From assembly GCA_017609535.1 (NCBI GenBank), contig JAFCDU010000001.1, positions 4,782 through 68,781 on the forward strand: a stretch of DNA of 64,000 nt. The letters are read 5' to 3'. Under the pieces are notes generated by a model. That model made no database searches. It had not been told where the DNA came from and worked only from the letters and a program-made list of their open reading frames with translations. Shown here one piece after another: positions 1 to 64,000 of this stretch. The stretch is from Candidatus Pacearchaeota archaeon. Its GTDB lineage: Archaea > Nanobdellota > Nanobdellia > Pacearchaeales > GW2011-AR1. Position numbers and translations under genes: made by a program. Numbering within the stretch: the first letter of the stretch is position 1; the number at the start of each line of letters is the position of its first letter.

Positions 1-712
1 GCAAATCCTTATAATTAGAAACCTCAATCTGTTCAGTCGGCTCTCCTGCAATCTGAATCGGCAGATTCTCAGCCAAAAAAACAATCTCCTCCTCGCTGGG
101 AAGATATTGCAAATTCGTAACCCTCTCATGATAATCATAATTCTCAGTCACATATCTTCTAACCTCTTTTTCATCAGAATCATACTTAGCAAATCCAAAC
201 AACTCCCTCAAATAATCAATCAACATTAACACCATACAAGTTGCTGTTGTTCCTGCTGAACGAATAGGGCCTGAAAAATAGGCAATAAAATACCCCTCTC
301 CTTTTCTGGTTTTTCCCAATTTTAACTGAGTAAACCCCTCAATAGGAGAAGCAACAACACCCAAAGTATTATAAGCAAATCCAACCCTAATACCTGCCTC
401 AATCGCCTGCAACAAACTCTCAAATTTGCAAAATTTTTCTTTTGCAACCTCCTCTGCAATCTTAAAACTAACAGCAGCATCTAACTGCCCATACTGCTCC
501 TCTAATTCTAAAATCCTCTTAGTAACCCCAGAGCCCTTTAATTGAGGATACAATGTAGAAATCAAGCCAACAGCTTTCTCTGCAAGAGACATTGCCAACG
601 GAATCTCAACTTCATCAACTGGATCAAGCCCCTTTTTTCTTGCCTCCTCTGCAATTGCATACTCTCTCCTAACCCTCTTAACAAGCATTTCAAAATATTT
701 TTCAGTTTCCAT
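1..712 (-). CDS. DNA polymerase II (PolD) large subunit DP2, N-terminal ~237 codons only (gene continues beyond window start)
   Basis: Reverse-strand translation from ATG at 712 reads METEKYFEMLVKRVRREYAIAEEARKKGLDPVDEVEIPLA..., which closely resembles the DP2 N-terminus. The ORF track missed it because it runs off the window. It lies downstream of DP1 in an orc1-DP1-DP2 operon. Confidence 0.8.
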   Translation of the reverse strand, partial: METEKYFEMLVKRVRREYAIAEEARKKGLDPVDEVEIPLAMSLAEKAVGLISTLYPQLKGSGVTKRILELEEQYGQLDAAVSFKIAEEVAKEKFCKFESLLQAIEAGIRVGFAYNTLGVVASPIEGFTQLKLGKTRKGEGYFIAYFSGPIRSAGTTATCMVLMLIDYLRELFGFAKYDSDEKEVRRYVTENYDYHERVTNLQYLPSEEEIVFLAENLPIQIAGEPTEQIEVSNYKDL

Positions 713-759
713 ATCCCATCAATAACAATTTTTTTAACAAACCAAAATTTAATAAAAAA

Positions 760-2385
760 TTAATCATTTTCTATTTTCCCCTCAACAAAATTTTCATCTG
801 AAAAATCCAAAATCTTAATCTCGCGTGTTTTCAAATTAAACAGCGGAACCTTGCACGGATCCGGCTCATTCCCAACCTTCTCTTCAAAAGGGGTCTTCGA
901 CTGCCAGCAACTCCCAGAGACAAGCAGAATATTATTATAAGTTCCAACCTCACATCTATGCCAATCACCCGTCGCTACAATATCAGGAACCTGATTAATA
1001 CATAATGCATCTTCTTTTTCAGTTGGAATATAAGTTACTGCACTATGAGTAGGACACAAATGCCTCCTCTTCAAAATTTCCTTAACAACTCTCGGCGGGT
1101 TATTGTGCCCATAATTAAGTCTAATATCTTCAATCTCTTCAGCAAAAGTATGCATTCCTGCACCATGATACATTAAAATTCTAAACCCCCCCTCAATTTC
1201 AATTAAACACGGATTCGTAACCAAAACAACATTTTCCATGCTATTAAGTTCTGGTGCATATTCCTCTCCAATCATCGGCTGTGGCTCAGCAACCCTTACT
1301 GCATCATGCTGCCCAGGACAGATGATAATTTTAATATCTTTTCTAATCTTATTAAGAATTTCAGTTAATTTTCTATATTGGTCCCTGATATCTTCAAACT
1401 CTAAACTAAAATTCTGATTTGGATAAACCCCAACGCCATCAACATTATCGCCCAATAAAAAAAGATACTTGACTTTTTTGGCAATTTCTTTCTGCTTATT
1501 ATCATCATCCTCAAGATTAATCCACTTAACAAATTTCATAATCTCCTTTTCCAAGAACATCTTGCTCCCAACATGTAAATCAGATGTAAATGCAACCCAA
1601 ACATCATCAACATGTTTCCTCTTCTCATGAAGCACGCAGTCAGGAAAAATCACATCATTTGCATACAACCATTCAGAATCTCCTGAAACAGAAAACGCAA
1701 CAATATCATCAAGCAACAAATCCTTAGCCTTATTATAAACCTCTTTCTTATTCTGATTAATCAAAATTCTCGCACTTCCGCTTAAATCCTCAACTTCTAA
1801 CATCAAATTTTTATTTTTTGTAATTCTCTTATCAAAAACAGCAGCAATAATCGTATAATTCCCTCTTCCAGAAATTCTCCTTATTGAAGTCAAATTGTCA
1901 AATTGTCTCATTTGTAAAATCTTGCTGATAGTGTTATATCTTATCCTAAAATATTTAACAAAATCATCTACACAAACTTTTTTTGGAATAATATTTGGAG
2001 CTGAAATTAATTTAATTTTTTTATCGTTCTCCTTCTTTGTCTCCGCAAGCTCTGTTCTTTCATACCCAAAATTAATAAAAAATTTTTCCATTATCATTTT
2101 GCTCTTTCCATCAACAAAATTTCTAATTTTTTCCATATTCTTTGAAAAAACCGTTTTTGTAATCACCCTCTCCCCAATCCCCAAACCCTCAATGCTCTCA
2201 ATCACCTTTCTCGCTTCATCCTCTTCTAATTCAGAAAAAATCTCCAGCATCTCCCTATCTAACAAAAATCCCTTCTCCATACAAATCTTTAAAAGTTCTT
2301 TCTTGTTTTCAGCTTCCATTAAAACTCTTAAAATATTTATCAGATTGTAAATTATATCTTCCACATCCCAACATCTTAAATTCAT
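760..2385 (-). CDS. DNA polymerase II (PolD) small subunit DP1 (calcineurin-like phosphoesterase exonuclease subunit)
   Basis: 541-aa ORF with a C-terminal metallophosphoesterase domain (GDNVD, GQHD, TGDWH motifs). It sits between orc1 and the DP2 gene on the same strand. Confidence 0.8.
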   Translation of the reverse strand: MNLRCWDVEDIIYNLINILRVLMEAENKKELLKICMEKGFLLDREMLEIFSELEEDEARKVIESIEGLGIGERVITKTVFSKNMEKIRNFVDGKSKMIMEKFFINFGYERTELAETKKENDKKIKLISAPNIIPKKVCVDDFVKYFRIRYNTISKILQMRQFDNLTSIRRISGRGNYTIIAAVFDKRITKNKNLMLEVEDLSGSARILINQNKKEVYNKAKDLLLDDIVAFSVSGDSEWLYANDVIFPDCVLHEKRKHVDDVWVAFTSDLHVGSKMFLEKEIMKFVKWINLEDDDNKQKEIAKKVKYLFLLGDNVDGVGVYPNQNFSLEFEDIRDQYRKLTEILNKIRKDIKIIICPGQHDAVRVAEPQPMIGEEYAPELNSMENVVLVTNPCLIEIEGGFRILMYHGAGMHTFAEEIEDIRLNYGHNNPPRVVKEILKRRHLCPTHSAVTYIPTEKEDALCINQVPDIVATGDWHRCEVGTYNNILLVSGSCWQSKTPFEEKVGNEPDPCKVPLFNLKTREIKILDFSDENFVEGKIEND

Positions 2386-2399
2386 TTAATCTATCCATC

Positions 2400-3626
2400 T
2401 CACAACCCCAAACTTTCAATCATAATACTCTCAACTTTCCCATGTAAATTACTTGGAATTGACAGCTTAATCTCCCTCGTCCGCCCATGCCTGCCCTTAG
2501 AAATCACTTTAGCATTAATCAATCCAAGCATATCAATTTCAGCAATAATATCTGATACCCTCCTCTGAGTCAAAACCTCTGTCTTGATTCTATCGCACAG
2601 CTCCTGGTAATAATTATAAACATCACCTGTAAAAATCTTATCAAAATTCTTAGATTGCTTAATCTGTTTAGTCAGCTGAAAAATAGAATATAAAACAAGC
2701 TGAAACTGCTTCGGCTCTGTCTCAACAATATCTAAAATCTTGTCCCTCTCTATTTTTTCATTAGCCAAATCAATAAATCTCAGCTCAACATTCTTACTGC
2801 CCTCCCTTTCAGACAACTCTCCTGCAATTCTCATTAAATCCAATGCTCTTCGCGCATCACCATGCTCTCTTGCTGCATATGCTGCGCATTTCGCAATAAC
2901 CCCCTCATCCACCACCCCCTCTTTAAACGCTTTCTTGCACCTCTCCTGCAAAATATCCTGCAGCTGCAACGCATTGTAAGGTGGAAAAACAATCTCCTCC
3001 TCGCCAAGAGAACTTCTTACTCTCGGATCAACATTATCTAAGAAAGTTACATCATTTGAAATGCCAATCAAACTAATTTGTGCCTTGCTCAATTCTGAAT
3101 TCAATCTTGTCAAATTATAAATAAACCCGTCTGAAATTTTATTAACAGCATTATCAATCTCATCAAAAATTAAAACAACTAACTGATTTTTATTGTCAAT
3201 TAATTCAATAAATTTAGAATAAACATGGTCCGTAGGAAGCCCTGTTGCAGGAATGCTCCCTCCAAGCTCCTTAATCAAAGCAGCCAAAATCCGATATTCA
3301 GTATCTGCAATTTTCTTCAGTTTGCAATTAAGATACTCAATCCTAACATCCACCCCCATCTGATTCGCCTTTTTCAATAATTCATCCCGAACATACTGAA
3401 CAGATAATGTCTTTCCAGTCCCTGTCTTCCCATACAAAAACAAATTACTTGGCCTCTCTCCTCTTAAAATTGAAGCTAAAATTGAAGCAACCTGTTCAAT
3501 CTGCTTATCCCTATGTGGAATGCTTTCAGGAGTATGATTCGCCTGCAAAATACTCTTATCTCTAAATAAAGAATTCTCAACAGCAGATTCAAAAATATTG
3601 TCTAACTCAACAGCCATCTTCCTCAA
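2400..3626 (-). CDS. orc1: Orc1/Cdc6 replication initiator (AAA+ ATPase with C-terminal winged helix)
   Basis: Walker A YGKTGTGKT, Walker B LVVLIFDEID, 408 aa. A GGGGGTTGAGGAAG Shine-Dalgarno-like element precedes the ATG. Confidence 0.9.
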   Translation of the reverse strand: MRKMAVELDNIFESAVENSLFRDKSILQANHTPESIPHRDKQIEQVASILASILRGERPSNLFLYGKTGTGKTLSVQYVRDELLKKANQMGVDVRIEYLNCKLKKIADTEYRILAALIKELGGSIPATGLPTDHVYSKFIELIDNKNQLVVLIFDEIDNAVNKISDGFIYNLTRLNSELSKAQISLIGISNDVTFLDNVDPRVRSSLGEEEIVFPPYNALQLQDILQERCKKAFKEGVVDEGVIAKCAAYAAREHGDARRALDLMRIAGELSEREGSKNVELRFIDLANEKIERDKILDIVETEPKQFQLVLYSIFQLTKQIKQSKNFDKIFTGDVYNYYQELCDRIKTEVLTQRRVSDIIAEIDMLGLINAKVISKGRHGRTREIKLSIPSNLHGKVESIMIESLGL

Positions 3627-4049
3627 CCCCCTTTTAATCCTTCACAAAATACCCCCAATCTATTTAAACTTTCCTATACTTGAAAATATAAATTATCACC
3701 CCCATTTCAAATGGAGCAAAAAACTCAAAAAATCTAAAAAATCAATCTTAAATCGTCGAAAACATCAAAAAACCCCTACCCCCTTATTTCCTCTCCAAAT
3801 GAAATTAAAACAAACAAATTAACAACTAAAAGAATTCCATATAAATATAACATAACTATCAAACAAAAAAACAGCAATAATAAATCCCTAACTATTCAAC
3901 AAAAAACAAGTAATAATAAATCCATAATTGTATATAATTAATCTAACAAAACCTTCAACAAAAACTATAATAATCCATAATTCACATAAAACCCTTTTCA
4001 TATAATTTCACATAAAAAAATATTATAAAAAATAATTCTACAAAACTAA

Positions 4050-4125
4050 CTAAAACCAACTAAAACCATAAATCTAAAACCATAATCAATCAATAATAAC
4101 CATTTAACAAAACTATCTAAAACCA
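4050..4125. repeat. Four dispersed copies of CTAAAACCA(A/T)
   Basis: Copies at 4050, 4060, 4074 and 4117, read directly. Confidence 0.7.
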
Positions 4126-4199
4126 TATCTGATTTAACATATCCAAAAAACATAGAGAAATAGGCAGTATATAATAAAACAAAAAACATAGAGAAAAAG

Positions 4200-4237
4200 T
4201 TATAATTAATGGTTATAATTAATGGTTATAATTCAAT
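4200..4237. repeat. Tandem repeat TTATAATTAATGG, about 2.9 copies
   Basis: ttataattaatgg ttataattaatgg ttataattcaat, read directly. Confidence 0.8.
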
Positions 4238-4359
4238 ATATATAATAAAATATATAAAATCTTATAAATAAAAAATAAAAAACCCTCCAAACCTCCCTTT
4301 AAAAACATTTCCAAAAGAAATCATAGGGTGGGAGAACATATCTAATCATTTACAGAAAC

Positions 4360-4369
4360 ATTTATAAAA
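4360..4369 (+). promoter_or_regulatory. TATA-box-like element for the PRC-barrel gene
   Basis: catTTATAAAAac about 22-28 nt upstream of ATG 4390. Confidence 0.3.
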
Positions 4370-4389
4370 ACAATCAATTTAATTCTAAA

Positions 4390-4644
4390 ATGGAGAAACG
4401 CCCTCTAAAATTACTTTTAGGAAAACAAATAGTAACAAAAGAAGGTAAACGATTAGGTTCAATTAAGGACATAACCTTTGAAACAAAAACAGGAGAACTA
4501 ATTCATCTTGTTTTAAAGGACCTCACAACCTATACCTCAAACCTATCTTTAGAAAGAACAGCCGATAGGGAAGCTTTAGTCCCTTTCTCAGCAGTGATTG
4601 CTGTAGGGGATTTTGTTGTGGTTTCTGAAGAAGATTTAATATAA
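4390..4644 (+). CDS. PRC-barrel domain protein
   Basis: 84 aa with a GKxVxxxxGxxLGxIxD-like core typical of small archaeal PRC-barrel proteins. A TATA-like TTTATAAAA lies about 25 nt upstream, suggesting a leaderless transcript. Confidence 0.55.
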   Translation: MEKRPLKLLLGKQIVTKEGKRLGSIKDITFETKTGELIHLVLKDLTTYTSNLSLERTADREALVPFSAVIAVGDFVVVSEEDLI

Positions 4645-4847
4645 ATTATTTTTAATAATCATAAAATAATTCTAAAATAAATCTTAATAATCACCTTACA
4701 AACCCCCTAAAGACTCGCAAAATTCTAAAACATCGATTAATCCCTGCCCTTTTTACTTGCAATCCAAGCCATTTTTCTAAATATTCTGTTTATAACCACA
4801 TAAAACATCAACATAAAACTTAAAAACAATCCTTATCAACTAATATC

Positions 4848-5108
4848 ATGGAAGCAAAATTACTTGGATTTAATTTAACAAAAATTAATGTAGAAAAAAA
4901 TCAAGATTATCAAGGAGAAGTCCAGTTAAAATCAAACATCGATATAACATCCATTGAAAAACATGAATCAGAAATTAACACATTAATAATAAATATAATT
5001 CTTCAAAGATGCACCCTTCGTGCTCTGCAATTAGAAGAGGAACTTGCACTTCCATTCCATATTCAATTGCCACAGGCAAAATTACAGGCCCCAAAAGAAT
5101 CGAAATAA
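4848..5108 (+). CDS. Hypothetical small protein
   Basis: 86-aa ORF with no recognisable domain and no clear RBS. Confidence 0.25.
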   Translation: MEAKLLGFNLTKINVEKNQDYQGEVQLKSNIDITSIEKHESEINTLIINIILQRCTLRALQLEEELALPFHIQLPQAKLQAPKESK

Positions 5109-5120
5109 TTTTAATCCTTC

Positions 5121-5132
5121 TTTTCTATAATT
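5121..5132 (+). promoter_or_regulatory. A/T box (TTTTCTATAATT) upstream of tRNA-Ser
   Basis: Lies about 20-25 nt upstream of the tRNA 5' end, as is typical of archaeal tRNA promoters. Confidence 0.3.
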
Positions 5133-5146
5133 AATTATTAACTTTT

Positions 5147-5226
5147 GCCCGCATCGCATAATGGTATTGCACTGGTCTCGAAAACCAGGTCCTATGGACA
5201 TCTCCGTTCGATTCGGAGTGCGGGCG
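5147..5226 (+). tRNA. tRNA-Ser (anticodon CGA), type II with long variable arm
   Basis: Acceptor GCCCGCA/TGCGGGC. Anticodon stem CTGGT/ACCAG with loop CTCGAAA. Variable arm GTCC-TAT-GGAC. T arm CTCCG-TTCGATT-CGGAG. Discriminator G, CCA not encoded. Confidence 0.85.
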
Positions 5227-5251
5227 TTCTTTACTTTATTCTGCAAATGCG

Positions 5252-5953
5252 TTATTTCATCTTGCCAAAATCATAAACCTTATCAGCCACAACAAAAATC
5301 CTCCCCTTTAATCCAAACAAATCACTCCCCGCCTCAAGTGGAAAAAAACTCGGCACAATAATCCATTTCTTCTTTTTATATTTCCCAAAAACAAAACACT
5401 TAAACTTCTCTTGCTTCTCACCATCATTAATCTTAACAGCTGGATGAAAATGTCCTGTCACAATCAATTTTATTTTTTTGTCTTCAATCTTTCTCTGAAA
5501 TTTCTCAAAATCCCTCTTATTTCCATGAAAAAACAAAACTCCTTCAACATCATAAAAATCTTTCAAAAAAATTCTCCCCCTAAACTTATCTTTATTGACA
5601 ATTGGTTCTAAAATATTGTCATGATTTCCCTTGACAATTACAATCCTTCCAGATTTATACAAATGCTTCTTAAATATCTCAACTAATTTATAAAAATCCT
5701 CAAACTCCTTTTTCAAAATCCCGCCAAAATAATGCTTAACATCTCCAAGCAAAACAATTTTTTTAACCCTGCCAGTTTTTTTGAAAATTGCATCAAAAAT
5801 CTTGAGCGTCTCTTCCATCTGCGTCTTTGGAAAAACCCACCCCCTCTCATTTAAATAATTCTCATAACCCAAATGCAAATCTCCAATTATCAAAATCTTG
5901 TTTTCCTTCCAAAACAAACATCTGTCAATTGCATCAAACCTTTCTATTTTCAT
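5252..5953 (-). CDS. Metallophosphoesterase (calcineurin-like; MPE partner of the Lhr helicase)
   Basis: Motifs IIGDLHLG, LLGDV, VKGNHD, GHFH. Its start overlaps the helicase stop (ATGA). Confidence 0.75.
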   Translation of the reverse strand: MKIERFDAIDRCLFWKENKILIIGDLHLGYENYLNERGWVFPKTQMEETLKIFDAIFKKTGRVKKIVLLGDVKHYFGGILKKEFEDFYKLVEIFKKHLYKSGRIVIVKGNHDNILEPIVNKDKFRGRIFLKDFYDVEGVLFFHGNKRDFEKFQRKIEDKKIKLIVTGHFHPAVKINDGEKQEKFKCFVFGKYKKKKWIIVPSFFPLEAGSDLFGLKGRIFVVADKVYDFGKMK

Positions 5954-8553
5954 TTTCTTAACTCTGCATAAACCCTCCTAATAAACTCAATCTTATCTTC
6001 AATCTTAATAACATCAGCATAACCCTGCAGAATCAAATTAATTGCAAATGGACTAACAACGCGCGTGTTTTTTTTCACAATCTTAATTTTTCCAGATTCA
6101 ATCCATTCTAAAACTTTTTCTGCATTCTTAATATCCATCAAATCCTCTAAAACCTCTCGTCTAGCTTCTTTCAAAATTGGAAAATTCTTTGTTTTCTTCT
6201 TCACAGCCGCAAGAATAAAATGCGAGGACATCTCTTGTTTTCCAACTGACTTAATTCTCCCCTTATAGTTTCTTAAAATCATAAGGCCTCGAGCAGCACA
6301 ATGCCTAAACCTTCGTTTTAAAATCTCTGTCTTCTCAATTGCCTCATCCAAAATCTTCCGAATATTTTCCTTTCTCAATTTCTTAAATGCCTTTTCAACC
6401 TGATTCAAATCCCCTCCTGAAATATAAAATCCATTGTCAGTGATTCCAATCCCAACATCCCTGCCTCTGGCAGAAGCAACTAAATAGCCAACAGCCCGCG
6501 ATAAAGCGTCATTGACCCTCCTCCCAAACAAAGTATGAAACAGCAAGTAATTCTTTTCAGCCCGATATTCTTCAATTAAAATCTTATTCTCATTAGGAAT
6601 AATAGAAAATTCCTTCTGGTCTTTAAAATAATTATAAATTGTCTCAGCAGTCTTATTGTCGCAATACAAATAATCCTTAATAAATCGCAGAACATCTTTT
6701 TTCCCATCCTTCATTCGTTCATCCATATATTTTCTAAATTTCCCAATACTAACCGCAGTATCAAAACTCAATGGAAGCATTTCAGAAAACCATGAAGGAA
6801 TTGTCGGACTTTTAATCGAGCGCTTAACATAAACATTCATTCCTTTTGTATACATAAACTGATACCTGCTCCCTCCCAAAACAAAAACATCCCCCTTCTT
6901 CAGTTTTTCTAAAAACAATTCATCAATTTTCCCAACAATTTTCCCATTTTCAACAACATTAACATAACTTTCATCAGGAATAGTTCCAATATTAGTCATA
7001 TAAATAACTCTTGCTAATTTTCCTTTCTTCCCAATCTCCCTCCTTTCTTCATCATACCAAATCTTAGAATAAACATGGCTTTTTTCCAATTCATACTCTC
7101 CAGCAAGATACGAAACAACATTAAAAAAATCCTCTCTTGTCAAATTTCTATAGCAATAACTCCTTCTAATCAAAGAAAACATCTCATCAACATTCCATCT
7201 TTTATTAATAGCCATTCCATAAATATGCTGAGCCAAAACATCCAAACAATTTTCAGGAATGTGGATTTCATCAATTCTTTTCTCAATACTATTCTTCAAA
7301 ATTAAAGCACATTCAACCAAATCATCAACATCATAAACAACAAAACATCCTTTTGCAATTGCATGAAGCTTATGCCCTGCTCTTCCAATCCTTTGCATGG
7401 CTCTTGCTACGCCCTTTGGACTTCCTAATAAAATTACTAAATCAATAAAACCAATATCAATCCCCAATTCAAGAGAAGTAGAGCATACAACAGCCTTTAA
7501 TTTTCCATTCCTAAGCCGCTCTTCAATTGAAAACCTATGTTCTTTTGAAAGCGAAGAATGATGCGCCCCAATCAATGGCTCTGTTTCCCCGCTTTCAGAA
7601 TCAATATTCTCATACTTCCCAGGAAACTTTTCTTTTAAATTATGAACAACCCTCTCAGTCGCAGCCCGCGTATTAGTAAAAATTAATGTTGTTTTATGCT
7701 GTTCAATAAGTTCATCAATCAATCGATACAAATTGGAATCCAACTCAATAGGGTTAGTCTCTAAAAAATCCTTTACAGGAGTCGCAATACTTAAATTCAG
7801 CCTTTTTTCCAATTCAACAGACGCAATTTTGCAATCCCTATCCCCGACAAGATAATGAGCAACCCTCTCCAACGGTGCAATAGTAGCACTCAATCCAATT
7901 CTAGTAAACTCAATTTTTGACAGATTCTGCAATCTTTCTAAGGTCAAACTCAAATGAACCCCCCGCTTATTCTCAGCAAGCGAATGAATCTCATCAACAA
8001 TAACAAACTCCAGCAAAGAAAATTTTTCAGAAAACTTAGGAGAATTAATCATAATAGCCAAACTTTCAGGCGTTGTAACTAAAATATGAGGAACTTTTTT
8101 TAACATCTTTACTCGCTCCTTAGTTTCAGTGTCCCCTGTCCGCAGATTAACTTTAATCTCCTGCATTTCAATACCTTTTTCTTTAGCAAGTTTATTAATC
8201 TCCTCTAATGGACGAACAAGATTAACATATATATCATTGCTCAATGCTTTCAAAGGAGAACAATAAACAGCATAGACCCTATTATCTAACTCTTTTTTCT
8301 TAGCAATTGAAACAAGATAATTTAAAATACTTAAAAAGGCAGTCAGAGTTTTAGTCCCTCCTGTAGGAGCAGAAATCAATATATTTTTCCTATGAAATAC
8401 AGGCAATACACCATATAATTGAGTCCTGCTGAAATTCCTAAATCGCGAAAAAAACCACTCTCTAACTAAAGGGTCCAAACTATCAATAATCAACCTGCTG
8501 TCATATTCTTTAATGAACTCAAATCTCCCCATCTTATTTAGAATAATGAACAA
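5950..8553 (-). CDS. lhr: Lhr-type superfamily 2 ATP-dependent DNA helicase (DEAH/DEIH box)
   Basis: Motif I APTGGTKT, motif II VIVDEIHSL, motif III LSAT, HHSSLSKEHR, motif VI QRIGRAGH, and a long Lhr-like C-terminal domain. The true start may be the ATG at 8532 (MGRFEF). Confidence 0.8.
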   Translation of the reverse strand: MFIILNKMGRFEFIKEYDSRLIIDSLDPLVREWFFSRFRNFSRTQLYGVLPVFHRKNILISAPTGGTKTLTAFLSILNYLVSIAKKKELDNRVYAVYCSPLKALSNDIYVNLVRPLEEINKLAKEKGIEMQEIKVNLRTGDTETKERVKMLKKVPHILVTTPESLAIMINSPKFSEKFSLLEFVIVDEIHSLAENKRGVHLSLTLERLQNLSKIEFTRIGLSATIAPLERVAHYLVGDRDCKIASVELEKRLNLSIATPVKDFLETNPIELDSNLYRLIDELIEQHKTTLIFTNTRAATERVVHNLKEKFPGKYENIDSESGETEPLIGAHHSSLSKEHRFSIEERLRNGKLKAVVCSTSLELGIDIGFIDLVILLGSPKGVARAMQRIGRAGHKLHAIAKGCFVVYDVDDLVECALILKNSIEKRIDEIHIPENCLDVLAQHIYGMAINKRWNVDEMFSLIRRSYCYRNLTREDFFNVVSYLAGEYELEKSHVYSKIWYDEERREIGKKGKLARVIYMTNIGTIPDESYVNVVENGKIVGKIDELFLEKLKKGDVFVLGGSRYQFMYTKGMNVYVKRSIKSPTIPSWFSEMLPLSFDTAVSIGKFRKYMDERMKDGKKDVLRFIKDYLYCDNKTAETIYNYFKDQKEFSIIPNENKILIEEYRAEKNYLLFHTLFGRRVNDALSRAVGYLVASARGRDVGIGITDNGFYISGGDLNQVEKAFKKLRKENIRKILDEAIEKTEILKRRFRHCAARGLMILRNYKGRIKSVGKQEMSSHFILAAVKKKTKNFPILKEARREVLEDLMDIKNAEKVLEWIESGKIKIVKKNTRVVSPFAINLILQGYADVIKIEDKIEFIRRVYAELRK

Positions 8554-8612
8554 TTAAATAATCTAACTGCCCAATGTAATAAACTATAAAAACCGAATAA
8601 CTTTATAGATGT

Positions 8613-8897
8613 ATGCCAAAAATTAGCCAAGAAAAAAAACAAAAAATCCAAGAACAAATTTTATTTTATTTATATAATTCCTTCCCAACACCAAAGTTCA
8701 TATCAGATATTTCTAAAGAATTAGCAAGAGATGAGGAGTTTATAAAAATCCTAATAAATGAATTACTAAAAAAAGGGCTTGTTATAAAAATTGATAAAAA
8801 TCCAAAAGGCATAAAATACCTAAAAAGGCTTCGCTGGAGACTCTCAAATAAAGCCCATGAAGCATATTCAAAACAGCAAAGACTTAATCACAAATAA
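8613..8897 (+). CDS. Small winged-helix-like DNA-binding protein (hypothetical)
   Basis: 94 aa, basic, with a predicted HTH segment ISDISKELARDEEFIKILINELLKKGLV. Confidence 0.4.
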   Translation: MPKISQEKKQKIQEQILFYLYNSFPTPKFISDISKELARDEEFIKILINELLKKGLVIKIDKNPKGIKYLKRLRWRLSNKAHEAYSKQQRLNHK

Positions 8898-8927
8898 AAT
8901 TATAAACAATGACCCTCTTCTAAAAAA

Positions 8928-9545
8928 ATGGACCCAATTAAAGAAGCATTTCAAAAAGTCAAAGCTGAAATCTTAGATTTAAAGAAAGAAATTCAAGAAA
9001 TAAAACAAGAACTTCAACAGACAGACAATCCAACAGACAATCCAACACATATTCCAACACTTATCACTCTTTCAGAGCCTCTGAAACAGCCAAATTTGGC
9101 ATTTTCCACAAGAAACAGGGGGGTTCCAACAGACAATCCAACCAACAAACCAACACACCAACAGACAGACAAAAGCAATGAAAATCTATCATATCAAGCC
9201 AATTTTGATGATTTTGAACAAGCCCGCAAAATCTTAGATTCCTTAGATAACATAAAAAAGGAAATTCGCCTTAAATTTAAGCGCCTAACACCTAAGGAAA
9301 TGCTCGTTTTTTCCACAATTTATCAATTAGAAGAGAGAAATATAGAAGAGATTACCCATAAGATTTTGGCAAATATCCTTAATTTAAGTGAATCCTCTAT
9401 TAGAGAATATATAAATAAACTTACAAAAAAAGGGATCCCCATACTAAAAATACGCCAAAATAACAGGAAAATCCTCTTAAAAATCTCACAAGACCTCAAA
9501 AAAATTGCCAGTTTATCAACGATAATCCAATTAAGAGAACTATAA
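8928..9545 (+). CDS. Protein with N-terminal coiled coil, PTDNPT low-complexity repeats and C-terminal HTH (MarR/TrmB-like)
   Basis: 205 aa. Repeats TDNPTDNPTHIPT ... PTDNPTNKPT. C-terminal LTPKEMLVFSTIYQLEE...SESSIREYINKLTKKGI. Confidence 0.5.
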   Translation: MDPIKEAFQKVKAEILDLKKEIQEIKQELQQTDNPTDNPTHIPTLITLSEPLKQPNLAFSTRNRGVPTDNPTNKPTHQQTDKSNENLSYQANFDDFEQARKILDSLDNIKKEIRLKFKRLTPKEMLVFSTIYQLEERNIEEITHKILANILNLSESSIREYINKLTKKGIPILKIRQNNRKILLKISQDLKKIASLSTIIQLREL

Positions 9546-9641
9546 TGTCTGATTAATCGGTATACCGATTAAAAATATCCATCTTCTCTCCACTAAATTT
9601 CAATATCATCTCCTAATAAAACCTTCCTATGAAATCTAATG

Positions 9642-10250
9642 TTATTTCTCACCTTTCTTTGATTTTTTACCTGATTTAACTCTCACTTTTACACTTTTTA
9701 ACAAGATTTCCTTCTTGTTTTCAGGAATATACAACCTCTTTTTACCATTTTTTTCCCTTATCTCTCCTATCAAACCCTCACTTTTCTGTTTTATAGCATT
9801 TACTTGCCCTCTTATTGTGCTTTTATCCTTCCCTAAAAGAGCTGCCAAGTCCTCATAGCTTAGTTTTAACTCACTATTCAACAAAGCCCATACAATTGCC
9901 CTCTCCATTACTGTAAAATTAGATAAAATGGCTGTTTGGACACCCGTTTGGACAGGTGTTTGGACACCTTCAACACCTGTTTGTTTATCAACAGCTGTTT
10001 GTTGCTGTTTGGACAAAAACCATGGATTTTGGACAGAGACAATATTTCTTAATTCTTTCATCTCTTCTTGAAGTTGATAAATTAAATCTTTGAGAGATGA
10101 AATCTCATCTTCATAATTCTTATTTTTTCCGTCAATATGAGTAATCCATTGTCCTACTTTAACAAAATCCTCTCTTACTGCATCAAAAGATTTATGCATA
10201 TCATTCTTTAATTTTTCAATCTCCCTCTTTTTTCTAAGAAAACCAAACAT
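9642..10250 (-). CDS. Protein with N-terminal coiled coil, VQT repeats and C-terminal HTH
   Basis: 202 aa. QTGVEGVQTPVQTGVQT repeats are encoded by four copies of TGTCCAAACA. C-terminal winged-helix-like FTVMERAIVWALLNSELKLSYEDLAALLG. Confidence 0.5.
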   Translation of the reverse strand: MFGFLRKKREIEKLKNDMHKSFDAVREDFVKVGQWITHIDGKNKNYEDEISSLKDLIYQLQEEMKELRNIVSVQNPWFLSKQQQTAVDKQTGVEGVQTPVQTGVQTAILSNFTVMERAIVWALLNSELKLSYEDLAALLGKDKSTIRGQVNAIKQKSEGLIGEIREKNGKKRLYIPENKKEILLKSVKVRVKSGKKSKKGEK

Positions 10251-10331
10251 CTTAATAATTCCTGTTTGACGATATTTATAAATATTTCGTAAATATTTGC
10301 ATTAGGCAATGAAAAATTTTTATTTAAAATT

Positions 10332-10356
10332 TGTTCAAACACCTGTCCAAACACCC
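10332..10356 (+). repeat. Doublet of TGT(T/C)CAAACA motifs, intergenic copy 1
   Basis: tgttcaaacacctgtccaaacaccc. The same 10-mer occurs as a doublet at 12554-12575 and four times in reverse orientation inside the 9642-10250 CDS (9934-10015). Confidence 0.7.
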
Positions 10357-10388
10357 AACAATTAAATTTATCACGGCAAGTTCTTCTC

Positions 10389-10417
10389 TTTCACAAACCT
10401 AACCTAAGTGCATAAAA
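10389..10417 (+). repeat. 29-bp direct repeat, copy 1 (TTTCACAAACCTAACCTAAGTGCATAAAA)
   Basis: Identical to 11078-11106. Confidence 0.85.
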
Positions 10418-10495
10418 TCGCCGGAAGAAAAATAAAAATAAGGCCGCAAAAATGATAAACAGCAAATTTATAAACTTCAAACATCTTAAAATAAA

Positions 10496-10783
10496 ATGAG
10501 ATTTAATAAGCGGATTATATATTCCGGAGCAATCTCTTTAATTATTTTTTTCTTAGCAATGTCCATTAAAATAATCCCTTGCCAGACAGCTCCAAATGTT
10601 CCAAACCCCCAATATTCTTGGAAAATGTGCTCATTAAATCCCGACGCTGAGATAAAAACAGGAACTAAAAAACTATTCTTCGGTTTTAGTGAAAGCTTGT
10701 CAGAAACATATTTCATTGTCCTTTTAGTAACATTTATATTCTCAATGATACTATTACATTTTATAGGAAAAAGGAACATTTAA
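10496..10783 (+). CDS. Hypothetical small membrane protein (alternative: the overlapping minus-strand ORF 10486-10779)
   Basis: 95 aa with hydrophobic N- and C-terminal segments. A TATA-like aatttataaac lies about 25 nt upstream. It shares strand with the following genes. Overlapping ORFs exist on both strands, so the assignment is uncertain. Confidence 0.3.
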   Translation: MRFNKRIIYSGAISLIIFFLAMSIKIIPCQTAPNVPNPQYSWKMCSLNPDAEIKTGTKKLFFGFSESLSETYFIVLLVTFIFSMILLHFIGKRNI

Positions 10784-10819
10784 AAATATTAAAAACAAAT
10801 AAAATAAAGGAGGTGAAAA

Positions 10820-11014
10820 ATGAAAAAACAAGGAGCTGGTCCAGTGGGCATTGTTTTTTGGTTAGTTGGAATTATTGTTTCATTGGCAGTTGGCTTTGGC
10901 CTAATCAGTGGTAGTTTAGCTGTACCATACATAGGCCCAGTCAATCAAATAACTGGCTGGATTGTAGTGATTGGAACTGTTATCAATGTAATACTGGCCA
11001 TATTCAGTCAATAA
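10820..11014 (+). CDS. Small two-TM membrane protein (hypothetical)
   Basis: 64 aa. A strong AAGGAGGTGA RBS lies 6 nt upstream of the ATG. Glycine-rich TM helices. Confidence 0.55.
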   Translation: MKKQGAGPVGIVFWLVGIIVSLAVGFGLISGSLAVPYIGPVNQITGWIVVIGTVINVILAIFSQ

Positions 11015-11077
11015 ACTTACAATTTTCATTTTATTCTTTATTTTCTGATTTATTTCTTTTTCTTTTATTTAAACGAT

Positions 11078-11106
11078 TTTCACAAACCTAACCTAAGTGC
11101 ATAAAA
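11078..11106 (+). repeat. 29-bp direct repeat, copy 2
   Basis: Identical to 10389-10417. Confidence 0.85.
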
Positions 11107-11171
11107 AAATCCCCATAATAAAAAAATTAATCAAAAAATCCAAGAATTCTTCATAAAATACATAAAATTTA

Positions 11172-11227
11172 TATACTTAGGGCACCCTAAATAAACAGAT
11201 ACAACTAAATATAGATCCCTAAGTATA
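11172..11227 (+). promoter_or_regulatory. Inverted-repeat site upstream of the serine recombinase gene; candidate recombination or operator site
   Basis: TATACTTAGGG-CA-CCCTAAATA forms a palindrome with a 2-bp centre. A third half-site CCCTAAGTATA, an exact inverse of the first, lies 35 bp downstream and ends 5 nt before the ATG at 11232. Confidence 0.45.
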
Positions 11228-11231
11228 CAAA

Positions 11232-11990
11232 ATGACTTCATCAAAACCTCTCGCAGCAATTTATGTTAGGGTTTCAACACAAGAACAAGCCCAGCAAGGT
11301 TTTTCCCTCGCAGCACAACAAGAATCCTTGGAAAATTATGCAAAAGCCTTAGGTTATGAAATTTTTAAAATTTACAAGGATGAAGGAAAATCTGCAAAGG
11401 ACATAAAACACCGGCCAGCAATGGTCCAAATGCTTAAAGATGCAGAGAGCAAAAAATTTCAAGCAATATTTATTTACAAACTTGACAGATTTTCCAGAAG
11501 CTTAAAAGACCTTATCCTGACAATAGACAAACTAAAAGAATGGGGCATAGATTTTGTCTCTCTGCAGGATAAAATAGAAACTGCCTCTGCTTCAGGAAAA
11601 CTCATGTTTCACATAATCTCCGCATTCGCAGAATTTGAACGAAACATCATTGGTGACAGAACAAAATTCGGCATGGAGCGAAAAGCAAAAGAAGGAGGAT
11701 TTATAACAAAACCTCCAAAGGGCTACAGGCTAATAAACAAACAACTCGTGGTTGATGAAAAAGAAGCAGAAAGAGTCAAACAAATATTTGAACAATTTCT
11801 AAATACCAAGATATCCCTAACACAATTAGCAAAACAAAATAACATGACAACAGCAGGAGTTAAAAAGCTCCTCCAAAACACAACCTACATAGGAAAAGTT
11901 AAATTCGCAGGAAAAGAAAGCCAGGGAAATCATAAACCCATTATTTCTTTAGGACTATTCAACAAAGTTCAGAATAAATTAAATCTCTAA
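11232..11990 (+). CDS. Serine recombinase (resolvase/invertase catalytic domain plus recombinase domain)
   Basis: N-terminal catalytic motif AAIYVRVSTQEQ (nucleophile Ser), DGKSAKD, RxxxxLDRFSR. C-terminal recombinase-domain-like region ending NTTYIGKVKF...GNHKPIIS. Confidence 0.8.
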   Translation: MTSSKPLAAIYVRVSTQEQAQQGFSLAAQQESLENYAKALGYEIFKIYKDEGKSAKDIKHRPAMVQMLKDAESKKFQAIFIYKLDRFSRSLKDLILTIDKLKEWGIDFVSLQDKIETASASGKLMFHIISAFAEFERNIIGDRTKFGMERKAKEGGFITKPPKGYRLINKQLVVDEKEAERVKQIFEQFLNTKISLTQLAKQNNMTTAGVKKLLQNTTYIGKVKFAGKESQGNHKPIISLGLFNKVQNKLNL

Positions 11991-12521
11991 AACAGACAAT
12001 CCAACCCCCTTCTCTTTAGCCCAGCTAAGCAAAGCAAGCAACTCCTTCCCCCGCAATTCAATAAGAATTTCAGTATCCCCTTCATCACAGCGCTCAATTT
12101 CTTTATCACCCAAAGGAGGGGTCGCATAAAAATTATTAAATTTACAAGTATTATCGCAATATAAAATCCTATTTGTAACTCGCTCAACATCATCTTTTAA
12201 AATCTCAGGAATGTCATCAATTAGTTCAAGAGTTTCATTCAAACGTTCAGCAACCCCCCCTTCTTTAATTTTTTCTCTAATAAATTCTGGCAAATTTGTC
12301 AATTCTTCTTCATTATATTCCTTTAAAGTCAAATTTCCCTTAACATAATCCAAACAATAATCATTTGAATCGCATTTCACAAATAAATCCTCTTTCTCAT
12401 CCGTGACACAAACCCGCAAAACCTTAAAAACATAAAAATAATAAAAATAAACTCCAATAAACAAGATTAATAAAACTAAAATACCTACAATAATCAAAAA
12501 TATTTTCAAACCCCTGCCCAT
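11979..12521 (-). CDS. N-terminally anchored cysteine-containing protein (hypothetical)
   Basis: 180 aa with one N-terminal TM helix, then an acidic domain with 7 Cys. Confidence 0.4.
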   Translation of the reverse strand: MGRGLKIFLIIVGILVLLILFIGVYFYYFYVFKVLRVCVTDEKEDLFVKCDSNDYCLDYVKGNLTLKEYNEEELTNLPEFIREKIKEGGVAERLNETLELIDDIPEILKDDVERVTNRILYCDNTCKFNNFYATPPLGDKEIERCDEGDTEILIELRGKELLALLSWAKEKGVGLSVLEI

Positions 12522-12553
12522 TTAATTATTTAATAAGGCCTATTTATAAATGT

Positions 12554-12575
12554 TGTCCAAACACCTGTCCAAACA
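12554..12575 (+). repeat. Doublet of TGTCCAAACA motifs, intergenic copy 2
   Basis: tgtccaaacacctgtccaaacagcaa. Confidence 0.7.
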
Positions 12576-12595
12576 GCAAAATTTAAATCATCTCG

Positions 12596-13129
12596 TTGTT
12601 TAAACAACCTATGGTCTGTGAAAAATGTGGTTATGCAGAAGAAAAAGAAGCTGAAAAATTCTCTAAAAAACTATGTAAAATCTGTTTTCACTTTGCACCA
12701 GATGATAAACAACTGTTCAAACAATATATAAAAGAAAAAATTGATTGGAGAATTTTAGATACTTTTAGAAAATATCCAAAAGAAAATCCTCTTAAATTAG
12801 GGATGCAAAAAAAAGCAAAACATGGACAGCCAATGACCCGCCCTCCACTCGGCTATTCTCTCAAAGATGGAACGCTCAAACCAAATCAGGATGCATCAAA
12901 AGTCCATTCTCTTTTTAGGGTTTTTCTTGAAAAAAACTATTCCTTAAATTCTCTGGCAAAAAATTACGGGTTATCAGTAAATGGTATAAAAAAAATTCTC
13001 ACAAATCGCACTTATCTTGGAGAAATCAAATTCGCAGGCTCCCTGCATAAAGGGAATCATCATCCCTTAATCTCACCAGAAATCTTTTACGCAGTCCAAA
13101 GAAAATTGCGAACAATCTGTTCAAAATAA
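12596..13129 (+). CDS. Zinc-ribbon plus recombinase-domain protein lacking the catalytic domain (paralog of the C-terminal half of the 11232 recombinase)
   Basis: N-terminal CEKCG...CKIC. C-terminal TRPPLGYSL...TNRTYLGEIKFAGSLHKGNHHPLIS aligns with KPPKGYRL...NTTYIGKVKFAGKESQGNHKPIIS of the neighbouring recombinase. Confidence 0.55.
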   Translation: MFKQPMVCEKCGYAEEKEAEKFSKKLCKICFHFAPDDKQLFKQYIKEKIDWRILDTFRKYPKENPLKLGMQKKAKHGQPMTRPPLGYSLKDGTLKPNQDASKVHSLFRVFLEKNYSLNSLAKNYGLSVNGIKKILTNRTYLGEIKFAGSLHKGNHHPLISPEIFYAVQRKLRTICSK

Positions 13130-13160
13130 ATATAAAATAACCATAAATTACAAAAATCAC

Positions 13161-13901
13161 TTACTTTTTTGCTCTACTCAAACTATTCTGAATTTTTGAA
13201 AGATTAACTGGCCCAACTTTGTCAGGATCTGCCCCAACATATGTTGCAATATCCTTTAAAAAATCAATATATTTCATAGTTACATCAAATTTTTGAACTT
13301 CTGGAAGGTAATCCATTCGTCCTTGTGTATTTTTTCCAGCAGGTTTAAGTCTCACGTAATTTAAAAGAACATTATCTATGGTTGGCATATACTCAAAATT
13401 AATAAGATGAACATGCCCCTTATTTGCTAATCTATTAAGTGTATTGTTTCTATGGTGCCCTTTTTCTGCAAATCCAATAATCTTATAACTAAGGTGCTTG
13501 GCTAATTGCCTCCTATAATCTTCAAAAGTCCCCCCAGTTCTTTCTGATTTTTTCAAAGCCCTTTGTTCAAGAGATTTTCTAAATTGCCTATAACCCTTTA
13601 CAGCAGAAGCACCAGAAAGAACCTCATCTAAACAAATTATTTTCAGCTCTTCATCAGTTTCATACTCTTCAAAAAAATTATCATACCATCTGGACATTAA
13701 CTCATCTCTTTTTCTAAACCTGCTTGAATTTGGCGGGTATTCTACAATTTCTAATGGAAACTTTCTATCAACTATTTTTAAAATATCAATAAAAGGCACA
13801 GCCCCAACTACTGGAGCAAATACAACATCAGGTTTTTCCATATGTATAATGTCTGAAGCCTTCTTAAAACCCTTAACAAGATTCTCTATACTCCCTTTCA
13901 T
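13161..13901 (-). CDS. Phosphoribosyltransferase (PRTase)-fold protein of unknown function
   Basis: 246 aa. PRPP-binding-like motif KIICLDEVLSGASA, preceded by VVFAPVVGAVPF. Confidence 0.4.
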   Translation of the reverse strand: MKGSIENLVKGFKKASDIIHMEKPDVVFAPVVGAVPFIDILKIVDRKFPLEIVEYPPNSSRFRKRDELMSRWYDNFFEEYETDEELKIICLDEVLSGASAVKGYRQFRKSLEQRALKKSERTGGTFEDYRRQLAKHLSYKIIGFAEKGHHRNNTLNRLANKGHVHLINFEYMPTIDNVLLNYVRLKPAGKNTQGRMDYLPEVQKFDVTMKYIDFLKDIATYVGADPDKVGPVNLSKIQNSLSRAKK

Positions 13902-14006
13902 AATAAATCAACAAAAAATAACTATATAAATCTTTCCTTACTAAAAAGTAACAACATTGAAGCAATTTTAATAGAATTGAATATAACTGCCGAAATAAAA
14001 CTAAAA

Positions 14007-14423
14007 CTATCTGTAACTGGTCTGCCTCTTAGCTCTTGCTTTAGAATCATCTGGCTTATATGCTTCCTTTCTTCTAGTATCAGCAACTAAAAGATGCCTG
14101 TCATAAGCAAGATAGGCCCTCCTCAATTTTTCATCTTTAGTAAAAGCAACAATTGCCCTTGCAATCGCCAACCTCGCAGCTTCTATTCGAGAAGCCATCC
14201 CCCCTCCCTTTACAGAAACCCCAATATCAAAATTTAATTTACCCAAAACCTTTTCAGCAATTATCAACGGCTCTTTTAACTCCAATCTTTGCAATTCAGA
14301 AAAAAACTCCATAGGTTTTTTATTAATCCTCACTTTTCCAATTCCTTCTTTAATCGTTGCCTTTGCAATAGAAGTCTTTCTCTTTCCTGAAATAGTCAGA
14401 GTTTTCATTTCAATCGCTCGCAA
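14007..14423 (-). CDS. rps9: 30S ribosomal protein S9 (uS9)
   Basis: GGGMASRIEAARLAIARAI signature and C-terminal KRQTSYR. Downstream of L13. Confidence 0.9.
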   Translation of the reverse strand: MRAIEMKTLTISGKRKTSIAKATIKEGIGKVRINKKPMEFFSELQRLELKEPLIIAEKVLGKLNFDIGVSVKGGGMASRIEAARLAIARAIVAFTKDEKLRRAYLAYDRHLLVADTRRKEAYKPDDSKARAKRQTSYR

Positions 14424-14809
14424 ATTTGTTTAATTGTAACATATCTTAATGGAATCTTTGTCTTAATTTTTTTCACATTTTTCAAATCCTCTTCCTTCAA
14501 ATTTCCAAGCCCAATATAGCATTTTAATCTCCTATAAGCCTCTCGGCCTTTTGTTTTATCCCAAGGAAGCATTCCCCGAATCATCCTTTTCAATAATCTA
14601 TCAGGTAACTTAGAAATTTTTGGTCCTTTTTGAGAATGTAAACCTTTTGCTCTCCATTGCTCAATAACCCTTATTCTATTATTAGCATCTCCAGATAAAA
14701 GAGCGTTCTCAGAATTAATAACAACAACCTCCTCTCCTTTCAGCAAGTCCTTAGCAATATGACTCCCCAATCTTCCTACAATCGCATTTTCAGCATCGTA
14801 AATTATCAT
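14405..14809 (-). CDS. rpl13: 50S ribosomal protein L13 (uL13)
   Basis: MIIYDAENAIVGRLGSHIAKDLL N-terminus. L18e-L13-S9 order. Confidence 0.9.
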   Translation of the reverse strand: MIIYDAENAIVGRLGSHIAKDLLKGEEVVVINSENALLSGDANNRIRVIEQWRAKGLHSQKGPKISKLPDRLLKRMIRGMLPWDKTKGREAYRRLKCYIGLGNLKEEDLKNVKKIKTKIPLRYVTIKQICERLK

Positions 14810-15165
14810 TTCAAAATCTCCAACCCCTTTAATTTAGGATTTTCCTTTAGTTCATCTGCAAGATAAACAAACTCCCCCTTCTTTTTAATCTTTTCAATTG
14901 CACTTTTAGAAATATTCCACGCAACTATCTTAATCTTCTTATTCAAATCCCCCATACCCAAAACCTTTCCAGCAACCAAAACATCTTTTCCAATTTTATT
15001 AATATCATCTAAATTCCAAACCCTCTGCTTTTTAACCGGTTTAGCCAGCTCCTTCGCAACCAAAGGGTTATTCTTTTTCAAGAAAATGAGTGTTTTGACT
15101 AATTCAGGATTTTTTTTCTGCTTAATTCGCCTTTCAATTCTTGTTTTGCTTATTTTTTGTTCCAT
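14806..15165 (-). CDS. rpl18e: 50S ribosomal protein L18e (eL18)
   Basis: 119 aa, basic, conserved position upstream of L13. Confidence 0.75.
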   Translation of the reverse strand: MEQKISKTRIERRIKQKKNPELVKTLIFLKKNNPLVAKELAKPVKKQRVWNLDDINKIGKDVLVAGKVLGMGDLNKKIKIVAWNISKSAIEKIKKKGEFVYLADELKENPKLKGLEILK

Positions 15166-15304
15166 ATTATTTTTGTAGAAATCTATGATTCCTACTCCGC
15201 GCCGATCTCAAATGTTATAAGATTATAACAAGACTGGAAGCAAGCCAGTTTTCTCAGCTCGCAGGTATAATATTATTTAATCCTCCCTTTATAAAACTTC
15301 CCAA

Positions 15305-15388
15305 TGAGGAGAGAAGGATTCGAACCCTCGCAGGCACTAAGCCAACACGGCCTTAACGTGTCCCGTTTGACCACTCCGGCATCTCCTC
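15305..15388 (-). tRNA. tRNA-Leu, type II; anticodon loop TTAAGGC gives apparent anticodon AAG (unusual)
   Basis: Minus-strand acceptor GAGGAGA/TCTCCTC. Anticodon stem ACACG/CGTGT. Variable arm GGC-TTAGT-GCC. T arm GAGGG-TTCGAAT-CCTTC. Discriminator A. Confidence 0.75.
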
Positions 15389-15421
15389 ATAAAAAACTAA
15401 TAGAATTATAGCTTTTAACTT

Positions 15422-16117
15422 TTACTTAATCGCCTTTTTGACCTTCCCTAAATCCTCTTTTAGTGCCTTAACAGCTTCTAAAAAAATATCCTTAGCATTA
15501 ATCATTCCCCACGACTCAATAAAAAAAACCAACTCTTTACTCGGCTCAACTGAAATCCCCTTAAAATCTTCAACATCTTCCGGCTCTAAATCCCCTGCCC
15601 ACTCATTAACAACCCGCAATTTATCATCAAATTCAAAAATTTCAGGATAGAGCTCTGCCAATTCAGAATGTTTCTCACCTTCTTTATCAATTTTAATCTT
15701 ATTCAAATATTTATAATAAGCAAGGCCAGGAACAAATTTTGCATGCTCTTTGCCAGTCCCCTGCCGAGCCCTCGCAACCAATTCCAATTCATGTCCTTTT
15801 TCCAGATAAACAATTGGCATCTCAGGATAAACAACTTCTTTGCCTAATTCTCCTGCCAAAACCTCACCCCCTTTAACTTTCAATTTAAAATTTATACTTT
15901 TTCCAGAAGCAACTTTCTGATTTTTTAATGGGATTAATCCAAGTCTATGAGCCAAAACCTCGTCATATAAGGCAGAATCATTTTTGTAAATATCAACTTC
16001 ATCAATTGCAAGAATCGGAATGCTGTTTACACTTCTTCTTATTGCATTTGCCAGTCCAATCTCTATATCTGTAATAAAAATAATTTTTTCCTTGCTTTGT
16101 TCAATTTTTTTCATCAT
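15422..16117 (-). CDS. rpoD: DNA-directed RNA polymerase subunit D (Rpo3)
   Basis: 231 aa. Conserved position adjacent to S11/S4/S13. LGLIPL motif. Confidence 0.8.
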   Translation of the reverse strand: MMKKIEQSKEKIIFITDIEIGLANAIRRSVNSIPILAIDEVDIYKNDSALYDEVLAHRLGLIPLKNQKVASGKSINFKLKVKGGEVLAGELGKEVVYPEMPIVYLEKGHELELVARARQGTGKEHAKFVPGLAYYKYLNKIKIDKEGEKHSELAELYPEIFEFDDKLRVVNEWAGDLEPEDVEDFKGISVEPSKELVFFIESWGMINAKDIFLEAVKALKEDLGKVKKAIK

Positions 16118-16144
16118 TTTTTTTCGAAATTTTTATATTTAAAC

Positions 16145-16531
16145 TTATACCCTCCTCCCTCTTCTCCCGCCCTTCTTTTTTGATCCGCCCCTAGGAATTT
16201 TCGTTACATCTGAGATACTTAAAATTTTCATTCCCTCTTTTGTTAAAGTTTTGACAACTGCGTGTGCACCAGGCCCAGTCCCAGGACTTCCGGTTTGTGC
16301 GCGAATCCTTACATAAATATTTTTTATATTATACTCTTTAGCAAGCTCTACAATTCTTTTTGCAATAAACATAGCAATTGTGGGATTTGCCTTCAACCGA
16401 TTATGCTTTGTAACCTGCCCTCCAGAAACTCTTCCAATTGTATTTCCAGCTAAATCCGTAATTTGGGCAATTGTATTATTAAAACTAGTATAAATGCTCA
16501 CAATCCCAATCATTTCTTCCTTATTTGCCAT
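16145..16531 (-). CDS. rps11: 30S ribosomal protein S11 (uS11)
   Basis: GIVSIYTSFNNTIAQITDLAGNTI and C-terminal GGRRGRRV. Confidence 0.9.
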   Translation of the reverse strand: MANKEEMIGIVSIYTSFNNTIAQITDLAGNTIGRVSGGQVTKHNRLKANPTIAMFIAKRIVELAKEYNIKNIYVRIRAQTGSPGTGPGAHAVVKTLTKEGMKILSISDVTKIPRGGSKKKGGRRGRRV

Positions 16532-17054
16532 CTTGATTTTCTTTTGATTTATTTTCTTCTTGTTTTATTTCCTTCTTTTCAACATTCTCTGCTTTAATTC
16601 TTCCTTCTTTCAAACTAATTTTATTCTCTAAGTCAGTGTTGATAAAAAAACTTGGAACATTAACTATTTTTCCATCGACAAGAACATGTTTATGAACAAT
16701 TAATTGCCTCGCTTGCTTAATATTATTTGCAAGTTTTTTCTTGAATACAAATGTTTGCAATCTTCTATCAAGCCAGTTTTCAATCTTTAAACCCAAAACA
16801 TCGGCAATATCACTAATTTTAAATCCCATCTTATTCAATTTAGCAAAAAATTCTTGTTTTCTTTCTTCAGATTCTGGAATTAAACTCTTCGCCCGCCTTC
16901 TTATTTTAGAGATTTTAGAATCCGCCTTCCAAATCTCCTTTTTATTTTTTAATCCATATTTTTTAATAAGTTCATTTTCTTCTTCAATTCTCTCTTTGTC
17001 AAAAGGCTGTTTTGGCCTTCTGAATCCTTTTTGTTTTTTCTTTATGCCTCCCAT
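16521..17054 (-). CDS. rps4: 30S ribosomal protein S4 (uS4)
   Basis: 177 aa with an S4 RNA-binding domain (QLIVHKHVLVDGKIVNVPS). Confidence 0.85.
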   Translation of the reverse strand: MGGIKKKQKGFRRPKQPFDKERIEEENELIKKYGLKNKKEIWKADSKISKIRRRAKSLIPESEERKQEFFAKLNKMGFKISDIADVLGLKIENWLDRRLQTFVFKKKLANNIKQARQLIVHKHVLVDGKIVNVPSFFINTDLENKISLKEGRIKAENVEKKEIKQEENKSKENQDGK

Positions 17055-17536
17055 TATCTCCTCTTTGCTCCACGTTTAGATACACCAACAGCGCCCTTTT
17101 TCTTGTTCTTCCTAAAATTGGATTTTGTTCTCTGCCCTCTTACTGGAAGCCCCGAAGCATGTCTAACCCCCCTGTAGCATTTTATTTTTTTCATTCTTTT
17201 AATGTCAAACTCTTTCTGCAAATCTAAATCACTCCCATGCAAATGCTTGTTCTCACCGCTGTCCAAATCTTTTCTTCTGTTAACTAAAAAATCAGGAACA
17301 TTTCCATTATTTATAAATTCCTCAATTTTTTTAATTTCATCATTGCTCAATTCCTCAATTTTTTTTCTTTTATCAATCCCAAGTTTTTTGCATACAGCAT
17401 TTGAAAAAGCCCAGGAAATCCCTTTAATCAAAGTCAGTCCAGAATAAACATCCTTATTTCCGCGAATATCTTTTGCAAGTATTCTAACTACCCTTACAGG
17501 CTCCTCTGCTTGTGATTTTTCAGTTTCTGCTATCAT
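17054..17536 (-). CDS. rps13: 30S ribosomal protein S13 (uS13)
   Basis: RILAKDIRGNKDVYSGLTLIKGI and a basic C-terminus. Confidence 0.9.
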   Translation of the reverse strand: MIAETEKSQAEEPVRVVRILAKDIRGNKDVYSGLTLIKGISWAFSNAVCKKLGIDKRKKIEELSNDEIKKIEEFINNGNVPDFLVNRRKDLDSGENKHLHGSDLDLQKEFDIKRMKKIKCYRGVRHASGLPVRGQRTKSNFRKNKKKGAVGVSKRGAKRR

Positions 17537-18075
17537 TTAATAAATAAATTATGTCTTTTAATTTCAGTAAGTTCTTCAAAGATTCTTTTTTCAATGGCTT
17601 TTCGAGGGTCTGGGATATTCGGAACCCTCTTTCTAATATCCTCAAAACTTTCAAAAGGTTTTTCCTCTCGTGCTTTGAGAATAGCGATTGTATGTTTTTT
17701 TCCAAATCCCGGCAATAACTCAAACTGATGAAGCCGAGTATTTATTGCCTGAGCTTTATTGAAAAACTCTACAAATTTCTGTTCTTGTTCATTTATAACT
17801 TTTTCTACAAACTCCTTAAGCTGGGCTTTCGCACTTTCAGTTAATTTCTCTCTCGGGAGTCTCCCTTTGATAAACAAGACCTTATCTCTCTTGCCGTCTC
17901 CAATATAAACTTCCTCCTTAACTTCAAACTTAACACCGCGTCTTGGAACTAAATGTAATAGAATAAAATTCTTTTTACCTATAGCTTGCACTACAGGAAC
18001 CATGTCTTTTTCCAAAGGATAACCATATGGTAGGTAATCTAACACAATTGCATATTCTTCTTTCTCCATTTTCAC
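17533..18075 (-). CDS. DUF655/COG1491-family predicted nucleic-acid-binding protein
   Basis: N-terminus EEYAIVLDYLPYGYP. Conserved neighbour of rps13 in archaea. Confidence 0.6.
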   Translation of the reverse strand: MKMEKEEYAIVLDYLPYGYPLEKDMVPVVQAIGKKNFILLHLVPRRGVKFEVKEEVYIGDGKRDKVLFIKGRLPREKLTESAKAQLKEFVEKVINEQEQKFVEFFNKAQAINTRLHQFELLPGFGKKHTIAILKAREEKPFESFEDIRKRVPNIPDPRKAIEKRIFEELTEIKRHNLFIK

Positions 18076-18374
18076 TAATATTTCTTAACAACCTCAAGGA
18101 TTTTATTAACCTCATCTTGATCAAATGAAACATCCGGCACAATCTTCGTCAAATCTGCAGCATCAGTTGGCTTAAAATCTACAATCTTTACAATACCTTC
18201 TTCTTTCAATTTTAGGATGTTTAAGCCAGCAAGTTCTTCTTTCATTTCTTTAGCCTTCTTAACATCGCCCTTTACAAACAATTTAATGAAATCCTTCATC
18301 TTTCTCTCTTTCTCAGTATCTCCAGCTAAATCTGCAACTTCTAATAATGTCAATGCGGTTTGATTTTTTATCAT
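18075..18374 (-). CDS. Putative RNA polymerase subunit F (Rpo4/RpoF)
   Basis: 99-aa acidic protein between L21e and DUF655, where rpoF conventionally sits. The sequence evidence itself is weak. Confidence 0.4.
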   Translation of the reverse strand: MIKNQTALTLLEVADLAGDTEKERKMKDFIKLFVKGDVKKAKEMKEELAGLNILKLKEEGIVKIVDFKPTDAADLTKIVPDVSFDQDEVNKILEVVKKY

Positions 18375-18619
18375 ATCTTATTTAAATGGATTGGATGAAT
18401 TATAAATGTTTTCATCTTTTTCCCATCTTTAATTTTGACTTCCTTGAATCTTCCTCTGCTCCCTATGATTACCCCTGTATGCCCAACCAACCGAAGCGGA
18501 AAATTTGATTTAACCGCGGGGTTTTTCACAATCGCAACTTTATCGCCATCTTTATATTTTCGAAAATACGAACTAAGTTTAATCTTTCCCCGCTCCCGAA
18601 TATTTCTTTTCTTACTCAT
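18371..18619 (-). CDS. rpl21e: 50S ribosomal protein L21e (eL21)
   Basis: 82 aa with the KDGDKVAIV...GHTGVI pattern typical of eL21. Confidence 0.75.
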   Translation of the reverse strand: MSKKRNIRERGKIKLSSYFRKYKDGDKVAIVKNPAVKSNFPLRLVGHTGVIIGSRGRFKEVKIKDGKKMKTFIIHPIHLNKI

Positions 18620-18926
18620 TTTTGAATTTATTTTCTGTTTCTTTAATTATTTTTTGCATTACTTCATTAATTAGGATAAATGGATTAAAACCCTCTGCAG
18701 ATGCTTCTGCCCGCCCCCCGTCAAAAACAGCCAATCCATTAATTTCATATCTCTCTGTCTTGTTTTCTTTATTTTTTTTCATTGTCAAAAGAATTTCCTG
18801 ATATTCAGCAAAATGCCTCATTTTTTCAGCATATTTTCCAACCATTTTCTTAATAACAATTTTTTCAGCATTATCAATATCAAATCCGCTCAGTACAATA
18901 TTTCCGCCAAGCTTTTCACGAGCCAT
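18612..18926 (-). CDS. Hypothetical protein
   Basis: 104-aa ORF with no confident domain assignment. Confidence 0.35.
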   Translation of the reverse strand: MAREKLGGNIVLSGFDIDNAEKIVIKKMVGKYAEKMRHFAEYQEILLTMKKNKENKTERYEINGLAVFDGGRAEASAEGFNPFILINEVMQKIIKETENKFKNE

Positions 18927-18960
18927 AAAAATTTAAGTTGAAATTCATTTAAAAACATAT

Positions 18961-19290
18961 CTAATCAAGAAAATTATCAATTGGGGGCAGTTGTTCTACA
19001 AAAGTTTCATTAAAAGAATTATCAAATTTTTCAATCTTTGAAAACTCTTCTATTTGATTTTCTTCAATGCTAATCCCTCTTTTCTCAACTTCCTCCCCAA
19101 CCCTCCCCAATTCCATATTTCCTTTTTTCTTCTCTCTTTCCATCCCGGAAATAATTGCCTGAGACATCTTCGGCCCCCAAACCTTATACATGCATATTTG
19201 ACAAATATCCACAACAGAATTTTCTTCCAACTCAATATTGCAATAAATGCATCTTTTTATCATTTTCACCTCTTTTCTGCTAAAATGCAA
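18961..19290 (-). CDS. Zinc-ribbon protein (hypothetical)
   Basis: CIYCN...CQIC pair. A start at the internal MIKRC is likely. Confidence 0.4.
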   Translation of the reverse strand: MHFSRKEVKMIKRCIYCNIELEENSVVDICQICMYKVWGPKMSQAIISGMEREKKKGNMELGRVGEEVEKRGISIEENQIEEFSKIEKFDNSFNETFVEQLPPIDNFLD

Positions 19291-19333
19291 AACATTTCTT
19301 TTGTTATATTAAAAGCTTTATAAATTTTATGGA

Positions 19334-20545
19334 CTACTCATATCTCAAAGCATCAACAGGTCTCATATTTGCCGCCTGCATTGCAGGCAAAATTCCAGAT
19401 AAACTCCCAACTATAAATGAAAAAGCCAATGCACCAAATATAATCACAGGGCTTAAACTTGCCTGCAAAAGCTTAGTTCCCAAAGCCATTTCAGCCCCAA
19501 CCTCCACACCCTTTGCCAGCCCGATTCCAATCCCAACCCCAATCAAGCCCCCAACCAATCCCAATAAACCCGATTCAACTAAAAACAACAAAAGTATCTG
19601 AGAATTTCTCGCACCAATTGCCTTCATTGTTCCAATCTCCTTTGTCCTTTCTAAAACAGAAGTATACATCGTATTCATAATTCCGATTCCGCCGACAATA
19701 AGGGAGATGCTCGCAATTCCAATAAGAACTGTTTGCACAATTGAAAAAATATTCTTAAAACTATCTAAAAGCTGTTCAGAAGTTTGAATACTAAAAGTTT
19801 CTTCACCTTCTCTTTCCCCCCGACTCTGCCTCAATTTTCTTTTGATTGTCTCTGCAACATCTTCTGGGTCAAAGCCGTCTGCAACTTTCACGATAATGGA
19901 GCTCTCCTCATCTGGGATATTCAGCAACTCTCTCATAACTTCTTTTCTCATTAAAACAGCATTATCATCATAAGGATTCCCAATCTTTTCCAAAATTCCA
20001 ACAACCTTAAATTCCCGCCCTTCAAACTCAACCTTATTCTTCAATCTAACACCTTTATCAAATAAATCATCATAAAGCTTATAGCCGACAATAACCTTTG
20101 ATTCCTCGCCTTGTTTTACAATTCTTCCATCTAATAGTCTCTTTTCCAAACTTTCAGTTCCAAATGCCTCAACATAATTATCATCAAACCCAATAATATA
20201 ACCAATCTGCGTCTCATCTCTGAATGTAATTGGAGCTGTCTTCATAAGAAAGCCTGCCACAATTTTTACTCCCCGAACCTGCTCAATAACCTTGACATCT
20301 TTTTCAGTTAAAATTAAATCAGGATTTGTAACACTGCCTGGAACTGCAAATGTTTTTGACCCAATAGAGATAGTATTCCCCCCCAAATCCTCAAATTGTT
20401 TCTCAATATAATCCTGCATCCCTTGTCCTAATGAGATTAATGCAACAACCGCCGCAACCCCGATAAAAATCCCAAGCATAGTCAGCCAAGCCCTCAACTT
20501 TCTTCTCCGAAGATTATTCAATGAAAGACGCAAGAAATCCAGCAT
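19334..20545 (-). CDS. ABC transporter permease, FtsX/MacB-like with large extracytoplasmic domain
   Basis: 403 aa. N-terminal TM, large loop, then three C-terminal TM helices. Sits in a cluster with the ATPase gene. Confidence 0.8.
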   Translation of the reverse strand: MLDFLRLSLNNLRRRKLRAWLTMLGIFIGVAAVVALISLGQGMQDYIEKQFEDLGGNTISIGSKTFAVPGSVTNPDLILTEKDVKVIEQVRGVKIVAGFLMKTAPITFRDETQIGYIIGFDDNYVEAFGTESLEKRLLDGRIVKQGEESKVIVGYKLYDDLFDKGVRLKNKVEFEGREFKVVGILEKIGNPYDDNAVLMRKEVMRELLNIPDEESSIIVKVADGFDPEDVAETIKRKLRQSRGEREGEETFSIQTSEQLLDSFKNIFSIVQTVLIGIASISLIVGGIGIMNTMYTSVLERTKEIGTMKAIGARNSQILLLFLVESGLLGLVGGLIGVGIGIGLAKGVEVGAEMALGTKLLQASLSPVIIFGALAFSFIVGSLSGILPAMQAANMRPVDALRYE

Positions 20546-20546
20546 C

Positions 20547-21377
20547 CTACCTCCTATTTCGTCTTTTCTTAATTTTCCTGTAAATATACCACATAATCAC
20601 CAAGATGATAACAGCCCCAACATAAATTAATGTATTATCCCTTGGAATTAATCCAAGATTCTCAGCTTCTTCAATAGAATAAACCCTTAACTGCAAAACC
20701 TTGGATTCACTATAAACTTTATTTGTTGCATCTCTATAAGTCAAGGTAACAGGAATTGTCAATGCCCCGGGGTTCTTTGTAAAAATTTCAAATTTAGCAG
20801 AATCAAAATCATCGCTGTCTAAGTCGCCGATATAAACCTCCTCTTCAGACAAAATATCAAACCCCGCCCCAGAGATTTTAATCTCCAAAAACTTTGCTCT
20901 TGCAAGCCCCTTATTTGTAATTTCAATATCAACCTCATTTTTCTTCCCTGCAATTAATAAACTGTCACTGCCCAAAACAAATTCTGGCTGTGCATTCACA
21001 ACAACAGAAATTGTAAAATCCTTTGTCTTTCCTTCTCCATCTAATTCATAATCAACATGAACAGGAATTTTATAAGTCCCTGCCTCTGCACTCCCATCTG
21101 CAATCAAATCAAATTTAAAATTTTCAGAATCACCATCTCTAATTTTTTCTTCATAATCCTCAGAACTTGTTGTCGGAGCAAAGGGCAATTCTGCCAAATT
21201 TAAAGTAACGACAACATTTTCCGCATCAACATCAAAGTTGTTCTTAATTTCAATGTTAATATTAAATTCAGAACCAGGCACAACTTCTTCCGGACTAACA
21301 CAAACATCATTAACATTCAAACCACTAACTAATGAAATCAAAACAATTCCCAATATCAAACTAAACATCTTTTTCAT
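20547..21377 (-). CDS. Secreted, C-terminally anchored beta-rich protein associated with the ABC exporter
   Basis: Signal peptide [20 protein letters not shown]-terminal TM plus KIKKRRNRR. Confidence 0.5.
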   Translation of the reverse strand: MKKMFSLILGIVLISLVSGLNVNDVCVSPEEVVPGSEFNINIEIKNNFDVDAENVVVTLNLAELPFAPTTSSEDYEEKIRDGDSENFKFDLIADGSAEAGTYKIPVHVDYELDGEGKTKDFTISVVVNAQPEFVLGSDSLLIAGKKNEVDIEITNKGLARAKFLEIKISGAGFDILSEEEVYIGDLDSDDFDSAKFEIFTKNPGALTIPVTLTYRDATNKVYSESKVLQLRVYSIEEAENLGLIPRDNTLIYVGAVIILVIMWYIYRKIKKRRNRR

Positions 21378-22039
21378 ACAATCCTCCCGTCTTTTAATCT
21401 TATAATCTTCTTTGCTTTCTTCGCCAATTCCATATCATGAGTAACCATAATAATTGTCTTCCCTTCTTTATTTAATCTTACAAACATATCCAAAACTTCC
21501 TTCCCTGTCTTGCTGTCCAAATTCCCTGTTGGTTCATCAGCCAAAATAATGTCAGGGTCATTTGCCAAAGCCCGCGCAATCGCAACTCTCTGCCTCTGCC
21601 CTCCAGACAGCTCATTAGGTAAATGATTTGCTCTGTCTCCAAGCCCAACTTTTTCTAATAATTCCAAGGCTCTCTCCTCTCTTTCTGTTTTCCCAATTTC
21701 TTGAAACATCATAGGCAATGCAACATTCTCTAATGCAGTCAAGGTGGGAACTAAATTAAAAGTTTGAAAAACAAAACCAATCCTCCTCCCGCGAATCTGT
21801 GCAAGCTCTGATTCTTCCAAGTGTTCAATATCAACCTCCCCAAGATAGATATTCCCTTCACTAGCAATATCCAAAGCCCCAACCATATTCATCATAGTGC
21901 TTTTTCCAGAACCGCTCGGCCCAACAATAGCAATAAAATCACCTTTCTTAATCTCCAAGTCAATGCCATCTAAAGCCTTGACTAAGGAATCGCCCATCTT
22001 ATACTCCTTATGCACATTCTTAAGCTTAAGTTGTGTTGT
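21374..22039 (-). CDS. ABC transporter ATP-binding protein (MacB/LolD-like)
   Basis: Walker [18 protein letters not shown], Walker [12 protein letters not shown]. Start taken at the internal ATG (MTTQLKL) rather than the ORF-track start 22078. Confidence 0.85.
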
Positions 22040-22131
22040 CATTCTTGGTACTAGAATAAGGCCTCCAGTTGCCACCACCTCAAAATTCCCCTGTTAATAA
22101 ACTTTATAAACCTTTCTCGAATCAAATTAAT

Positions 22132-22329
22132 ATGATAATCCCAATAAGATGTTTTTCATGCGGAAAACCCATCGCTCATTTATGGAAAACATACAAAGAA
22201 AAAATCCAGCAGGGGAAAGAACCAGGACAAGTTTTGGATGAGCTTGGATTAGAAAAAGCATGCTGTAGAGCAATGTTCCTCGGACAAGTAGACCTTCTTA
22301 ATTTAGTTAATAAATTTAAAAAATTCTAA
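22132..22329 (+). CDS. rpoN: DNA-directed RNA polymerase subunit N (Rpo10/RpoN)
   Basis: MIIPIRCFSCGKPIAHLW...CCRAM zinc-binding motif. Start at the internal Met of ORF 22069-22329. Confidence 0.85.
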   Translation: MIIPIRCFSCGKPIAHLWKTYKEKIQQGKEPGQVLDELGLEKACCRAMFLGQVDLLNLVNKFKKF

Positions 22330-22338
22330 TTTTCTTTA

Positions 22339-22479
22339 TGAGGGGAGAAGGATTCGAACCCTCGTAGGCACTAAGCCAACAGCTTTCTCGCGATTCACTC
22401 TTCAAATATTATTTCTCAATTGTAAGAGCAAATACGCTCGTCTTGAGGCTGTCCCGTTTGACCGCTCCGGCATCCCCTC
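22339..22479 (-). tRNA. tRNA-Leu (anticodon CAA) with an about 57-nt intron in the anticodon loop
   Basis: The exons match tRNA-Leu at 15305-15388 (acceptor GAGGGGA/TCCCCTC, same D, variable and T arms). Anticodon stem ACAGC...GCTGT with loop CTCAAG[intron]A. Confidence 0.75.
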
Positions 22480-22591
22480 ACTAAAAATTAAAGCAAGTTT
22501 TAATTTTTAAGGTTTTCCAGAGAAACCTCTTTTGTTATAATTTTTAAGTGTAAAACAACATTTAAATACCCTAATATCATCACTAAATTAA

Positions 22592-22648
22592 GGTCGGCAG
22601 AACAATTTAAGACGAGCTTCGGTTTGTCTTAAGCTTCGGATGCCGGTT
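22592..22648 (+). ncRNA. Structured RNA element, unit 1 (8-bp closing stem plus UUCG-capped hairpin)
   Basis: GGTCGGCA...TGCCGGTT closing stem. Internal hairpin GACGAGC-TTCG-GTTTGTC. Covariation with unit 2. A TATA-like TTTAAATA lies about 30 nt upstream. Confidence 0.45.
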
Positions 22649-22650
22649 TA

Positions 22651-22707
22651 GGCCAGCAGAACAATTTAATAAAATCTTCGGATTTTATTAAGCTTCGGAT
22701 GTTGGCC
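22651..22707 (+). ncRNA. Structured RNA element, unit 2
   Basis: GGCCAGCA...TGTTGGCC closing stem. Hairpin TAAAATC-TTCG-GATTTTA. Conserved CAGAACAATTTAA and TTAAGCTTCGGATG single-stranded blocks. Confidence 0.45.
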
Positions 22708-22755
22708 TTCCTTTTAATCATTAATTTTATAAAGTTAAATTTTCTCTAATTATTA

Positions 22756-22864
22756 AGACAGCCATAATCGGTTGGTAACACCTGTTCCCTTTCCGAACAC
22801 AGAAGTTAAGCTTCCGATGTTTATGCCGGTACTGTTGAAAAATGGGAAAGCATAAAGCTGTCTT
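22756..22864 (+). rRNA. 5S rRNA (divergent, about 109 nt)
   Basis: TAACACCTGTTCCCTTTCCGAACACAGAAGTTAAGC matches the 5S consensus (...CCGAAC.C.GAAGTTAAGC). Terminal helix AGACAGCC/GGCTGTCT. Confidence 0.7.
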
Positions 22865-22908
22865 TCTTTTTAGATACCTTTTTAATTCTAAGTTATTTGC
22901 TAATTTTA

Positions 22909-22982
22909 GCCCTTGTAGCTCAGCTGGATAGAGTGCGTCCCTCCTAAGGACGAAGTCGAAGGTTCAAATCCTTCCAAGGGCG
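22909..22982 (+). tRNA. tRNA-Arg (anticodon CCT)
   Basis: GCCCTTG acceptor. D arm GCTC-AGCTGGATA-GAGT. Anticodon loop CTCCTAA. T arm AAGGTTCAAATCCTT. Discriminator G. Confidence 0.85.
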
Positions 22983-23022
22983 TATAAAAATTTTAAAAAC
23001 CCAGAAATACTCACAATAATAA

Positions 23023-23128
23023 GCGTGGGTAGTTCAGTGGCAGAATCTCTGCCTTCCATGTTGAAAATTCCACAAGAATTTTCTTGCGGAGTTAGCAGAT
23101 GACCCGGGTTCAAATCCCGGCCCGCGCA
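23023..23128 (+). tRNA. tRNA-Gly (anticodon TCC) with an about 35-nt intron after position 37
   Basis: Acceptor GCGTGGG/CCCGCGC. Anticodon stem TCTGC/GCAGA with loop CTTCCAT[intron]. T arm CCGGG-TTCAAAT-CCCGG. Discriminator A. Confidence 0.7.
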
Positions 23129-23150
23129 TCGCGCACAAACATAAACAAAA

Positions 23151-24188
23151 ATGGAAGAAATACAAGAACAAAAAAAATTCATAAATTGGCATAATAAAAA
23201 CTATAAAAAACTTTTATTAGTTCCAGGGATAATCCTTCTCCTGTCATTAATATACATTTTAGTTTTTTATTTTCAAACTGGAGATTTGATTCATAAAGAT
23301 GTTTCATTAACAGGAGGAACAACAATCACCATCTTTACAGATGTTCCAGAAGCAAAATTAGAATCCGCCCTCTCAGAAAACTTCCCAGATTTATTAATCC
23401 GAACAATCTTAGATAACACAGGAAAACAAACGCAATTAATCGTAATTGTTCCAAACCCCCCGGAAGAAATCCGCCCCGCAATAGAGAAAATTCTCAACTT
23501 CAAATTGACAGAAGACAATTCCACTATTGAATTTACAGGTTCAACTTTATCAGAAAATTTTTATAAACAATTAATTGTTGCAGTCCTTCTGGCGTTCTTC
23601 TGGATGGCTGCAGTAGTTTTCATAATTTTCTCAAAAGGAGCCAAATTAAAATTCTGGACAATAATATTAAACATAATCTTCGGAATCCTTATTGGAAGTT
23701 TATTTTTTAAATATGGGATAATTTCATTTATTCTTATTATACCATTAATGGCATTATTAATTTACATCTATATAAAAAATTCAGTTCCAGCATTCGCAGT
23801 TATGCTTTCAGCATTCGCTGATATTGTGATGACTCTTGCAGTAGTTGACCTTATTGGCATGAAGTTATCAACTGCTGGAATAGTCGCCTTCCTTATGCTT
23901 ATTGGTTATTCAGTAGATACAGACATTTTATTAACAACCCGTGTTTTAAAAAGAAAACACAATGTAAATGAAGCCCTTTTCTCAGCCTTTAAAACAGGAA
24001 CATTAATGACTCTTACTTCAATTATCGCAATTACAACCGCCCTAATAATCGTTTTCTCATTTTCAACAGTACTTAATCAAATATTCATAATTCTTCTTAT
24101 TGGTCTTGGCTTTGACCTAATTAACACTTGGCTTACAAATGCCTCAATAATTAAATGGTATGCGAGCAATTCGCTCCATACAAATTAA
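23151..24188 (+). CDS. secF: Protein-export membrane protein SecF
   Basis: 345 aa. N-terminal TM, periplasmic domain with LTGGTTITI, then six C-terminal TM helices. Adjacent to SecD. Confidence 0.7.
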   Translation: MEEIQEQKKFINWHNKNYKKLLLVPGIILLLSLIYILVFYFQTGDLIHKDVSLTGGTTITIFTDVPEAKLESALSENFPDLLIRTILDNTGKQTQLIVIVPNPPEEIRPAIEKILNFKLTEDNSTIEFTGSTLSENFYKQLIVAVLLAFFWMAAVVFIIFSKGAKLKFWTIILNIIFGILIGSLFFKYGIISFILIIPLMALLIYIYIKNSVPAFAVMLSAFADIVMTLAVVDLIGMKLSTAGIVAFLMLIGYSVDTDILLTTRVLKRKHNVNEALFSAFKTGTLMTLTSIIAITTALIIVFSFSTVLNQIFIILLIGLGFDLINTWLTNASIIKWYASNSLHTN

Positions 24189-24277
24189 AACGCAAAATGA
24201 ATGGAGCAAATTGTGAGTTAGAGCAATTCGCTCCATACAAATTAAAACGCAAAATGAATGGAGTAAATTGCGAGTTA
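24164..24277. repeat. Tandem duplication of a 57-bp hairpin-forming unit (two copies, 2 mismatches)
   Basis: The unit is GAGCAATTCGCTCCATACAAATTAAAACGCAAAATGAATGGAGCAAATTGTGAGTTA. Each copy contains a 13-bp inverted repeat CAATTCGCTCCAT / ATGGAGCAAATTG around a 21-nt loop. Copy 1 overlaps the last 8 codons of secF. Confidence 0.85.
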
Positions 24278-24285
24278 GAAAGAAC

Positions 24286-25824
24286 ATGAAAATTACATTA
24301 AGAATCTGGATTTTGATTGCATTCATTTTATTTGCATTAATCTCAATTTTCTCGATTCCCCCAAAATTTCTTCAATCAGGTGTAGTTGTAAAATCTGTAG
24401 AACAAAATTCAACAATCTTTAATGATGGATTAAGAAGAGGGATGATAATAACTGCAATAAATAATCAGCAGATAAAAACTATAGAAGATTATGCAGATGC
24501 AATGTCAATTTTTGATGATTTGCAGGCACACAAATTATCAATACAAACATCTTCAGAAGAATTTTTCAACATCTATGGCCCAGAAATAAAAGACCAGATT
24601 ATAGTTGATAAAATTTCAAAAACAAGGATAAAAACTGGATTAGATATCAGTGGAGGAGCGAGAGCTCTGATTACTGGTTTAGACCATGACTTAACATCCT
24701 CTGAAGTAGACGACCTTGTTGCAATCTCACAACAAAGATTTAATGTCTATGGATTAACTGATGTAAGGCTAAGTAAGGTATCCGATTTATCAGGAAATAA
24801 TTTTATGTTAATTGAGATAGCCGGCTCATCTCCGCAGGATTTGGAAGAATTAATTACACAACAAGGGGTATTCGAAGCGAAAATTGGAAATGAAACAGTT
24901 TTTACTGGAGGAAAAAAAGATATAACTTATGTCGGTCGGTCAGGTCCTAATGCCGGAATTTACGAATGTCTTGAAGTTCAAGGTGGTGAAGTCTGCAATT
25001 TCAGATTTGTAATCCACTTAACAGAACAGGCGGCAAGAAGGCATGCTGATATAACATCCAAATTAGAAACAAACGGCTCACATCTATCAAAACCTCTTGA
25101 CCTGTATCTTGATGGAGTTTTAACAAGCTCTCTTCAAATCTCTTCCAACCTGAAAGGGCAGATTGCAACTAAAATCGAAATTTCTGGACCTGGCTATGGT
25201 CAAGACAGAAAAGAAGCATACGACAATGCAAAAGCAGAGATGAAAAAACTTCAAACAATCCTCATTACTGGCTCACTCCCCTTTAAATTAAAAATAGAAA
25301 AAATTGATATTGTTTCACCAAAACTAGGAGACCAATTTACACAAAATCTTCTTATTGCAGGGTTATTTGCAGTTATCGCAGTATCGCTTCTAATTTTTGT
25401 AAGATATAAAAAATTCAAAATTTCAATAGCTATTTTAGCAGTTTCCTTCTCTGAAGTATTAATTATCTTGGGATTAGCGTCCTTCATACATTGGAATCTT
25501 GACCTTCCTTCAATTGCAGGTATAATTGCAGCAATAGGAACAGGAATAGACAGCCAGATTATTATATTAGATGAATCAAGAGTAAGAGATGAATCAATAA
25601 AACAAAGAGTAAAAAAAGCTCTTTTCATTATTATGACAGCATTTGCAACAACTTTTGTAGCATTAATCCCATTGACAGGAACCCTTTCATTCATGGGAAT
25701 TGGAGCAGCCTCCGCTGGATTGTTAAAAGGTTTCGCAATTACCACTCTAATCGGAATTTCAGCAGGAGTTTTCATAACTCGTCCTGCTTTCGCAGACATT
25801 ACAAGACAACTGGAGGGAGAATAA
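24286..25824 (+). CDS. secD: Protein-export membrane protein SecD
   Basis: GLDISGGARALI motif. Large periplasmic domain plus six C-terminal TM helices. The ORF track starts at TTG 24268. The ATG at 24286 (MKITLRIWILIAF) is preferred. Confidence 0.75.
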   Translation: MKITLRIWILIAFILFALISIFSIPPKFLQSGVVVKSVEQNSTIFNDGLRRGMIITAINNQQIKTIEDYADAMSIFDDLQAHKLSIQTSSEEFFNIYGPEIKDQIIVDKISKTRIKTGLDISGGARALITGLDHDLTSSEVDDLVAISQQRFNVYGLTDVRLSKVSDLSGNNFMLIEIAGSSPQDLEELITQQGVFEAKIGNETVFTGGKKDITYVGRSGPNAGIYECLEVQGGEVCNFRFVIHLTEQAARRHADITSKLETNGSHLSKPLDLYLDGVLTSSLQISSNLKGQIATKIEISGPGYGQDRKEAYDNAKAEMKKLQTILITGSLPFKLKIEKIDIVSPKLGDQFTQNLLIAGLFAVIAVSLLIFVRYKKFKISIAILAVSFSEVLIILGLASFIHWNLDLPSIAGIIAAIGTGIDSQIIILDESRVRDESIKQRVKKALFIIMTAFATTFVALIPLTGTLSFMGIGAASAGLLKGFAITTLIGISAGVFITRPAFADITRQLEGE

Positions 25825-26318
25825 TGCAACCAAAATGGCATATTTTGATAGGATTCATTGTGAGTTACATTCTCGTATATTTCTTTAATTTCTCATTACT
25901 CGCAGGAATGATAATTTTCCTCTCATCATTCCTAATTGATTTTGACCATGTAATAAGATATATATTCCTGAAAAAAGACATTAATCCAAAGAAATTTTGG
26001 AATTGGTCAATGAATTCAAAAAAATCTTGGTGCTCTCTCTCCTGCAACCAAAAGAGAAAAATTAAATTTCCAATTTTCTTTTTTCATGGAATTGAATTTT
26101 GGATTATAATCCTCATTCTTGCAATTTTCTCTCCTTTTTTTCTTTGGATTCTTATCGGAATATTAATTCATATGATTGCAGACATCTCTTTTCTCATCTA
26201 TAATCATGACCCATTGTATTTTAAATTATCAACAATTTATACAATAATAACAAATAAGAATAAAATTTCTATTTCAAAACTCTCAGCTTCACATAAATCT
26301 GTGAAATCAACCCGTTAA
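25824..26318 (+). CDS. Polytopic membrane protein (possible DUF457/YdjM-like membrane hydrolase)
   Basis: 164 aa, 4-5 TM helices, HxxxG...DFDH motifs. Its start overlaps the secD stop. Confidence 0.35.
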   Translation: MQPKWHILIGFIVSYILVYFFNFSLLAGMIIFLSSFLIDFDHVIRYIFLKKDINPKKFWNWSMNSKKSWCSLSCNQKRKIKFPIFFFHGIEFWIIILILAIFSPFFLWILIGILIHMIADISFLIYNHDPLYFKLSTIYTIITNKNKISISKLSASHKSVKSTR

Positions 26319-26618
26319 AAAATAAAGAAAGTTTTTCTCTTAATTTTTTTGGAAAAAGACGGCCAACATTTGTAGGCAAAAGTTCTAATTGCACAATCTC
26401 AAATCTAGATACCTTGTTTATAACAGCCACCTGTTCAACAAGTTCTTTATCAATTGTTCTAGGATTGACATTTTATTCAACCCTTAGCCTTTTACTTCTC
26501 TTTAATAATATAGAGTTTTAAGGGTTGATAGATTTTTTGGTTTTGTATTATCGCTTCAGAAAGCGAGTAATTACCTATAATAAATAATTTTAATAAATCC
26601 CTACCGTTTTAAAAAGCC

Positions 26619-27437
26619 TCATTTTGATTTCATTGGGCCTGGTTTTGAAAGTTTAATTTTAATATTAAAATTTTTATTAGGAAATTGTGGAAATTTTAAA
26701 ACTTTAGATTTAATTGGAAAAGGATAGTAAATAGCACACATTGTATTTGAAACCTTATAAACATATTTTCTTCTTTCTTTTGGTGTCCCGTCTAAAATCC
26801 CTGCAAGTGTTGTCCAATTAGTATTCTCATTATCTTTTCCAGCATCATGCCATACTATCATTGAATTTTTATGAATTACTTTAAATACATTTTTCGTATC
26901 TATTTTAACACCAGTATAACTATGGTCACCATCTACAAATATTAAATCGAATTTTTCTTTGAATTTAGTGTAATCAAAAGTATGAGAGTCCTGTTTTATA
27001 TGTTTTACATTTTTCAAATTTTTAGAAAAAAATCTTTGCAACCGAATATACTCTTCTTTCCTACCATATTTTCTTAATTCATCGTCTGATAAGCTAATGG
27101 AAACACATTTATCTGCAACTTGAGAAACATTTGCTATGCTTTCACCCCTCCACGTACCTATTTCTAAATATCTACACTTCTTATACTTTCTTGCCATTTG
27201 TTTTAATAAAGCTAAATCTATAGGCTGGCAGGTTTGAGCTAAATAAGTATAAGGTTCAATTGTTTCCTTAAAATTAGGGGATAAATCTAATAAATCAACT
27301 GTTGGTATTTTTCCATATTTGGCTAAAACATAATCTTTCTTGGATTTCTCCATGGAATTTTCATAACCACCCCTAATAAAAGGTTTTAATTTAAAATTTC
27401 TAATTGCTTGTATAAATTTCTCAACTTTAATTTTCAT
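26619..27437 (-). CDS. Class I SAM-dependent methyltransferase (TylF/Methyltransf_24-like)
   Basis: LEIGTWRGESIANVSQ and DLIFVDGDHSYTGV motifs. Confidence 0.65.
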   Translation of the reverse strand: MKIKVEKFIQAIRNFKLKPFIRGGYENSMEKSKKDYVLAKYGKIPTVDLLDLSPNFKETIEPYTYLAQTCQPIDLALLKQMARKYKKCRYLEIGTWRGESIANVSQVADKCVSISLSDDELRKYGRKEEYIRLQRFFSKNLKNVKHIKQDSHTFDYTKFKEKFDLIFVDGDHSYTGVKIDTKNVFKVIHKNSMIVWHDAGKDNENTNWTTLAGILDGTPKERRKYVYKVSNTMCAIYYPFPIKSKVLKFPQFPNKNFNIKIKLSKPGPMKSK

Positions 27438-27449
27438 GTTTCAATCCTA

Positions 27450-28109
27450 TCAAGTATTTTTATTTTTTCCAATTAAGTATTTAAATGGATAATTAAACAA
27501 CATTCTAATTTTAGCAAAAGCATATAAAACTAGCAAGGCTAATTTAAACTTTAATTTATAAGGCAGAGTTAATCTTTTAAGAAAAATTAAAAAACTAGAC
27601 TTCCCATTTTTTACATAAAATTGTAATCCAGCATAATAATTTGGATTATTTATCCAAGGGTATTCTTCAGTTTTGTATCCACCATTTTCTTTAAAATATG
27701 CTTTCCATCTCTCTAAATTTTTAGGCACTTTCCAACTATAATTTTTAACAACAAAATCTATACTTTTGTGCTTAATTGTTTGTTGGGGATATAATCTACA
27801 ATGAACCCCTCCCAAAACTATTTTAATTTTTGGATTTAGTTTTTTAATCATTCTTGTTTTTTTCAAGGCATTTGGGATGCATAAACTCATTACAGATAGA
27901 CCAACAACAAATGTATTTTTAATTTCTCTTTTTATTAATTCTTTATAGTCTTTTTCTACAACACAATCAATAAAACAAACTTCAAAATTATTTCTTTTCT
28001 TTATCCAGGTAGCAATCGAAAGTAATTCTAAGGGAAAATTTGTTTTTTTATCTGCCCTGATTAAGGAGGCAGGAATTGTATTTATTAACAAGATCTTTTT
28101 CTTTAGCAT
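27450..28109 (-). CDS. Cobalamin (B12)-binding-domain protein lacking a radical-SAM core; possibly a truncated B12-rSAM paralog
   Basis: N-terminal KILLINTIP...LLSIATWIKK...VVGLSVMS...IVLGGVH resembles the B12-binding domain of B12-rSAM enzymes. No CxxxCxxC cluster. Confidence 0.45.
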   Translation of the reverse strand: MLKKKILLINTIPASLIRADKKTNFPLELLSIATWIKKRNNFEVCFIDCVVEKDYKELIKREIKNTFVVGLSVMSLCIPNALKKTRMIKKLNPKIKIVLGGVHCRLYPQQTIKHKSIDFVVKNYSWKVPKNLERWKAYFKENGGYKTEEYPWINNPNYYAGLQFYVKNGKSSFLIFLKRLTLPYKLKFKLALLVLYAFAKIRMLFNYPFKYLIGKNKNT

Positions 28110-28206
28110 ATTGATGTGATCTAATAATGTTTATTTAAATATATTGCCCTTTTTCTTTAATATATTATAAAAAAAATTAAGGCTGTTAAGTATTTAAAAT
28201 TTGATC

Positions 28207-28980
28207 TTAGATTGATTTTAAAATCGCTAATGTATCAGATTTGTTTGTTGTTAAGGAATATCCTTGATCTTTAAGCAAATTTTCACATTCTTTCACATCT
28301 TTTTTATTTAAGTGCATATGTTCATAAAAAATCATCTTTGGTTTCAATTTTGTAAAATCAATTAATTTAATAATTTCATAATCAAAACCTTCTGTATCAA
28401 GGTGTAATAAGTCTATTTTTTTAACCTTATTTCTTTTTATCAATTCTTTAAAAGTTATACATCTAACTTTTTCAACAACAAGATATTTTTCAATGTTTGC
28501 AATTATTCTCTTATTTTTTAAAACTGTTTTTTTATCAAAACTCCCTATTTGTTCATACCAACGTGGCATCCCTTTAAGATTTCTTTTAAGGCGATAAAGA
28601 TTTCTGTATTGGTTCTTATTTGATATAGCAACATTTTCAAATATTAATCTTTTATATATATCTGGAGCCCTTTTTCTATAATTCTGAATAAGTCTTTTAA
28701 ATATATACTTAACGGGTTCTATAAGAATACCATCCCACCTGTATTTTATAATAATTCTATGTATAGGGTCTCCACTAAAACCATCATTAGAACCAATTTG
28801 TATAAAGAAAAAATTATCTATCTTTTTTGAATAATGCTCCACAATTACCCCAAAATCCTTAAAATTATCTGGCAAAGAATCATAAAGTTTTTTTGATAAA
28901 AAAGAAATTAGAATTTTATTTAAGGACAATTTTAAAAGATTTTTAACATCTTTAATTTTTCTTTTAATGTCCATTATCAT
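28207..28980 (-). CDS. FkbM-family methyltransferase
   Basis: IQIGSNDGFSGDP and LLHLDTEGFDYEI motifs typical of FkbM. Confidence 0.65.
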   Translation of the reverse strand: MIMDIKRKIKDVKNLLKLSLNKILISFLSKKLYDSLPDNFKDFGVIVEHYSKKIDNFFFIQIGSNDGFSGDPIHRIIIKYRWDGILIEPVKYIFKRLIQNYRKRAPDIYKRLIFENVAISNKNQYRNLYRLKRNLKGMPRWYEQIGSFDKKTVLKNKRIIANIEKYLVVEKVRCITFKELIKRNKVKKIDLLHLDTEGFDYEIIKLIDFTKLKPKMIFYEHMHLNKKDVKECENLLKDQGYSLTTNKSDTLAILKSI

Positions 28981-29867
28981 TTTAATTTATGCCCCCTCTT
29001 CCTTATTTCAACTTTCAAATTCCTTCCTGAAAATCCTGGAGGGTTTTCATCAACATGAATTATCCTCTTTTTAAATCCAAAGGGCATTGGCTTTGCCTGA
29101 GTCCACGAATAGCTAGGGTCAACAGTATAGACATCTTTTTTATTATCAATAAGATATTTATTTAAAAAAGATTCATCCCACCATTTGGCGATAATTCCAT
29201 TCTTAATGTCTATCTCAGTATCCTTTTCCAACTTTTCAGTTGCTTTCAAAAAATCTTTACTTTTCCCTCCCCAGAAACATGCCTGCCAATAAGTAGACAA
29301 ATCATCCCCTTCTTTTACACTCGCTAAAGATTTAGGATTCTGTTCAAACTGTTCAGGCGAAATCTTATTTACAAAATTAAAATGTTGAACAGCAAAAAGT
29401 GGTTTGTCATGGCAAAAAAACTCCTTCTCAGAAATCACAGAAACAGCATACATGTCTGCATCAATATAAATAATATGAGAATAATTTTTCAATTTTTTCT
29501 TTGCTTTATTGATAAACTTAAATTTTCTAAGATTAACAAAAGGAAATTTTTCATGTTTGATTGGAACAATAATTACATCCTCTTTTCCATTAAAAAATTC
29601 AAAATTCGTTTGGTCTGTGAACACAAAAAAATCTTTTTTTGTTTTAGGTAAAAAAAATTTCTTAAAAGTCGTATAATATCGAGGAAAGAAATGAATATAT
29701 TTGTTTGTGCCAATAAATAAGATAGCGACTTTTGTAGGAAATTGCATTTGCTCTCTATAAGTTACAGAAAGAGCTTTTTTCAAGGCTCTATAATCAATGA
29801 TAGTCCGCCAACAATGGGCAATCCTCCCACCAAATACTTTTCTTATTGCAAGCTTAATTTTTTTCAT
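28977..29867 (-). CDS. Glycosyltransferase family 6-like (alpha-1,3-Gal/GalNAc transferase fold) with DxD motif
   Basis: VAILFIGTNKYIHFF...FFVFTDQ, IIYIDADMYAVS (DxD) and KWWDESFLNKYLIDNKK resemble the GT6 signatures (FAIKKY...YYVFTD, YCVDVDM, WHDESHLNKY). Confidence 0.55.
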   Translation of the reverse strand: MKKIKLAIRKVFGGRIAHCWRTIIDYRALKKALSVTYREQMQFPTKVAILFIGTNKYIHFFPRYYTTFKKFFLPKTKKDFFVFTDQTNFEFFNGKEDVIIVPIKHEKFPFVNLRKFKFINKAKKKLKNYSHIIYIDADMYAVSVISEKEFFCHDKPLFAVQHFNFVNKISPEQFEQNPKSLASVKEGDDLSTYWQACFWGGKSKDFLKATEKLEKDTEIDIKNGIIAKWWDESFLNKYLIDNKKDVYTVDPSYSWTQAKPMPFGFKKRIIHVDENPPGFSGRNLKVEIRKRGHKLK

Positions 29868-29935
29868 ATCTTAGTTAGAATTTTATCATTTTTATAATTA
29901 CTTATGTTTAAATATATCTTATTTCACCTATAATT

Positions 29936-31432
29936 ATGGGAGATTTAAAAGAAAAAACACTAAAAAATTCATTTTGGAACCTTTTAGCAACATTATCAAA
30001 TCGTCTTGGAGGATTGGTATTTACAATAATTTTAGCAAGATTTCTTTTGCCGGAAACTTTTGGGGTCTATTCAATTATAATCTCCATTGCAATGGTTTTT
30101 TTCACATTTGCCGATTTAGGAGTTAATGGCGCCTTGGTAAGATACGTTTCTTATGCTCTTGCATATGAAAAAAGAAAAATCCCCTCTTATTACAGATACT
30201 TGCTGAAACTAAAACTATGTTTTGCCCTGATTGCATCTACATTACTAATTGCCTTGTCTTATCCAATCGCATTTAATTTATATAAAAATCCGCAATTATT
30301 TCAACCGCTCCTTATATGTGGAATCTATATATTCATCTTATCATTTGAAAATTTTTATTCGCAGATTTTTTATGCAGCTGAAAAAGTAAGATACTTAAGC
30401 ATCAAGGAATTCCTTCATCAGGCAATAAGAATTTCTTTAGCATTCTTTGTTTTCTTTTTTGTTACAGCATCATATCAAATAATCGGAATAATCCTGGCTC
30501 TTATTTTAACTGCAATGCTGATGATTATATTCGGAATTTATTATTCTTACAAATTAATTCCTGAAATGTATAAAAAACCAACAGAGAAAATCAATAAAAA
30601 AAGAATTCGAACTTTCCTTAGCTTTCTAACAATCGCGAGCATTTCAAGCATCTTTTTTTCATATATAGATTCTTTAATGCTCGGACTTTTTACTCCAACC
30701 GAGTTTGTAGGATTTTACAGGGTTTCTTTTTCTTTAGTTTTCGGGGTAATTGGTCTGGCATCATTTGCGAATTTAATTTTTCTTCCGATTTTCACAAAAT
30801 TAAAAAAAGAAAAAACAAATCAAGTCTTGAATCTGGCATTTAAATATATCTCATTAATTTCAATTCCAGCGGTATTTGGCGTGCTCATCCTCGGAAAATA
30901 CTTCATCAAGTTCCTTTATGGACAAAGTTATCTGCCCGCAGCCTTGTCACTCCAATTCCTCTCCTTCCTTATTTTTCCCGCAGTTTCTGTAGGCCTCTTT
31001 CTCTCACTCTTTTCAGCTGAAGAAAAACCTCAAATTTTTGCAAAGCTGATAATTTTAGCAACAATTATCAACATAATCCTTAATTTTATCTTCATAAAAT
31101 CATTCCTTGCCATTTCTCCATTATGGGCGACAGCAGGAGCCGCAATAGCCACTTTAATTAGTTGGACCTTTTATTTCATTTCCGCAGTCATCACTATAAG
31201 AAAAGAGTTTAATCTGAAGATAATTTTCAAGCCACTATTAAAGCCGCTATCTGCCTCATTAATTATGGCGATTGTCATAAGGTTGATTTTAATTAAAGGT
31301 TTAAATCTTATTTCAGGAATAGGAACAATATTTGTCGGATTCTTTGTTTATAGTCTTATCATGATTTTAATAGAGAAAAATATAAAAAAGGAAATTCGGA
31401 AATTGATAAAATACATTCTCAAAAACAAATAA
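29936..31432 (+). CDS. Polysaccharide biosynthesis protein / oligosaccharide flippase (Wzx-like, MOP superfamily)
   Basis: 498 aa, about 12-14 TM helices, typical Wzx topology. Sits in a glycan cluster. Confidence 0.65.
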   Translation: MGDLKEKTLKNSFWNLLATLSNRLGGLVFTIILARFLLPETFGVYSIIISIAMVFFTFADLGVNGALVRYVSYALAYEKRKIPSYYRYLLKLKLCFALIASTLLIALSYPIAFNLYKNPQLFQPLLICGIYIFILSFENFYSQIFYAAEKVRYLSIKEFLHQAIRISLAFFVFFFVTASYQIIGIILALILTAMLMIIFGIYYSYKLIPEMYKKPTEKINKKRIRTFLSFLTIASISSIFFSYIDSLMLGLFTPTEFVGFYRVSFSLVFGVIGLASFANLIFLPIFTKLKKEKTNQVLNLAFKYISLISIPAVFGVLILGKYFIKFLYGQSYLPAALSLQFLSFLIFPAVSVGLFLSLFSAEEKPQIFAKLIILATIINIILNFIFIKSFLAISPLWATAGAAIATLISWTFYFISAVITIRKEFNLKIIFKPLLKPLSASLIMAIVIRLILIKGLNLISGIGTIFVGFFVYSLIMILIEKNIKKEIRKLIKYILKNK

Positions 31433-31464
31433 ATCTTTTTAAATTAGAGGAATTTTAAATTAAA

Positions 31465-32676
31465 ATGGGAGAAGAACGAACCAACAAAAAACTAAAAATC
31501 CTATTTTTTGGACAATTTACAATTAATCATGATTATGGCGGTCAAGGCCTTGCATACCCAATTATGGAATATCTAGATAAATTTTTTGATATAGAATATT
31601 CCTTTATGGTTTCTGAAAAATATTATCAAGAAAATCTTCCTTATGCAGAAAAAAAGGGCTTCAAATTAGTTCCATTTCCTTATCCAAAAATTTTCATAAA
31701 AAATCAGGATTTGATTAATGCGATAAAAGAAACAGATATTATAATTGATGTAGATGGAATTGAGTATATTGGAAATCTTCCTAAAATAAAAAAATGGTTT
31801 CATTTTTATAGAACTTCTTATATCCAAGATTTAGCAAAAAAATATAAAAAAATTTATTTAAAATCTCCAAAATCTTATGGCCCAATACAAGGCAAGATAT
31901 TCAAGATGCTTGTCAAAAGAAAGTTGAACAAAGTGCCTTTCATATTAGTAAGAGGGAAAGAAAATTTTGAAAATTTAAAAAATCTAAATCTAAAAACCCC
32001 AATTTACAATTGCCCCGATGTATCCTTAATCCTCAAACAAAAACAGCAAGAATGGGCAATAGAATATCTTGAAAAGTTAGGAATTAATCCGAGGAAAGAA
32101 TTAATCGGAATCTCTCCGAGTTATGTAATGAATAATAAAAACGAAGACCATTTAGAACTTTCAAAAAAAATAATTAAATATTTTCAATCAAAAGGCCTAC
32201 AAATTTTGATTATTCCTCATGCAATTAATGATAGTGCAGATATAAGCTCTTGTGACCTTGCTCTTTGCAAATATCTTTACGAAGACTTAGAGGATAAACA
32301 AAATGTCTTTCTAATTACAGACACAGATTTAGAATATAAAGAAATAAGAAGCATAATCGGACGATTATCTTTTTACATTACTGCAAGATATCATGGATTG
32401 GCCTCAGCATTATATATGAAAATCCCCACCGTTATCTGGTCCTGGCATACAAAATATAAAGATATGGCTTCATTATATCTATCAGAACCAAAAATAATTT
32501 CAGAGGAAATGACTCCTGAGCAGGCCATTGAGTTTGTAAAAAGTTCTTATGAAAATCAATCTTGGTTTGATAAAACTAAAATGGAAGAAAAACAAAAGAA
32601 TGTAGAATCAGAAATAAATAAGAACTTGAATTTATTTGTAGAAAAAATAAAGGAAAGAACAAATGAATCTACTTGA
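31465..32676 (+). CDS. Polysaccharide pyruvyl transferase family protein (CsaB/WcaK-like)
   Basis: 403 aa. C-terminal ITARYHGLASALYMKIPTVIWSWHTK resembles the conserved RxHxxI...G(I/V)P block. Confidence 0.5.
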   Translation: MGEERTNKKLKILFFGQFTINHDYGGQGLAYPIMEYLDKFFDIEYSFMVSEKYYQENLPYAEKKGFKLVPFPYPKIFIKNQDLINAIKETDIIIDVDGIEYIGNLPKIKKWFHFYRTSYIQDLAKKYKKIYLKSPKSYGPIQGKIFKMLVKRKLNKVPFILVRGKENFENLKNLNLKTPIYNCPDVSLILKQKQQEWAIEYLEKLGINPRKELIGISPSYVMNNKNEDHLELSKKIIKYFQSKGLQILIIPHAINDSADISSCDLALCKYLYEDLEDKQNVFLITDTDLEYKEIRSIIGRLSFYITARYHGLASALYMKIPTVIWSWHTKYKDMASLYLSEPKIISEEMTPEQAIEFVKSSYENQSWFDKTKMEEKQKNVESEINKNLNLFVEKIKERTNEST

Positions 32677-33277
32677 TTTAATAAAGAAACGAAGAAGTAT
32701 AAGGATATTTACAGGCAAAAAAATCCCAGAGGAAGAATTAAAACAAATACTTGAAGCAGGAGTTTGGGCACCCTCTGGGTGCAATAATCAAGAATTAAGA
32801 TTCCTCGTTTTGGAAGATATAACACCAATACTTGAGTTCAAGCCTTACCTAAAGGGGGTTTCTCATTTCATCATTATCTTTTGCGATACTTCTCTCAAAG
32901 GAAGCAAGATGTATAAAAATAAAAATCAAAGACATTTAAAATTCATCGATACTGGTCTTGCCCTTCAAAACATGGTTATATTTGCAAAAAGTAAGGGGAT
33001 TGATAGTTGTATTTGCAATTTATCAAAATATCACTTCAAATTAAAAGGAAAAATATGGGAGAAAATCTTGCGAAGAATTCTGATAAAACTCAATCTTTAT
33101 AGTTTTTCAAAATCAAATTTTGAATACATAGTTAGAAATAAATTAAAAATTCCAAAACATCTTGAAATAACTGGGGCAGTGGCTCTTGGCTATGGAAAAG
33201 TTTTTCCTGATTTAAGTATAGCAATGCATGATGGTAAAAAAATTAAAAGAAATCCAGTAGATTTTTATAGATTATAA
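32663..33277 (+). CDS. Nitroreductase-family protein
   Basis: RRSIRIF...EELKQILEAGVWAPSGCNNQ N-terminal signature. Confidence 0.6.
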   Translation: MNLLDLIKKRRSIRIFTGKKIPEEELKQILEAGVWAPSGCNNQELRFLVLEDITPILEFKPYLKGVSHFIIIFCDTSLKGSKMYKNKNQRHLKFIDTGLALQNMVIFAKSKGIDSCICNLSKYHFKLKGKIWEKILRRILIKLNLYSFSKSNFEYIVRNKLKIPKHLEITGAVALGYGKVFPDLSIAMHDGKKIKRNPVDFYRL

Positions 33278-33894
33278 TGAAAGATATAAATGCGACAATT
33301 TTAGTTGACCTTACACCAACTGAAGAAGAAATTTTCCAGAATATTCACAAGGATGCGAGATGGGGGATAAAAAAGGCGCTAAAAAACGGCTTGAAAGTAA
33401 AACAAACAGAAGATTGGGAAACTTTTTATCCAATTTATCAAAAAACAATGGCTACAGGAGGCGGTTTTATTCATTCCCTCAAGACTGTTAAAGAAACTTC
33501 CGCAATCCTCTTTTTATGTTATTACAAAAATAAACCAATTGCAGGATTGTCTATCGGATTCAGGGATGACAAATACGATAAAAATCTACCAAGCCTTTCA
33601 AAATTAGCATCATTAAAAGAATATCAAAATCTTCAACCAAATAACCTTCTCGTTTGGGAAGCAATAAAATGGAGTAAAAAAAAGGGCTACAAAAAATTTG
33701 ATATGGGGGGCTGGCAGATAAAGGCACAAGGCCATCTTGTCGGAATAAACAAATTCAAAGAAAGATGGGGAGAACTAACTTACTATTATAAAGATTATCC
33801 AATAAAAATCGCAATTGGAAGAAAGTTAGTTAGAAATTTCCCATTAATAAAAAAAATCTGGGATAAAATAAAAAAGGAAGTTAAAAAGAATTAA
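33277..33894 (+). CDS. GNAT/FemAB-like acyltransferase (Acetyltransf_6-like)
   Basis: 205 aa. WEAIKWSKKKGYKKFDMGG resembles the FemAB/BioF2-like C-terminal motif. Confidence 0.4.
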   Translation: MKDINATILVDLTPTEEEIFQNIHKDARWGIKKALKNGLKVKQTEDWETFYPIYQKTMATGGGFIHSLKTVKETSAILFLCYYKNKPIAGLSIGFRDDKYDKNLPSLSKLASLKEYQNLQPNNLLVWEAIKWSKKKGYKKFDMGGWQIKAQGHLVGINKFKERWGELTYYYKDYPIKIAIGRKLVRNFPLIKKIWDKIKKEVKKN

Positions 33895-34026
33895 AGTGAT
33901 TAACACAAATAATCTTGAAAAGCAGAATATTGAAATTTATAGAAGCTCTAGGGCTATTACCCATTATAATCGTGTCGGTCTAAACCTATTGAAGAAGTAA
34001 TAATCAATAAATATTTTAAGAAAAAT

Positions 34027-34559
34027 ATGAAGATTTTAGACCTCGGGTGCGGAGTTGGAAGAACAACAAAACCATTGTATGACCTAGGATATAATGTGAT
34101 TGGTGTCGAGATAATTAAAGAGATGATTGATCTTGCCAAAAAGAAATATCCTAATATTGATTTTAGGGTGGGTGATGCTTGTAATCTAAAATTTAAAGAT
34201 GCAGAATTTGATATTGTTTTCTTTTCATTTAACGGTATGGATTACATTTTTCCAGAAAAAAAATAGTTGCATTAAAAGAGATTAATCGAGTTCTTAAAAA
34301 AGGAGGTTATTTTATATTCAGTAGCCATAACGCTAAGGGCTTATTTTTTAAGTTCAGACCTTTCTTTTTTCTTAGAAACCTGTTTAAAGGAACTTTGTTT
34401 TCAAGATATAAAATAGATACAAATAAAGACTTTGATGCTCTTTATACTTTTTATGCTTCGCCGAAATATAATATTAAACAAATAGAAAAAGCTACTAACC
34501 TAAGATTTATGGAATTTTTTAAACCTTATCTCACACCTTATTATGTATTTAAAAAATAA
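34027..34559 (+). pseudogene. Class I SAM-dependent methyltransferase interrupted by a -1 frameshift in an A8 homopolymer (34256-34263)
   Basis: Frame 1 reads MKILDLGCGVGRTT...DIVFFSFNGMDYIFPEKK then stops. The +2 frame continues IVALKEINRVLKKGGYFIFSSHN...YYVFKK. Nine A's would restore a single ORF. Confidence 0.65.
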
Positions 34560-34809
34560 ATAGTAAGAAAAATCTTGATTATTTGACACAATAAAAAAAA
34601 CATATGATGACCGCCCAAATCTATCATATCTATGGGAGCAGTTTTAAAATTAAGAAATTTGAAATTGTAAAAATTGCAGAGGGAAGAAGGTTTCCAGTTG
34701 TAAGTAAGATAATAAAGATTTTAGACAAACCCTTCTTTTGGTTGGGCATTGGAGGAAAATTTATGTATGCATTATGTGAGAAGATTTAGTTGTCCTGAAA
34801 ACATTTATA

Positions 34810-35493
34810 TTGGTTCTTTCCTTATCCCTCTTTATGAAAATTTTACTTACAATAGATGTTGAAACTACTCGCGAAATTCCAGAAATGATAGGAATCTTGA
34901 AAAAGAAAAAAATTGAAACAATTTTTTTTGTTCCAGCTCAACTTTTGGAATCTAAACCTCACCTCAAAAAACTTACTAAATATGGAAAAATAGGTTTACA
35001 TGGCTATCAACACGAAAGATTTGACTTACTTGATTATAAAGAAAAGGAAGAGCTGATTAAAAAATCAGTTAAAGTTTATAAAAAAATTTTTAATAGAGAC
35101 CCAGAATATTTCAGAGCACCACAATTCTCTGCTGATTTTGAATTGTTGAAAATTCTTGAAAAATACGGATTCAAAAAGGATTTTTCTGTCACAGAATTCC
35201 CTCTTTTTCAGACAATATTCTTTCCTACCCATTTTTTAACTTATCTTAAACAAATAAAAATTGACAAAAAACTTAAAGAAAAAGGCATGAAAATTAAAGA
35301 AATTAAACTTTCTTCTGCTGTTTTCCCCTTTAGTATGTTTTTTCTAAAACTCCTACCTTTGCCGATTTTTTTAATTTTTGCTAAAATTTATTTTGTTTTT
35401 AAAAAAACCAAGAAACTTGTTTTCCTAGCTCACTCTTACGAATTTGGCAATAAAAAATTAAGAAAAAAATTTTTAAGATTCTATCATATTTAA
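34810..35493 (+). CDS. Polysaccharide deacetylase (NodB-like)
   Basis: LLTIDVETTRE...ETIFFVPAQ...GLHGYQHERF. Confidence 0.55.
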   Translation: MVLSLSLFMKILLTIDVETTREIPEMIGILKKKKIETIFFVPAQLLESKPHLKKLTKYGKIGLHGYQHERFDLLDYKEKEELIKKSVKVYKKIFNRDPEYFRAPQFSADFELLKILEKYGFKKDFSVTEFPLFQTIFFPTHFLTYLKQIKIDKKLKEKGMKIKEIKLSSAVFPFSMFFLKLLPLPIFLIFAKIYFVFKKTKKLVFLAHSYEFGNKKLRKKFLRFYHI

Positions 35494-35561
35494 AGAGAAC
35501 CTAAAACCTGAGAATCTAATTATAATTAACTTTTTATATTGCAACTATTAAGTATTGAAAA

Positions 35562-36692
35562 ATGAAAAGGAAAAAAATTTTAGAAATTTGTAATTTCTCT
35601 TCTGGAATTTCTGGGGTTTGGACAAGGGTTTTAGAGGAAAGTAAAATTTTTTCAAAAAAAAACGAAGTTTGGATTTTTTCGTCTAATCTTAAAAATGAAA
35701 AAGAAAAAGTTAAAGATTATGAAAAAATTGAAAAAATAAAAATCAGAAGATTCCCTGTGAGATTCAGAGCAGGTTACGCTTTATTTTTTGACTTTTATAA
35801 AGAAGCTTTGATTTTAAAGCCCGACATAATTATAGCCCATGGTTTTAGAAAACCTTATTTAAACCAGGTTATCAGGCTTAAGAAAAAATTAGAAAAGAAA
35901 GGAAAAAAAATTAAAATCTTCCTTGTTACTCATGCACCTTTTTTAGAAAAAGGTTTAAGAAATAAATTGATTGAGTTTATTGTTAAATGTTATGATTTTT
36001 TTTATGCAAAAAAAATTTTGAATTCTTTTGATAAGGTTATAGCAATAACAAAATGGGAAATCCCTATTTTATTAAAATTAGGGTGTGAAAAAGAAAAAAT
36101 AGTTTATATTCCGAATACTATTCCAGAAAATTTTTTTAAAGAAAAGAAGGGAAGAGAAATTAAAGGGAGAATTTTGTTTTTCGGAAGGATAAACAGGATA
36201 AAAAATTTAGAAACCCTCATTTTGGCTTGTTCAAAATTAAAACATTCAAGATATAGTTTAAATATAACTGGCCCAGCTGATGAAAAATATTTAGAGGAGC
36301 TGAAAAGCCTGACAGAAAAATCAAAAGTTAAAGTTAAATTTTCTAAACCCCTTTATGCTCTAAAAGAAAAAATTAAAAAAATAGATTCCTGCGAGATTTT
36401 TGCCTTACCTTCTAAAAGAGAAGGCTTACCTTTATCAATAATTGAAGCCATGGCAAGGAGCAAAGTAGTGATAAGTTCAAATACTCAGGGTGCAAAAGAA
36501 CTTATTGAAGATGGTAAGAATGGATTTTTATTTAAAATTGGAGATTATAATGAACTATCTGAAATCTTGAAATTTTGTTTAAATGAAAAAAACTCAAAAC
36601 AATTAAAAAAAATTAAAGAAAATGCAAGAAAAAGCGTAAAAAACTTTAAATTATCAAACATTATGAAAAAATACAATCAATTATTAAGATGA
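35562..36692 (+). CDS. Glycosyltransferase family 4 (GT-B, retaining)
   Basis: C-terminal EGLPLSIIEAMARSKVVISSNTQGAKELIEDGKNGFLF (EX7E motif). Confidence 0.8.
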   Translation: MKRKKILEICNFSSGISGVWTRVLEESKIFSKKNEVWIFSSNLKNEKEKVKDYEKIEKIKIRRFPVRFRAGYALFFDFYKEALILKPDIIIAHGFRKPYLNQVIRLKKKLEKKGKKIKIFLVTHAPFLEKGLRNKLIEFIVKCYDFFYAKKILNSFDKVIAITKWEIPILLKLGCEKEKIVYIPNTIPENFFKEKKGREIKGRILFFGRINRIKNLETLILACSKLKHSRYSLNITGPADEKYLEELKSLTEKSKVKVKFSKPLYALKEKIKKIDSCEIFALPSKREGLPLSIIEAMARSKVVISSNTQGAKELIEDGKNGFLFKIGDYNELSEILKFCLNEKNSKQLKKIKENARKSVKNFKLSNIMKKYNQLLR

Positions 36693-37549
36693 TAACAATC
36701 GGAATTCCAACCTACAATGAAGAAAAAGTTATAGCAAAATGCATAAAATCTGTATTAAATCAAATCTCTCCTGATGATGAAATAATTGTTGTAGCATCAG
36801 GATGCACAGATAACACTGTTCAGGAAGTTAAAAAAATAAAAGATAAACGAGTAAAATTAATTATAGAAAAAGAAAGGAATGGAAAATCTTCTGCATTAAA
36901 TTTGATAATAAAGAATGCTAAATCAGATATAATAGTTCAGACAGATGGTGATGTTGAGATAAAACAAGATTCAATTTCAAAGTTAATAAGACATTTCAAG
37001 GACCCAAAGATAGGAGGGGTTTCCGGAAACCCAATTCCAATTTTACCAAAAAATAATTTATTTTATGATTGGACAATGATGAGTTACAGAAAATCAGGCG
37101 AATTAAGAAAACAGCAGTCTGAACAAGGAACCTTTTGGCATATGTCAGGATATCTTCTTGCTTTCAGAAAAAAAGCCCTCCCTCAAGTGCCTTTTGCAAA
37201 AGGAGCAGTTGATGCTTGGATGGGCAAAATAATAAAAAATAATGGATACAAAATCGTCTATGAACCAGAAGCAAAGGTGCTTGTCAAAACCCCATTAACA
37301 ATAAAGGATTTCATTAGGCAAAAAGCCAGAGTTAGAGCAGGATATAATCTGATTCCCAACCCCCCAAGAACTGCAGGTTCAGAAATAATTTATCTTCCAA
37401 AAGAACTCTTAAAAATTCCAATCACCCGCTACCCCAAATTTCTTCTCTCTGGTTCTATCTACTTATTTAGCTGGATAAAAGGGTGGTATCTTGCAAAAAC
37501 AAATAAATCACTCAACCAAATTTGGAAGGTTCCAGAATCTACAAAATAA
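36689..37549 (+). CDS. Glycosyltransferase family 2
   Basis: IGIPTYNEEKVI, IIVVASGCTDNT and QTDGD (DxD) motifs. Confidence 0.8.
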   Translation: MITIGIPTYNEEKVIAKCIKSVLNQISPDDEIIVVASGCTDNTVQEVKKIKDKRVKLIIEKERNGKSSALNLIIKNAKSDIIVQTDGDVEIKQDSISKLIRHFKDPKIGGVSGNPIPILPKNNLFYDWTMMSYRKSGELRKQQSEQGTFWHMSGYLLAFRKKALPQVPFAKGAVDAWMGKIIKNNGYKIVYEPEAKVLVKTPLTIKDFIRQKARVRAGYNLIPNPPRTAGSEIIYLPKELLKIPITRYPKFLLSGSIYLFSWIKGWYLAKTNKSLNQIWKVPESTK

Positions 37550-37583
37550 CAACAAATAAAAATCATATAAATAATTAACAATT

Positions 37584-39173
37584 ATGGAAAAACAATCAAA
37601 TGAGGGAATAAAAGAAAGAAAGAAAAAAATACAAACATGGCTTAAAAATCCTTATGTGATTTTGTTTATTTTAATTATTCTGCTTGCAATTATCCTTAGA
37701 GTAATCATATTTTCTAAGACAACATCTCAGGGATTATGGTGGGATGAAGCAGAATATATGGCAAAGGCAAAGTACATCGCCTATGGATACGACTGGATAG
37801 ATTTTTGGAATCCTCATAAACCGATTTTATTGAGTTTAATCGCAGTTCCAATCTTTCTATCAGGAATAGGAGAAATTGGGGTCAGATTTTTGATTCTTAT
37901 CCTTTCAATCGCCGGTGTCATTTTTATGTATTTTGCCGCAAAAGAATTTTTCAATAGTAAAAAAATTGGATTGTTCTCAGCCTTTTTAATGGCAATATAT
38001 TGGGTTCATTTATTTTTTACCGGCCGAATTCTCGTAGGACTCCCTGCAACAACTTTCTTTTTATTATTTTGGTTTTTCTTCACAAAAGGATTCATCAAAA
38101 AACAAAACCCAAAATATATCTGGCTTGCAGCTTTTTTCTTTGGCATTGGGTTCATGATAAGAGTTGTATATGGGATGATGGCAATCCCCATTTTTCTTTA
38201 TGCATTATATGAAGAAAAACTAAAAATTTTTAAAGATAAAAATAATTGGATTGCACTCGGAATTTTAATTTTAACTCTTTCCCCAATGTTAATTTTTCTT
38301 ATTTCTTCATATCCGCAGGACCCAATAGGAGAATTTATTGGATTTAAACACCATAGATTTTCAGAATCTTCAGGAGCAATGGGTTTTTCAGGAATTCCAA
38401 AATATTTTACAGGATTAGTTTATGGAATCGCCGGCCAATTCCCAATCTCCAAATGGATTTTCTTTGGACTATTTTTAATAGGCTGTTTGATTTATTTTTC
38501 CGACCTGGTTTTCGCATATGACAGAATCTCAAAATCAAAAAGATTAAGAAAAAAATTATTTGTCATCTTTTTTATAATCTTTCTTTTTTTTGTATGGGGG
38601 TATACAAGGGCATATGTTGAGCAGCGGGATTATCTTTCAATGGCTGTTTTCCTTTTCGGAATTTCTGGGATTGGTTTTTTTAGATTAAAATCCATAATCT
38701 CACAATACGATAAGACACTCGCATTTATTTTAATGTTCGGTTTATTATTAATAGGCGCCTATTACAATATAGATTGGGGGATTAAACTAACAGAAGTAAA
38801 AGCAATCTCCCCTTATAATTCTATAAAAGAAGCAGGACTTTGGTTAAAAGAAAATTCCAATGAGAATGATATAATCTATACTACTGCACGGAAACAAATT
38901 ATGTATTATGCGGATCGAGAAGTACTTGACCCAATGGCAGTTGATTACAAGACACCTCAAAAAACTCCCGAAGAAATTGATGAAGAGTTAAAAAACAATA
39001 AGAATATAAAATTCATAGAAATGGATGTCATAGAAAAACGATATCCTGCTTCAGAATATCTATATAATTGGATTCAAAATAATTCAGAGATAGTAAAACC
39101 AATTATCACATGGTATGCAGATGAGCAAAAAACCCAGCCAGTAGTAGTTATTTACAAACTAATGGATAGATAA
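37584..39173 (+). CDS. GT-C fold membrane glycosyltransferase (ArnT/PMT-like)
   Basis: 529 aa. N-terminal TM then WWDEAEYMAKAKY (DE-x-x-Y loop). Multiple TM helices and a C-terminal soluble domain. Confidence 0.65.
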   Translation: MEKQSNEGIKERKKKIQTWLKNPYVILFILIILLAIILRVIIFSKTTSQGLWWDEAEYMAKAKYIAYGYDWIDFWNPHKPILLSLIAVPIFLSGIGEIGVRFLILILSIAGVIFMYFAAKEFFNSKKIGLFSAFLMAIYWVHLFFTGRILVGLPATTFFLLFWFFFTKGFIKKQNPKYIWLAAFFFGIGFMIRVVYGMMAIPIFLYALYEEKLKIFKDKNNWIALGILILTLSPMLIFLISSYPQDPIGEFIGFKHHRFSESSGAMGFSGIPKYFTGLVYGIAGQFPISKWIFFGLFLIGCLIYFSDLVFAYDRISKSKRLRKKLFVIFFIIFLFFVWGYTRAYVEQRDYLSMAVFLFGISGIGFFRLKSIISQYDKTLAFILMFGLLLIGAYYNIDWGIKLTEVKAISPYNSIKEAGLWLKENSNENDIIYTTARKQIMYYADREVLDPMAVDYKTPQKTPEEIDEELKNNKNIKFIEMDVIEKRYPASEYLYNWIQNNSEIVKPIITWYADEQKTQPVVVIYKLMDR

Positions 39174-39424
39174 TCTTTTAAATTTTAAAATAATAAAAAT
39201 ATCGGGCCGAGTAGAATAAACTCTAATGGGTCCATTCAAAAACATAAATCTTCCCTACACTAAAAAAATCAAAACATCTTTTCAATTTAAAATTATTTTC
39301 TAAAACTCTCACAATAAGTCTATGATTTGTTATATGTTCTTTAGGAACTTCTGGCTTTCCAACAAATTTTCTCATTTTTCTTGAAATGAAATTTTCAGTT
39401 GAACAGAAACAATCAGCTCAAATT

Positions 39425-39600
39425 GATTATTCATAATTTAAATTCATTTAAGATGTTTTGAATTTCCGTCGGAGAGATATGCTCAAAAACATCAAGGGCA
39501 AAAATCTTGTGGGCTTTATTTTTTATAATCATCAATAAAGGTTTTAGCAGGATTAATATCAAATCCATAAATTTCAAAATTTTTTAACTTCTTATCCATA
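39425..39600 (-). pseudogene. Degenerate remnant of a class I methyltransferase gene
   Basis: Minus-strand frames read MDKKLKNFEIYGFDINPAKTFIDDYKK (stop) and, shifted, KAHKIFALDVFEHISPTEIQNILNEFKL. There is no intact ORF. Confidence 0.35.
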
Positions 39601-39672
39601 CTACAATCCATTTACCTTTCGCTTGATATTTCCTATGAATTTAATCATTGCTGTTATTCCTTATAAGTTTTA

Positions 39673-40761
39673 TTATACTAAACTCTTCCCATCAACATTT
39701 CCCCTAAACTCAAGCCCCATCAAATCAACAATTGTCGGAAAAAAATCAACCATCTTGGCATTCTTTTTCCCTTTTGCCTTTTCATTTTTTAAAACATAGT
39801 ATGTTCTCTGCTCTTTTGGATTCCAACCGTGCATTGCCTTGGGTTTCTTATCAGAAAAAAAATTAGGATAGAAACAAGTTTTATAATCTGCCAAAAAAAT
39901 CAAAGAATTTGTTTTCAAATGAAACTTTTTCTGTTCAACAACCCTCCCATAATCAAGCCATTCCAAAAATTCTCGCACTTTTCTCTCTGCTTCTTTATTC
40001 TTAAACCAAAATTCAACAGTGGTTGAACCAACAATATAAATAAAATCCTTTCCATATTTCAAATCAAGTTTCCTTAATTCCTTCCAGATATCTATATTCC
40101 TTTGAATATCATCCATACCATGGTCAGAAAATAGTAAGGCATTTTTATGTTTCTTGCAGAGTTTTTCAACTGCTTTGTCAATAATGCTCGCAATTTTTTT
40201 AATCCTTCTCCCGCGAATTCCAATTTCATGTGCGAGTTCTAAATCTAAAAAATGAACAAAAACAAAATCTTCCTTAGATTTTATGGCTAATTCATAACTT
40301 TTTCTCCATTCTTTTGAAAAGAATATTCTTCCCTTTCTATTTTTAAAATAATTAGGCCAATCAATTAAAACAAAACTTTTCCCATTCTCCTCTAAAACAT
40401 CAAAAATTGTTTTGTGATTCAAACAACCCCTTTGAGCCCATGATTTATCTAAACTAGGTTTGAAAAATCCCATGTGGGGGCACTTTGGGGGTGTAAAGAA
40501 AATCCGTTTTCCCTGTAAATATCTTATTGCCCCCCAAAACCATTTACTTTTTGGTTTCTTCCTATAATGAGAATCTGGAACAAACAAATCAAAAATTCCA
40601 TGCTTGTCAGGCCAAACACCCGTCATAAAGGAAGCAATATTTCCAGTATATCCAAGTGGAACCTCCAAGTATCCATGCCGGGACTTTTTCCTTAGTGAAT
40701 CAATAAATGGCATATATTTTAAATATTCTGGATTCCACGCATCAATGAAAACACATAACAT
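39673..40761 (-). CDS. Alkaline-phosphatase-superfamily enzyme (type I phosphodiesterase/nucleotide pyrophosphatase-like)
   Basis: N-terminal VFIDAWNPEY and LFSDHGMDD metal-binding motifs. Confidence 0.55.
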   Translation of the reverse strand: MLCVFIDAWNPEYLKYMPFIDSLRKKSRHGYLEVPLGYTGNIASFMTGVWPDKHGIFDLFVPDSHYRKKPKSKWFWGAIRYLQGKRIFFTPPKCPHMGFFKPSLDKSWAQRGCLNHKTIFDVLEENGKSFVLIDWPNYFKNRKGRIFFSKEWRKSYELAIKSKEDFVFVHFLDLELAHEIGIRGRRIKKIASIIDKAVEKLCKKHKNALLFSDHGMDDIQRNIDIWKELRKLDLKYGKDFIYIVGSTTVEFWFKNKEAERKVREFLEWLDYGRVVEQKKFHLKTNSLIFLADYKTCFYPNFFSDKKPKAMHGWNPKEQRTYYVLKNEKAKGKKNAKMVDFFPTIVDLMGLEFRGNVDGKSLV

Positions 40762-40762
40762 C

Positions 40763-41965
40763 TTAAATCAACTTTTGGGAATAATATTTGTCAAAAGCAA
40801 AAAGCACCCCCTTTCTTAAATCTTCCCATCTTTTTCCCTTGACAGGTGCAAAACTCTTGATGTAATCATAAGCAGGCTCCAGCAATCTTTTCTCATCAAG
40901 TCCATGGAGCACCAAAAGTCCAGCCAAAATAATCTTAATCCCTACATCTTTCCACCCATATAAGACCTTGGAATATCCTGAGCGTATGAAATAAAACAAA
41001 TTTAAACAATATTGTGAAAAAAAAGCTGCACGCGCAAAAAATCCGGGCAGAGGAATATATGGTTCAAAATAAACATAAGGAAGTTTTTTATATAATTTTC
41101 TGCACAAGTCCAAAACATTTTTAGAGCGGATGCCATAATTTTTTTCAGCAATAAATTTCATCACAAAAGTTAGGTCATCTCTTGCAACAAACCACGCCTT
41201 CACAATATCTTTAACATTCCTTTTCTCTGGATGGAGTTTCATATCCAACGCATGTTTTATTTTTTTCATCAATTCAGGAAATTTCTTTCCATAAATTTCA
41301 TCACATAATTTAACTGTTTCAGAATAAGTCGGCTCAAATTTTCCTGCAGAAATAATCAGAGATGAAGCACAAGCCAGATAAGTCTTGACAATATGATGAA
41401 GCGCATAAAACTTCTCATCTTTTTTAAAATTTCCTTTAAGTCTCCGCTCATCCATGCACAAAAGCAGGTGTCCAACAGGATTTGTTAGATATCTAAAAGA
41501 TTCTGATAAAGGAATCTTAATATCATTAATCTTCTTTCTTATATCTTCGCCATAGATAACTGTGCTCCCATATTTTAATTCATAAGTCCGATTAACCCTT
41601 TTCATCCTGCCAAGTTTATTATAATCAAGCCATCTTAAATCAACATGAAAATATTCATTCTTATCATAAACCTTTTCATAATTCTCAACAAATTCCCCCC
41701 CGCCTTTGCCCAACATTGCAGAACATTTTTCACCAACTCTCTCCAATTTCTCATCCGGAATCCTATTCTTAGTCACAACATAAACATCATAATCATTCAA
41801 AGGCACAATCCGGCCATTAACAATTTCATATGTTCCTTCTCCCTTTCCAAACCCGCCGAATAAGATTATTGAAATTGGATTAAACTCATCAATTAAAACT
41901 TTTTTAATTTTTTCTAAGTCTTCTTCAACTTTCTTATCAGCTTTCTTGGATTTCGTGTATTTCAT
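40763..41965 (-). CDS. Nucleotidyltransferase-fold protein (hypothetical)
   Basis: LFGGFGKGEGTYEI...NDYDVYVV matches the G[GS]x9-13D-h-[DE] minimal NTase motif. Confidence 0.45.
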   Translation of the reverse strand: MKYTKSKKADKKVEEDLEKIKKVLIDEFNPISIILFGGFGKGEGTYEIVNGRIVPLNDYDVYVVTKNRIPDEKLERVGEKCSAMLGKGGGEFVENYEKVYDKNEYFHVDLRWLDYNKLGRMKRVNRTYELKYGSTVIYGEDIRKKINDIKIPLSESFRYLTNPVGHLLLCMDERRLKGNFKKDEKFYALHHIVKTYLACASSLIISAGKFEPTYSETVKLCDEIYGKKFPELMKKIKHALDMKLHPEKRNVKDIVKAWFVARDDLTFVMKFIAEKNYGIRSKNVLDLCRKLYKKLPYVYFEPYIPLPGFFARAAFFSQYCLNLFYFIRSGYSKVLYGWKDVGIKIILAGLLVLHGLDEKRLLEPAYDYIKSFAPVKGKRWEDLRKGVLFAFDKYYSQKLI

Positions 41966-43008
41966 TTTTTAATTTTTAGTGAGTAATAAATTCCCAATAA
42001 TATTGGTAAAATGCAGGTAATAAAAATATTCAATAATGACATTGAAAATACTTTAATAGCAGGAATTTCAAATAATCCAAATAATCCAATCATCGTTGCC
42101 TCTCGCGTCCCAATCCCCCCAATAGTTATAGGAATTTGAGCCACTAAAGTTGAAATAGGCATAATTGCAAGATAGTAAATAAAGTCAATTTCAATTCCAA
42201 GCGACAACCCAATCAAATAACCAACAAAATAAAGAAAAATCCATATAAAAAGATTTATTATAAAAATAAAAAATAATTCATCGTGACGGGGCATATTCTC
42301 ATAAAAATCATCAAAGGCCTTTCCAACCTTTTTTCTTAATCTTATTGGCAAAAAATTATAAAAGATTCTCCCAAAAAAACGCATTGCCCTTTTATTAATA
42401 AAAATAAACAAACCAAAAATCAAGCAAAAAAATATTGCAATAAGATACCATAACGATATTATCTCAAACCTGCTTCGAAAAATAATTGCAAATACAATAG
42501 CAAGAAAAAACACAGAAATTAAATCAAAAACCTTCTCTAAAATAAAGTTGCTCACCCCCTTTGCAATTGTTCCCGAATATTTCTTAATATACTCTGTTCG
42601 CATAACTCTGCCGATTTGTGATGGTGTAACAAATGCATAGAAATTACTTATCAAATCAATCTTAAATGCCTCTAAATAAGGAATCCTAATTTTTTGTTTT
42701 CTGGCAATTACATACCACTTCAATGGCTGGGCAAACGTATAGATTGCAGCCAGAACAATCGCAAGAATCAAAAAGCCAGGTTCAGCACTAATAAGTTGCT
42801 TCCAAACTTTTACAACATCAAGTTTAACAAGAATATACAAAAAAAGCAGTATACCAATTATTGGAAGATACCTTTTAATTTTGGCCCATTTCATAAAAAA
42901 CATTGCAGATAATAAATTAAAAAGCTTTCTAAATTCTATATGAATCTTTATAAAGCTTTCAAATATCGAAGTTTTATGGAAGGATTGTCTCTTGTTGTTC
43001 CGATTCAT
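41962..43008 (-). CDS. Flippase-like integral membrane protein (LPG_synthase_TM/UPF0104 family)
   Basis: 348 aa, about 8 TM helices. This family is commonly paired with GT2 genes. Confidence 0.55.
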   Translation of the reverse strand: MNRNNKRQSFHKTSIFESFIKIHIEFRKLFNLLSAMFFMKWAKIKRYLPIIGILLFLYILVKLDVVKVWKQLISAEPGFLILAIVLAAIYTFAQPLKWYVIARKQKIRIPYLEAFKIDLISNFYAFVTPSQIGRVMRTEYIKKYSGTIAKGVSNFILEKVFDLISVFFLAIVFAIIFRSRFEIISLWYLIAIFFCLIFGLFIFINKRAMRFFGRIFYNFLPIRLRKKVGKAFDDFYENMPRHDELFFIFIINLFIWIFLYFVGYLIGLSLGIEIDFIYYLAIMPISTLVAQIPITIGGIGTREATMIGLFGLFEIPAIKVFSMSLLNIFITCILPILLGIYYSLKIKK

Positions 43009-43668
43009 AATGGAGAAGAAGTGATTGAAAAATCAATAAAGGAGTACTATGAATCCTTTTCTAAAAAATTCAAAAATTTTGAGATTATAGCAGTTTGCAA
43101 CGGCTGTAGAGATAATAGTGCAAAAATCTGCCATTCTCTAAAATCAACATTTCCAATAAAAGTCATAGAGATAACTCAGAGCGGAAAAGGCCTGGCGCTT
43201 GTAAGCGGATTTAATAATTGTAAATTTGATTATATTGGCTTCCTTGATGGCGATAATCCTTTTGATTTAGACAAAATAATTAAAATGATTGATTATCTAA
43301 AAGATTATGATGTTGTGATTTCAACAAAATATCTCAGAGGAAAAGCAAAAACCCAGGATTCATGCCTTAGAAGATTAATCTCCCTGGGCGGAGGCATTTT
43401 TTCACGCATTATTTTTAATTTAAATTTCAGGGACACCCAAGCAGGAGCCAAATTCATGAAAAGAGAAGTCTGGCGTTCAATTGACAGAAAATTTATTTGT
43501 ATAGGATTTGACTTTGATATAGAATTACTCTACAAATTAAAAAAATCAAAATTTAAAATCGTAGAAGTTTATACGCCAGTAATAAAAAAAGAGAAATTTA
43601 GCACATTAAGATTAAAATATCTCCCTTCAATGATTTATCGGCTAATAAAATTAAAATTCAAAAAATGA
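42940..43668 (+). CDS. Glycosyltransferase family 2 (dolichyl-phosphate hexose synthase-like)
   Basis: LSLVVPIHNGEEVI, FEIIAVCNGCRDNS and FLDGDNPFD motifs. Confidence 0.75.
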   Translation: MNLYKAFKYRSFMEGLSLVVPIHNGEEVIEKSIKEYYESFSKKFKNFEIIAVCNGCRDNSAKICHSLKSTFPIKVIEITQSGKGLALVSGFNNCKFDYIGFLDGDNPFDLDKIIKMIDYLKDYDVVISTKYLRGKAKTQDSCLRRLISLGGGIFSRIIFNLNFRDTQAGAKFMKREVWRSIDRKFICIGFDFDIELLYKLKKSKFKIVEVYTPVIKKEKFSTLRLKYLPSMIYRLIKLKFKK

Positions 43669-44426
43669 AAATACTTCTTACAATAGATTTAGAAGAATTT
43701 GACCTCCCATTGGAATTTGGGATTCAATTGAGAAAATCAGAACAATTCAAAATTTCAAAATTAGGATTAGATAATCTATTGAAAATATTAGATAAATATC
43801 AAATTAAAGCAACCTTTTTCACAACCTCGGCATTTGCATCAAAATATTCAAAACAAATAAAACAGCTTTCTCAAAAACATGAAATTGCCTGCCATGGTTT
43901 ATCCCATTCAGAAACCTGCACTTTAGATTCATTAAAAATCGCAAAAACAAAAATAGAAAAAATAATTAATAAAAAACTTTCAGGTTTTCGTGCTCCAAGA
44001 TACAATTTCAAAAAAATAAAGGAATTAGAACTTCTTAATTTTAAATATGATTCCTCAATCCACCCCACCTGGCTCCCCGGACGATATTGCAATATATTAA
44101 AAAAAAGAACAATGCATAAAATAGGAAATATAATAGAAATCCCCCCTTCAACGCTCCCTTTCTGCCGTCTTCCAATCTATTGGCTCGCATTCAAAAATTT
44201 TCCGCTGATTTATTCAATCGCTTTCACAAAAATAAATTTTCTTTTTTCAGATTACATAATGCTGGTCTTCCATCCTTGGGAATTTACGAACTTAAAAAAA
44301 TTTAAAATACCAAGATATATAAAACATCCAATAATAAAAAAATTAGAAAAATATATCCGATTTTGCAAAAAAAATAATTATCAGTTTACAAGCATCTCAA
44401 ATTATCTCCAAAAATCCATCAAGTGA
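43665..44426 (+). CDS. Polysaccharide deacetylase (NodB-like)
   Basis: LLTIDLEEFD...ATFFTTSAF...ACHGLSHSE. Confidence 0.6.
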   Translation: MKILLTIDLEEFDLPLEFGIQLRKSEQFKISKLGLDNLLKILDKYQIKATFFTTSAFASKYSKQIKQLSQKHEIACHGLSHSETCTLDSLKIAKTKIEKIINKKLSGFRAPRYNFKKIKELELLNFKYDSSIHPTWLPGRYCNILKKRTMHKIGNIIEIPPSTLPFCRLPIYWLAFKNFPLIYSIAFTKINFLFSDYIMLVFHPWEFTNLKKFKIPRYIKHPIIKKLEKYIRFCKKNNYQFTSISNYLQKSIK

Positions 44427-45877
44427 CCAGCAACCGCTTTAACTCCACGGAGATTAAACTTAAAATCATCAAAATTTTTTACATTTTTAATTCTCTGAAA
44501 AACATATCTTGGAGTCAGAAAAATTGTATAAATTTTTCCACAAACTGCTGCAACTTCATCTGCATCCCCATCAACTTTTAATACTGGTTCCCTCATATCG
44601 TATCTTTCATATTCTAATGGATTAAATAAAAACCAACCTTTTTCATTTGCCTCGTTCCATAATTTGGTTCCTGGATAAGGAATTAAAATAGTTGCTTGCA
44701 GAACATCTGCGAATCCAGATTGCATTAATCTTTTAGCAAGTTTAAAAGTCCTTAAAGCATCTTCTTTGCTTTCCCAAGGATAACCAACAATCATAGTTAA
44801 ATGAACAGTCAAACCAGATTTATGAGCCATTTTGCATCCATCAATAATATCTTGAACCTTAATCCCCTTGTTTAATCTATCCAATGTCTCTTGATTAGCA
44901 CTCTCAAGCCCAAACTTAAGCAGTCTAAATCCTGCCTTTTTCATCAAATCATAATCATCCTTCTTCAAAGCACCAAATCTCATATTGCAGGAATATTTTA
45001 TCCTCTTATTATATCCCCTTTTAATCAGCCCATTACATAATTCTCTTAACCAGTTCCCGACAGATAATGTCCCAGAATCATCAAAAATTTCTTTAACATT
45101 ATATTTCTTAATCAGCTCTCCGATTTCATCTAAAACATTTTTCGGGCTTCTATTTCTAAAACAAGGATACATACGGGGCCATGAACAAAATTTGCACTTC
45201 CCCCACCAGCAGTCCCTTCCAGACATAATGTAAAAATAAGGCCTGCCCCACATATTATATTCTCTCTGATAATTTCTCCACTTTGTCAACTCGCGGTCAA
45301 TGTAAGGGGCATCATCAAGTTTATGCTTCAATTCAAACTTTCCAGAATTTTTTATTTTTCCTTTCTCCCTATACCAAACCCCCTTGGGAAGTTTGCCCCC
45401 CTTAATCCAATCAACTAATTCAGAGGATAAAAAATCAAAATCCCCCCCAGTCAACACAAAATCCGCCTTAGAATTTTTCATAGTTTCTTCAGGAAAAGAA
45501 GTAACATGGTCGCCGCAAATTGCAATCTTCATCTCAGGAAATTCTTCCTTTAACCGATTAATTATCCTCCAATGAAGCTTAACAACAGGGGTTTTTGTTT
45601 CAAAAATAAATAACTCTGGATGTTCTTTTTCAAGTAATTTAAAAAACTCATCATTATTAATGCCTTCAGCAACGCAATCAACCCATTTAATTTCATGTCC
45701 TTTCTGCTTCAGCATTGTTGCAGCAGTCCCCATAACAACAGGAAAAATCAAACAAGGATTATTAAACCATTGAAACTGCCGATTCTGACCCAAAGTAGCA
45801 GTTCCTTTTTCAGATTTTGTGGGAGGATATCCAATAAATATTTTCATTTTTGTCTGAAAAACATTGCATAAAGCCAT
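44402..45877 (-). CDS. B12-binding radical SAM enzyme (probable methyltransferase class B)
   Basis: N-terminal B12-binding domain. SGRDCWWGKCKFCS cysteine cluster with CX4CX2C spacing. C-terminal rSAM TIM-barrel-like region. Confidence 0.65.
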   Translation of the reverse strand: MALCNVFQTKMKIFIGYPPTKSEKGTATLGQNRQFQWFNNPCLIFPVVMGTAATMLKQKGHEIKWVDCVAEGINNDEFFKLLEKEHPELFIFETKTPVVKLHWRIINRLKEEFPEMKIAICGDHVTSFPEETMKNSKADFVLTGGDFDFLSSELVDWIKGGKLPKGVWYREKGKIKNSGKFELKHKLDDAPYIDRELTKWRNYQREYNMWGRPYFYIMSGRDCWWGKCKFCSWPRMYPCFRNRSPKNVLDEIGELIKKYNVKEIFDDSGTLSVGNWLRELCNGLIKRGYNKRIKYSCNMRFGALKKDDYDLMKKAGFRLLKFGLESANQETLDRLNKGIKVQDIIDGCKMAHKSGLTVHLTMIVGYPWESKEDALRTFKLAKRLMQSGFADVLQATILIPYPGTKLWNEANEKGWFLFNPLEYERYDMREPVLKVDGDADEVAAVCGKIYTIFLTPRYVFQRIKNVKNFDDFKFNLRGVKAVAGHLMDFWR

Positions 45878-46776
45878 CCAAAGCCATATGCAAAATGAGT
45901 CATAATCCCCATCATAGTAACAAATCCAGTTGTTTTTAAGTTTTTATGTAAACTAGAGAATAACATTACAAAAAAGTAAGCAACAACAAAAGTAAAAAAC
46001 CAAAATCTAATAAACCTGCTAAAAAAAGAAGCAATAAATCCAGCAATAAACCCCACTGAAAAAAGACTGAGTAGCATAAAAAATAATTTATCAGAAGAAA
46101 ATTCTTTCTTAGTAAGCCATCCAATATCTCTTCCATAAATGAACATCTGTTTTAGATGTTTCCAAAAGCTGTTCCTTCTATGATGATAAACAATAACATC
46201 CCCAGCATATAGAATTTTATATCCTTTTTCAGCGACATCAAAGCAAAATTTAGAATCCTCTGCAGTAAGAAAATCAGAATCAAACTTCGGAGAAATCTCC
46301 TTCCTTGAAATATAATTGCAGCTTGGAAGTTCTCTGACAAATTGATTTTTGGCAATCTTATATCTTACAGAAGCTGGACCGCTTACAAAAAAATTTCCTA
46401 AAACATAACCAGAAACATGTTCTGCAAAATTGCCTTCATTAGGCGTAAGATTAGGGCCCCCAACAATTCCGATTTTTTCATTTTTAAAATATTTTAAAGA
46501 ATTCTCCAACCAACTTCTTTTCGGATAAGCATCAGAATCAATAAATGCAAAAAATTCCCCTCTTGCCTTTTTCATTCCCAAATTCCGTTTTACTGACGGC
46601 AGAACCTTGCCTGTTTCAATAACCTTAATACGTTTATCTTTGAATTTTCTATTCCCACTATCAGGAAGGACAAGTAATTCAAAATCATCAAAACTTTGTT
46701 TAATCACCTCTTGAATGCATTTCTCACAATATTTATCAATCTTTTTGCAGGGAACAATCACAGAAAATTTTACCAT
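45844..46776 (-). CDS. Glycosyltransferase family 2 with C-terminal TM helices
   Basis: FSVIVPCKKIDKY and FIDSDAYP (DxD). Confidence 0.75.
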   Translation of the reverse strand: MVKFSVIVPCKKIDKYCEKCIQEVIKQSFDDFELLVLPDSGNRKFKDKRIKVIETGKVLPSVKRNLGMKKARGEFFAFIDSDAYPKRSWLENSLKYFKNEKIGIVGGPNLTPNEGNFAEHVSGYVLGNFFVSGPASVRYKIAKNQFVRELPSCNYISRKEISPKFDSDFLTAEDSKFCFDVAEKGYKILYAGDVIVYHHRRNSFWKHLKQMFIYGRDIGWLTKKEFSSDKLFFMLLSLFSVGFIAGFIASFFSRFIRFWFFTFVVAYFFVMLFSSLHKNLKTTGFVTMMGIMTHFAYGFGWLYAMFFRQK

Positions 46777-47810
46777 ATTAATGAACCTCCAAAGATAAAT
46801 AATGAAAGAAGACAGATTATAATTTGAAATGAAAAAATCAAATAAACAACATCATCTTCATAAACCTTCTTTTTAACTTTTTTAAGGATAAATAAAGATA
46901 AATGAGTCAAGCCATAAATTTTATCATAAGGCATTTCTAAACTGCCATCTGAATTGGGCTTCCCAAAAGAGTATTTTCTCAGCCTCCCACGCAATTTTAA
47001 AATTGTTTCAATTATATAAGGAATAAAAACAAAAACAGCGATTCTCTCAAAATTTCCCAAAATTGCCATACAAGCAATCAATCCTCCAATAGGATATGTA
47101 AGAACATCTCCTGGGAAAACTTTAGCAGGGAATTTATTTTTTAAATAAAATGCAATTAATGAAAATACCATGCATAATCCAATTAAAGCAAGCCACGAAG
47201 AACCAGTTGTATATGCAATAAAAGATAAGAAAGTAAGAATAATAATTCCCTGTCCAGCTTCAAGTCCATTAAATCCTGCCAAGAAGTTATACGTTGTCGT
47301 AGCCCCTGCAACACCTAATGGAATCAAGAACAATGGATAGAAGAGTCCAAAATCAATCAAACCAACAAAAGGAAAATTCATCATATGGACCCCCGCATTT
47401 ATAACAACTAAGGGAATGGATGCAAAAATAGCCAAAAAAATCCTGAACTTTGAAGAAAGCCCAGTAACATGAATTTCCTCTCCAGAAGCTCTTCTAAAAT
47501 CCAATAAATCATCAGTAATTCCAATAATTCCAAGAATTAGAATAACACTCAACAAAGAAAAAATCTGCACATTTACATCTCCCAAATTAGGCATAAGAAA
47601 TGTTCTAAAGGCAACATAAAGCAAAACACCAAGAGTAAAAGCCATAATAACAACCAATCCCCCAGATGAAACAACATTTTTCTTCCTTTCAGGTTTATTC
47701 ATATCTTCCCACAAAAGGCCTAATTGTTTCCCTTTCCTTATCCATTTAGGAAGAAAAACAGCAGTTAATACAAAGCTTATCAATATTGGCAAAATCAAGA
47801 GCCATTTCAT
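46770..47810 (-). CDS. aglH: Dolichyl-phosphate HexNAc-1-phosphate transferase (AglH/Alg7/MraY-WecA family)
   Basis: GITDDLLDFRR (DDxxD) and NFLAGFNGLEAGQG, the archaeal/eukaryotic GPT signature. About 10 TM helices. Confidence 0.75.
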   Translation of the reverse strand: MKWLLILPILISFVLTAVFLPKWIRKGKQLGLLWEDMNKPERKKNVVSSGGLVVIMAFTLGVLLYVAFRTFLMPNLGDVNVQIFSLLSVILILGIIGITDDLLDFRRASGEEIHVTGLSSKFRIFLAIFASIPLVVINAGVHMMNFPFVGLIDFGLFYPLFLIPLGVAGATTTYNFLAGFNGLEAGQGIIILTFLSFIAYTTGSSWLALIGLCMVFSLIAFYLKNKFPAKVFPGDVLTYPIGGLIACMAILGNFERIAVFVFIPYIIETILKLRGRLRKYSFGKPNSDGSLEMPYDKIYGLTHLSLFILKKVKKKVYEDDVVYLIFSFQIIICLLSLFIFGGSLIW

Positions 47811-47842
47811 AAATCAAAGACAAAAATTTAATTTTAAAATTT

Positions 47843-50728
47843 TTATAGTTTCCAATCTATATATTTAGAATAGTCTGTATCCAGATATTCCTCCTTCACC
47901 ACCTCCTCCCCCGTATATTGAATTTCCCAAATTTTAATCGGACCTTGTATGCCGTAATAATCCACAAACTCATGAACAGGAACGCCGTTATTAATTAGCT
48001 CTTTAACAGCAAGAGAATCCTGCGTATGTTTAATAACAAAAGCTGGGAAATTCCCAAATGGGTCATCTAATAGATATATTTGAGCCATAAGCCCCCTTAA
48101 AACTTTTGGAGAAATATAAATTAAAGTTCCATAATCATCAATAGTCAATCCAGTTGAAGATGGCTCAACTTTTTTGATAATTTTAAGTGTAGCTTCCAAA
48201 CCAGAACCAAAGTCATAGAATTCCCCATTATATTCAATGTATCTTATAGGAATCTCATATTGGATACCATTATAAAAATAAACACCTGTTGGCTGTTTAA
48301 ATGAAAGATTATTCATTATCTCAACTTTAAATCCAACAACTCCTGCCCGATTTTGAGGTAGAAAGACATTGGTTCCATTTAATTCATAATTAATATCCTC
48401 ATCAAGATATTGAATTCCATAACCCCCTGAGACTGGAAGTTGATAAATTTTAATAATTCCATCAGAAGTTTCATGAATTTGATTTTTTTTAGAAACAAAA
48501 CTTGAAATTCCGCTGTATCTGTCCATTTCTTTATTAGAACCAATAGAAGAATAAGCCCCATATTTTCCAATATCAGACGAGTCAATTAGTAAGTGGGTGG
48601 CATTATGCGAATATAAGAAATCTAAAGCATCTTTTTGATTATCGCCTGTCAAAACCAACCTGCCCATTAGATAATTCCAATAAACAATAGAATTGCTTCC
48701 ATCTAAAACAGTCGCCCTTTCACCAATACTTTGAACCCAGTAGCCGTAATCCCACCAATGAGCAAAAACAGAATTTTCAGGAGTTTCATCTCTCACCCAG
48801 GCCATTGCCTCCTGCCATTGTTGATTATAATAAGAAGGAATCATCCCCTTGGCAGTTGCAGACGATTCTTTATAAAAAGCGATAAAACAATGTATAGTTG
48901 AAATTAAGACCAAAATCATAAATGTACCAACCACAATCTTCCATGTGGAATCCCTAACCTCTCTAAAATAATCAAAACTTTTTACAGCTAAAAATCCTGC
49001 GAAAATCACAGAAACAGGAGCAAGAATCATAATCAATCTCACAGCACTCCTTGCAGTAATTAAACACAAGATAAATAGAGTAAATAAAAATAAGTAGTTA
49101 TAATTGATTTTTTTAAAACTATAATTCCCCTGTTTTGAGTAATTCCAAAGAATATGAATAGCAACCCCCAAAAACAACAATGCAGAGCCATAATAGAAAA
49201 ATTTACTTAAGAAATTTGTTCCATTGAATACACTATTAGAAGAATATCTGGAAAAAACAAGTCCAATAAAGAATAAGATATATAACCCTGTCAAAATCCA
49301 ACCATCCTTTTTCCTTAAAGGTTTTAACATTTTCTTAAACAAGAATATAGAACCAATAAAGAATAACCAGAATAAAACAGGAATGTTTTTTACATAAGGT
49401 CCAAAACGTTTCCCCCATTGAATAAAATAAGGTTGGTTGTTTTCAGCAACAGTGACCTTCCATCTTCCCGTAACTGGAGTAAATAATGCTTGGTTCAATT
49501 CAGAAATCTTGCTAAAAATAAATCCCGGTCCAAATAAAATAGAAACGAGAATAATCCCAGCAATAATTGCAAAAATAACTGATATGAAATTTTTAGGCAG
49601 TTTGATATTTTCAATTAATCTGTTTTTAGATAATTTTGTTTTCCACAGCATTAAATGGATAATAAATAAAAAGGCAACAAAAAAACTAAATCCAATATAA
49701 AGTGTTTTAATCAATCCAAGCAGACTAAATCTGGCAGAAAAAGCCAAAAGAATTATAGTCGAAGAAATAAACCAACAAAAATAAATAAAAATTTCTTTTT
49801 CTTTAACCTTTCCAAGAGCAAATGCAATCAATGAGGAAACAGAAATTGCAACAAAAACATAAACCATCCCCCCCCAGATTAATCCCATAAGCCCTGTCGC
49901 AATTCCTGCCCCAATTCCAAATAGGAGGGATTTCTTAATATTTTTAATTCTCCATGCCTTGAGAAATAGATAAAAGGCAAGAAACATAAAGAAAAAACCA
50001 GCAGATTCTTTTTCAGGAATCCCCGCAATAGTTCTTGAAATAAAAACAGGAATGACAATCATTAGAAAGGTTGAAATTAATGCAATAATATTCGCCCGTA
50101 ATCTTTTTTTCTTGTCTGAATAAATAAAAATCTCCCTAACAAAAAGAAAGAATACCAAAATTGTAAACCCAAACATAATAACAGGAAATAATGCAGCTGC
50201 ATATTCAACACTGCCGCCAACTAAACTATGTGTCCAGGCAATCATATAAGGAAGCAATCGCGTCTCTCTTGAAGGTTCATATCCTAAAGGCACATATCTA
50301 AATTTATCAACCTCAGGCAGACCTCCTTCTTCAACAATGGTCTTAGCATATCTTGTAAATAACCAAGGATCTAAGTCAGGCCCTAATGTCCAATTATTTT
50401 TTGTAAAGTCCCATAATCCTGGTTTGCCAGTATCAGGCCGGACATGCATAGGCAGACTTCTAATATACACTCCAAGAATAACAGCAATAATAACTAAACA
50501 AACAACCCATATTTTAGGATTTTTAAGAAAATTAACTACTTTTTCTTTTCTTTCTTTTATAATTATTTTTTGGTCTCTTGCCTCTATTTTAGAATCAGGA
50601 GTTTCAACTTTAAAATCCCCAACAGGCCCTTTAATAGAGATTTTATCATCCTGTGTTTTGATATTAATCCCATCTTTTTTAATCCTGACTTCATTAGAAC
50701 CTATGTCAATTTCTTTAAAATCTTCCAT
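47843..50728 (-). CDS. aglB: Oligosaccharyltransferase AglB (STT3 homolog)
   Basis: WWDYGYW motif, 13 TM N-terminal domain and a large C-terminal soluble domain. An about 70-aa hydrophilic N-terminal extension precedes the first TM. Confidence 0.9.
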   Translation of the reverse strand: MEDFKEIDIGSNEVRIKKDGINIKTQDDKISIKGPVGDFKVETPDSKIEARDQKIIIKERKEKVVNFLKNPKIWVVCLVIIAVILGVYIRSLPMHVRPDTGKPGLWDFTKNNWTLGPDLDPWLFTRYAKTIVEEGGLPEVDKFRYVPLGYEPSRETRLLPYMIAWTHSLVGGSVEYAAALFPVIMFGFTILVFFLFVREIFIYSDKKKRLRANIIALISTFLMIVIPVFISRTIAGIPEKESAGFFFMFLAFYLFLKAWRIKNIKKSLLFGIGAGIATGLMGLIWGGMVYVFVAISVSSLIAFALGKVKEKEIFIYFCWFISSTIILLAFSARFSLLGLIKTLYIGFSFFVAFLFIIHLMLWKTKLSKNRLIENIKLPKNFISVIFAIIAGIILVSILFGPGFIFSKISELNQALFTPVTGRWKVTVAENNQPYFIQWGKRFGPYVKNIPVLFWLFFIGSIFLFKKMLKPLRKKDGWILTGLYILFFIGLVFSRYSSNSVFNGTNFLSKFFYYGSALLFLGVAIHILWNYSKQGNYSFKKINYNYLFLFTLFILCLITARSAVRLIMILAPVSVIFAGFLAVKSFDYFREVRDSTWKIVVGTFMILVLISTIHCFIAFYKESSATAKGMIPSYYNQQWQEAMAWVRDETPENSVFAHWWDYGYWVQSIGERATVLDGSNSIVYWNYLMGRLVLTGDNQKDALDFLYSHNATHLLIDSSDIGKYGAYSSIGSNKEMDRYSGISSFVSKKNQIHETSDGIIKIYQLPVSGGYGIQYLDEDINYELNGTNVFLPQNRAGVVGFKVEIMNNLSFKQPTGVYFYNGIQYEIPIRYIEYNGEFYDFGSGLEATLKIIKKVEPSSTGLTIDDYGTLIYISPKVLRGLMAQIYLLDDPFGNFPAFVIKHTQDSLAVKELINNGVPVHEFVDYYGIQGPIKIWEIQYTGEEVVKEEYLDTDYSKYIDWKL

Positions 50729-50767
50729 TTTAATTACTCAATTTTTATACTTAAAAATATATGCATA

Positions 50768-51706
50768 TTAAAATAATGTTGGTGTCACAAATACCTCTAA
50801 TAAAGTAGCAATTATAAGGATAACTATTGCAATTATAATAAGGATTAGCGAGTCTTGTAAAATTTTCCAGAGTCTTTCTCCTCTTAAGTCCTTTCTGATT
50901 ATTGCAACAGAAATAACCCCTCCAGCCAGTGCAGCTATAAAGTAAGATGCAATTTCCAATCCTCCATGAAGCATATATCTAAAGAAACTGAGAAAAAATC
51001 CCGCGATATGAAACCCTCCATAAAAATTATCTTTGAAAAAAATCCCAATAGCAACTGCTATAACAGATGCATTCCAAGCAAGCACAAAAATAGCCCCTGC
51101 CCCAAAAGCTAAAGAAAAAAGTAATGTAAAAATTAACACATAAATATTATTTGCAAAAATATTCATAATCAATTCAGGACGAGTGGCACTTCCAGTAACA
51201 GGAGAAATTCCCTGTCGCTCAATGCAATAATCAAAATTAGCAGGGCTGTTGATTGCACAAAAAACCTTTATTTGAGCATTGAAATTAACAGCAGTATGTG
51301 AAGGGAGAATTATGTACAATAATGACAAGCCGACTAAAATCCCTGCAAATAAGAACATTAATGACCAAAGAGCTTTTGAATGTTCCTTAATTAATTTCCC
51401 TTCATTAGATATTTGAATATCTTTCTCTTCTTCAAGTTTGATAAGATAATACATAAAAGGCAGGGTGCATAATACAATAAAGAGAAGAACAAAAATTCCG
51501 CCGTAATCTCTTAAAATATTATCCTTCCCAAAAACAAAACTAACAACTAACAATGAAACACTCGCATAAAGAAGCCCTATAAAAAACATTTCCCAAGGGC
51601 GCCTTTCAGCTCTTTTTGGATTAATCAGCGATTCTAACATTCTCTTTTTAACATAATTTATTTTTATATATCTGTCGGAATTTATAAAAAATCTTTCCCT
51701 AACCAA
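50768..51706 (-). CDS. Polytopic membrane protein (SpoIIM/DUF95-like?)
   Basis: 312 aa, about 6 TM helices. Confidence 0.35.
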   Translation of the reverse strand: MVRERFFINSDRYIKINYVKKRMLESLINPKRAERRPWEMFFIGLLYASVSLLVVSFVFGKDNILRDYGGIFVLLFIVLCTLPFMYYLIKLEEEKDIQISNEGKLIKEHSKALWSLMFLFAGILVGLSLLYIILPSHTAVNFNAQIKVFCAINSPANFDYCIERQGISPVTGSATRPELIMNIFANNIYVLIFTLLFSLAFGAGAIFVLAWNASVIAVAIGIFFKDNFYGGFHIAGFFLSFFRYMLHGGLEIASYFIAALAGGVISVAIIRKDLRGERLWKILQDSLILIIIAIVILIIATLLEVFVTPTLF

Positions 51707-51778
51707 TATTCCGCGGATTGTAGCTTTTTAAAGTTTTAGGATAATAACCTTTTTATACTCGCCAAAATTAATAAAAAT

Positions 51779-52594
51779 ATGAAGAGGTTTGACAGGATTC
51801 TTGAAGATATAAAATCCCTTAAGATTCAGGGAGCAAATGACGTTGCAAAATCCGGTATTAGAGCTTTTTTATTGAAGCCGGATAAAAAATCTGCAAAAAA
51901 AATTTTAGCAACCCGCCCAACAGAACCAATGATGCAAAATGCAATAAAATATTTATTAAAATCTGAAAATCCGCACAAAGATGCGAAAAAATTTTTCTCT
52001 TATATAAAAATGGCAGAGATAAAAACAGCCCGGGCTGGTTCAAAATTAATTAAAAATGATATGAATATCTTTACCCATTGCCACTCATCAACTGTCGCAT
52101 CAATTTTAAAATATGCTAAACAAAAACAAAAAAAGAAATTTGTAGTATATAATACAGAAACAGACCCATCACTGCAAGGCAGAAAAATGGCAAGAGAACT
52201 CGCAAAGGCAAGAATAAAGGTTGTCCATGTCGCAGATACAGCAACAGAATACTCTCTAAAAAAATGCGACTTATTCCTTTTTGGAGCAGATGCCTTCACC
52301 CCCTCTTATATGGTGAATAAAGTTGGAACTTCAGCATATTCTGAACTTGCAAAATTATATAATATTCCAAGATATTCTGCAGGAATCTCATTAAAGTTCA
52401 CAAAGAAAGCGAGGTTAGAAAATAGAAATCCTTCAGAAGTATGGAAAGAAAATAAAAAACTAATCATAACAATTAATCCTATCTTTGACAAAATAAAAAA
52501 GAAACTTTTAACAGGGGTTATCTCTGAATTTGGAATTCTCCCTTACAATAAATTCATTAAAAAAGCTAAAAAGAATTTAAAGAATTGGAAATGA
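51779..52594 (+). CDS. eIF-2B alpha/beta/delta-like protein (aIF-2BII / ribose-1,5-bisphosphate isomerase family)
   Basis: 271 aa. IFTHCHSSTV...FLFGADAF...VNKVGT family signature. Confidence 0.65.
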   Translation: MKRFDRILEDIKSLKIQGANDVAKSGIRAFLLKPDKKSAKKILATRPTEPMMQNAIKYLLKSENPHKDAKKFFSYIKMAEIKTARAGSKLIKNDMNIFTHCHSSTVASILKYAKQKQKKKFVVYNTETDPSLQGRKMARELAKARIKVVHVADTATEYSLKKCDLFLFGADAFTPSYMVNKVGTSAYSELAKLYNIPRYSAGISLKFTKKARLENRNPSEVWKENKKLIITINPIFDKIKKKLLTGVISEFGILPYNKFIKKAKKNLKNWK

Positions 52595-52977
52595 AAATTT
52601 ATACAGATGGCGGTTCTCGAAAAAATCCAGGCAAATCTGCAGCCGCATTTGTCGTCGTAAAAAACAACAAAATCCTTGCACAAGATTCAAAATATCTTGG
52701 AATAAAAACAAATAACGAGGCGGAATATCTTGCAATAATTTTTGCCTTAAAAAATTCTCATGAAAAAGAAGCAGAAATAATCTCTGATTCAGAACTCGTC
52801 ATCCGTCAATTGAGAGGCGAGTATAAAATAAAAAAACAACATCTGAAAAAACTTAAAGATAAAATAGACAGCTTAACGAAAAATAGAAAAATAAAATTCT
52901 CGCATCTCAGACGAAAAAATAAATTCATATCTCAGGCAGATAGATTAGTCAATCAAGAACTTGATAAGCATAAGTAA
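52585..52977 (+). CDS. rnhA: Ribonuclease HI
   Basis: IYTDGGSRKNPG...NNEAEYLAIIFAL...D catalytic motif layout. Confidence 0.75.
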   Translation: MEMKIYTDGGSRKNPGKSAAAFVVVKNNKILAQDSKYLGIKTNNEAEYLAIIFALKNSHEKEAEIISDSELVIRQLRGEYKIKKQHLKKLKDKIDSLTKNRKIKFSHLRRKNKFISQADRLVNQELDKHK

Positions 52978-53098
52978 TTCACTTAATTATTTCCCTTAAA
53001 CCCCTCCACCAGTATATTTCTGCATCGCTAGCTTAATTAGCAATCATCTGCCAGAATAATCCTATATTATTATCAAAAAACTATCTGTGTTTAAAGCA

Positions 53099-53500
53099 CT
53101 AAGCCACCTTTAAAACTTTCCTCCAAATTATCCCCGCAATCAAACTCCCACCCAAATACCACCAAAACCACCCAAACCCCATTATTGGAGTATAGATGCT
53201 TCTTACCCAATAAAATAAAAGTAAGAAGGGAATCATCGTAACTAACATAGGTTTAAAAGAAGATTTCATCATAGTTCCAGTAATTTGAAGCATCTCAGTT
53301 TGAAGTTCAGCAAAAACTTTCGGGTCATCTCTTTTTTCCTTCACTTCTTTCTGAATCTGCTTCTGCCTCTCTTTCAATGCCTTCAAATTTTCTTGATTAG
53401 TAAATAATTTTGTAACAAGAGTAGAAACAAAAGTTATAATCGTAGATAAAATTACAATTGAAATTCGGGGATTTGTCTGCATCAATTCAACAATCGCCAT
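53099..53500 (-). CDS. DUF106 family membrane protein (archaeal Oxa1/YidC-like)
   Basis: 133 aa with TM, coiled coil, TM, TM. Conserved position downstream of secY in archaea. Confidence 0.5.
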   Translation of the reverse strand: MAIVELMQTNPRISIVILSTIITFVSTLVTKLFTNQENLKALKERQKQIQKEVKEKRDDPKVFAELQTEMLQITGTMMKSSFKPMLVTMIPFLLLFYWVRSIYTPIMGFGWFWWYLGGSLIAGIIWRKVLKVA

Positions 53501-53533
53501 TCTTATTTACTTAACAAAAAAGGTTATTTAAAC

Positions 53534-54907
53534 TTACCCTCCAAACATCCCTCTTAAAGCAGGATGCATATCCACCGCATGTTGTTGTGTAATATTTTGA
53601 GATAATTGGTATAAAACCATAATAACCAACAAGATAGCAGTCCCACCAACCAATGCTCCAAGCAAATTTGCAAGTGAAGCCAGCAGACCAATCGCAGCCC
53701 CACCCATAATTGTCAAGGGAGTGATATATCTTTTCAAGATAGTCTCTAAAACCCTCTCATCTCTTCTAAATCCAGGAATATTAAATCCAGACGACATGAT
53801 GTTTTTTGCCTGAGATGAGGCATCCATACCAGAAGTTGTCACCCAAAAAAATGCAAAAATAATTGAGAATACAACATAAAATAAAACATGAAAAATACTT
53901 TGTGGGATTGACCTTAAAACAAAACTATTTGTCAGCAGGGATTCAACTAACGAAGGAGTTGGATAATGAATCCAAAAAGCCAATCCAGAAACAGGATGTC
54001 CATTCAAAAAACCACCGAGTATAGTTGGAGCCCCGTCTCTTGCATTTTGTAGCAAACTCCCAACTAATTGAAAATTTGCAGCAAGTGCAGAAACTAAAAT
54101 AACAGGGATAACACCTGCATAAAAAAATGCCAAAGGCCATCTTACCCCATAACCTCTAACTCTATCAAAAGATACCGGGATTTCAACTTTCAAACCCTGT
54201 GCATAAACAACAATAAAGAACAAAACAACCGTTACAATAATGGGAAACAAAGCCAAACCTGCACCGGTCGGGTCAGAAGCAATTAAAGATGAAATAAATA
54301 CTAAAATCTTTCCGCTCGCTTCAAAACCTCCCTGAGTCCCTATAAACTGGAATAACTGGGCAAACAATCTCCACGCAATCCCGCCGGCAATGAATAAACT
54401 AACCCCAGAACCAAAACCCCATTTTTGCACAACTTCATCCATAAAAATAATTAAAAAACCTCCAACGCATAACTGCACAATTACAATTAGAGTCATACCA
54501 GGAGCAGGAGCAAGCCCCCTCATTAAAACATAAACAATTGCTTCAAAAATCACAAAAGCAAAAGCAAGTAGTTTCTGCAAACCTTGAAAAAATTTCTTTC
54601 CCTCATCAGTATGCAGATCAATATCTAAAATCTTAACACCAACCAGCAGCTGCAAAATAATAGAAGCCATTACAATCGGCCCAATACCAAGCGAGATAAT
54701 TGAACCAAAAGATGTTCCAAGCAAAATAGCCAAATATTCAAATCTTTCTAATGCACTTGGAAGAAGCCCAAAAAGAGGAATATTCGCTAAAACAAAAAAG
54801 CTTGTTAAAATAATAAATGTCCATTTTAATTTAACATTAAAACTTAATTTTTTTTCAGTCGGCGATTCTACTTCAGGCAAATTATGAAGTAAATCTCTCA
54901 ACGCCAT
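53534..54907 (-). CDS. secY: Preprotein translocase subunit SecY
   Basis: 457 aa, 10 TM helices, conserved position after L15. Confidence 0.9.
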   Translation of the reverse strand: MALRDLLHNLPEVESPTEKKLSFNVKLKWTFIILTSFFVLANIPLFGLLPSALERFEYLAILLGTSFGSIISLGIGPIVMASIILQLLVGVKILDIDLHTDEGKKFFQGLQKLLAFAFVIFEAIVYVLMRGLAPAPGMTLIVIVQLCVGGFLIIFMDEVVQKWGFGSGVSLFIAGGIAWRLFAQLFQFIGTQGGFEASGKILVFISSLIASDPTGAGLALFPIIVTVVLFFIVVYAQGLKVEIPVSFDRVRGYGVRWPLAFFYAGVIPVILVSALAANFQLVGSLLQNARDGAPTILGGFLNGHPVSGLAFWIHYPTPSLVESLLTNSFVLRSIPQSIFHVLFYVVFSIIFAFFWVTTSGMDASSQAKNIMSSGFNIPGFRRDERVLETILKRYITPLTIMGGAAIGLLASLANLLGALVGGTAILLVIMVLYQLSQNITQQHAVDMHPALRGMFGG

Positions 54908-54908
54908 G

Positions 54909-55361
54909 TCACTTATCCTCTTTTTTTATTTGTAATTTTTTATTTGCAATAATTATTTTGCCGCCAGCATTATTCATCTTTTCAATTGCGCTCTTTGAAG
55001 CCGATGTGGCTTTTATTTCTCCTTTAAATCCTTTTCCTTCACCCAAAATCTTATATCCAATAAGATTAATTTCTTTTTCTCCATTAAATTTCAGAACAAT
55101 ATCTCTTAAATTAATCTTCTTTTCTCTTTTCTTTTCTGTCTTTGAACTAGTGAATCCTCTTTTTCCAAAATAATTTCTAGCCCCCGCCGATTTTGCAATT
55201 CTTAATGCTTTTTGCTTTTTATGGTCTGCTCTCTTGCCAGACCCCGCCATCCCACTTCCGCCTTTATTTCCCTTCCCTCCCTTATGTTTCTGCCTAAATC
55301 CATAACCGCAGGTTCTTGCTCCCCTGATTCTTGATTTTTTACTTCTTTTGACTATCTTCAT
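54909..55361 (-). CDS. rpl15: 50S ribosomal protein L15 (uL15)
   Basis: Glycine/lysine-rich N-terminus GGKGNKGGSGMAGSGKR. Operon position. Confidence 0.85.
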   Translation of the reverse strand: MKIVKRSKKSRIRGARTCGYGFRQKHKGGKGNKGGSGMAGSGKRADHKKQKALRIAKSAGARNYFGKRGFTSSKTEKKREKKINLRDIVLKFNGEKEINLIGYKILGEGKGFKGEIKATSASKSAIEKMNNAGGKIIIANKKLQIKKEDK

Positions 55362-55702
55362 AACATCCTCTCCACCAATTTATCAATATTTTCATGTCTC
55401 CCCAAGATGCCTTTGGGAAACATAATTTTTGTAGATTTCTTAAATCCTCCGCGAGGAGGATGCAGATTATAAAATTTATCTCCTTTCCTCCCTCTTTTAT
55501 CTTTCAATTTCTTTATCATTTCATCGCTAATCGCGCCATAAGAAACAAGATGCTTTACTTTTTCAATCATCCCTTTTCTTATTTTATCTTTTTCATCTAC
55601 CAAAATGCAACTAAACTTCGTGTTTAAATTTAATCTTTTCAAAGTTTCTTTTTCATCGGCTTTCCGTCCAACTCTCCCTGCAATTCTAATAACGCAAATC
55701 AT
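55358..55702 (-). CDS. rpl30: 50S ribosomal protein L30 (uL30)
   Basis: MICVIRIAGRVG N-terminus. Operon position. Confidence 0.8.
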   Translation of the reverse strand: MICVIRIAGRVGRKADEKETLKRLNLNTKFSCILVDEKDKIRKGMIEKVKHLVSYGAISDEMIKKLKDKRGRKGDKFYNLHPPRGGFKKSTKIMFPKGILGRHENIDKLVERML

Positions 55703-56493
55703 AGTTTAACCTCCTCAAGTTTCTTCAAAGCTTTCAGGCATGCCTTGACAGTATTGATGGTTGTTTTAGTTGGCCCAAATGTTTTGGTGTAAATATCTTT
55801 AATTCCAGCTAATCTTAAAATTTTCTTTAATTCATCTCCTGCAACCAGGCCGGTTCCTTGAGGTGCAGGCATTAATTTTACCTTAACCGCAGAATTTTTC
55901 CCCTCAACACTCATTGGAATGCTGTGCAATTCATCACATGAACAATCATAACTGCCGCAACCACGTATAACCTTAAAAATATTCAATTTTGCTTTTCTAA
56001 TTGCCTTTTCTCTTGCAGGCAATGTTTCCTTTGCACGCCCGGTTCCAATTCCAATATATCCATTTTCATCGCCGACAACGGCCATTACAGAGAAAGTTAC
56101 AACAGTTCCTTCTTCTCTTTTTTTCTGTGTTTGTTTAAATGCTCTTCTCTTGCCGCCGCCAAACTTCCCTTTTGATTGTCCAATATTAAGCAATTCTGTC
56201 TTCAAATTCAAAAGTTTATCAACAATTTCAGCTTCTAAAATCTTTTTATTTGATTTAAAAATTTCTTCAATATTAGTTATCCTTCCAGCGAGAACATCCT
56301 TTCCAAGCTGAGTTTTTGGAACCCATCTTTCCAGCCTCTCCCGAGTATCCCGTTCCTCCATAGTTTCTTCTTTAACCTGCGCCCCCTCTTTTTCCATCTC
56401 CTTGTCAATCTCTTTTGAAACCTCCTCATCTTCATCAATCCCCGCAATCTCTTCTTCTGGTTCTGTTTCTTTCTTTCTTTTTGTTTCACTCAT
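55699..56493 (-). CDS. rps5: 30S ribosomal protein S5 (uS5) with about 60-aa acidic N-terminal extension
   Basis: The S5 dsRBD and C-terminal domain (VVGDENGYIGIGTGRAKE) follow a Glu/Lys-rich leader. Confidence 0.85.
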   Translation of the reverse strand: MSETKRKKETEPEEEIAGIDEDEEVSKEIDKEMEKEGAQVKEETMEERDTRERLERWVPKTQLGKDVLAGRITNIEEIFKSNKKILEAEIVDKLLNLKTELLNIGQSKGKFGGGKRRAFKQTQKKREEGTVVTFSVMAVVGDENGYIGIGTGRAKETLPAREKAIRKAKLNIFKVIRGCGSYDCSCDELHSIPMSVEGKNSAVKVKLMPAPQGTGLVAGDELKKILRLAGIKDIYTKTFGPTKTTINTVKACLKALKKLEEVKL

Positions 56494-56975
56494 TTTAATT
56501 TCTCCATAATTTTATTTATTACAGATTTGTCAATCTTTAAATGTTCTCCGTTAATTCTCTCTTGTGAAGGAAAAACCTCCTCAGCAACATTAATCTTAAC
56601 ACCGCCATCAACAAGCCCCTTAGCAACAGCATAAATCCTCCCGCCTTTCTTATGAATTGCCATACCAATATCCAAAATAAATTCATCATCAATTTTCTTT
56701 TCTCTTAATTTTTTCGCAGTCAAGAGTCCAGTTAAATAACCAGCGGGGATTGATTTCAAGCTCCCATTACCTGTCCAGCCGAACTTTAATAATTCTTTTG
56801 AAGTTAAACCAACTAAGATTCTATCTTTAGCATTCTCGCTTGCAACTGCTTGGACAATTAAATACCGATTTGTCTTTCTAACAACAATTCTTTTTTTTCC
56901 AGATTTTAAAAGCCCAAGTCTAAGTTTATAATCTGTTTTCTTTTCTCGTCTTCTCTTAAAGTTTACTTTTTTCAT
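56490..56975 (-). CDS. rpl18: 50S ribosomal protein L18 (uL18)
   Basis: Operon position. RLGLLKSGKKRIVVRKTNRYLIVQ. Confidence 0.85.
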   Translation of the reverse strand: MKKVNFKRRREKKTDYKLRLGLLKSGKKRIVVRKTNRYLIVQAVASENAKDRILVGLTSKELLKFGWTGNGSLKSIPAGYLTGLLTAKKLREKKIDDEFILDIGMAIHKKGGRIYAVAKGLVDGGVKINVAEEVFPSQERINGEHLKIDKSVINKIMEKLK

Positions 56976-56976
56976 T

Positions 56977-57378
56977 TTACAATTCTTCTAAACTTTCATT
57001 TAAATGGCGATTGCTTCTAAACTTTCTTCCTTTAATCATCATACGAATCCTTCTATACTTTTCTTTGTCAATTTTCTTCTGAAATAATAACTCCTTCGCC
57101 GCCTTTCGCAATTTTCTTGTCAATTTAACATAATCCTGTTTTCTTTTCTTTACCTTTTTCCTAACACTTCCTGTCTTTCTTCTATGTTTTCTCTTAACAT
57201 TCTTTTTTCTTCCAGCAACATCTTTTATCTTAATAGCGCCGAGATTATGCAAATCCAAAATGTCTTGTCGTGTAATTGCTTCCTTGATTTCGTCTTCTCT
57301 TTCAGCACTAAAAACAATCCGATTCTTTCCGACCTTCAAAACTTTTGCAGCAAGTTCCTTCTTTTTAGTCAATTGCAT
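56977..57378 (-). CDS. rpl19e: 50S ribosomal protein L19e (eL19)
   Basis: MQLTKKKELAAKVLKVGKNRI N-terminus. Operon position. Confidence 0.85.
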   Translation of the reverse strand: MQLTKKKELAAKVLKVGKNRIVFSAEREDEIKEAITRQDILDLHNLGAIKIKDVAGRKKNVKRKHRRKTGSVRKKVKKRKQDYVKLTRKLRKAAKELLFQKKIDKEKYRRIRMMIKGRKFRSNRHLNESLEEL

Positions 57379-57724
57379 TTGTTTCCTCCTTATATTTGTT
57401 TAAAATTTCTAATTTCATTTCACCTGCTTTCTTAATTATCTCCAATCTCTTTTTCTTCCCAATATTTCCAATAACAATTCCTTTTGTCTTCACTTTCTCT
57501 AAATCTTTCAAATTCTCAACTCTCACAAAATCAATTCCCTTAATTTTTCCTTTATCTTTTTTGGGATTTCCATATCCAATTCTTGGAATTGCAGCATATC
57601 CCTTCTTCTTCAATCGTCTTTGATTATCCCCGCCATAAGCCCGCCTCCATTTCAATTTTTTCTTAGTTCTAAATTTCTTTATTTTATTCCATGCACTTCG
57701 GTAAAATTTTGGTTTCTTGTTCAT
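57365..57724 (-). CDS. rpl32e: 50S ribosomal protein L32e (eL32)
   Basis: The start is revised to the ATG at 57724 (MNKKPKFYRS), preceded by an AGGAGGA RBS. The ORF track extended it to TTG 57748. Confidence 0.8.
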   Translation of the reverse strand: MNKKPKFYRSAWNKIKKFRTKKKLKWRRAYGGDNQRRLKKKGYAAIPRIGYGNPKKDKGKIKGIDFVRVENLKDLEKVKTKGIVIGNIGKKKRLEIIKKAGEMKLEILNKYKEETNAID

Positions 57725-57744
57725 CAGATAGTCCTCCTGATTTT

Positions 57745-57866
57745 TCAATTATCCTTTAAATATTTTCTAACATTCCTCTTGCCAAGATTTAATTTTCTAG
57801 CCATCATGCTTGTTCCATATCCTTCTTTATATAGATTTATTATTTGTTTTTCAATATTTAAATCAA
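57745..57866 (-). CDS. 40-aa resolvase-type HTH mini-protein inserted between L6 and L32e
   Basis: MNKVDLNIEKQIINLYKEGYGTSMMARKLNLGKRNVRKYLKDN. A GGAGAT RBS lies 7 nt upstream. It resembles the C-terminal HTH_7 of serine recombinases and is not in the ORF track. Confidence 0.4.
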
Positions 57867-57877
57867 CTTTATTCATT

Positions 57878-58438
57878 TTAAATCTCCTTACCAGCGCGGC
57901 TAACTATGTAAATGCCATCCTGGTAGATTCTTCTATCTTTTCCTTTCAGGTTTGTCGCCTTTTCTATATTAGCAGCGGTCTGTCCTGCAGATTCTTTTTC
58001 ATGAGAACTCACAATAATTTGATTTCCTTTAACTTCAACCTTAACTTTTGGAAGAACCTTCGCAATTCTTTCAATTTTCTCTCCTAAAAAATTCTTAATA
58101 ATAATTTTGTCTCCTTCAACTTTTACATTCATAGGAAAATGAACATTAACAATTTCAAGTTTGTAAATAAAATCTTCTTTAATTCCAGAAATCATATTTT
58201 TAATATGAGAACTCACCGTTCCAATCATCTTGCCTTCGCGTTTAGTCGCCTTTTTTGCAAAAACTTTAATCATATTATCTGTTTTCTCAATTTTAAAATT
58301 CTTCAAATCAAACTTCCTTTTTGCTTCTTTTCCATTTCCTTTTACAATAACTTCTCCCTCATTAACAGAAACTTCAACTCCTTCAGGGATTTCAATAATC
58401 TTTTCAATATCTTGTTTCATTTTAATAGAAATAAGCAA
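57878..58438 (-). CDS. rpl6: 50S ribosomal protein L6 (uL6)
   Basis: 186 aa with two L6 repeats. Operon position. Confidence 0.9.
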   Translation of the reverse strand: MLISIKMKQDIEKIIEIPEGVEVSVNEGEVIVKGNGKEAKRKFDLKNFKIEKTDNMIKVFAKKATKREGKMIGTVSSHIKNMISGIKEDFIYKLEIVNVHFPMNVKVEGDKIIIKNFLGEKIERIAKVLPKVKVEVKGNQIIVSSHEKESAGQTAANIEKATNLKGKDRRIYQDGIYIVSRAGKEI

Positions 58439-58820
58439 TTAAAGCCCCTCCGAGTTTATTTTCTTCAGCATCATGATGGCTCATCAACCCTTTATTTGTG
58501 GAAACAACTAAAACTCCAAAATTCCTCGATGGCAGATATCTTCTAAGATATTTTTCAATTTTATCTCTCTTAACATAATATCTCGGCTTAATAGCCTTGC
58601 ATTCATTTAATTTCAGTAAGGTAATCTTCGCAACAGGTTGTTTATCCCCTTCAATTTTAAAATCTATCATTCCATCTGTCTTCATCATTTTAAGAAGCCC
58701 AATTAAAACTTTTGAGATTTGTTTAATCTCTACTTCATTCTTTCCTGCCTTTTTTGCATTCATGATTTCATTCAATGCATTTGATACGATATCTTGTTTC
58801 ATTTTAACTATATTTTTCAA
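58422..58820 (-). CDS. rps8: 30S ribosomal protein S8 (uS8)
   Basis: Operon position. C-terminal GGALIAYFY. Confidence 0.9.
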
Positions 58821-59034
58821 ACCCTAATTCAACAGCCAAGTTCCTAAAGCAATGTCTGCATAAGTTTAGTCCATATTGCCCGACTCTTGCTCCGAATCTT
58901 CCACAGTTTTCGCATTTCTTAGCAGCAATGCCAAACTTCCTTTCTTTCGGCTTGTTATGTTTCAAAAACTTTTTCCAAATAGCCGGCTTTGCTTTCAGTT
59001 GCTTTCTCATTTTCTTCCAGTCGCTTGCAGTCAT
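58804..59034 (-). CDS. rps14: 30S ribosomal protein S14 type Z (uS14)
   Basis: [22 protein letters not shown] zinc-binding motif. Confidence 0.85.
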
Positions 59035-59567
59035 TTTTTCTTCTTTAAGATTTGGGTTTTAAATTTATTTATCATAATATCTTCAATTTCCTCTTTGCTT
59101 ACATCCTGCCTTCTCATTTTCCCCCTTTTTATCTTCTTCCTCTCAACCCTCTTTCCAGCCCTGGCAAAAACAATTGTAACTTCAAACCCCATAATCCCAA
59201 CCTCTCGAATATATTCAACGCCAGGAATTTCAATATATTCATGAATCCCAAATGAAACAAAATTATCTTTAATTTGTTTTTCTTTTAAAGTATTATTAAT
59301 CGCAGGCAAAACTTTCTTAATAAAATCTTCAGCTTCCTTTCCTCTTAATGTAACCTTCGTGCCGACTTCCAGTCCTGGACGTACGCCCCATGCAGGAATT
59401 CTTTTTGTTGCCTTAATTTTAACCGGCTGTTTTCCCGTCAATGTTTTCAGTAATATAACTCCTTTCTCAAGTTTCTCTCCAGTCCCGCCTACATTCAAGA
59501 CAACCTTTTCAATCATAATTTTTCTCATTATATTTTCTTGTTTTGGTTTTTCAAGTTTTTGTTCCAT
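59031..59567 (-). CDS. rpl5: 50S ribosomal protein L5 (uL5)
   Basis: Operon position. [13 protein letters not shown]. Confidence 0.9.
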
Positions 59568-60226
59568 TATTCAATCACCAAAATTGTTTTCAAAGGAAGT
59601 TCAACTTCCTTCTCCTTTAATTTAATAATGTATCTTTTCTCCCTCATAAGTGTTTTAATCTCTTTAACCTGTCCTCTCTCACCAGCATGCTTTCCAGACA
59701 TAATCTCAACATTAGCACCCTCTTTAAGAGGAAGAATATTCTCAATTGTTCCTTTTTTTGTATTTACAACAACAGAATCTCCAAGTCCGAATTTTTCCTT
59801 TGTGATAAAATTCTGCCCATCTTCAAGATTCATCTGAACTCCATTCGATAAAATTTTCTTTCCAATAATTTTTACAATCTTCTTTTCAGCATCCTTCCCA
59901 GACACCTCTTTCAAGATAAATTTCTTATTTTCAATCTCAACTCTATAATTCTTTCCTATTTTCTCCAACCCAATAACATCAAAAACCTGTAATGGAAATT
60001 TTTCATTTTTCCTTATTTTATTATTAATCTTAACTTCTCCATTCAAACACATAAATCTTGCTTCTTTCCTTGTTCTCGCAATTCCAAGCATCTCCCGCAA
60101 AACAAAAACTAATGGAATGCTCTTGCTCTTCGCATGACTGGCTACAGCTAAATATTTTGTCCCTTTCCGTGCAATCGGCCAGGTTTTAAGCATTGTTTGT
60201 CTCTTCTGATGCATTTTTCCCTCCAA
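59567..60226 (-). CDS. rps4e: 30S ribosomal protein S4e (eS4)
   Basis: HQKRQTMLKTWPIARKG N-terminus and C-terminal KOW region. The true start may be ATG 60214. Confidence 0.85.
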   Translation of the reverse strand: MEGKMHQKRQTMLKTWPIARKGTKYLAVASHAKSKSIPLVFVLREMLGIARTRKEARFMCLNGEVKINNKIRKNEKFPLQVFDVIGLEKIGKNYRVEIENKKFILKEVSGKDAEKKIVKIIGKKILSNGVQMNLEDGQNFITKEKFGLGDSVVVNTKKGTIENILPLKEGANVEIMSGKHAGERGQVKEIKTLMREKRYIIKLKEKEVELPLKTILVIE

Positions 60227-60437
60227 ATATTTTTTCTAATTTATTGATAACTTCCTTGCTCTCTCTGCGATTTTCTCTTTCCAACTTTTCCAACAATTCT
60301 TCAGAATACATTTCTGATAAATCCCCGCCCCTCTTCAATTGATGCCCGTAACCGCAGGTGCAAATCCCGTCTTCAGGCATTCCATTCATTAAGGACGAAT
60401 AGATGCTGCAGTCCCCATCATGTCTTGTTTTTCTCAT
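60186..60437 (-). CDS. Unassigned 83-aa small protein encoded between L24 and S4e (Cys-X16-Cys-X-Cys-X3-His motif)
   Basis: MRKTRHDGDCSIYSSLMNGMPEDGICTCGYGHQLKRGGDLSEMYSEELLEKLERENRRESKEVINKLEKIFGGKNASEETNNA. A GGAGGG RBS lies 4 nt upstream of the ATG. It fills the 190-nt gap between two ribosomal protein genes and slightly overlaps both. Confidence 0.4.
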   Translation of the reverse strand: MRKTRHDGDCSIYSSLMNGMPEDGICTCGYGHQLKRGGDLSEMYSEELLEKLERENRRESKEVINKLEKIFGGKNASEETNNA

Positions 60438-60858
60438 TCTTCCCTCCAGATTTATCCTTCTTATCTTTACTTGATTTATCTTCACTTTTCTTAATTCGTT
60501 TAAATCTCCTTTCATCTTCTAAATTTAATGCAGTTATCATCAATTTTGAGGGATGAAACCAAACAGCAACTTTGCTTCCATCTTTCTTGCTTCTTTGGAT
60601 TCCTTCAATAGAAACCTTCATTTTTTTCATATTTATGCTCGCAACTTTCCCTGTTTTTTTCTTAAACTCCCCTCTCATCACAACAACAGAATCCCCTTTC
60701 CTAATTTCAGCATTCCTTCCATATCTTTCCCTCAACTCCTTGCTCAAAATAGCAGACATCATCTTTCTCTTCAAGTGCAACGGAGCATTTGCTGTGTATT
60801 TCCTTTTCTTTCTTGGTTGTTTGCTTTCTTTCCATTTAGTTGAAAACTTTTGTTTCAT
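60418..60858 (-). CDS. rpl24: 50S ribosomal protein L24 (uL24) with Lys-rich C-terminal tail
   Basis: KQPRKKRKYTANAPLHLKRKMMSAILSKELRERYG...GDSVVVMRGEFKKKTGKV. Start taken at the internal ATG next to L14. The ORF-track start 60963 overlaps L14. Confidence 0.85.
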   Translation of the reverse strand: MKQKFSTKWKESKQPRKKRKYTANAPLHLKRKMMSAILSKELRERYGRNAEIRKGDSVVVMRGEFKKKTGKVASINMKKMKVSIEGIQRSKKDGSKVAVWFHPSKLMITALNLEDERRFKRIKKSEDKSSKDKKDKSGGKNEKNKT

Positions 60859-60859
60859 T

Positions 60860-61261
60860 TTAATACACAACTGACGCCAGCTTTGCAACCTCCTTCCATC
60901 TTTCCTGAACTTCCCTTGCAATAGGCCCTTTAATTTGCGTCCCTTTAGGATTTCCTTTTTCATCTTTCAAAAGCACAACAGCATTATCACTAAAACAAAC
61001 CCTCTCGCCTGTTTTCCTTCTCCATGGCTGTTTCTGTCTTACAATAACTGCATCAAAAACTTCTCCTTTCATCTTCGGATTCCCAGAACGAACAGAAACT
61101 TTAACCCAGTCTGCAACCCTTGCAGGAATCTGTCTTCCTTTTCTTGTCTTTTGTTTTTTTACAGCAACAATTTTAACAATCCTCGCTCCGCTATTATCAC
61201 ACGCTTCCATTTGGCTGCCAATATTCAATCCTCTGCTCACTTTAGCGCTAATTGCTTTCAT
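60860..61261 (-). CDS. rpl14: 50S ribosomal protein L14 (uL14)
   Basis: MKAISAKVSRGLNIGSQMEACDNSGARIVKIV N-terminus. Confidence 0.9.
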   Translation of the reverse strand: MKAISAKVSRGLNIGSQMEACDNSGARIVKIVAVKKQKTRKGRQIPARVADWVKVSVRSGNPKMKGEVFDAVIVRQKQPWRRKTGERVCFSDNAVVLLKDEKGNPKGTQIKGPIAREVQERWKEVAKLASVVY

Positions 61262-61347
61262 TTTTAACCTGATAAAATTTTAGTTCTTCTTTAAGATTTA
61301 TCAAATGAGGGAGATTATCCCGCTTTAATTTCAGATATTCTGTTAAA

Positions 61348-61695
61348 TTATTCATCGCTCCCTCCTGAAGTTTTATCAATTACAACAAAATGAATCATCT
61401 TACTAATTGGCCTGCATTCAGCAATTCTTATTGTATCTCCGACATCAATCTTGTCTTTTAGGCAGTCCGGCAACCGAGCATGAATTTTTGTTTTTCTCTT
61501 TTCATATCTTTCATACTTTCTAACATAGAACATTCTTTCAAAACTGATGACTGCCCTTTTAGGAAACTTTTTAATAACTTCGCCTTGAAAAATCCTGCCT
61601 CTTAATTTCAAAGGTTTCTCTCCATGTTTAGGACAAAATTTATCCGCACAGCTAACTTTTTCTTCTCTTGCTACTTCTTTCACTTTCTTTGCCAT
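61348..61695 (-). CDS. rps17: 30S ribosomal protein S17 (uS17)
   Basis: Operon position. OB-fold VIDKTS... Confidence 0.85.
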   Translation of the reverse strand: MAKKVKEVAREEKVSCADKFCPKHGEKPLKLRGRIFQGEVIKKFPKRAVISFERMFYVRKYERYEKRKTKIHARLPDCLKDKIDVGDTIRIAECRPISKMIHFVVIDKTSGGSDE

Positions 61696-61708
61696 TTTTT
61701 GTGTTTGT

Positions 61709-62002
61709 TTAATCCTTTATTTGTTCATCACTAAAACCTGCTTCAATTAAAACAGGCCTGACCTTGTCTTTGTGATTCCCTTGAAGTTCTATGACTCCGT
61801 CCTTAACCGTTCCCCCGCACGCCAACTCGTTCTTCAGTTTTTTAGCAATCTCCTTGACATCTCCTTCCAATCCAGTAATCAAGGTGGTTATCTTACCGAA
61901 CCTTCGTTTCTCTGTCTTCACTTCAATCTGCTGGTCTTTTTTTGCAATTTCTTTGCAAACACATGCCTCTATAGGCAAACCGCAATTGGGACATATAGTC
62001 AT
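61709..62002 (-). CDS. Translation initiation factor SUI1 (aSUI1/eIF1 family)
   Basis: 97 aa. N-terminal CPNCG...C zinc knuckle plus SUI1 domain (RRFGKITTLITGLEG...CGGTVKDGVIELQGNH). Start overlaps the L29 stop (ATGA). Confidence 0.75.
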   Translation of the reverse strand: MTICPNCGLPIEACVCKEIAKKDQQIEVKTEKRRFGKITTLITGLEGDVKEIAKKLKNELACGGTVKDGVIELQGNHKDKVRPVLIEAGFSDEQIKD

Positions 62003-62148
62003 TGTTTATTTTCTTCTCCAAGTTTATTTTGGAGTGTAATAATCTTCGCAATCTTCCTTTTAATAGTTGTCCTTTTCATTGGTTGTTTCAAATATTCAAT
62101 TTTTAATTCTTTAATTTTATCTTTTTCCTTATCTTTTTCTTCTGCCAT
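61999..62148 (-). CDS. rpl29: 50S ribosomal protein L29 (uL29), short 49-aa form
   Basis: MAEEKDKEKDKIKELKIEYLKQPMKRTTIKRKIAKIITLQNKLGEENKQ. Its ATG overlaps the S3 stop (TAATG). It sits in the expected position between S3 and SUI1 and is not in the ORF track. Confidence 0.5.
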   Translation of the reverse strand: MAEEKDKEKDKIKELKIEYLKQPMKRTTIKRKIAKIITLQNKLGEENKQ

Positions 62149-62822
62149 TATTTGCTCCTCCTATTAGGTTTGGTTTCTAATTTAGATTCTTCTTCAAAAG
62201 CAATATTTTTTTTGATTTCAGTCAAAATATCTTCATTCAAATTAATCTTGTCATGAATCTTTTTTTCAGGAGCCAAAATTGCAACCTTGACCCCGACAAT
62301 ACCAGATTTTGTTTCAGCAACACTCTCTGCCCTGTCAACAATCTTTGAAGCATGCCCAGTTTTCTTTAAATAACCAAATGCAAATCTCCAAGCCCTTGCT
62401 CTATCACTTGGCAGTTTCCCAGATAATCTTAATTCAGCACCCAAAGCCCCCGCTTTTTCAATCCTTGTCAAAACTTTATAGGCAATTGCTTTAAATCTCA
62501 TTGAACCAAATCTTTCCAAAGATAATGCAATTTCATCTGCAACTAATTGAGCATCAAATTCAGGTTGCATAATTTCTTCAATATCAATATGAGGGTTTTC
62601 CATCTTAAATTTTTTCTTAAGAATTTCTGTCAATTCAGCAACTTTCTCCCCGCGCTTTCCAATAACAATTCCTGGTTTGTGAGTTGCAACTATGATTTTC
62701 TCACCGACAGGAGTGTAATCTATCTTAACAGATGAAATTCTGCCTTTTCCAAATGTACGTTTGACGAATTCCTTAATAGCATATTCATTCTTTCGAACTT
62801 GTATAAATTTTCTTTCTTCCAT
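62148..62822 (-). CDS. rps3: 30S ribosomal protein S3 (uS3)
   Basis: KH domain plus S3 C-terminal domain. Operon position. Confidence 0.9.
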   Translation of the reverse strand: MEERKFIQVRKNEYAIKEFVKRTFGKGRISSVKIDYTPVGEKIIVATHKPGIVIGKRGEKVAELTEILKKKFKMENPHIDIEEIMQPEFDAQLVADEIALSLERFGSMRFKAIAYKVLTRIEKAGALGAELRLSGKLPSDRARAWRFAFGYLKKTGHASKIVDRAESVAETKSGIVGVKVAILAPEKKIHDKINLNEDILTEIKKNIAFEEESKLETKPNRRSK

Positions 62823-63397
62823 TATTTCTTTTTTCTTATTTTAGTTTTATCTTTAACTTCAATATAAACATGACACCTTTTTGCCCTTCGTCTATTTCTC
62901 TTAAATGGCATAGATGCTTTATTTGCCTTTGCAATCACAATAACAGGATTTTCAACCATACTAACATTTGCATTTGCACCGACCTGCTTTAATAGATTAA
63001 TAATTTCCAAAGATGCTTTTCTTGGGAACCTTCCGCCGGCCATTCCCTTTCCTTTTCGATGCCCGACTTCTAATGTTGGCATAGGTACAGCCCTTTTGCC
63101 ATTGACAACTTCCGTTAACATTTCAATAGCTTTTTCAGGAGTCTTTCCCTTAATCATTCGGCAAATCCATTTACAATGCTTCAAGCTTAAACGCATAGAA
63201 TTTCCATTTACAAATGCCTTCTCCTTTGGTTTAATCTCAACTTTTGCAGGTTTCTTTTTCTCTTTATTCTCGTTTTCTCCTCTCTTTGAAATTTCCTTTT
63301 CTTTATTTTTCAGATTAACATTTACATCGGTCTTTTCAATTTTTCTTTGATTCAATTTCTTTTCCCTTGCACTTGGGGAATATTCTTTTTCAGTCAT
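62822..63397 (-). CDS. rpl22: 50S ribosomal protein L22 (uL22) with about 50-aa Lys-rich N-terminal extension
   Basis: L22 core LKHCKWICRMIKGKTPEKAIEML... Confidence 0.85.
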   Translation of the reverse strand: MTEKEYSPSAREKKLNQRKIEKTDVNVNLKNKEKEISKRGENENKEKKKPAKVEIKPKEKAFVNGNSMRLSLKHCKWICRMIKGKTPEKAIEMLTEVVNGKRAVPMPTLEVGHRKGKGMAGGRFPRKASLEIINLLKQVGANANVSMVENPVIVIAKANKASMPFKRNRRRAKRCHVYIEVKDKTKIRKKK

Positions 63398-63398
63398 T

Positions 63399-63803
63399 CT
63401 ATTTCACACTTAAAGCAGCACTTGATTTAGTTGCCCCAACACCCGCCGCCCCGTGCTTTACCCCCTTCCTGGTCATTGAGAATTCTCCTAACCTATGTCC
63501 AAGCATCTCAATTGAGATTTTCACAGGTACAAAGTTATTTCCATTATGAACATGAATTGTCCAGCCAACAAATGCAGGCACAATAACAATTTCTCTTAGA
63601 TGAGTTTTTATTGCTTTTCCTTTTGCAATTTTCTTCTCACTTCTTCTGATAAAATCCTCAATAACATTAAAATTTCTCATCACAAATCTTCTGGGCCTTG
63701 ATTTTAAAAATTTCGCAAACTCTCTTACATCTAACTTTTTCAATTCCTCCAAACTTTTCCCTCTGAATAATCTTTCTTTTCCAGAAACTACTACTTTGCT
63801 CAT
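63399..63803 (-). CDS. rps19: 30S ribosomal protein S19 (uS19)
   Basis: IVPAFVGWTIHVHNGNNFVPVKI signature. Confidence 0.9.
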   Translation of the reverse strand: MSKVVVSGKERLFRGKSLEELKKLDVREFAKFLKSRPRRFVMRNFNVIEDFIRRSEKKIAKGKAIKTHLREIVIVPAFVGWTIHVHNGNNFVPVKISIEMLGHRLGEFSMTRKGVKHGAAGVGATKSSAALSVK

Positions 63804-64000
63804 CGTTTCTTCCTCCCAGTCCTTCTCGGTCTTAACAATCCAACTTTTCTTCCAGCAGGTGCATTTCTCTTTGCAATCTTGCTTTTAATTCTCTTTCCCC
63901 TCCCGCCTCCAAATGGATGGTCAATCGCATTAACTTTAACCGGCGAAGTTCTAGGCCATAACTTGGATTTAGTTTTCATTATATAATATTTCTTTCCAGC
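63800..64000 (-). CDS. rpl2: 50S ribosomal protein L2 (uL2), C-terminal 66 codons (gene starts beyond window end)
   Basis: Reverse translation gives ...VNAIDHPFGGGRGKRIKSKIAKRNAPAGRKVGLLRPRRTGRKKR*. HPFGGG is the L2 hallmark. Its stop overlaps the S19 start. Confidence 0.85.
   Translation of the reverse strand, partial: AGKKYYIMKTKSKLWPRTSPVKVNAIDHPFGGGRGKRIKSKIAKRNAPAGRKVGLLRPRRTGRKKR

Follow-up and report, generated by a model that had tools for sequence, protein, structure and literature searches.

A DxD-type GT6 glycosyltransferase related to the ABO blood-group enzymes in a glycan locus of a Pacearchaeota-type archaeon

We have analyzed a 64,000-nucleotide stretch of DNA (hereafter the window) and found that it encodes a genuine GT6 glycosyltransferase, a GT-A fold enzyme related to the human ABO blood-group enzymes. 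The host is clearly a Pacearchaeota-type DPANN archaeon, and the gene is fixed in its chromosome, with proof at the contig level. From the observed family, fold, catalytic residues, host and gene context, we infer metal dependence, donor, acceptor and pathway. In this reading, to which we give a probability of about 0.68, a functional metal-dependent enzyme would transfer galactose onto a lipid-linked oligosaccharide on the AglB route, and its gene would descend from an old horizontal transfer.

The gene and the parts of its product considered here are as follows.
28977..29867, minus strand, GT6 glycosyltransferase gene, 296 aa from an ATG start (open reading frame list and Pfam PF03414).
29733..29867, minus strand, N-terminal extension, codons 1-45, three amphipathic cationic helices in the predicted structure.
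29454..29462, minus strand, DxD metal/UDP-binding motif D136-A137-D138, equivalent in alignments to GTA D211-V-D213 and BoGT6a N95-A-N97.
29277..29285, minus strand, donor-specificity tripeptide Q195-A196-C197, equivalent by alignment to GTA L266-G267-G268.
29172..29183, minus strand, W-x-D-E block W229-W230-D231-E232 with the catalytic Glu, equivalent to GTA E303, a3GT E317 and BoGT6a E192.
29046..29057, minus strand, H271-V-D-E274, with a clade-specific near-invariant His271 and with Glu274 replacing a conserved Lys.

A preliminary description of this DNA had proposed a GT6-like protein with three characteristic blocks. All three are present in the minus-strand translation, as ILFIGTNKY...DFFVFTDQ (residues 49-86), IIYIDADMYAVS (131-142) and KWWDESFLNKYLIDNKK (228-244). 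The assignment held in a Pfam profile search, in which the protein matched PF03414 over profile positions 75-298 of 313 at E=2.1e-18, and its 66.7 bits exceed the gathering cutoff, which is 25. The same domain is carried by all of the 106 homologues except P0072, for which there is no precomputed Pfam domain. In a phmmer search of the PDB, the top matches were BoGT6a, at E=8.5e-20, and the human enzymes GTA/GTB, at about 1e-17. The AF2 model was very confident (pLDDT 94.6, pTM 0.92), and Foldseek against the PDB placed BoGT6a first (target-normalised TM 0.85-0.89, 2.1-2.7 A) and GTA/GTB next, which bears out the proposed structural kinship. With 155.5 bits against a cutoff of 250, the protein is not a member of NCBIfam NF041524 (Gltr_6), the BoGT6a-like bacterial subfamily, and this score below the cutoff would explain the label 'hypothetical protein' in the sources. 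An antisense 89-aa ORF at 29382-29651 is a shadow of GT6 conservation and was not taken as a gene.

Two alternatives question what the gene is and where it comes from. The idea that another GT-A family (GT8, GT32 or similar) mimics the GT6 motifs is hardly credible. On the one hand, hhalign aligned the protein with human glycogenin-1 (GT8, with a DxD...His metal site), but only over the DxD strand (probability 13.8%, 36 columns), as it would for any GT-A enzyme. On the other hand, no Pfam family other than PF03414 matched the 296-aa protein at E<=10, the single remaining NCBIfam match besides NF041524 had E=0.045, the PDB sequence matches listed are GT6 enzymes, and the best 50 fold matches listed in the PDB are all BoGT6a or GTA/GTB. 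Accordingly, we rejected such an identity on Pfam, NCBIfam, PDB and Foldseek evidence. We regard as equally negligible the possibility that bacterial or viral DNA was misjoined or misbinned into an archaeal assembly. Bacteria and phages are among the closest named relatives, and six other MAG loci (L002, L005, L006, L008, L010 and L014) owe their archaeal labels to binning alone and have only glycan genes on their flanks. In the window, however, the GT6 gene lies mid-contig, and archaeal genes stand on both sides of it (Orc1/Cdc6, PolD, RNAP subunits, ribosomal proteins, SecY and AglB). The archaeal origin given in the preliminary description is borne out by the markers on the 64-kb contig, namely Orc1/Cdc6, the PolD small subunit, L19e, S4e and AglB, and by SecY, which is 71-87% identical to proteins mostly labelled Pacearchaeota or Nanoarchaeota, where named. 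The same contig probably also carries intron-containing tRNAs. A second, independent assembly from another sample is 99.8% identical, with the same gene order and junctions, and a third contig (L081) carries a GT6 of 66% identity linked with a SecD that is 85% identical to that of the window. The GC content of the gene (0.31) matches that of the genome (0.34). Misassembly or contamination in the window is effectively refuted by the flanks, the second assembly, L081 and GC.

The catalytic residues are those expected of a working GT6 enzyme of the DxD type. As had been noticed from the sequence, the DxD motif is retained: in the HMMER alignment D136-A-D138 sits opposite BoGT6a N95-A-N97, and the motif is invariant among 49 clade members. 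Invariant among 49 relatives are also W229, D231, E232 and H162. In the alignment to GTA and BoGT6a, the WHDES-type block reads W229-W230-D231-E232-S233, so that W229 corresponds to GTA W300 and D231-E232 to D302-E303, while H162 corresponds to the acceptor His, H233. GT6 is a family of retaining glycosyltransferases. By analogy, the intact DxD would imply dependence on a divalent metal, considering that the DxD-bearing Parachlamydia GT6 requires Mg2+/Mn2+ and that the NxN enzyme BoGT6a is active without metal (PMC3516806, PMC3961637).

Near the C-terminus the protein departs from this pattern. A C-terminal Lys has been stated to be conserved across all DXD and NXN GT6 enzymes, and in BoGT6a it is K231, described as important in leaving-group stabilisation (PMC3961637). 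Glu274 aligns with this residue (a3GT K359, GTA K346, BoGT6a K231). Lys occupies the position in 43 of the 109 query-clade members, as against 63/63 ungapped NxN sequences and 79/80 viral contigs. Since the GT6 family is defined by sequence similarity, we read the replacement as divergence of a subgroup and not as exclusion from the family. It may mean that the donor is handled differently, or that activity leans on basic residues elsewhere, for example K285 of the basic C-terminal tail. The position of His271 is Ala in GTA (A343) and I/L/V/M in NxN enzymes. Near-invariant His271, loss of the C-terminal Lys and a cationic extension of about 45 residues are the marks particular to the cellular subgroup.

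The extension forms helices at residues 2-12, 14-24 and 26-33, with a net charge of +10 and a high hydrophobic moment. Its median length is 45 residues in the query clade versus 2 in NxN enzymes, and it is missing from BoGT6a and from the phage enzymes, which begin at about query residue 46. We consider it a putative peripheral membrane anchor. The protein has no transmembrane segment (19-residue hydropathy maximum 0.81) and is predicted to be cytoplasmic. We rejected a resemblance between the extension and the vertebrate region ahead of beta-1 (EQ..Q), as the segment is predicted to be coil and the match is short.

The donor tripeptide QAC suggests UDP-Gal, by analogy with a code table built in the human enzyme. 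In that backbone QGC and QGA confer Gal-only activity and MAA confers Gal activity (PMC5377540 Table 2), Ala at position 267 is tolerated, and AGG and CGG at 266-268 are A-specific (GalNAc) motifs (PMC5377540). Among the 109 query-clade members, QGC occurs in 42, QAC in 24 and QSC in 11. In GTB, a side chain bigger than Gly at position 268 shuts out the N-acetyl group.

The GT6 gene lies in a glycan cluster, as the preliminary description had it, with the following genes.
26619..27437, minus strand, Methyltransf_24 methyltransferase, the last gene in the minus-strand run.
27450..28109, minus strand, B12-binding-domain ORF, a B12-radical SAM remnant (Pfam PF02310 only).
28207..28980, minus strand, FkbM-type methyltransferase (Pfam PF05050).
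29936..31432, plus strand, Wzx/AglR-like polysaccharide flippase (Pfam PF01943, PF13440).
31465..39173, plus strand, pyruvyl transferase, nitroreductase, FemAB-like protein, frameshifted SAM methyltransferase (34027-34563), deacetylase, GT4, GT2 and PMT_2-type GT-C.
42940..46776, no strand assigned, further glycan genes: GT2, deacetylase, B12-radical SAM, GT2.
46770..47810, minus strand, initiating polyprenyl-phosphate sugar-1-phosphate transferase, AglH/WecA-like (PF00953).
47843..50728, minus strand, AglB/STT3 oligosaccharyltransferase (Pfam PF02516, PF21436).

Thus the locus combines the PF00953 transferase, GT2s, a GT4, the GT6, methyltransferases, a pyruvyl transferase, deacetylases, the Wzx-like flippase and AglB; an LPG-synthase-like gene is also in the cluster. 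The ATG of the FkbM gene overlaps the TGA of the GT6 gene as ATGA, which is consistent with a single operon of the two genes, and translational coupling is possible. The flippase gene is divergent from the GT6 gene across an AT-rich spacer of 68 bp, and its homologue in L081 is 71% identical. Scans for sigma-70 promoters (22 sites versus 23.1 expected) and for terminators (none) gave no enrichment, and these bacterial models are not applicable to an archaeon. Haloferax-type agl loci for N-glycosylation hold AglB with neighbouring glycosyltransferases, the flippase-like protein AglR and the methyltransferase AglP. The archaeal GT6 locus resembles them in bringing together AglB, a Wzx-family flippase, an initiating transferase, glycosyltransferases and methyltransferases; to our knowledge, none of the described agl pathways uses a GT6 enzyme.

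In the pathway that we propose, the GT6 enzyme would work on the cytoplasmic side of the membrane, tethered by its cationic amphipathic N-terminal helices. It would add a hexose in alpha linkage to a lipid-linked oligosaccharide, and this hexose would most likely be galactose, with UDP-Gal as the donor. The glycan would then be modified, with the methyltransferase (FkbM) whose gene overlaps the GT6 stop codon as a candidate, carried across the membrane by the neighbouring Wzx-like flippase and moved by the AglB of the same locus onto surface proteins. It is co-location that points to the AglB N-glycan route over another surface polymer.

Two further alternatives accept a GT6 gene in an archaeon and dispute what it does. 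A GT6 enzyme that uses another donor (GalNAc or Glc) or another target (a glycolipid, an O-linked or other surface polymer, or a small molecule) is unlikely, though it has a real share of the probability. QAC is itself absent from the codes tested in the human enzyme (PMC5377540), a related NCBIfam model is named 'glucosyltransferase' and phage annotators write the same, the acceptor-contact positions are unlike those of GTA (T245 to P171, D326 to T256), and the PMT_2-type GT-C and the LPG-synthase-like gene point to further surface modifications. For the donor, these points are opposed by the purely Gal codes QGC and QGA, by the tolerance of Ala at 267, by the exclusion of the N-acetyl group through position 268, and by a UDP-glucose 4-epimerase gene two genes upstream of the QGC-type GT6 in cyanophage S-CAM9; for the target, they are opposed by the initiating transferase, flippase and AglB sharing one locus. 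Far less probable is that the gene is left over from a cassette gained by horizontal transfer and is now decaying or inactive. The B12-radical SAM remnant, of which L081 holds an intact 514-aa homologue, and the frameshifted methyltransferase are degraded neighbours, which means that the pathway may have degenerated in part, and the otherwise conserved Lys has become Glu274. However, the GT6 ORF is full-length with all of its clade-invariant catalytic residues intact, its fold is predicted very confidently, its start-stop overlap with FkbM is kept, and the Lys site varies across the cellular subgroup, so that E274 is no private lesion. We consequently retain the functional enzyme as the preferred reading.

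The distribution of the family bears on the origin of the gene. A GTDB scan with a 15-sequence alignment as the query brought the GTDB hits to 367. Some of the MAGs that carry GT6 are labelled Nanoarchaeota, Pacearchaeota, Woesearchaeota and Thermoplasmatales, and their sequences are interleaved with those of bacteria, a pattern suggestive of repeated horizontal transfer. The neighbor-joining tree has a weak backbone, with 54% bootstrap for the query clade; within it, a clade with 95% bootstrap joins the query, the archaeal P0002-P0004 and sequences of Acidimicrobiia, Solirubrobacteraceae and Limisphaerales, and the remaining archaeal GT6 are placed elsewhere. Among viruses, relatives were found on 291 contigs in IMG/VR and in 72 records of cyanophages. 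This patchy phylogeny, mixed with bacteria and phages, is as expected for the horizontal acquisition that had been suspected, and the gene would have come from bacteria or phages. We infer that the transfer into the archaeal lineage was not recent, because the GC content is close to that of the genome and because the relative represented by L081 has its diverged copy at the same SecD-adjacent position.

On the DxD motif, the preliminary description needs correction. It had taken the motif as exceptional in prokaryotes and NxN as frequent in phages, in the same direction as a 2020 survey in which prokaryotic GT6 are said to have lost DxD. However, DxD is present in 95/106 homologues, in 80/80 viral relatives inspected and in two cultured cyanophage proteins, DxD sequences cluster apart from NxN sequences with 79% bootstrap, and Thiyagarajan et al. 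had already in 2012 defined a DxD clade of prokaryotes and phages, 'clade 1', with Parachlamydia and cyanophage P-SSM2 as representatives (PMC3516806). The archaeal protein keeps DxD, lacks a C-terminal BHB domain and groups with the cyanophage enzymes, as clade 1 does, but with its 45-residue N-terminal extension it is not 'minimal'. The archaeal occurrence does remain noteworthy in that a 2014 paper stated that GT6 was not found in archaea (PMC3961637), although archaeal GT6 genes are already in public MAGs, unremarked.

Among known enzymes, those of cyanophages (S-CAM9 AOV60554.1 and DSL-LC02 WJZ48322.1; literature type P-SSM2) are 34-40% identical over residues 46-275 and lie on the same tree branch as the marine 238-aa group. 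They share with the archaeal protein DxD, the Q-x-C donor code, Trp199, W-x-D-E-S and His271, and their genes sit among sugar-nucleotide and glycosyltransferase genes. They differ in belonging to phages of cyanobacteria and not to an archaeon, in being about 239 aa long, with neither the helical N-terminal extension nor the basic tail at the C-terminus, and in that viral GT6 retain the Lys. BoGT6a of Bacteroides ovatus (PDB 4AYJ, 4AYL, 4CJ8) is the best PDB match in both sequence and structure, with an equivalent catalytic Glu, acceptor His and W-H-D-E block; however, it is only about 26% identical and is a metal-independent NxN GalNAc transferase that makes A-antigen, with AGG (GalNAc) instead of QAC and K231 instead of E274. 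The membrane-binding BHB element of the NxN clade is C-terminal (PMC3516806), whereas the putative archaeal anchor is N-terminal. GTA/GTB and bovine alpha-1,3-galactosyltransferase share the GT-A fold, the DxD metal site and the catalytic Glu with the archaeal protein. However, the vertebrate enzymes are 24% identical and are type II membrane proteins of the Golgi that have a stem region; they keep K346, and Ala (GTA) stands in place of His271. Human GTA clusters with the chlamydial type (72.5% bootstrap) and not with the query clade.

PaGT6 of Parachlamydia acanthamoebae, which catalyzes Mg2+/Mn2+-dependent GalNAc transfer to H antigen (PMC3516806), is the one prokaryotic DxD GT6 with biochemical tests that was found in the literature searched (PMC3961637, PMC3516806). 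Like the archaeal enzyme, it is prokaryotic and bears DxD, and it is a minimal domain. Its MAG relatives are nearer to vertebrate GTA (36% identity versus 24% for the archaeal GT6) and have Ala instead of His271, the Lys, and AGG/CGG, the GalNAc code. With this code in the MAG relatives and GalNAc transfer by the Parachlamydia acanthamoebae enzyme itself, the donor code fits prokaryotic DxD enzymes.

We also offer, tentatively, a wider reading that we hold to be doubtful. Pacearchaeota and other DPANN archaea might cap AglB N-glycans with alpha-1,3-Gal (blood-group-B or alpha-Gal-like), and GT6 genes might have been swapped among cyanophage-like viruses, environmental bacteria and archaea. His271 might then be the canonical GT-A 'C-His' metal ligand, said to be lost in vertebrate and gut-bacterial GT6 and partly interchangeable with the Lys, and the subfamily would represent an ancestral-like state of the ABO enzyme family. 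The hhalign comparison with glycogenin-1, run to examine this role of His271, aligned the DxD strand alone.

In summary, the enzyme type was known, including from ocean phages and bacteria, and what is new is the archaeal host and not a new kind of enzyme. The GT6 literature searched describes a family of vertebrates plus a few bacteria and phages, whereas the surveys around the window indicate that, across phages, many bacterial phyla and DPANN archaea, the form commonly met in the environment is DxD. Such compact, soluble enzymes, predicted to be probably Gal-specific, may be of use in glycoengineering. Our study bears on the origin of the ABO family, on the virus-mediated exchange of surface-glycan genes across domains, and on the chemistry of the cell surface in DPANN episymbionts, which must attach to host cells.

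We consider that the window encodes an archaeal member of glycosyltransferase family 6 (GT6), the family of the human ABO transferases GTA and GTB. The gene is as follows.

28977..29867, minus strand: GT6 glycosyltransferase ORF, 296 aa, ATG start (ORF listing and Pfam PF03414)

The three GT6-like blocks named in the preliminary description, ILFIGTNKY...DFFVFTDQ, IIYIDADMYAVS and KWWDESFLNKYLIDNKK, are all present in the translation of this ORF. An 89-aa antisense ORF inside the gene (29382-29651) was rejected as a shadow of the real gene. PF03414 (Glyco_transf_6) was the sole Pfam match of the protein (66.7 bits, cutoff 25, E=2.1e-18), with no other family at E<=10, and the possibility that Pfam would favour another GT-A family was not borne out. 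The NCBIfam BoGT6a-like model NF041524 scored 155.5 bits, under its 250-bit cutoff, which would explain why the sources label the protein 'hypothetical'. Among PDB sequences, phmmer matched the NxN enzyme BoGT6a of Bacteroides ovatus (E=8.5e-20), human GTA/GTB (about 1e-17) and bovine alpha-1,3-galactosyltransferase (a3GT, about 1e-7). An AlphaFold2 model built from a 49-sequence alignment was very confident (pLDDT 94.6, pTM 0.92), and the structural comparison proposed earlier gave the same order in Foldseek, with BoGT6a chains at the top (target-normalised TM 0.85-0.89, rmsd 2.1-2.7 A) and GTA/GTB next. The assignment to GT6 is secure.

The host of this gene is archaeal. The same contig encodes Orc1/Cdc6, the PolD small subunit, Lhr helicase, RNA polymerase subunit D, DUF655, SecD/F, SecY, AglB and the ribosomal proteins L19e, S4e, L18/L5e and L24/L26e, and it carries the following RNA genes.

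22754-22866: lone 5S rRNA with tRNAs on both sides (region 22339-23128)
22339-22479, minus strand: tRNA match, 141 nt, against a 71-position model
23023-23128: tRNA match, 106 nt, against a 71-position model

Both tRNAs were missed by ARAGORN and probably carry archaeal-type introns. SecY homologues at 71-87% identity, where organism-named, are mostly from Candidatus Pacearchaeota, Nanoarchaeota or Nanoarchaeia archaeon. Amid these names, one SecY (P0225, 72% identical) is labelled 'Methanococcoides sp. SA1', an assembly that probably contains a DPANN contig, through a co-cultured episymbiont or contamination. A second assembly (L084), obtained from a different JGI sample, is 99.8% identical to the window in nucleotide sequence and keeps its gene order, and a further contig (L081) links a GT6 66% identical to that of the window with Wzx (71%) and SecD (85%). 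Together with the archaeal genes on the contig, these two matches exclude misassembly or contamination as the source of the GT6 gene, whose residence in the lineage has been long enough for it and the adjacent genes to diverge together. The GC content of the GT6 gene (0.31) agrees with that of the cluster (0.30) and differs little from that of the rest of the window (0.34). Over positions 1-64000, GC skew is -0.3 to -0.5 at minus-strand genes and about zero or slightly positive at plus-strand genes (32-38 kb); it thus follows gene strand, indicating a marked G-over-C excess on the coding strand in an AT-rich genome.

The active site was compared with a human GTA sequence checked against PDB 4Y62 and with a BoGT6a sequence taken from the HMMER alignment, whose numbering recovers the residues N95, N97, H122, T134, W189-E192 and K231 of Pham et al. 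In the alignment, D136-A-D138 corresponds to D211-V-D213 of GTA and N95-A-N97 of BoGT6a, H162 to GTA H233, W229 to W300, and D231-E232 to D302-E303. D136/D138, H162, W229 and D231-E232 are invariant across 49 relatives, and the active site is intact. Q195-A196-C197 is the donor-specificity tripeptide (GTA 266-268, LGG). Position 199 (GTA F270), two residues past it, varies with the metal motif: DxD+His271 sequences mostly have Trp (95 of 109) and NxN sequences mostly Asn (54 of 68), which suggests a second-shell position co-evolving with the switch from metal dependence to independence.

The C-terminal Lys (GTA K346, BoGT6a K231) is conserved in all GT6 according to Pham et al. 2014 (PMC3961637). 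Glu274 takes its place here, with His271, near-invariant in the clade, three residues before it. His271 ends a beta-strand directly before the flexible C-terminal tail, which is where the C-His of GT8 enzymes lies topologically. This C-His, the canonical GT-A metal ligand, is absent from GT6, a water molecule standing in its stead (Taujale et al.). That His271 serves as such a ligand is a tentative reading, which we regard as possible rather than probable; hhalign against glycogenin (sequence verified) aligned the DxD strand alone, with the His271 region outside the alignment. Alternatively, His271 could have an acceptor-site role like that of a3GT W356, which by our numbering occupies the equivalent position.

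By word-indexed search, 106 homologues were retrieved, of which the nearest is 66% identical; 95 carry DxD, and NxN is confined to the 11 most distant. An exhaustive search of 1.84 billion representatives yielded about 1,950 clusters at 50% identity, of which 66 reached E<=1e-30, so GT6 is a small family. In GTDB, 367 species-representative genomes hold a relative. The best 16 of these include MAGs titled Nanoarchaeota (2), Pacearchaeota (2), Woesearchaeota and Thermoplasmatales, labels that rest on binning with only glycan genes flanking GT6, interleaved with Acidimicrobiia, Solirubrobacteraceae, Limisphaerales, Omnitrophota, Acidobacteriota and others. NxN enzymes predominate in gut-associated Lachnospiraceae, Bacteroidota and Alphaproteobacteria. 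Relatives also occur on 291 viral contigs in IMG/VR, and the expectation that phage GT6 are often NxN failed for the best 80 of them, all of which have DxD and QGC and, apart from one with a gap at 271, His271. Deposited phage genomes add 72 records with relatives, many already annotated 'glycosyltransferase family 6'; 65 are named Synechococcus or Prochlorococcus phages, and two cultured phage proteins share the DxD/QGC/His271 signature. Fused forms also occur: a 603-aa protein of a Woesearchaeota-labelled contig (L010, 6380-8191) has an N-terminal GT6 and roughly 340 residues that match no Pfam family, fusions of 479-1027 aa from Omnitrophota, Spongiihabitans, Saprospiraceae and Acidobacteriota (L009, L011, L012, L013) carry their GT6 domain centrally or C-terminally, and the exhaustive search returned many more GT6 proteins of 500-1260 aa.

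Thiyagarajan et al. 2012 (PMC3516806) divided GT6 into three clades: minimal-domain DxD enzymes of prokaryotes and phages, including cyanophage P-SSM2, marine metagenome homologues and Parachlamydia (clade 1); the vertebrate enzymes (clade 2); and bacterial NxN enzymes that end in a BHB membrane anchor at the C-terminus (clade 3). The protein is a member of clade 1, and its DxD is therefore expected rather than exceptional. The preliminary description had called an archaeal DxD member notable; the archaeal part of this claim stands, and the DxD part does not. Pham et al. stated that GT6 'have not been found in... archaea' (PMC3961637), and in the searchable papers we found no archaeal GT6 and nothing relevant on GT6 together with archaea. 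Taujale et al. 2020 still generalise a loss of DxD in prokaryotic GT6. Clade 1 itself comprises two types, a division that we did not find described in the searchable papers. On the one hand, the chlamydial type resembles the vertebrate enzymes closely (36% identity to GTA), lacks His271 and keeps the Lys. On the other hand, the cyanophage/cellular type has 24% identity to GTA and His271, and in its cellular subgroup the proteins are extended by 45 residues at the N-terminus and conserve the Lys less strictly (K in 43/109).

In a neighbour-joining tree of 188 domain-trimmed sequences (231 columns, 200 bootstraps), all DxD sequences split from NxN (79%), and human GTA clusters with the chlamydial type (72.5%). 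The query clade of 109 tips (54%) matches the DxD+His271 signature in 106 members, and the signature is therefore not circular. Nested inside this clade, the query and P0002-P0004, relatives counted as archaeal by the synteny described above, fall in a 19-tip clade (95%) that also has Acidimicrobiia and Solirubrobacteraceae (locus GC 0.69-0.71) and Limisphaerales (0.55). The remaining archaeal sequences are scattered over at least four further positions in the tree. Such a pattern, with weak backbone support, fits repeated inter-domain transfer of GT6, in line with the horizontal acquisition suggested at the outset, and phages are plausible vectors.

Regarding the donor, Yamamoto et al. assayed variants of the human enzyme at codons 266-268: with QGC or QGA, Gal (B) activity was strong and GalNAc (A) activity absent, Ala at 267 was tolerated in MAA, and AGG/CGG are A-specific (PMC5377540 Table 2). 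AGG/CGG is carried by MAG relatives of Parachlamydia, and the Mg2+/Mn2+-dependent P. acanthamoebae enzyme transfers GalNAc (PMC3516806), which fits the code holding for prokaryotic DxD enzymes. QGC, QAC or QSC occurs in 77 of the 109 query-clade sequences, and cyanophage S-CAM9 has a UDP-glucose 4-epimerase gene two genes upstream of its QGC-type GT6. By analogy with the assayed QGC and QGA motifs, we lean slightly towards UDP-Gal as the donor for the QAC-bearing enzyme of the window.

The expected archaeal glycan cluster was borne out, a PF00953 transferase, glycosyltransferases, flippase and AglB lying in what appears to be one complete glycan-assembly locus. GT6 opens a minus-strand run continuing with an FkbM methyltransferase (stop and start overlapping as ATGA), a B12-domain remnant and a Methyltransf_24 enzyme. 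Divergent from it lie a Wzx/AglR-like flippase, pyruvyl transferase, nitroreductase, FemAB-like protein, deacetylase, GT4, GT2 and a PMT_2-type enzyme; farther along are more GT2s, a B12-radical SAM enzyme and the PF00953 polyprenyl-phosphate sugar-1-phosphate transferase adjoining AglB. The GT6 protein has no transmembrane segment (maximum 19-residue hydropathy 0.81), and its first 33 residues are three amphipathic helices with net charge +10. It would dock on the cytoplasmic membrane face and, as co-location suggests, may extend a lipid-linked oligosaccharide that is later flipped and then transferred by AglB. Two genes of the locus appear to be altered.

34027-34563 (L084 5305-5841), plus strand: class-I SAM methyltransferase, 178 aa, frameshifted in the window, intact in L084
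27450-28109, minus strand: B12-binding-domain ORF, 219 aa, compared with a 514-aa B12-radical SAM gene at L081 7616-9160

The frameshift is a 4-bp deletion (AGAG, near 34264) between assemblies otherwise 99.8% identical, and may be a strain-variable inactivation in the glycan cluster or a sequencing error. The 219-aa ORF, also found in L084, matches the intact L081 protein in two pieces (58% over 122 aa and 41% over 176 aa) and appears to be an internally deleted remnant. SAM methyltransferases, B12-binding radical SAM and radical SAM-SPASM enzymes recur beside GT6 on DPANN-type contigs (L005, L008, L081/L082 and the window), suggesting that the sugar added by GT6, or neighbouring sugars, are methylated or otherwise radical-modified. 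The contig carrying P0002 (L083) has a reverse transcriptase gene (RVT_1, 1309-2304), possibly of group II intron type, between Wzx and GT6.

In summary, the preliminary interpretation was essentially right and the finding is real: the enzyme adds an archaeal member to a clade already known, shows modest peculiarities of its subgroup and does not represent a new kind of system. Its main effect is to correct the taxonomic distribution accepted for the ABO enzyme family. Additionally, it points to surface-glycan genes of DPANN archaea having been exchanged across domains, probably with the help of viruses.

What the first reader, a model, noticed from the sequence alone, without database searches (positions are those of the whole stretch)
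60186..60437. Unannotated 83-codon gene wedged between rpl24 and rps4e with a Cys3-His-like motif
The L24-S4e junction is normally tight. Here a 190-nt gap is fully occupied by an ORF preceded by a strong GGAGGG RBS (4-nt spacer). It overlaps the L24 tail by 20 nt and the S4e start by about 30-40 nt. The product (MRKTRHDGDCSIY...GICTCGYGH..., acidic C-terminus) has a C-X16-C-X-C-X3-H arrangement and no obvious homolog. It would be co-transcribed with ribosomal proteins, making it a candidate lineage-specific ribosome-associated or zinc-binding protein.
Basis: seen in the sequence. Interest (0 to 1): 0.5.

Follow-up and report, generated by a model that had tools for sequence, protein, structure and literature searches.

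The report
Acquired small metal-binding gene in rpl24 tail
The 83-codon ORF is a real gene for a small, acidic His-Cys3 (probably zinc-binding) protein of an undescribed family shared by DPANN archaea and tailed viruses; it was inserted into the tail of ribosomal protein gene L24 in this lineage only, so it is an accessory hitchhiker rather than a ribosomal component.

Summary
It is a genuine protein-coding gene. It has 299 clusters of homologs, saturated synonymous but low non-synonymous divergence, and invariant C10, C26, C28 plus H6 (98%).

It is not tied to the ribosome. All 17 closest relatives lack it and have a tight L24/S4e overlap. The closest homolog lies between the two subunits of a 2-oxoacid:ferredoxin oxidoreductase, and other copies are stand-alone or sit in tailed-virus contigs.

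In the window, about 223 nt were inserted inside the L24 tail, flanked by a 14-nt repeat of the S4e SD+ATG. ORF83 starts on the duplicated ATG and ends on the ancestral L24 stop.

Best reading: an accessory, horizontally moving small metalloprotein gene expressed by riding a highly expressed operon. Its biochemical function is unknown, probably a zinc-stabilised protein-binding module. Interest is moderate.

The parts
60186..60437 (-). ORF83 coding sequence (83 codons plus TAA), a member of an undescribed His-Cys3 small-protein family.
   Evidence: Translation. 66, 309 and 299 homologs in three searches. dN/dS 0.05-0.17 and codon-position conservation 0.85/0.87/0.59. Called as an 83-aa gene by JGI.
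60442..60447 (-). Shine-Dalgarno GGAGGG for ORF83, with a 4-nt spacer (AAGA) to ATG 60437.
   Evidence: Sequence. GGAGG-N3-9-ATG is enriched about 3-fold in the window.
60273..60437 (-). Conserved domain (residues 1-55). Contains putative metal ligands H6, C10, C26, C28, other near-invariant residues (G8, D9, Y13, N18, G24, G29, Y30, Y44, S45, E47), and the start of the C-terminal helix.
   Evidence: Alignments A1, A2, A5, A6. Per-column conservation over 130 sequences. AF2 model with pLDDT 86.
60354..60422 (-). H-x3-C-x15-C-x-C segment (codons 6-28), the predicted metal-binding site.
   Evidence: C10, C26 and C28 are 100% conserved and H6 is 98% conserved in 130 sequences. Most members under 100 aa have exactly 3 Cys.
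60225..60302 (-). Predicted long C-terminal amphipathic helix (residues 46-71). Its beginning is conserved (YS.E[LR]..K[LM]) and the rest is variable.
   Evidence: AF2 helix H46-71. Conservation table.
60186..60224 (-). Last 12 codons plus the stop of ORF83 (GGKNASEETNNA*). This is the former 3' tail and stop codon of L24, overlapping the S4e SD and start.
   Evidence: The frame, the 29-nt overlap and the stop position are the same as the L24 tail of insert-less relatives (L024/L025...QNVSKKTSNA*).
60435..60448 (-). Direct repeat copy 1: TGGAGGGAAGAATG (SD + spacer + ATG). It sits where the ancestral S4e start would be relative to the L24 body, and now serves as the ORF83 start.
   Evidence: Positional homology with L040 (ggagaagaaaaATG inside the L24 tail).
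60212..60225 (-). Direct repeat copy 2: TGGAGGGAAAAATG, the SD + spacer + ATG of S4e.
   Evidence: 13 of 14 positions are identical to copy 1.
60215..60437 (-). Inferred inserted segment (223 nt, one repeat unit plus the intervening DNA). It is absent from all 17 closest relatives.
   Evidence: GC is 0.40 (core 0.43) against 0.34 for L24 and S4e.
60418..60858 (-). rpl24 (L24). The body is ancestral; the last 5 codons (EKNKT*) are read from the 5' end of the insert in another frame.
   Evidence: TIGR01080 5e-39, PF16906. Tail comparison.
59567..60214 (-). rps4e (S4e), starting at ATG 60214.
   Evidence: NF003312 1.5e-50 and PF00900. SD. 56-77% identity to relatives from residue 1.

Best explanation
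ORF83 is a functional accessory gene, not a core ribosomal gene.

The product: an acidic protein of about 9 kDa. Its first ~55 residues form a previously undescribed domain with a His-Cys3 site (H6, C10, C26, C28) that most likely binds one metal ion, with Zn2+ as the default expectation. A long amphipathic helix follows and may mediate self-association or partner association.

The family: it belongs to the flexible gene pool of Pacearchaeota/Woesearchaeota-type DPANN archaea and of uncultivated tailed viruses.

How it got here: a ~223-nt promoterless segment was inserted into the 3' tail of rpl24, at the S4e ribosome-binding site. The SD+ATG of S4e is present twice.
- The upstream copy now starts ORF83.
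- The downstream copy still starts S4e.
- ORF83 runs out through the old L24 tail to the old L24 stop.
- L24 acquired a new 5-codon end.

Expression: the gene is therefore expressed from the ribosomal-protein transcript using strong SD signals and overlapping reading frames.

Shown: gene reality, purifying selection, the conserved ligand set, the insertion anatomy, absence from close relatives, and the multiple genomic contexts including viruses.

Inferred: metal identity, translational coupling, and the cellular role. My best guess for the role is a zinc-stabilised protein-binding modulator, possibly acting at the virus-host interface. A nucleic-acid binder is unlikely because the domain is acidic.
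For: Real gene:
- 299 clusters at E<=1e-3 in an exhaustive search and 309 in a profile search.
- Median pS 0.82 against pN 0.21; dN/dS 0.05 (window/L044), 0.04 (L004/L047) and 0.17 (L013/L014); codon-position conservation 0.85/0.87/0.59.
- No Rfam hit.

Motif and properties:
- C10, C26, C28 are 100% conserved; H6, D9, Y13 are 98%; H32 is only 30%.
- Core pI is 5.0 with net charge -3.
- The AF2 model has pLDDT 86.

Insertion:
- 17 of 17 closest relatives (S4e 56-77% identical) lack it, and their L24 overlaps S4e by up to 29 nt.
- The ORF83 tail KNASEETNNA* is collinear with the L24 tail QNVSKKTSNA* of L024 and uses the same stop.
- A 14-nt repeat flanks the insert.
- In the S4e tree the window groups with L024/L025 (bootstrap 94), and the whole insert-less clade is separated from the distant insert-bearing lineages (bootstrap 100).
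- The insert is GC-richer than its flanks.

Accessory and mobile character:
- The closest homolog, P0002 (75% core identity), lies next to a ParE toxin, directly upstream of the oxidoreductase beta subunit.
- At least 7 oxidoreductase-context lineages, 6 L24/S4e-context lineages and 3 other contexts were seen.
- L017 is a genuine tailed virus (portal 5.7e-21, head morphogenesis 1.7e-37) and carries a copy 69% identical to the window's.
Against: - The 14-nt 'duplication' is just SD + spacer + ATG, so it could be convergence on an optimal start signal rather than a mechanistic footprint. TAAAATG-type junction similarity in other loci is generic.
- The family tree rests on about 55 columns and is weakly resolved.
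- In the distant clade (L004, L011, L013/L014, L046/47) the gene seems to be inherited vertically at L24/S4e. The L011+L046/47 pairing recurs in both the S4e and ORF trees, and one genome has a tandem duplicate. That points to a durable cellular role there and leaves a translation-related function possible.
- Metal binding is untested. I could not read the model coordinates to check ligand geometry.
- No fusion partner, neighbour or structural match gives a functional handle.
Confidence: 0.62

Rival explanations
1. Lineage-specific ribosome-associated or translation-related protein. The small zinc protein binds the ribosome or assists its assembly, which would explain why it sits between L24 and S4e.
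For: - It resides at the L24/S4e junction in at least 6 lineages (the window, L004/L010, L011, L013, L014, L046/47).
- There is apparent vertical retention under purifying selection, and a tandem duplicate in L011.
- Many archaeal ribosomal proteins are small zinc-binding proteins (general knowledge).
Against: - It is absent from all 17 closest relatives.
- It is equally frequent inside the oxidoreductase operon, and also occurs stand-alone and in viruses.
- The protein is acidic, with core pI about 5, whereas ribosomal proteins are typically basic.
- It matches no ribosomal protein family.
Confidence: 0.1
2. Iron-sulfur or redox accessory protein of the two-subunit 2-oxoacid:ferredoxin oxidoreductase. 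The 3Cys+1His site would hold a [2Fe-2S] or similar cluster and act as an electron carrier or cluster donor. The ribosomal-operon copies would be secondary relocations of a gene that is still useful.
For: - It is placed between the alpha/gamma and beta subunits, mostly directly upstream of beta with 4-nt overlaps, in at least 7 lineages (L001/L007, L008, L009, L016, L043, L044, the P0018 contig).
- A 3Cys-1His ligand set with C-x-C and C-x3-H spacings is also what CDGSH [2Fe-2S] proteins use (my own knowledge, a lead only).
Against: - The same junction also hosts unrelated cargo: a ParE toxin, a GNAT, a dCMP deaminase and zinc-ribbon ORFs. It therefore looks like an insertion hot spot rather than a functional neighbourhood.
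- The family occurs in tailed viruses and in ribosomal operons.
- Forward and reversed cores show no similarity to CDGSH.
- Fusion partners are coiled coils or zinc ribbons, not redox domains.
Confidence: 0.1
3. Purely selfish or virus-derived mini-gene with its own insertion bias. It spreads by inserting at SD-ATG junctions of tightly coupled, highly expressed operons, duplicates the start signal, and offers the cell no benefit (or only a conflict-related one such as superinfection exclusion).
For: - The distribution is patchy, and context is decoupled from sequence similarity.
- Two junctions are used recurrently.
- The insert in the window is flanked by a 14-nt repeat, and the gene ends are chimeric.
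- It is present in viral contigs, including between portal and head-morphogenesis genes.
- A toxin-antitoxin gene is co-located.
Against: - No recombinase or nuclease domain fits in about 55 residues, and no mobility gene is consistently adjacent.
- Strong purifying selection on a metal-site protein means the product itself does something.
- The repeat may simply be the ribosome-binding site.
- Synonymous sites are saturated even against the closest homolog, so no recent transfer was captured.
Confidence: 0.15
4. Spurious ORF: a chance open frame in a spacer or UTR, or a frameshifted piece of L24 or S4e.
For: AT-rich, strand-biased DNA here produces many long meaningless ORFs. The ORF overlaps both neighbours.
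Against: - Hundreds of homologs have invariant Cys/His residues, across genomes with 27-60% GC.
- dN/dS is far below 1.
- Homologs have independent starts and stops in other loci and contexts.
- The neighbours L24 and S4e are complete.
Confidence: 0.01

Closest known systems
Small archaeal zinc-finger micro-proteins (for example Halobacterium Brz, PMC2253796, and the CPxCG-type one-domain zinc-finger proteins of haloarchaea)
   Same: They are of similar size (60-90 aa). They have a Cys/His metal-binding motif as the main conserved feature, are often encoded tightly next to unrelated genes, and mostly have unknown or regulatory functions.
   Different: Those proteins use paired CxxC/CPxCG knuckles (C4 or C2H2-like). 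This family uses H-x3-C-x15-C-x-C with exactly three invariant Cys. There is no sequence or profile similarity to any Pfam or NCBIfam zinc-finger model, and the family is shared with tailed viruses.
CDGSH iron-sulfur domain (mitoNEET family, Pfam zf-CDGSH)
   Same: Both have a 3Cys+1His ligand set with a C-x-C pair and a C-x3-H pair. The local string H-[DSAT]-G-D-C is the mirror image of C-D-G-[SAT]-H (recalled from memory).
   Different: The order of elements is reversed and the linker is 15 residues rather than 8. The predicted fold is helical. There is no Pfam hit for forward or reversed sequences, and hhalign probability against human mitoNEET is 0.1%. It is not a member.
SecA C-terminal metal-binding domain / SEC-C motif (CxCGSG...C[HC])
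   Same: Both have a CxCG[SY]G knuckle that supplies two ligands immediately before a helix or turn, and both are small zinc-binding modules used for protein-protein contacts.
   Different: The remaining ligands lie upstream here (H-x3-C) rather than downstream. hhalign probability is 1.6% over 12 columns and there is no Pfam SEC-C hit. It is not a member.
Phage 'morons' and free-standing accessory genes wedged between conserved genes
   Same: They behave the same way: a small promoterless gene is found between conserved, co-transcribed genes, is patchily distributed, is shared between viruses and cellular genomes, and co-locates with toxin-antitoxin and GNAT cargo.
   Different: Classical morons carry their own promoter and terminator, and homing-endonuclease genes encode the enzyme that moves them. 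This gene has neither. It depends on the host operon's transcript and a duplicated ribosome-binding site.

Membership tests
Archaeal/eukaryotic ribosomal protein families (any) | A significant match to a curated ribosomal protein model (Pfam or NCBIfam). | tested here: not met
   No Pfam or NCBIfam hit for ORF83 at E<=1 apart from a sub-threshold HSCB_C match (14.5 bits against a 22.1 cutoff). No ribosomal family appears among the hits of 66 members.
Archaeal/eukaryotic ribosomal protein families (any) | Universal or clade-wide presence at a conserved operon position. | tested here: not met
   Absent in 17 of 17 closest relatives. Present at other loci and in viruses.
Archaeal/eukaryotic ribosomal protein families (any) | Physical association with ribosomes. 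| not testable with these tools
   This needs ribosome purification, proteomics or cryo-EM.
CDGSH iron-sulfur domain (zf-CDGSH) | The motif C-x-C-x2-[ST]-x3-P-x-C-D-G-[SAT]-H in that order, and a match to the Pfam model. | tested here: not met
   The order is reversed in the sequence. There is no Pfam match for 66 members or for reversed cores. hhalign probability is 0.1%.
CDGSH iron-sulfur domain (zf-CDGSH) | Binds a [2Fe-2S] cluster through 3 Cys + 1 His. | not testable with these tools
   This requires expression and spectroscopy. The ligand set (H6, C10, C26, C28) is compatible but proves nothing.
SEC-C / SecA metal-binding domain | The C-x-C-x8-C-[HC] motif and a Pfam SEC-C match. | tested here: not met
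   Only the CxCG.G string is shared. hhalign probability is 1.6% and there is no Pfam hit.
DUF1242 (PF06842) | A score above the Pfam gathering threshold over the domain. | tested here: not met
   12 of 66 members give weak hits (best E 0.0037), all sub-threshold. These most likely reflect a shared short 'ICTC.Y' string.
Known phage protein families (PHROGs) / defence systems (PADLOC) | A significant profile match. | tested here: not met
   PHROGs: 1 of 35 members at E=0.0074. PADLOC: 1 of 42 at E=0.034. There were no tblastn hits in 50,697 GenBank phage records or 72,556 plasmids.
Zinc-binding small protein (generic Cys3His site) | Four invariant metal-ligand residues with knuckle-like spacing. 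| tested here: met
   C10, C26 and C28 are 100% conserved and H6 is 98% conserved over 130 sequences. Most short members have exactly three Cys.
Zinc-binding small protein (generic Cys3His site) | Ligands converge in 3D and bind Zn2+. | not testable with these tools
   The model coordinates are not exposed and metal content needs experiment. Secondary structure places C26/C28 immediately before helix 29-36 and H6/C10 in the N-terminal loop.

The most novel reading that the evidence does not exclude
The gene represents a new kind of 'operon-junction hopper'. It would be a minimal, enzyme-less gene cassette exchanged between DPANN archaea and their viruses. It would integrate preferentially at the SD-ATG junction of translationally coupled, highly expressed genes (L24|S4e, oxidoreductase alpha|beta, portal|head-morphogenesis), duplicating the start signal so that both the newcomer and the downstream gene stay expressed. 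Its His-Cys3 product would define a new metal-binding fold acting in virus-host conflict.
Probability: 0.12. Interest if true: 0.75.

Novelty: new variant of a known kind. Interest (0 to 1): 0.45.

Why it matters
The finding matters in three ways.
- It defines an uncharacterised but widespread small-protein family: about 300 clusters, a new H-x3-C-x15-C-x-C signature, and no detectable fold relative. The family lives in the 'dark matter' of DPANN archaea and their viruses.
- It gives a clean, nucleotide-resolved example of how a genome with almost no intergenic space accommodates a new gene. The gene is spliced into the overlap between two ribosomal protein genes, reuses a duplicated ribosome-binding site, and borrows the neighbour's old stop codon.
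- It warns against inferring ribosomal function from operon position alone in these genomes.

If the recurrent use of two specific operon junctions reflects a real insertion preference, that would be a new route of gene flow between viruses and ultra-small archaea.

Tried and rejected
- **Curated libraries.** Pfam, NCBIfam, PHROGs and PADLOC scans of the ORF and of 35-66 family members found nothing above threshold. The DUF1242 and HSCB_C hits are sub-threshold and judged spurious.
- **Fusion partners.** 20 longer members were scanned and have no known domains. P0183 was a TPR false positive. My impression that the P0096 N-terminus is HicB-like was not supported.
- **Retro-CDGSH idea.** Reversed cores do not hit zf-CDGSH, and hhalign against mitoNEET gives 0.1%. 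Rejected as homology; kept only as a note on ligand spacing.
- **SecA zinc-knuckle idea.** hhalign gives 1.6%. Rejected.
- **GenBank phages and plasmids.** No tblastn hits.
- **Structured RNA or leader in the region.** No Rfam match.
- **Paralogs or an oxidoreductase operon in the window.** None found.
- **Junction repeats in other loci as a general target-site duplication.** Rejected as uninformative, because TAAAATG junctions are generic in these genomes.
- **Literature.** Searches for the motif and for inserted genes in DPANN ribosomal operons found nothing relevant.
- **The 109-codon extended ORF from ATG 60515.** Rejected, because homologs start M-K-T-x-H just before the His ligand.
Full report
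**1. The observation**

The window region 58.4-62.8 kb carries an archaeal-type ribosomal protein operon on the minus strand. The gene order is S3, L29, SUI1, S17, L14, L24, ORF83, S4e, L5, S14, S8.

The start is preceded by GGAGGG and a 4-nt spacer. The ORF overlaps the L24 stop (60418-60420) by 20 nt.

S4e is best started at ATG 60214. That start has an almost identical GGAGGG-AAAA-ATG signal and matches the N-termini of relatives. This gives a 29-nt overlap with the ORF83 stop and a 203-nt L24-S4e gap.

GGAGG-N3-9-ATG occurs 21 times in the window against 6.6 in shuffles, so the signal is meaningful in this organism. Within the operon it marks mainly genes whose starts lie inside an upstream gene.

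The Cys spacing is C-X15-C-X-C, not X16. A public JGI gene call already predicts this exact protein, unnamed.

**2. It is a real protein-coding gene**

- A word-indexed search found 66 homologs.
- An exhaustive HMMER scan of 1.84 billion representatives found 299 clusters at E<=1e-3 and 103 at E<=1e-10.
- A profile search found 309 proteins.
- All are unnamed or 'hypothetical'. The named sources are Pacearchaeota or Nanoarchaeota.

Alignments show a core of about 55 residues:
- C10, G24, C26, C28 and S45 are invariant.
- H6, D9 and Y13 are 98% conserved.
- G8, N18, Y44 and E47 are conserved in 93% or more of members.

The signature is therefore H-x3-C-x15-C-x-C. Most members shorter than 100 aa have exactly three cysteines.

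Across 19 loci spanning 27-51% GC, synonymous differences are saturated (median pS 0.82) while non-synonymous differences are low (pN 0.21). Codon positions 1/2/3 are conserved at 0.85/0.87/0.59, and measurable pairs give dN/dS of 0.04-0.17. No Rfam family matches the region.

**3. It is an insertion specific to this lineage**

Using the window's S4e, I fetched 18 related metagenomic loci with S4e 56-77% identical. All 17 that include the junction lack any ORF83 homolog. In the 12 of these with a complete L24, the L24 tail runs to within 1 nt of the S4e start or overlaps it by 8-29 nt.

In the closest relatives (L024/L025) the L24 tail ends ...QNVSKKTSNA* with a 29-nt overlap. ORF83 ends ...KNASEETNNA* in the same frame, with the same overlap and the same stop position. 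So the last 12 codons and the stop of ORF83 are the former L24 tail.

L24 in the window ends ...KSGGKN-EKNKT*. Its GGKN (GGA GGG AAG AAT-G) sits where relatives have the S4e SD+ATG inside the L24 tail (L040: ggagaagaaaaATG).

The 14-mer TGGAGGGAARAATG thus occurs twice, at 60448-60435 and at 60225-60212, with 13 of 14 positions identical. The two copies bracket 223 nt that relatives lack. ORF83 initiates on the upstream copy and S4e on the downstream copy.

An S4e tree places the window with L024/L025 (bootstrap 94), inside a clade whose other members all lack the insert. That clade is separated from the distant insert-bearing lineages with bootstrap 100. The insert is modestly GC-richer than its flanks, at 0.40 overall and 0.43 in the core, against 0.34.

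Whether the repeat is a mechanistic footprint or just two optimal start sites cannot be decided. Similar-looking junctions in other loci are generic TAAAATG overlaps.

**4. The family is not tied to the ribosome**

Among species-representative genomes, all 10 loci are Pacearchaeota or Woesearchaeota.
- Four have the L24-ORF-S4e arrangement (L010, L011 with two tandem copies, L013, L014).
- Four have the gene between the alpha/gamma and beta subunits of a 2-oxoacid:ferredoxin oxidoreductase (L007, L008, L009, L016).
- Two have other contexts.

Look-ups of individual homologs gave:
- Further oxidoreductase contexts: P0025, P0208, P0002 and P0018.
- Further L24/S4e contexts: P0028 and P0014.
- One stand-alone archaeal gene: P0080.
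- A copy on a 148-kb phage-like contig with a lysozyme and an N6/N4 methyltransferase: P0078.

The oxidoreductase junction also holds a ParE toxin (26.3 bits against a cutoff of 23), a GNAT, a dCMP deaminase and zinc-ribbon ORFs. It therefore behaves as a cargo hot spot.

Seven IMG/VR contigs carry the domain. One of them, L017, is demonstrably a tailed virus, with a portal (5.7e-21) and a head-morphogenesis protein (1.7e-37). Its copy is 69% identical to the window's core and lies among small ORFs between those two genes.

The window copy's nearest relative is an oxidoreductase-context copy (L044/P0002, 75% core identity). That copy comes from a JGI sample numbered adjacent to the one holding the window's exact gene. 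Ribosomal and oxidoreductase contexts interleave in the core tree, which is weakly resolved. The family is absent from 50,697 GenBank phage records and 72,556 plasmids.

**5. What the protein is**

The second AF2 model (130-sequence alignment) has mean pLDDT 86 and pTM 0.60. Its features are:
- an N-terminal loop carrying H6 and C10;
- short helices at 14-18 and 29-36, with C26 and C28 immediately preceding the latter;
- a one-residue beta-bridge between I25 and Y44;
- a long helix at 46-71.

The core is acidic, with median pI 5.0 and net charge -3. That argues against generic nucleic-acid binding.

No solved or viral predicted structure resembles it, and no PDB sequence matches the profile. 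Longer members fuse the domain to coiled coils, to an N-terminal CxxC zinc ribbon (P0147, P0193) or to a second copy (P0086). None is fused to an annotated domain. Small zinc-ribbon ORFs are adjacent in L008, L009 and L015.

Two resemblances that I recalled from memory were tested and failed as homology. One was the mirror image of the CDGSH 3Cys-1His [2Fe-2S] motif. The other was the SecA CxCGSG zinc knuckle.

**6. Interpretation**

Shown:
- ORF83 is a real gene under purifying selection.
- It was inserted into the L24 tail in this lineage.
- It is built so that it and S4e both keep a strong ribosome-binding site.
- It belongs to a patchily distributed family shared with viruses.

Inferred:
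- It is expressed from the ribosomal operon transcript.
- It binds a metal, with zinc as the default and an Fe-S cluster not excluded.
- It acts as a protein-binding accessory factor.

It is unlikely as a general explanation, and it is unsupported in the window's own clade.

**7. Novelty and score**

This is an undescribed small metalloprotein family, together with an unusually legible insertion into overlapping ribosomal protein genes. It is a new variant of known kinds (small Cys/His proteins; moron-like accessory genes), not a new class of system. Interest is 0.45.

Noticed in passing
window 61251-61355 (minus strand): A second mini-ORF of 35 codons (MNNLTEYLKLKRDNLPHLINLKEELKFYQVKNESN) is wedged between S17 and L14. 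It has the same GGAGGG-N4-ATG signal and overlaps both neighbours. JGI calls it as a gene, but it has no homolog in any fetched relative.
   Followed up: partly
L024:~222-271, L030:~1552-1613, L033:~1640-1697: In three close relatives the S17/L14 junction holds a 16-19-codon mini-ORF (MK[AV][DN]x[RK]FS[FI]I...). It starts at the position of the ancestral ATGA stop/start overlap and ends in a new ATGA overlap with L14. This is another case of a duplicated start signal at an operon junction.
   Followed up: partly
L011:4001-4195 and 4209-4394: Two tandem, diverged copies of the His-Cys3 gene lie between L24 and S4e in Pacearchaeota isolate RIFOXYC1_FULL_38_15. The second copy has HSTNC in place of HDGDC.
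   Followed up: partly
L043:6001-7353; L044:3377-4213; L008:3995-4729; L009:1815-2643: The junction between the alpha/gamma and beta subunits of the 2-oxoacid:ferredoxin oxidoreductase in Pacearchaeota is a hot spot for inserted cargo. It holds a ParE toxin with a probable partner, a GNAT acetyltransferase, a dCMP deaminase, RPB9-like and other zinc-ribbon ORFs, and several unknown small genes. Most of these have 4-nt overlaps with their neighbours.
   Followed up: partly
L046/L047 and L004 (whole ribosomal operon): Ribosomal protein operons of other Pacearchaeota contain many extra unannotated ORFs (about 68-176 aa) at several junctions, for example L2|S19, S17|L14, L14|L24 and L5|S14. This suggests operon-junction insertion is common in this group.
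   Followed up: no
window 23023-23128 (+) and 22339-22479 (-): Two tRNA matches of 106 and 141 nt were found by Rfam but not by ARAGORN in bacterial mode. They are probably intron-containing archaeal tRNAs, next to a 5S rRNA (22754-22866) and tRNA-Arg.
   Followed up: no
P0147, P0193 (proteins); L008:4180-4368, L009:1815-1958, L015:424-573: The His-Cys3 domain is recurrently associated with a small CxxC...CxxC zinc ribbon. The ribbon is either fused at the N-terminus or encoded by the adjacent gene.
   Followed up: partly
L018 (IMGVR_UViG_3300033149_000928), L044 (3300033149), L048 (3300033148): The window's exact gene, its closest cellular homolog and one virus-borne homolog all come from JGI samples with adjacent numbers. 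They probably derive from the same study or site, which is compatible with local gene exchange.
   Followed up: no
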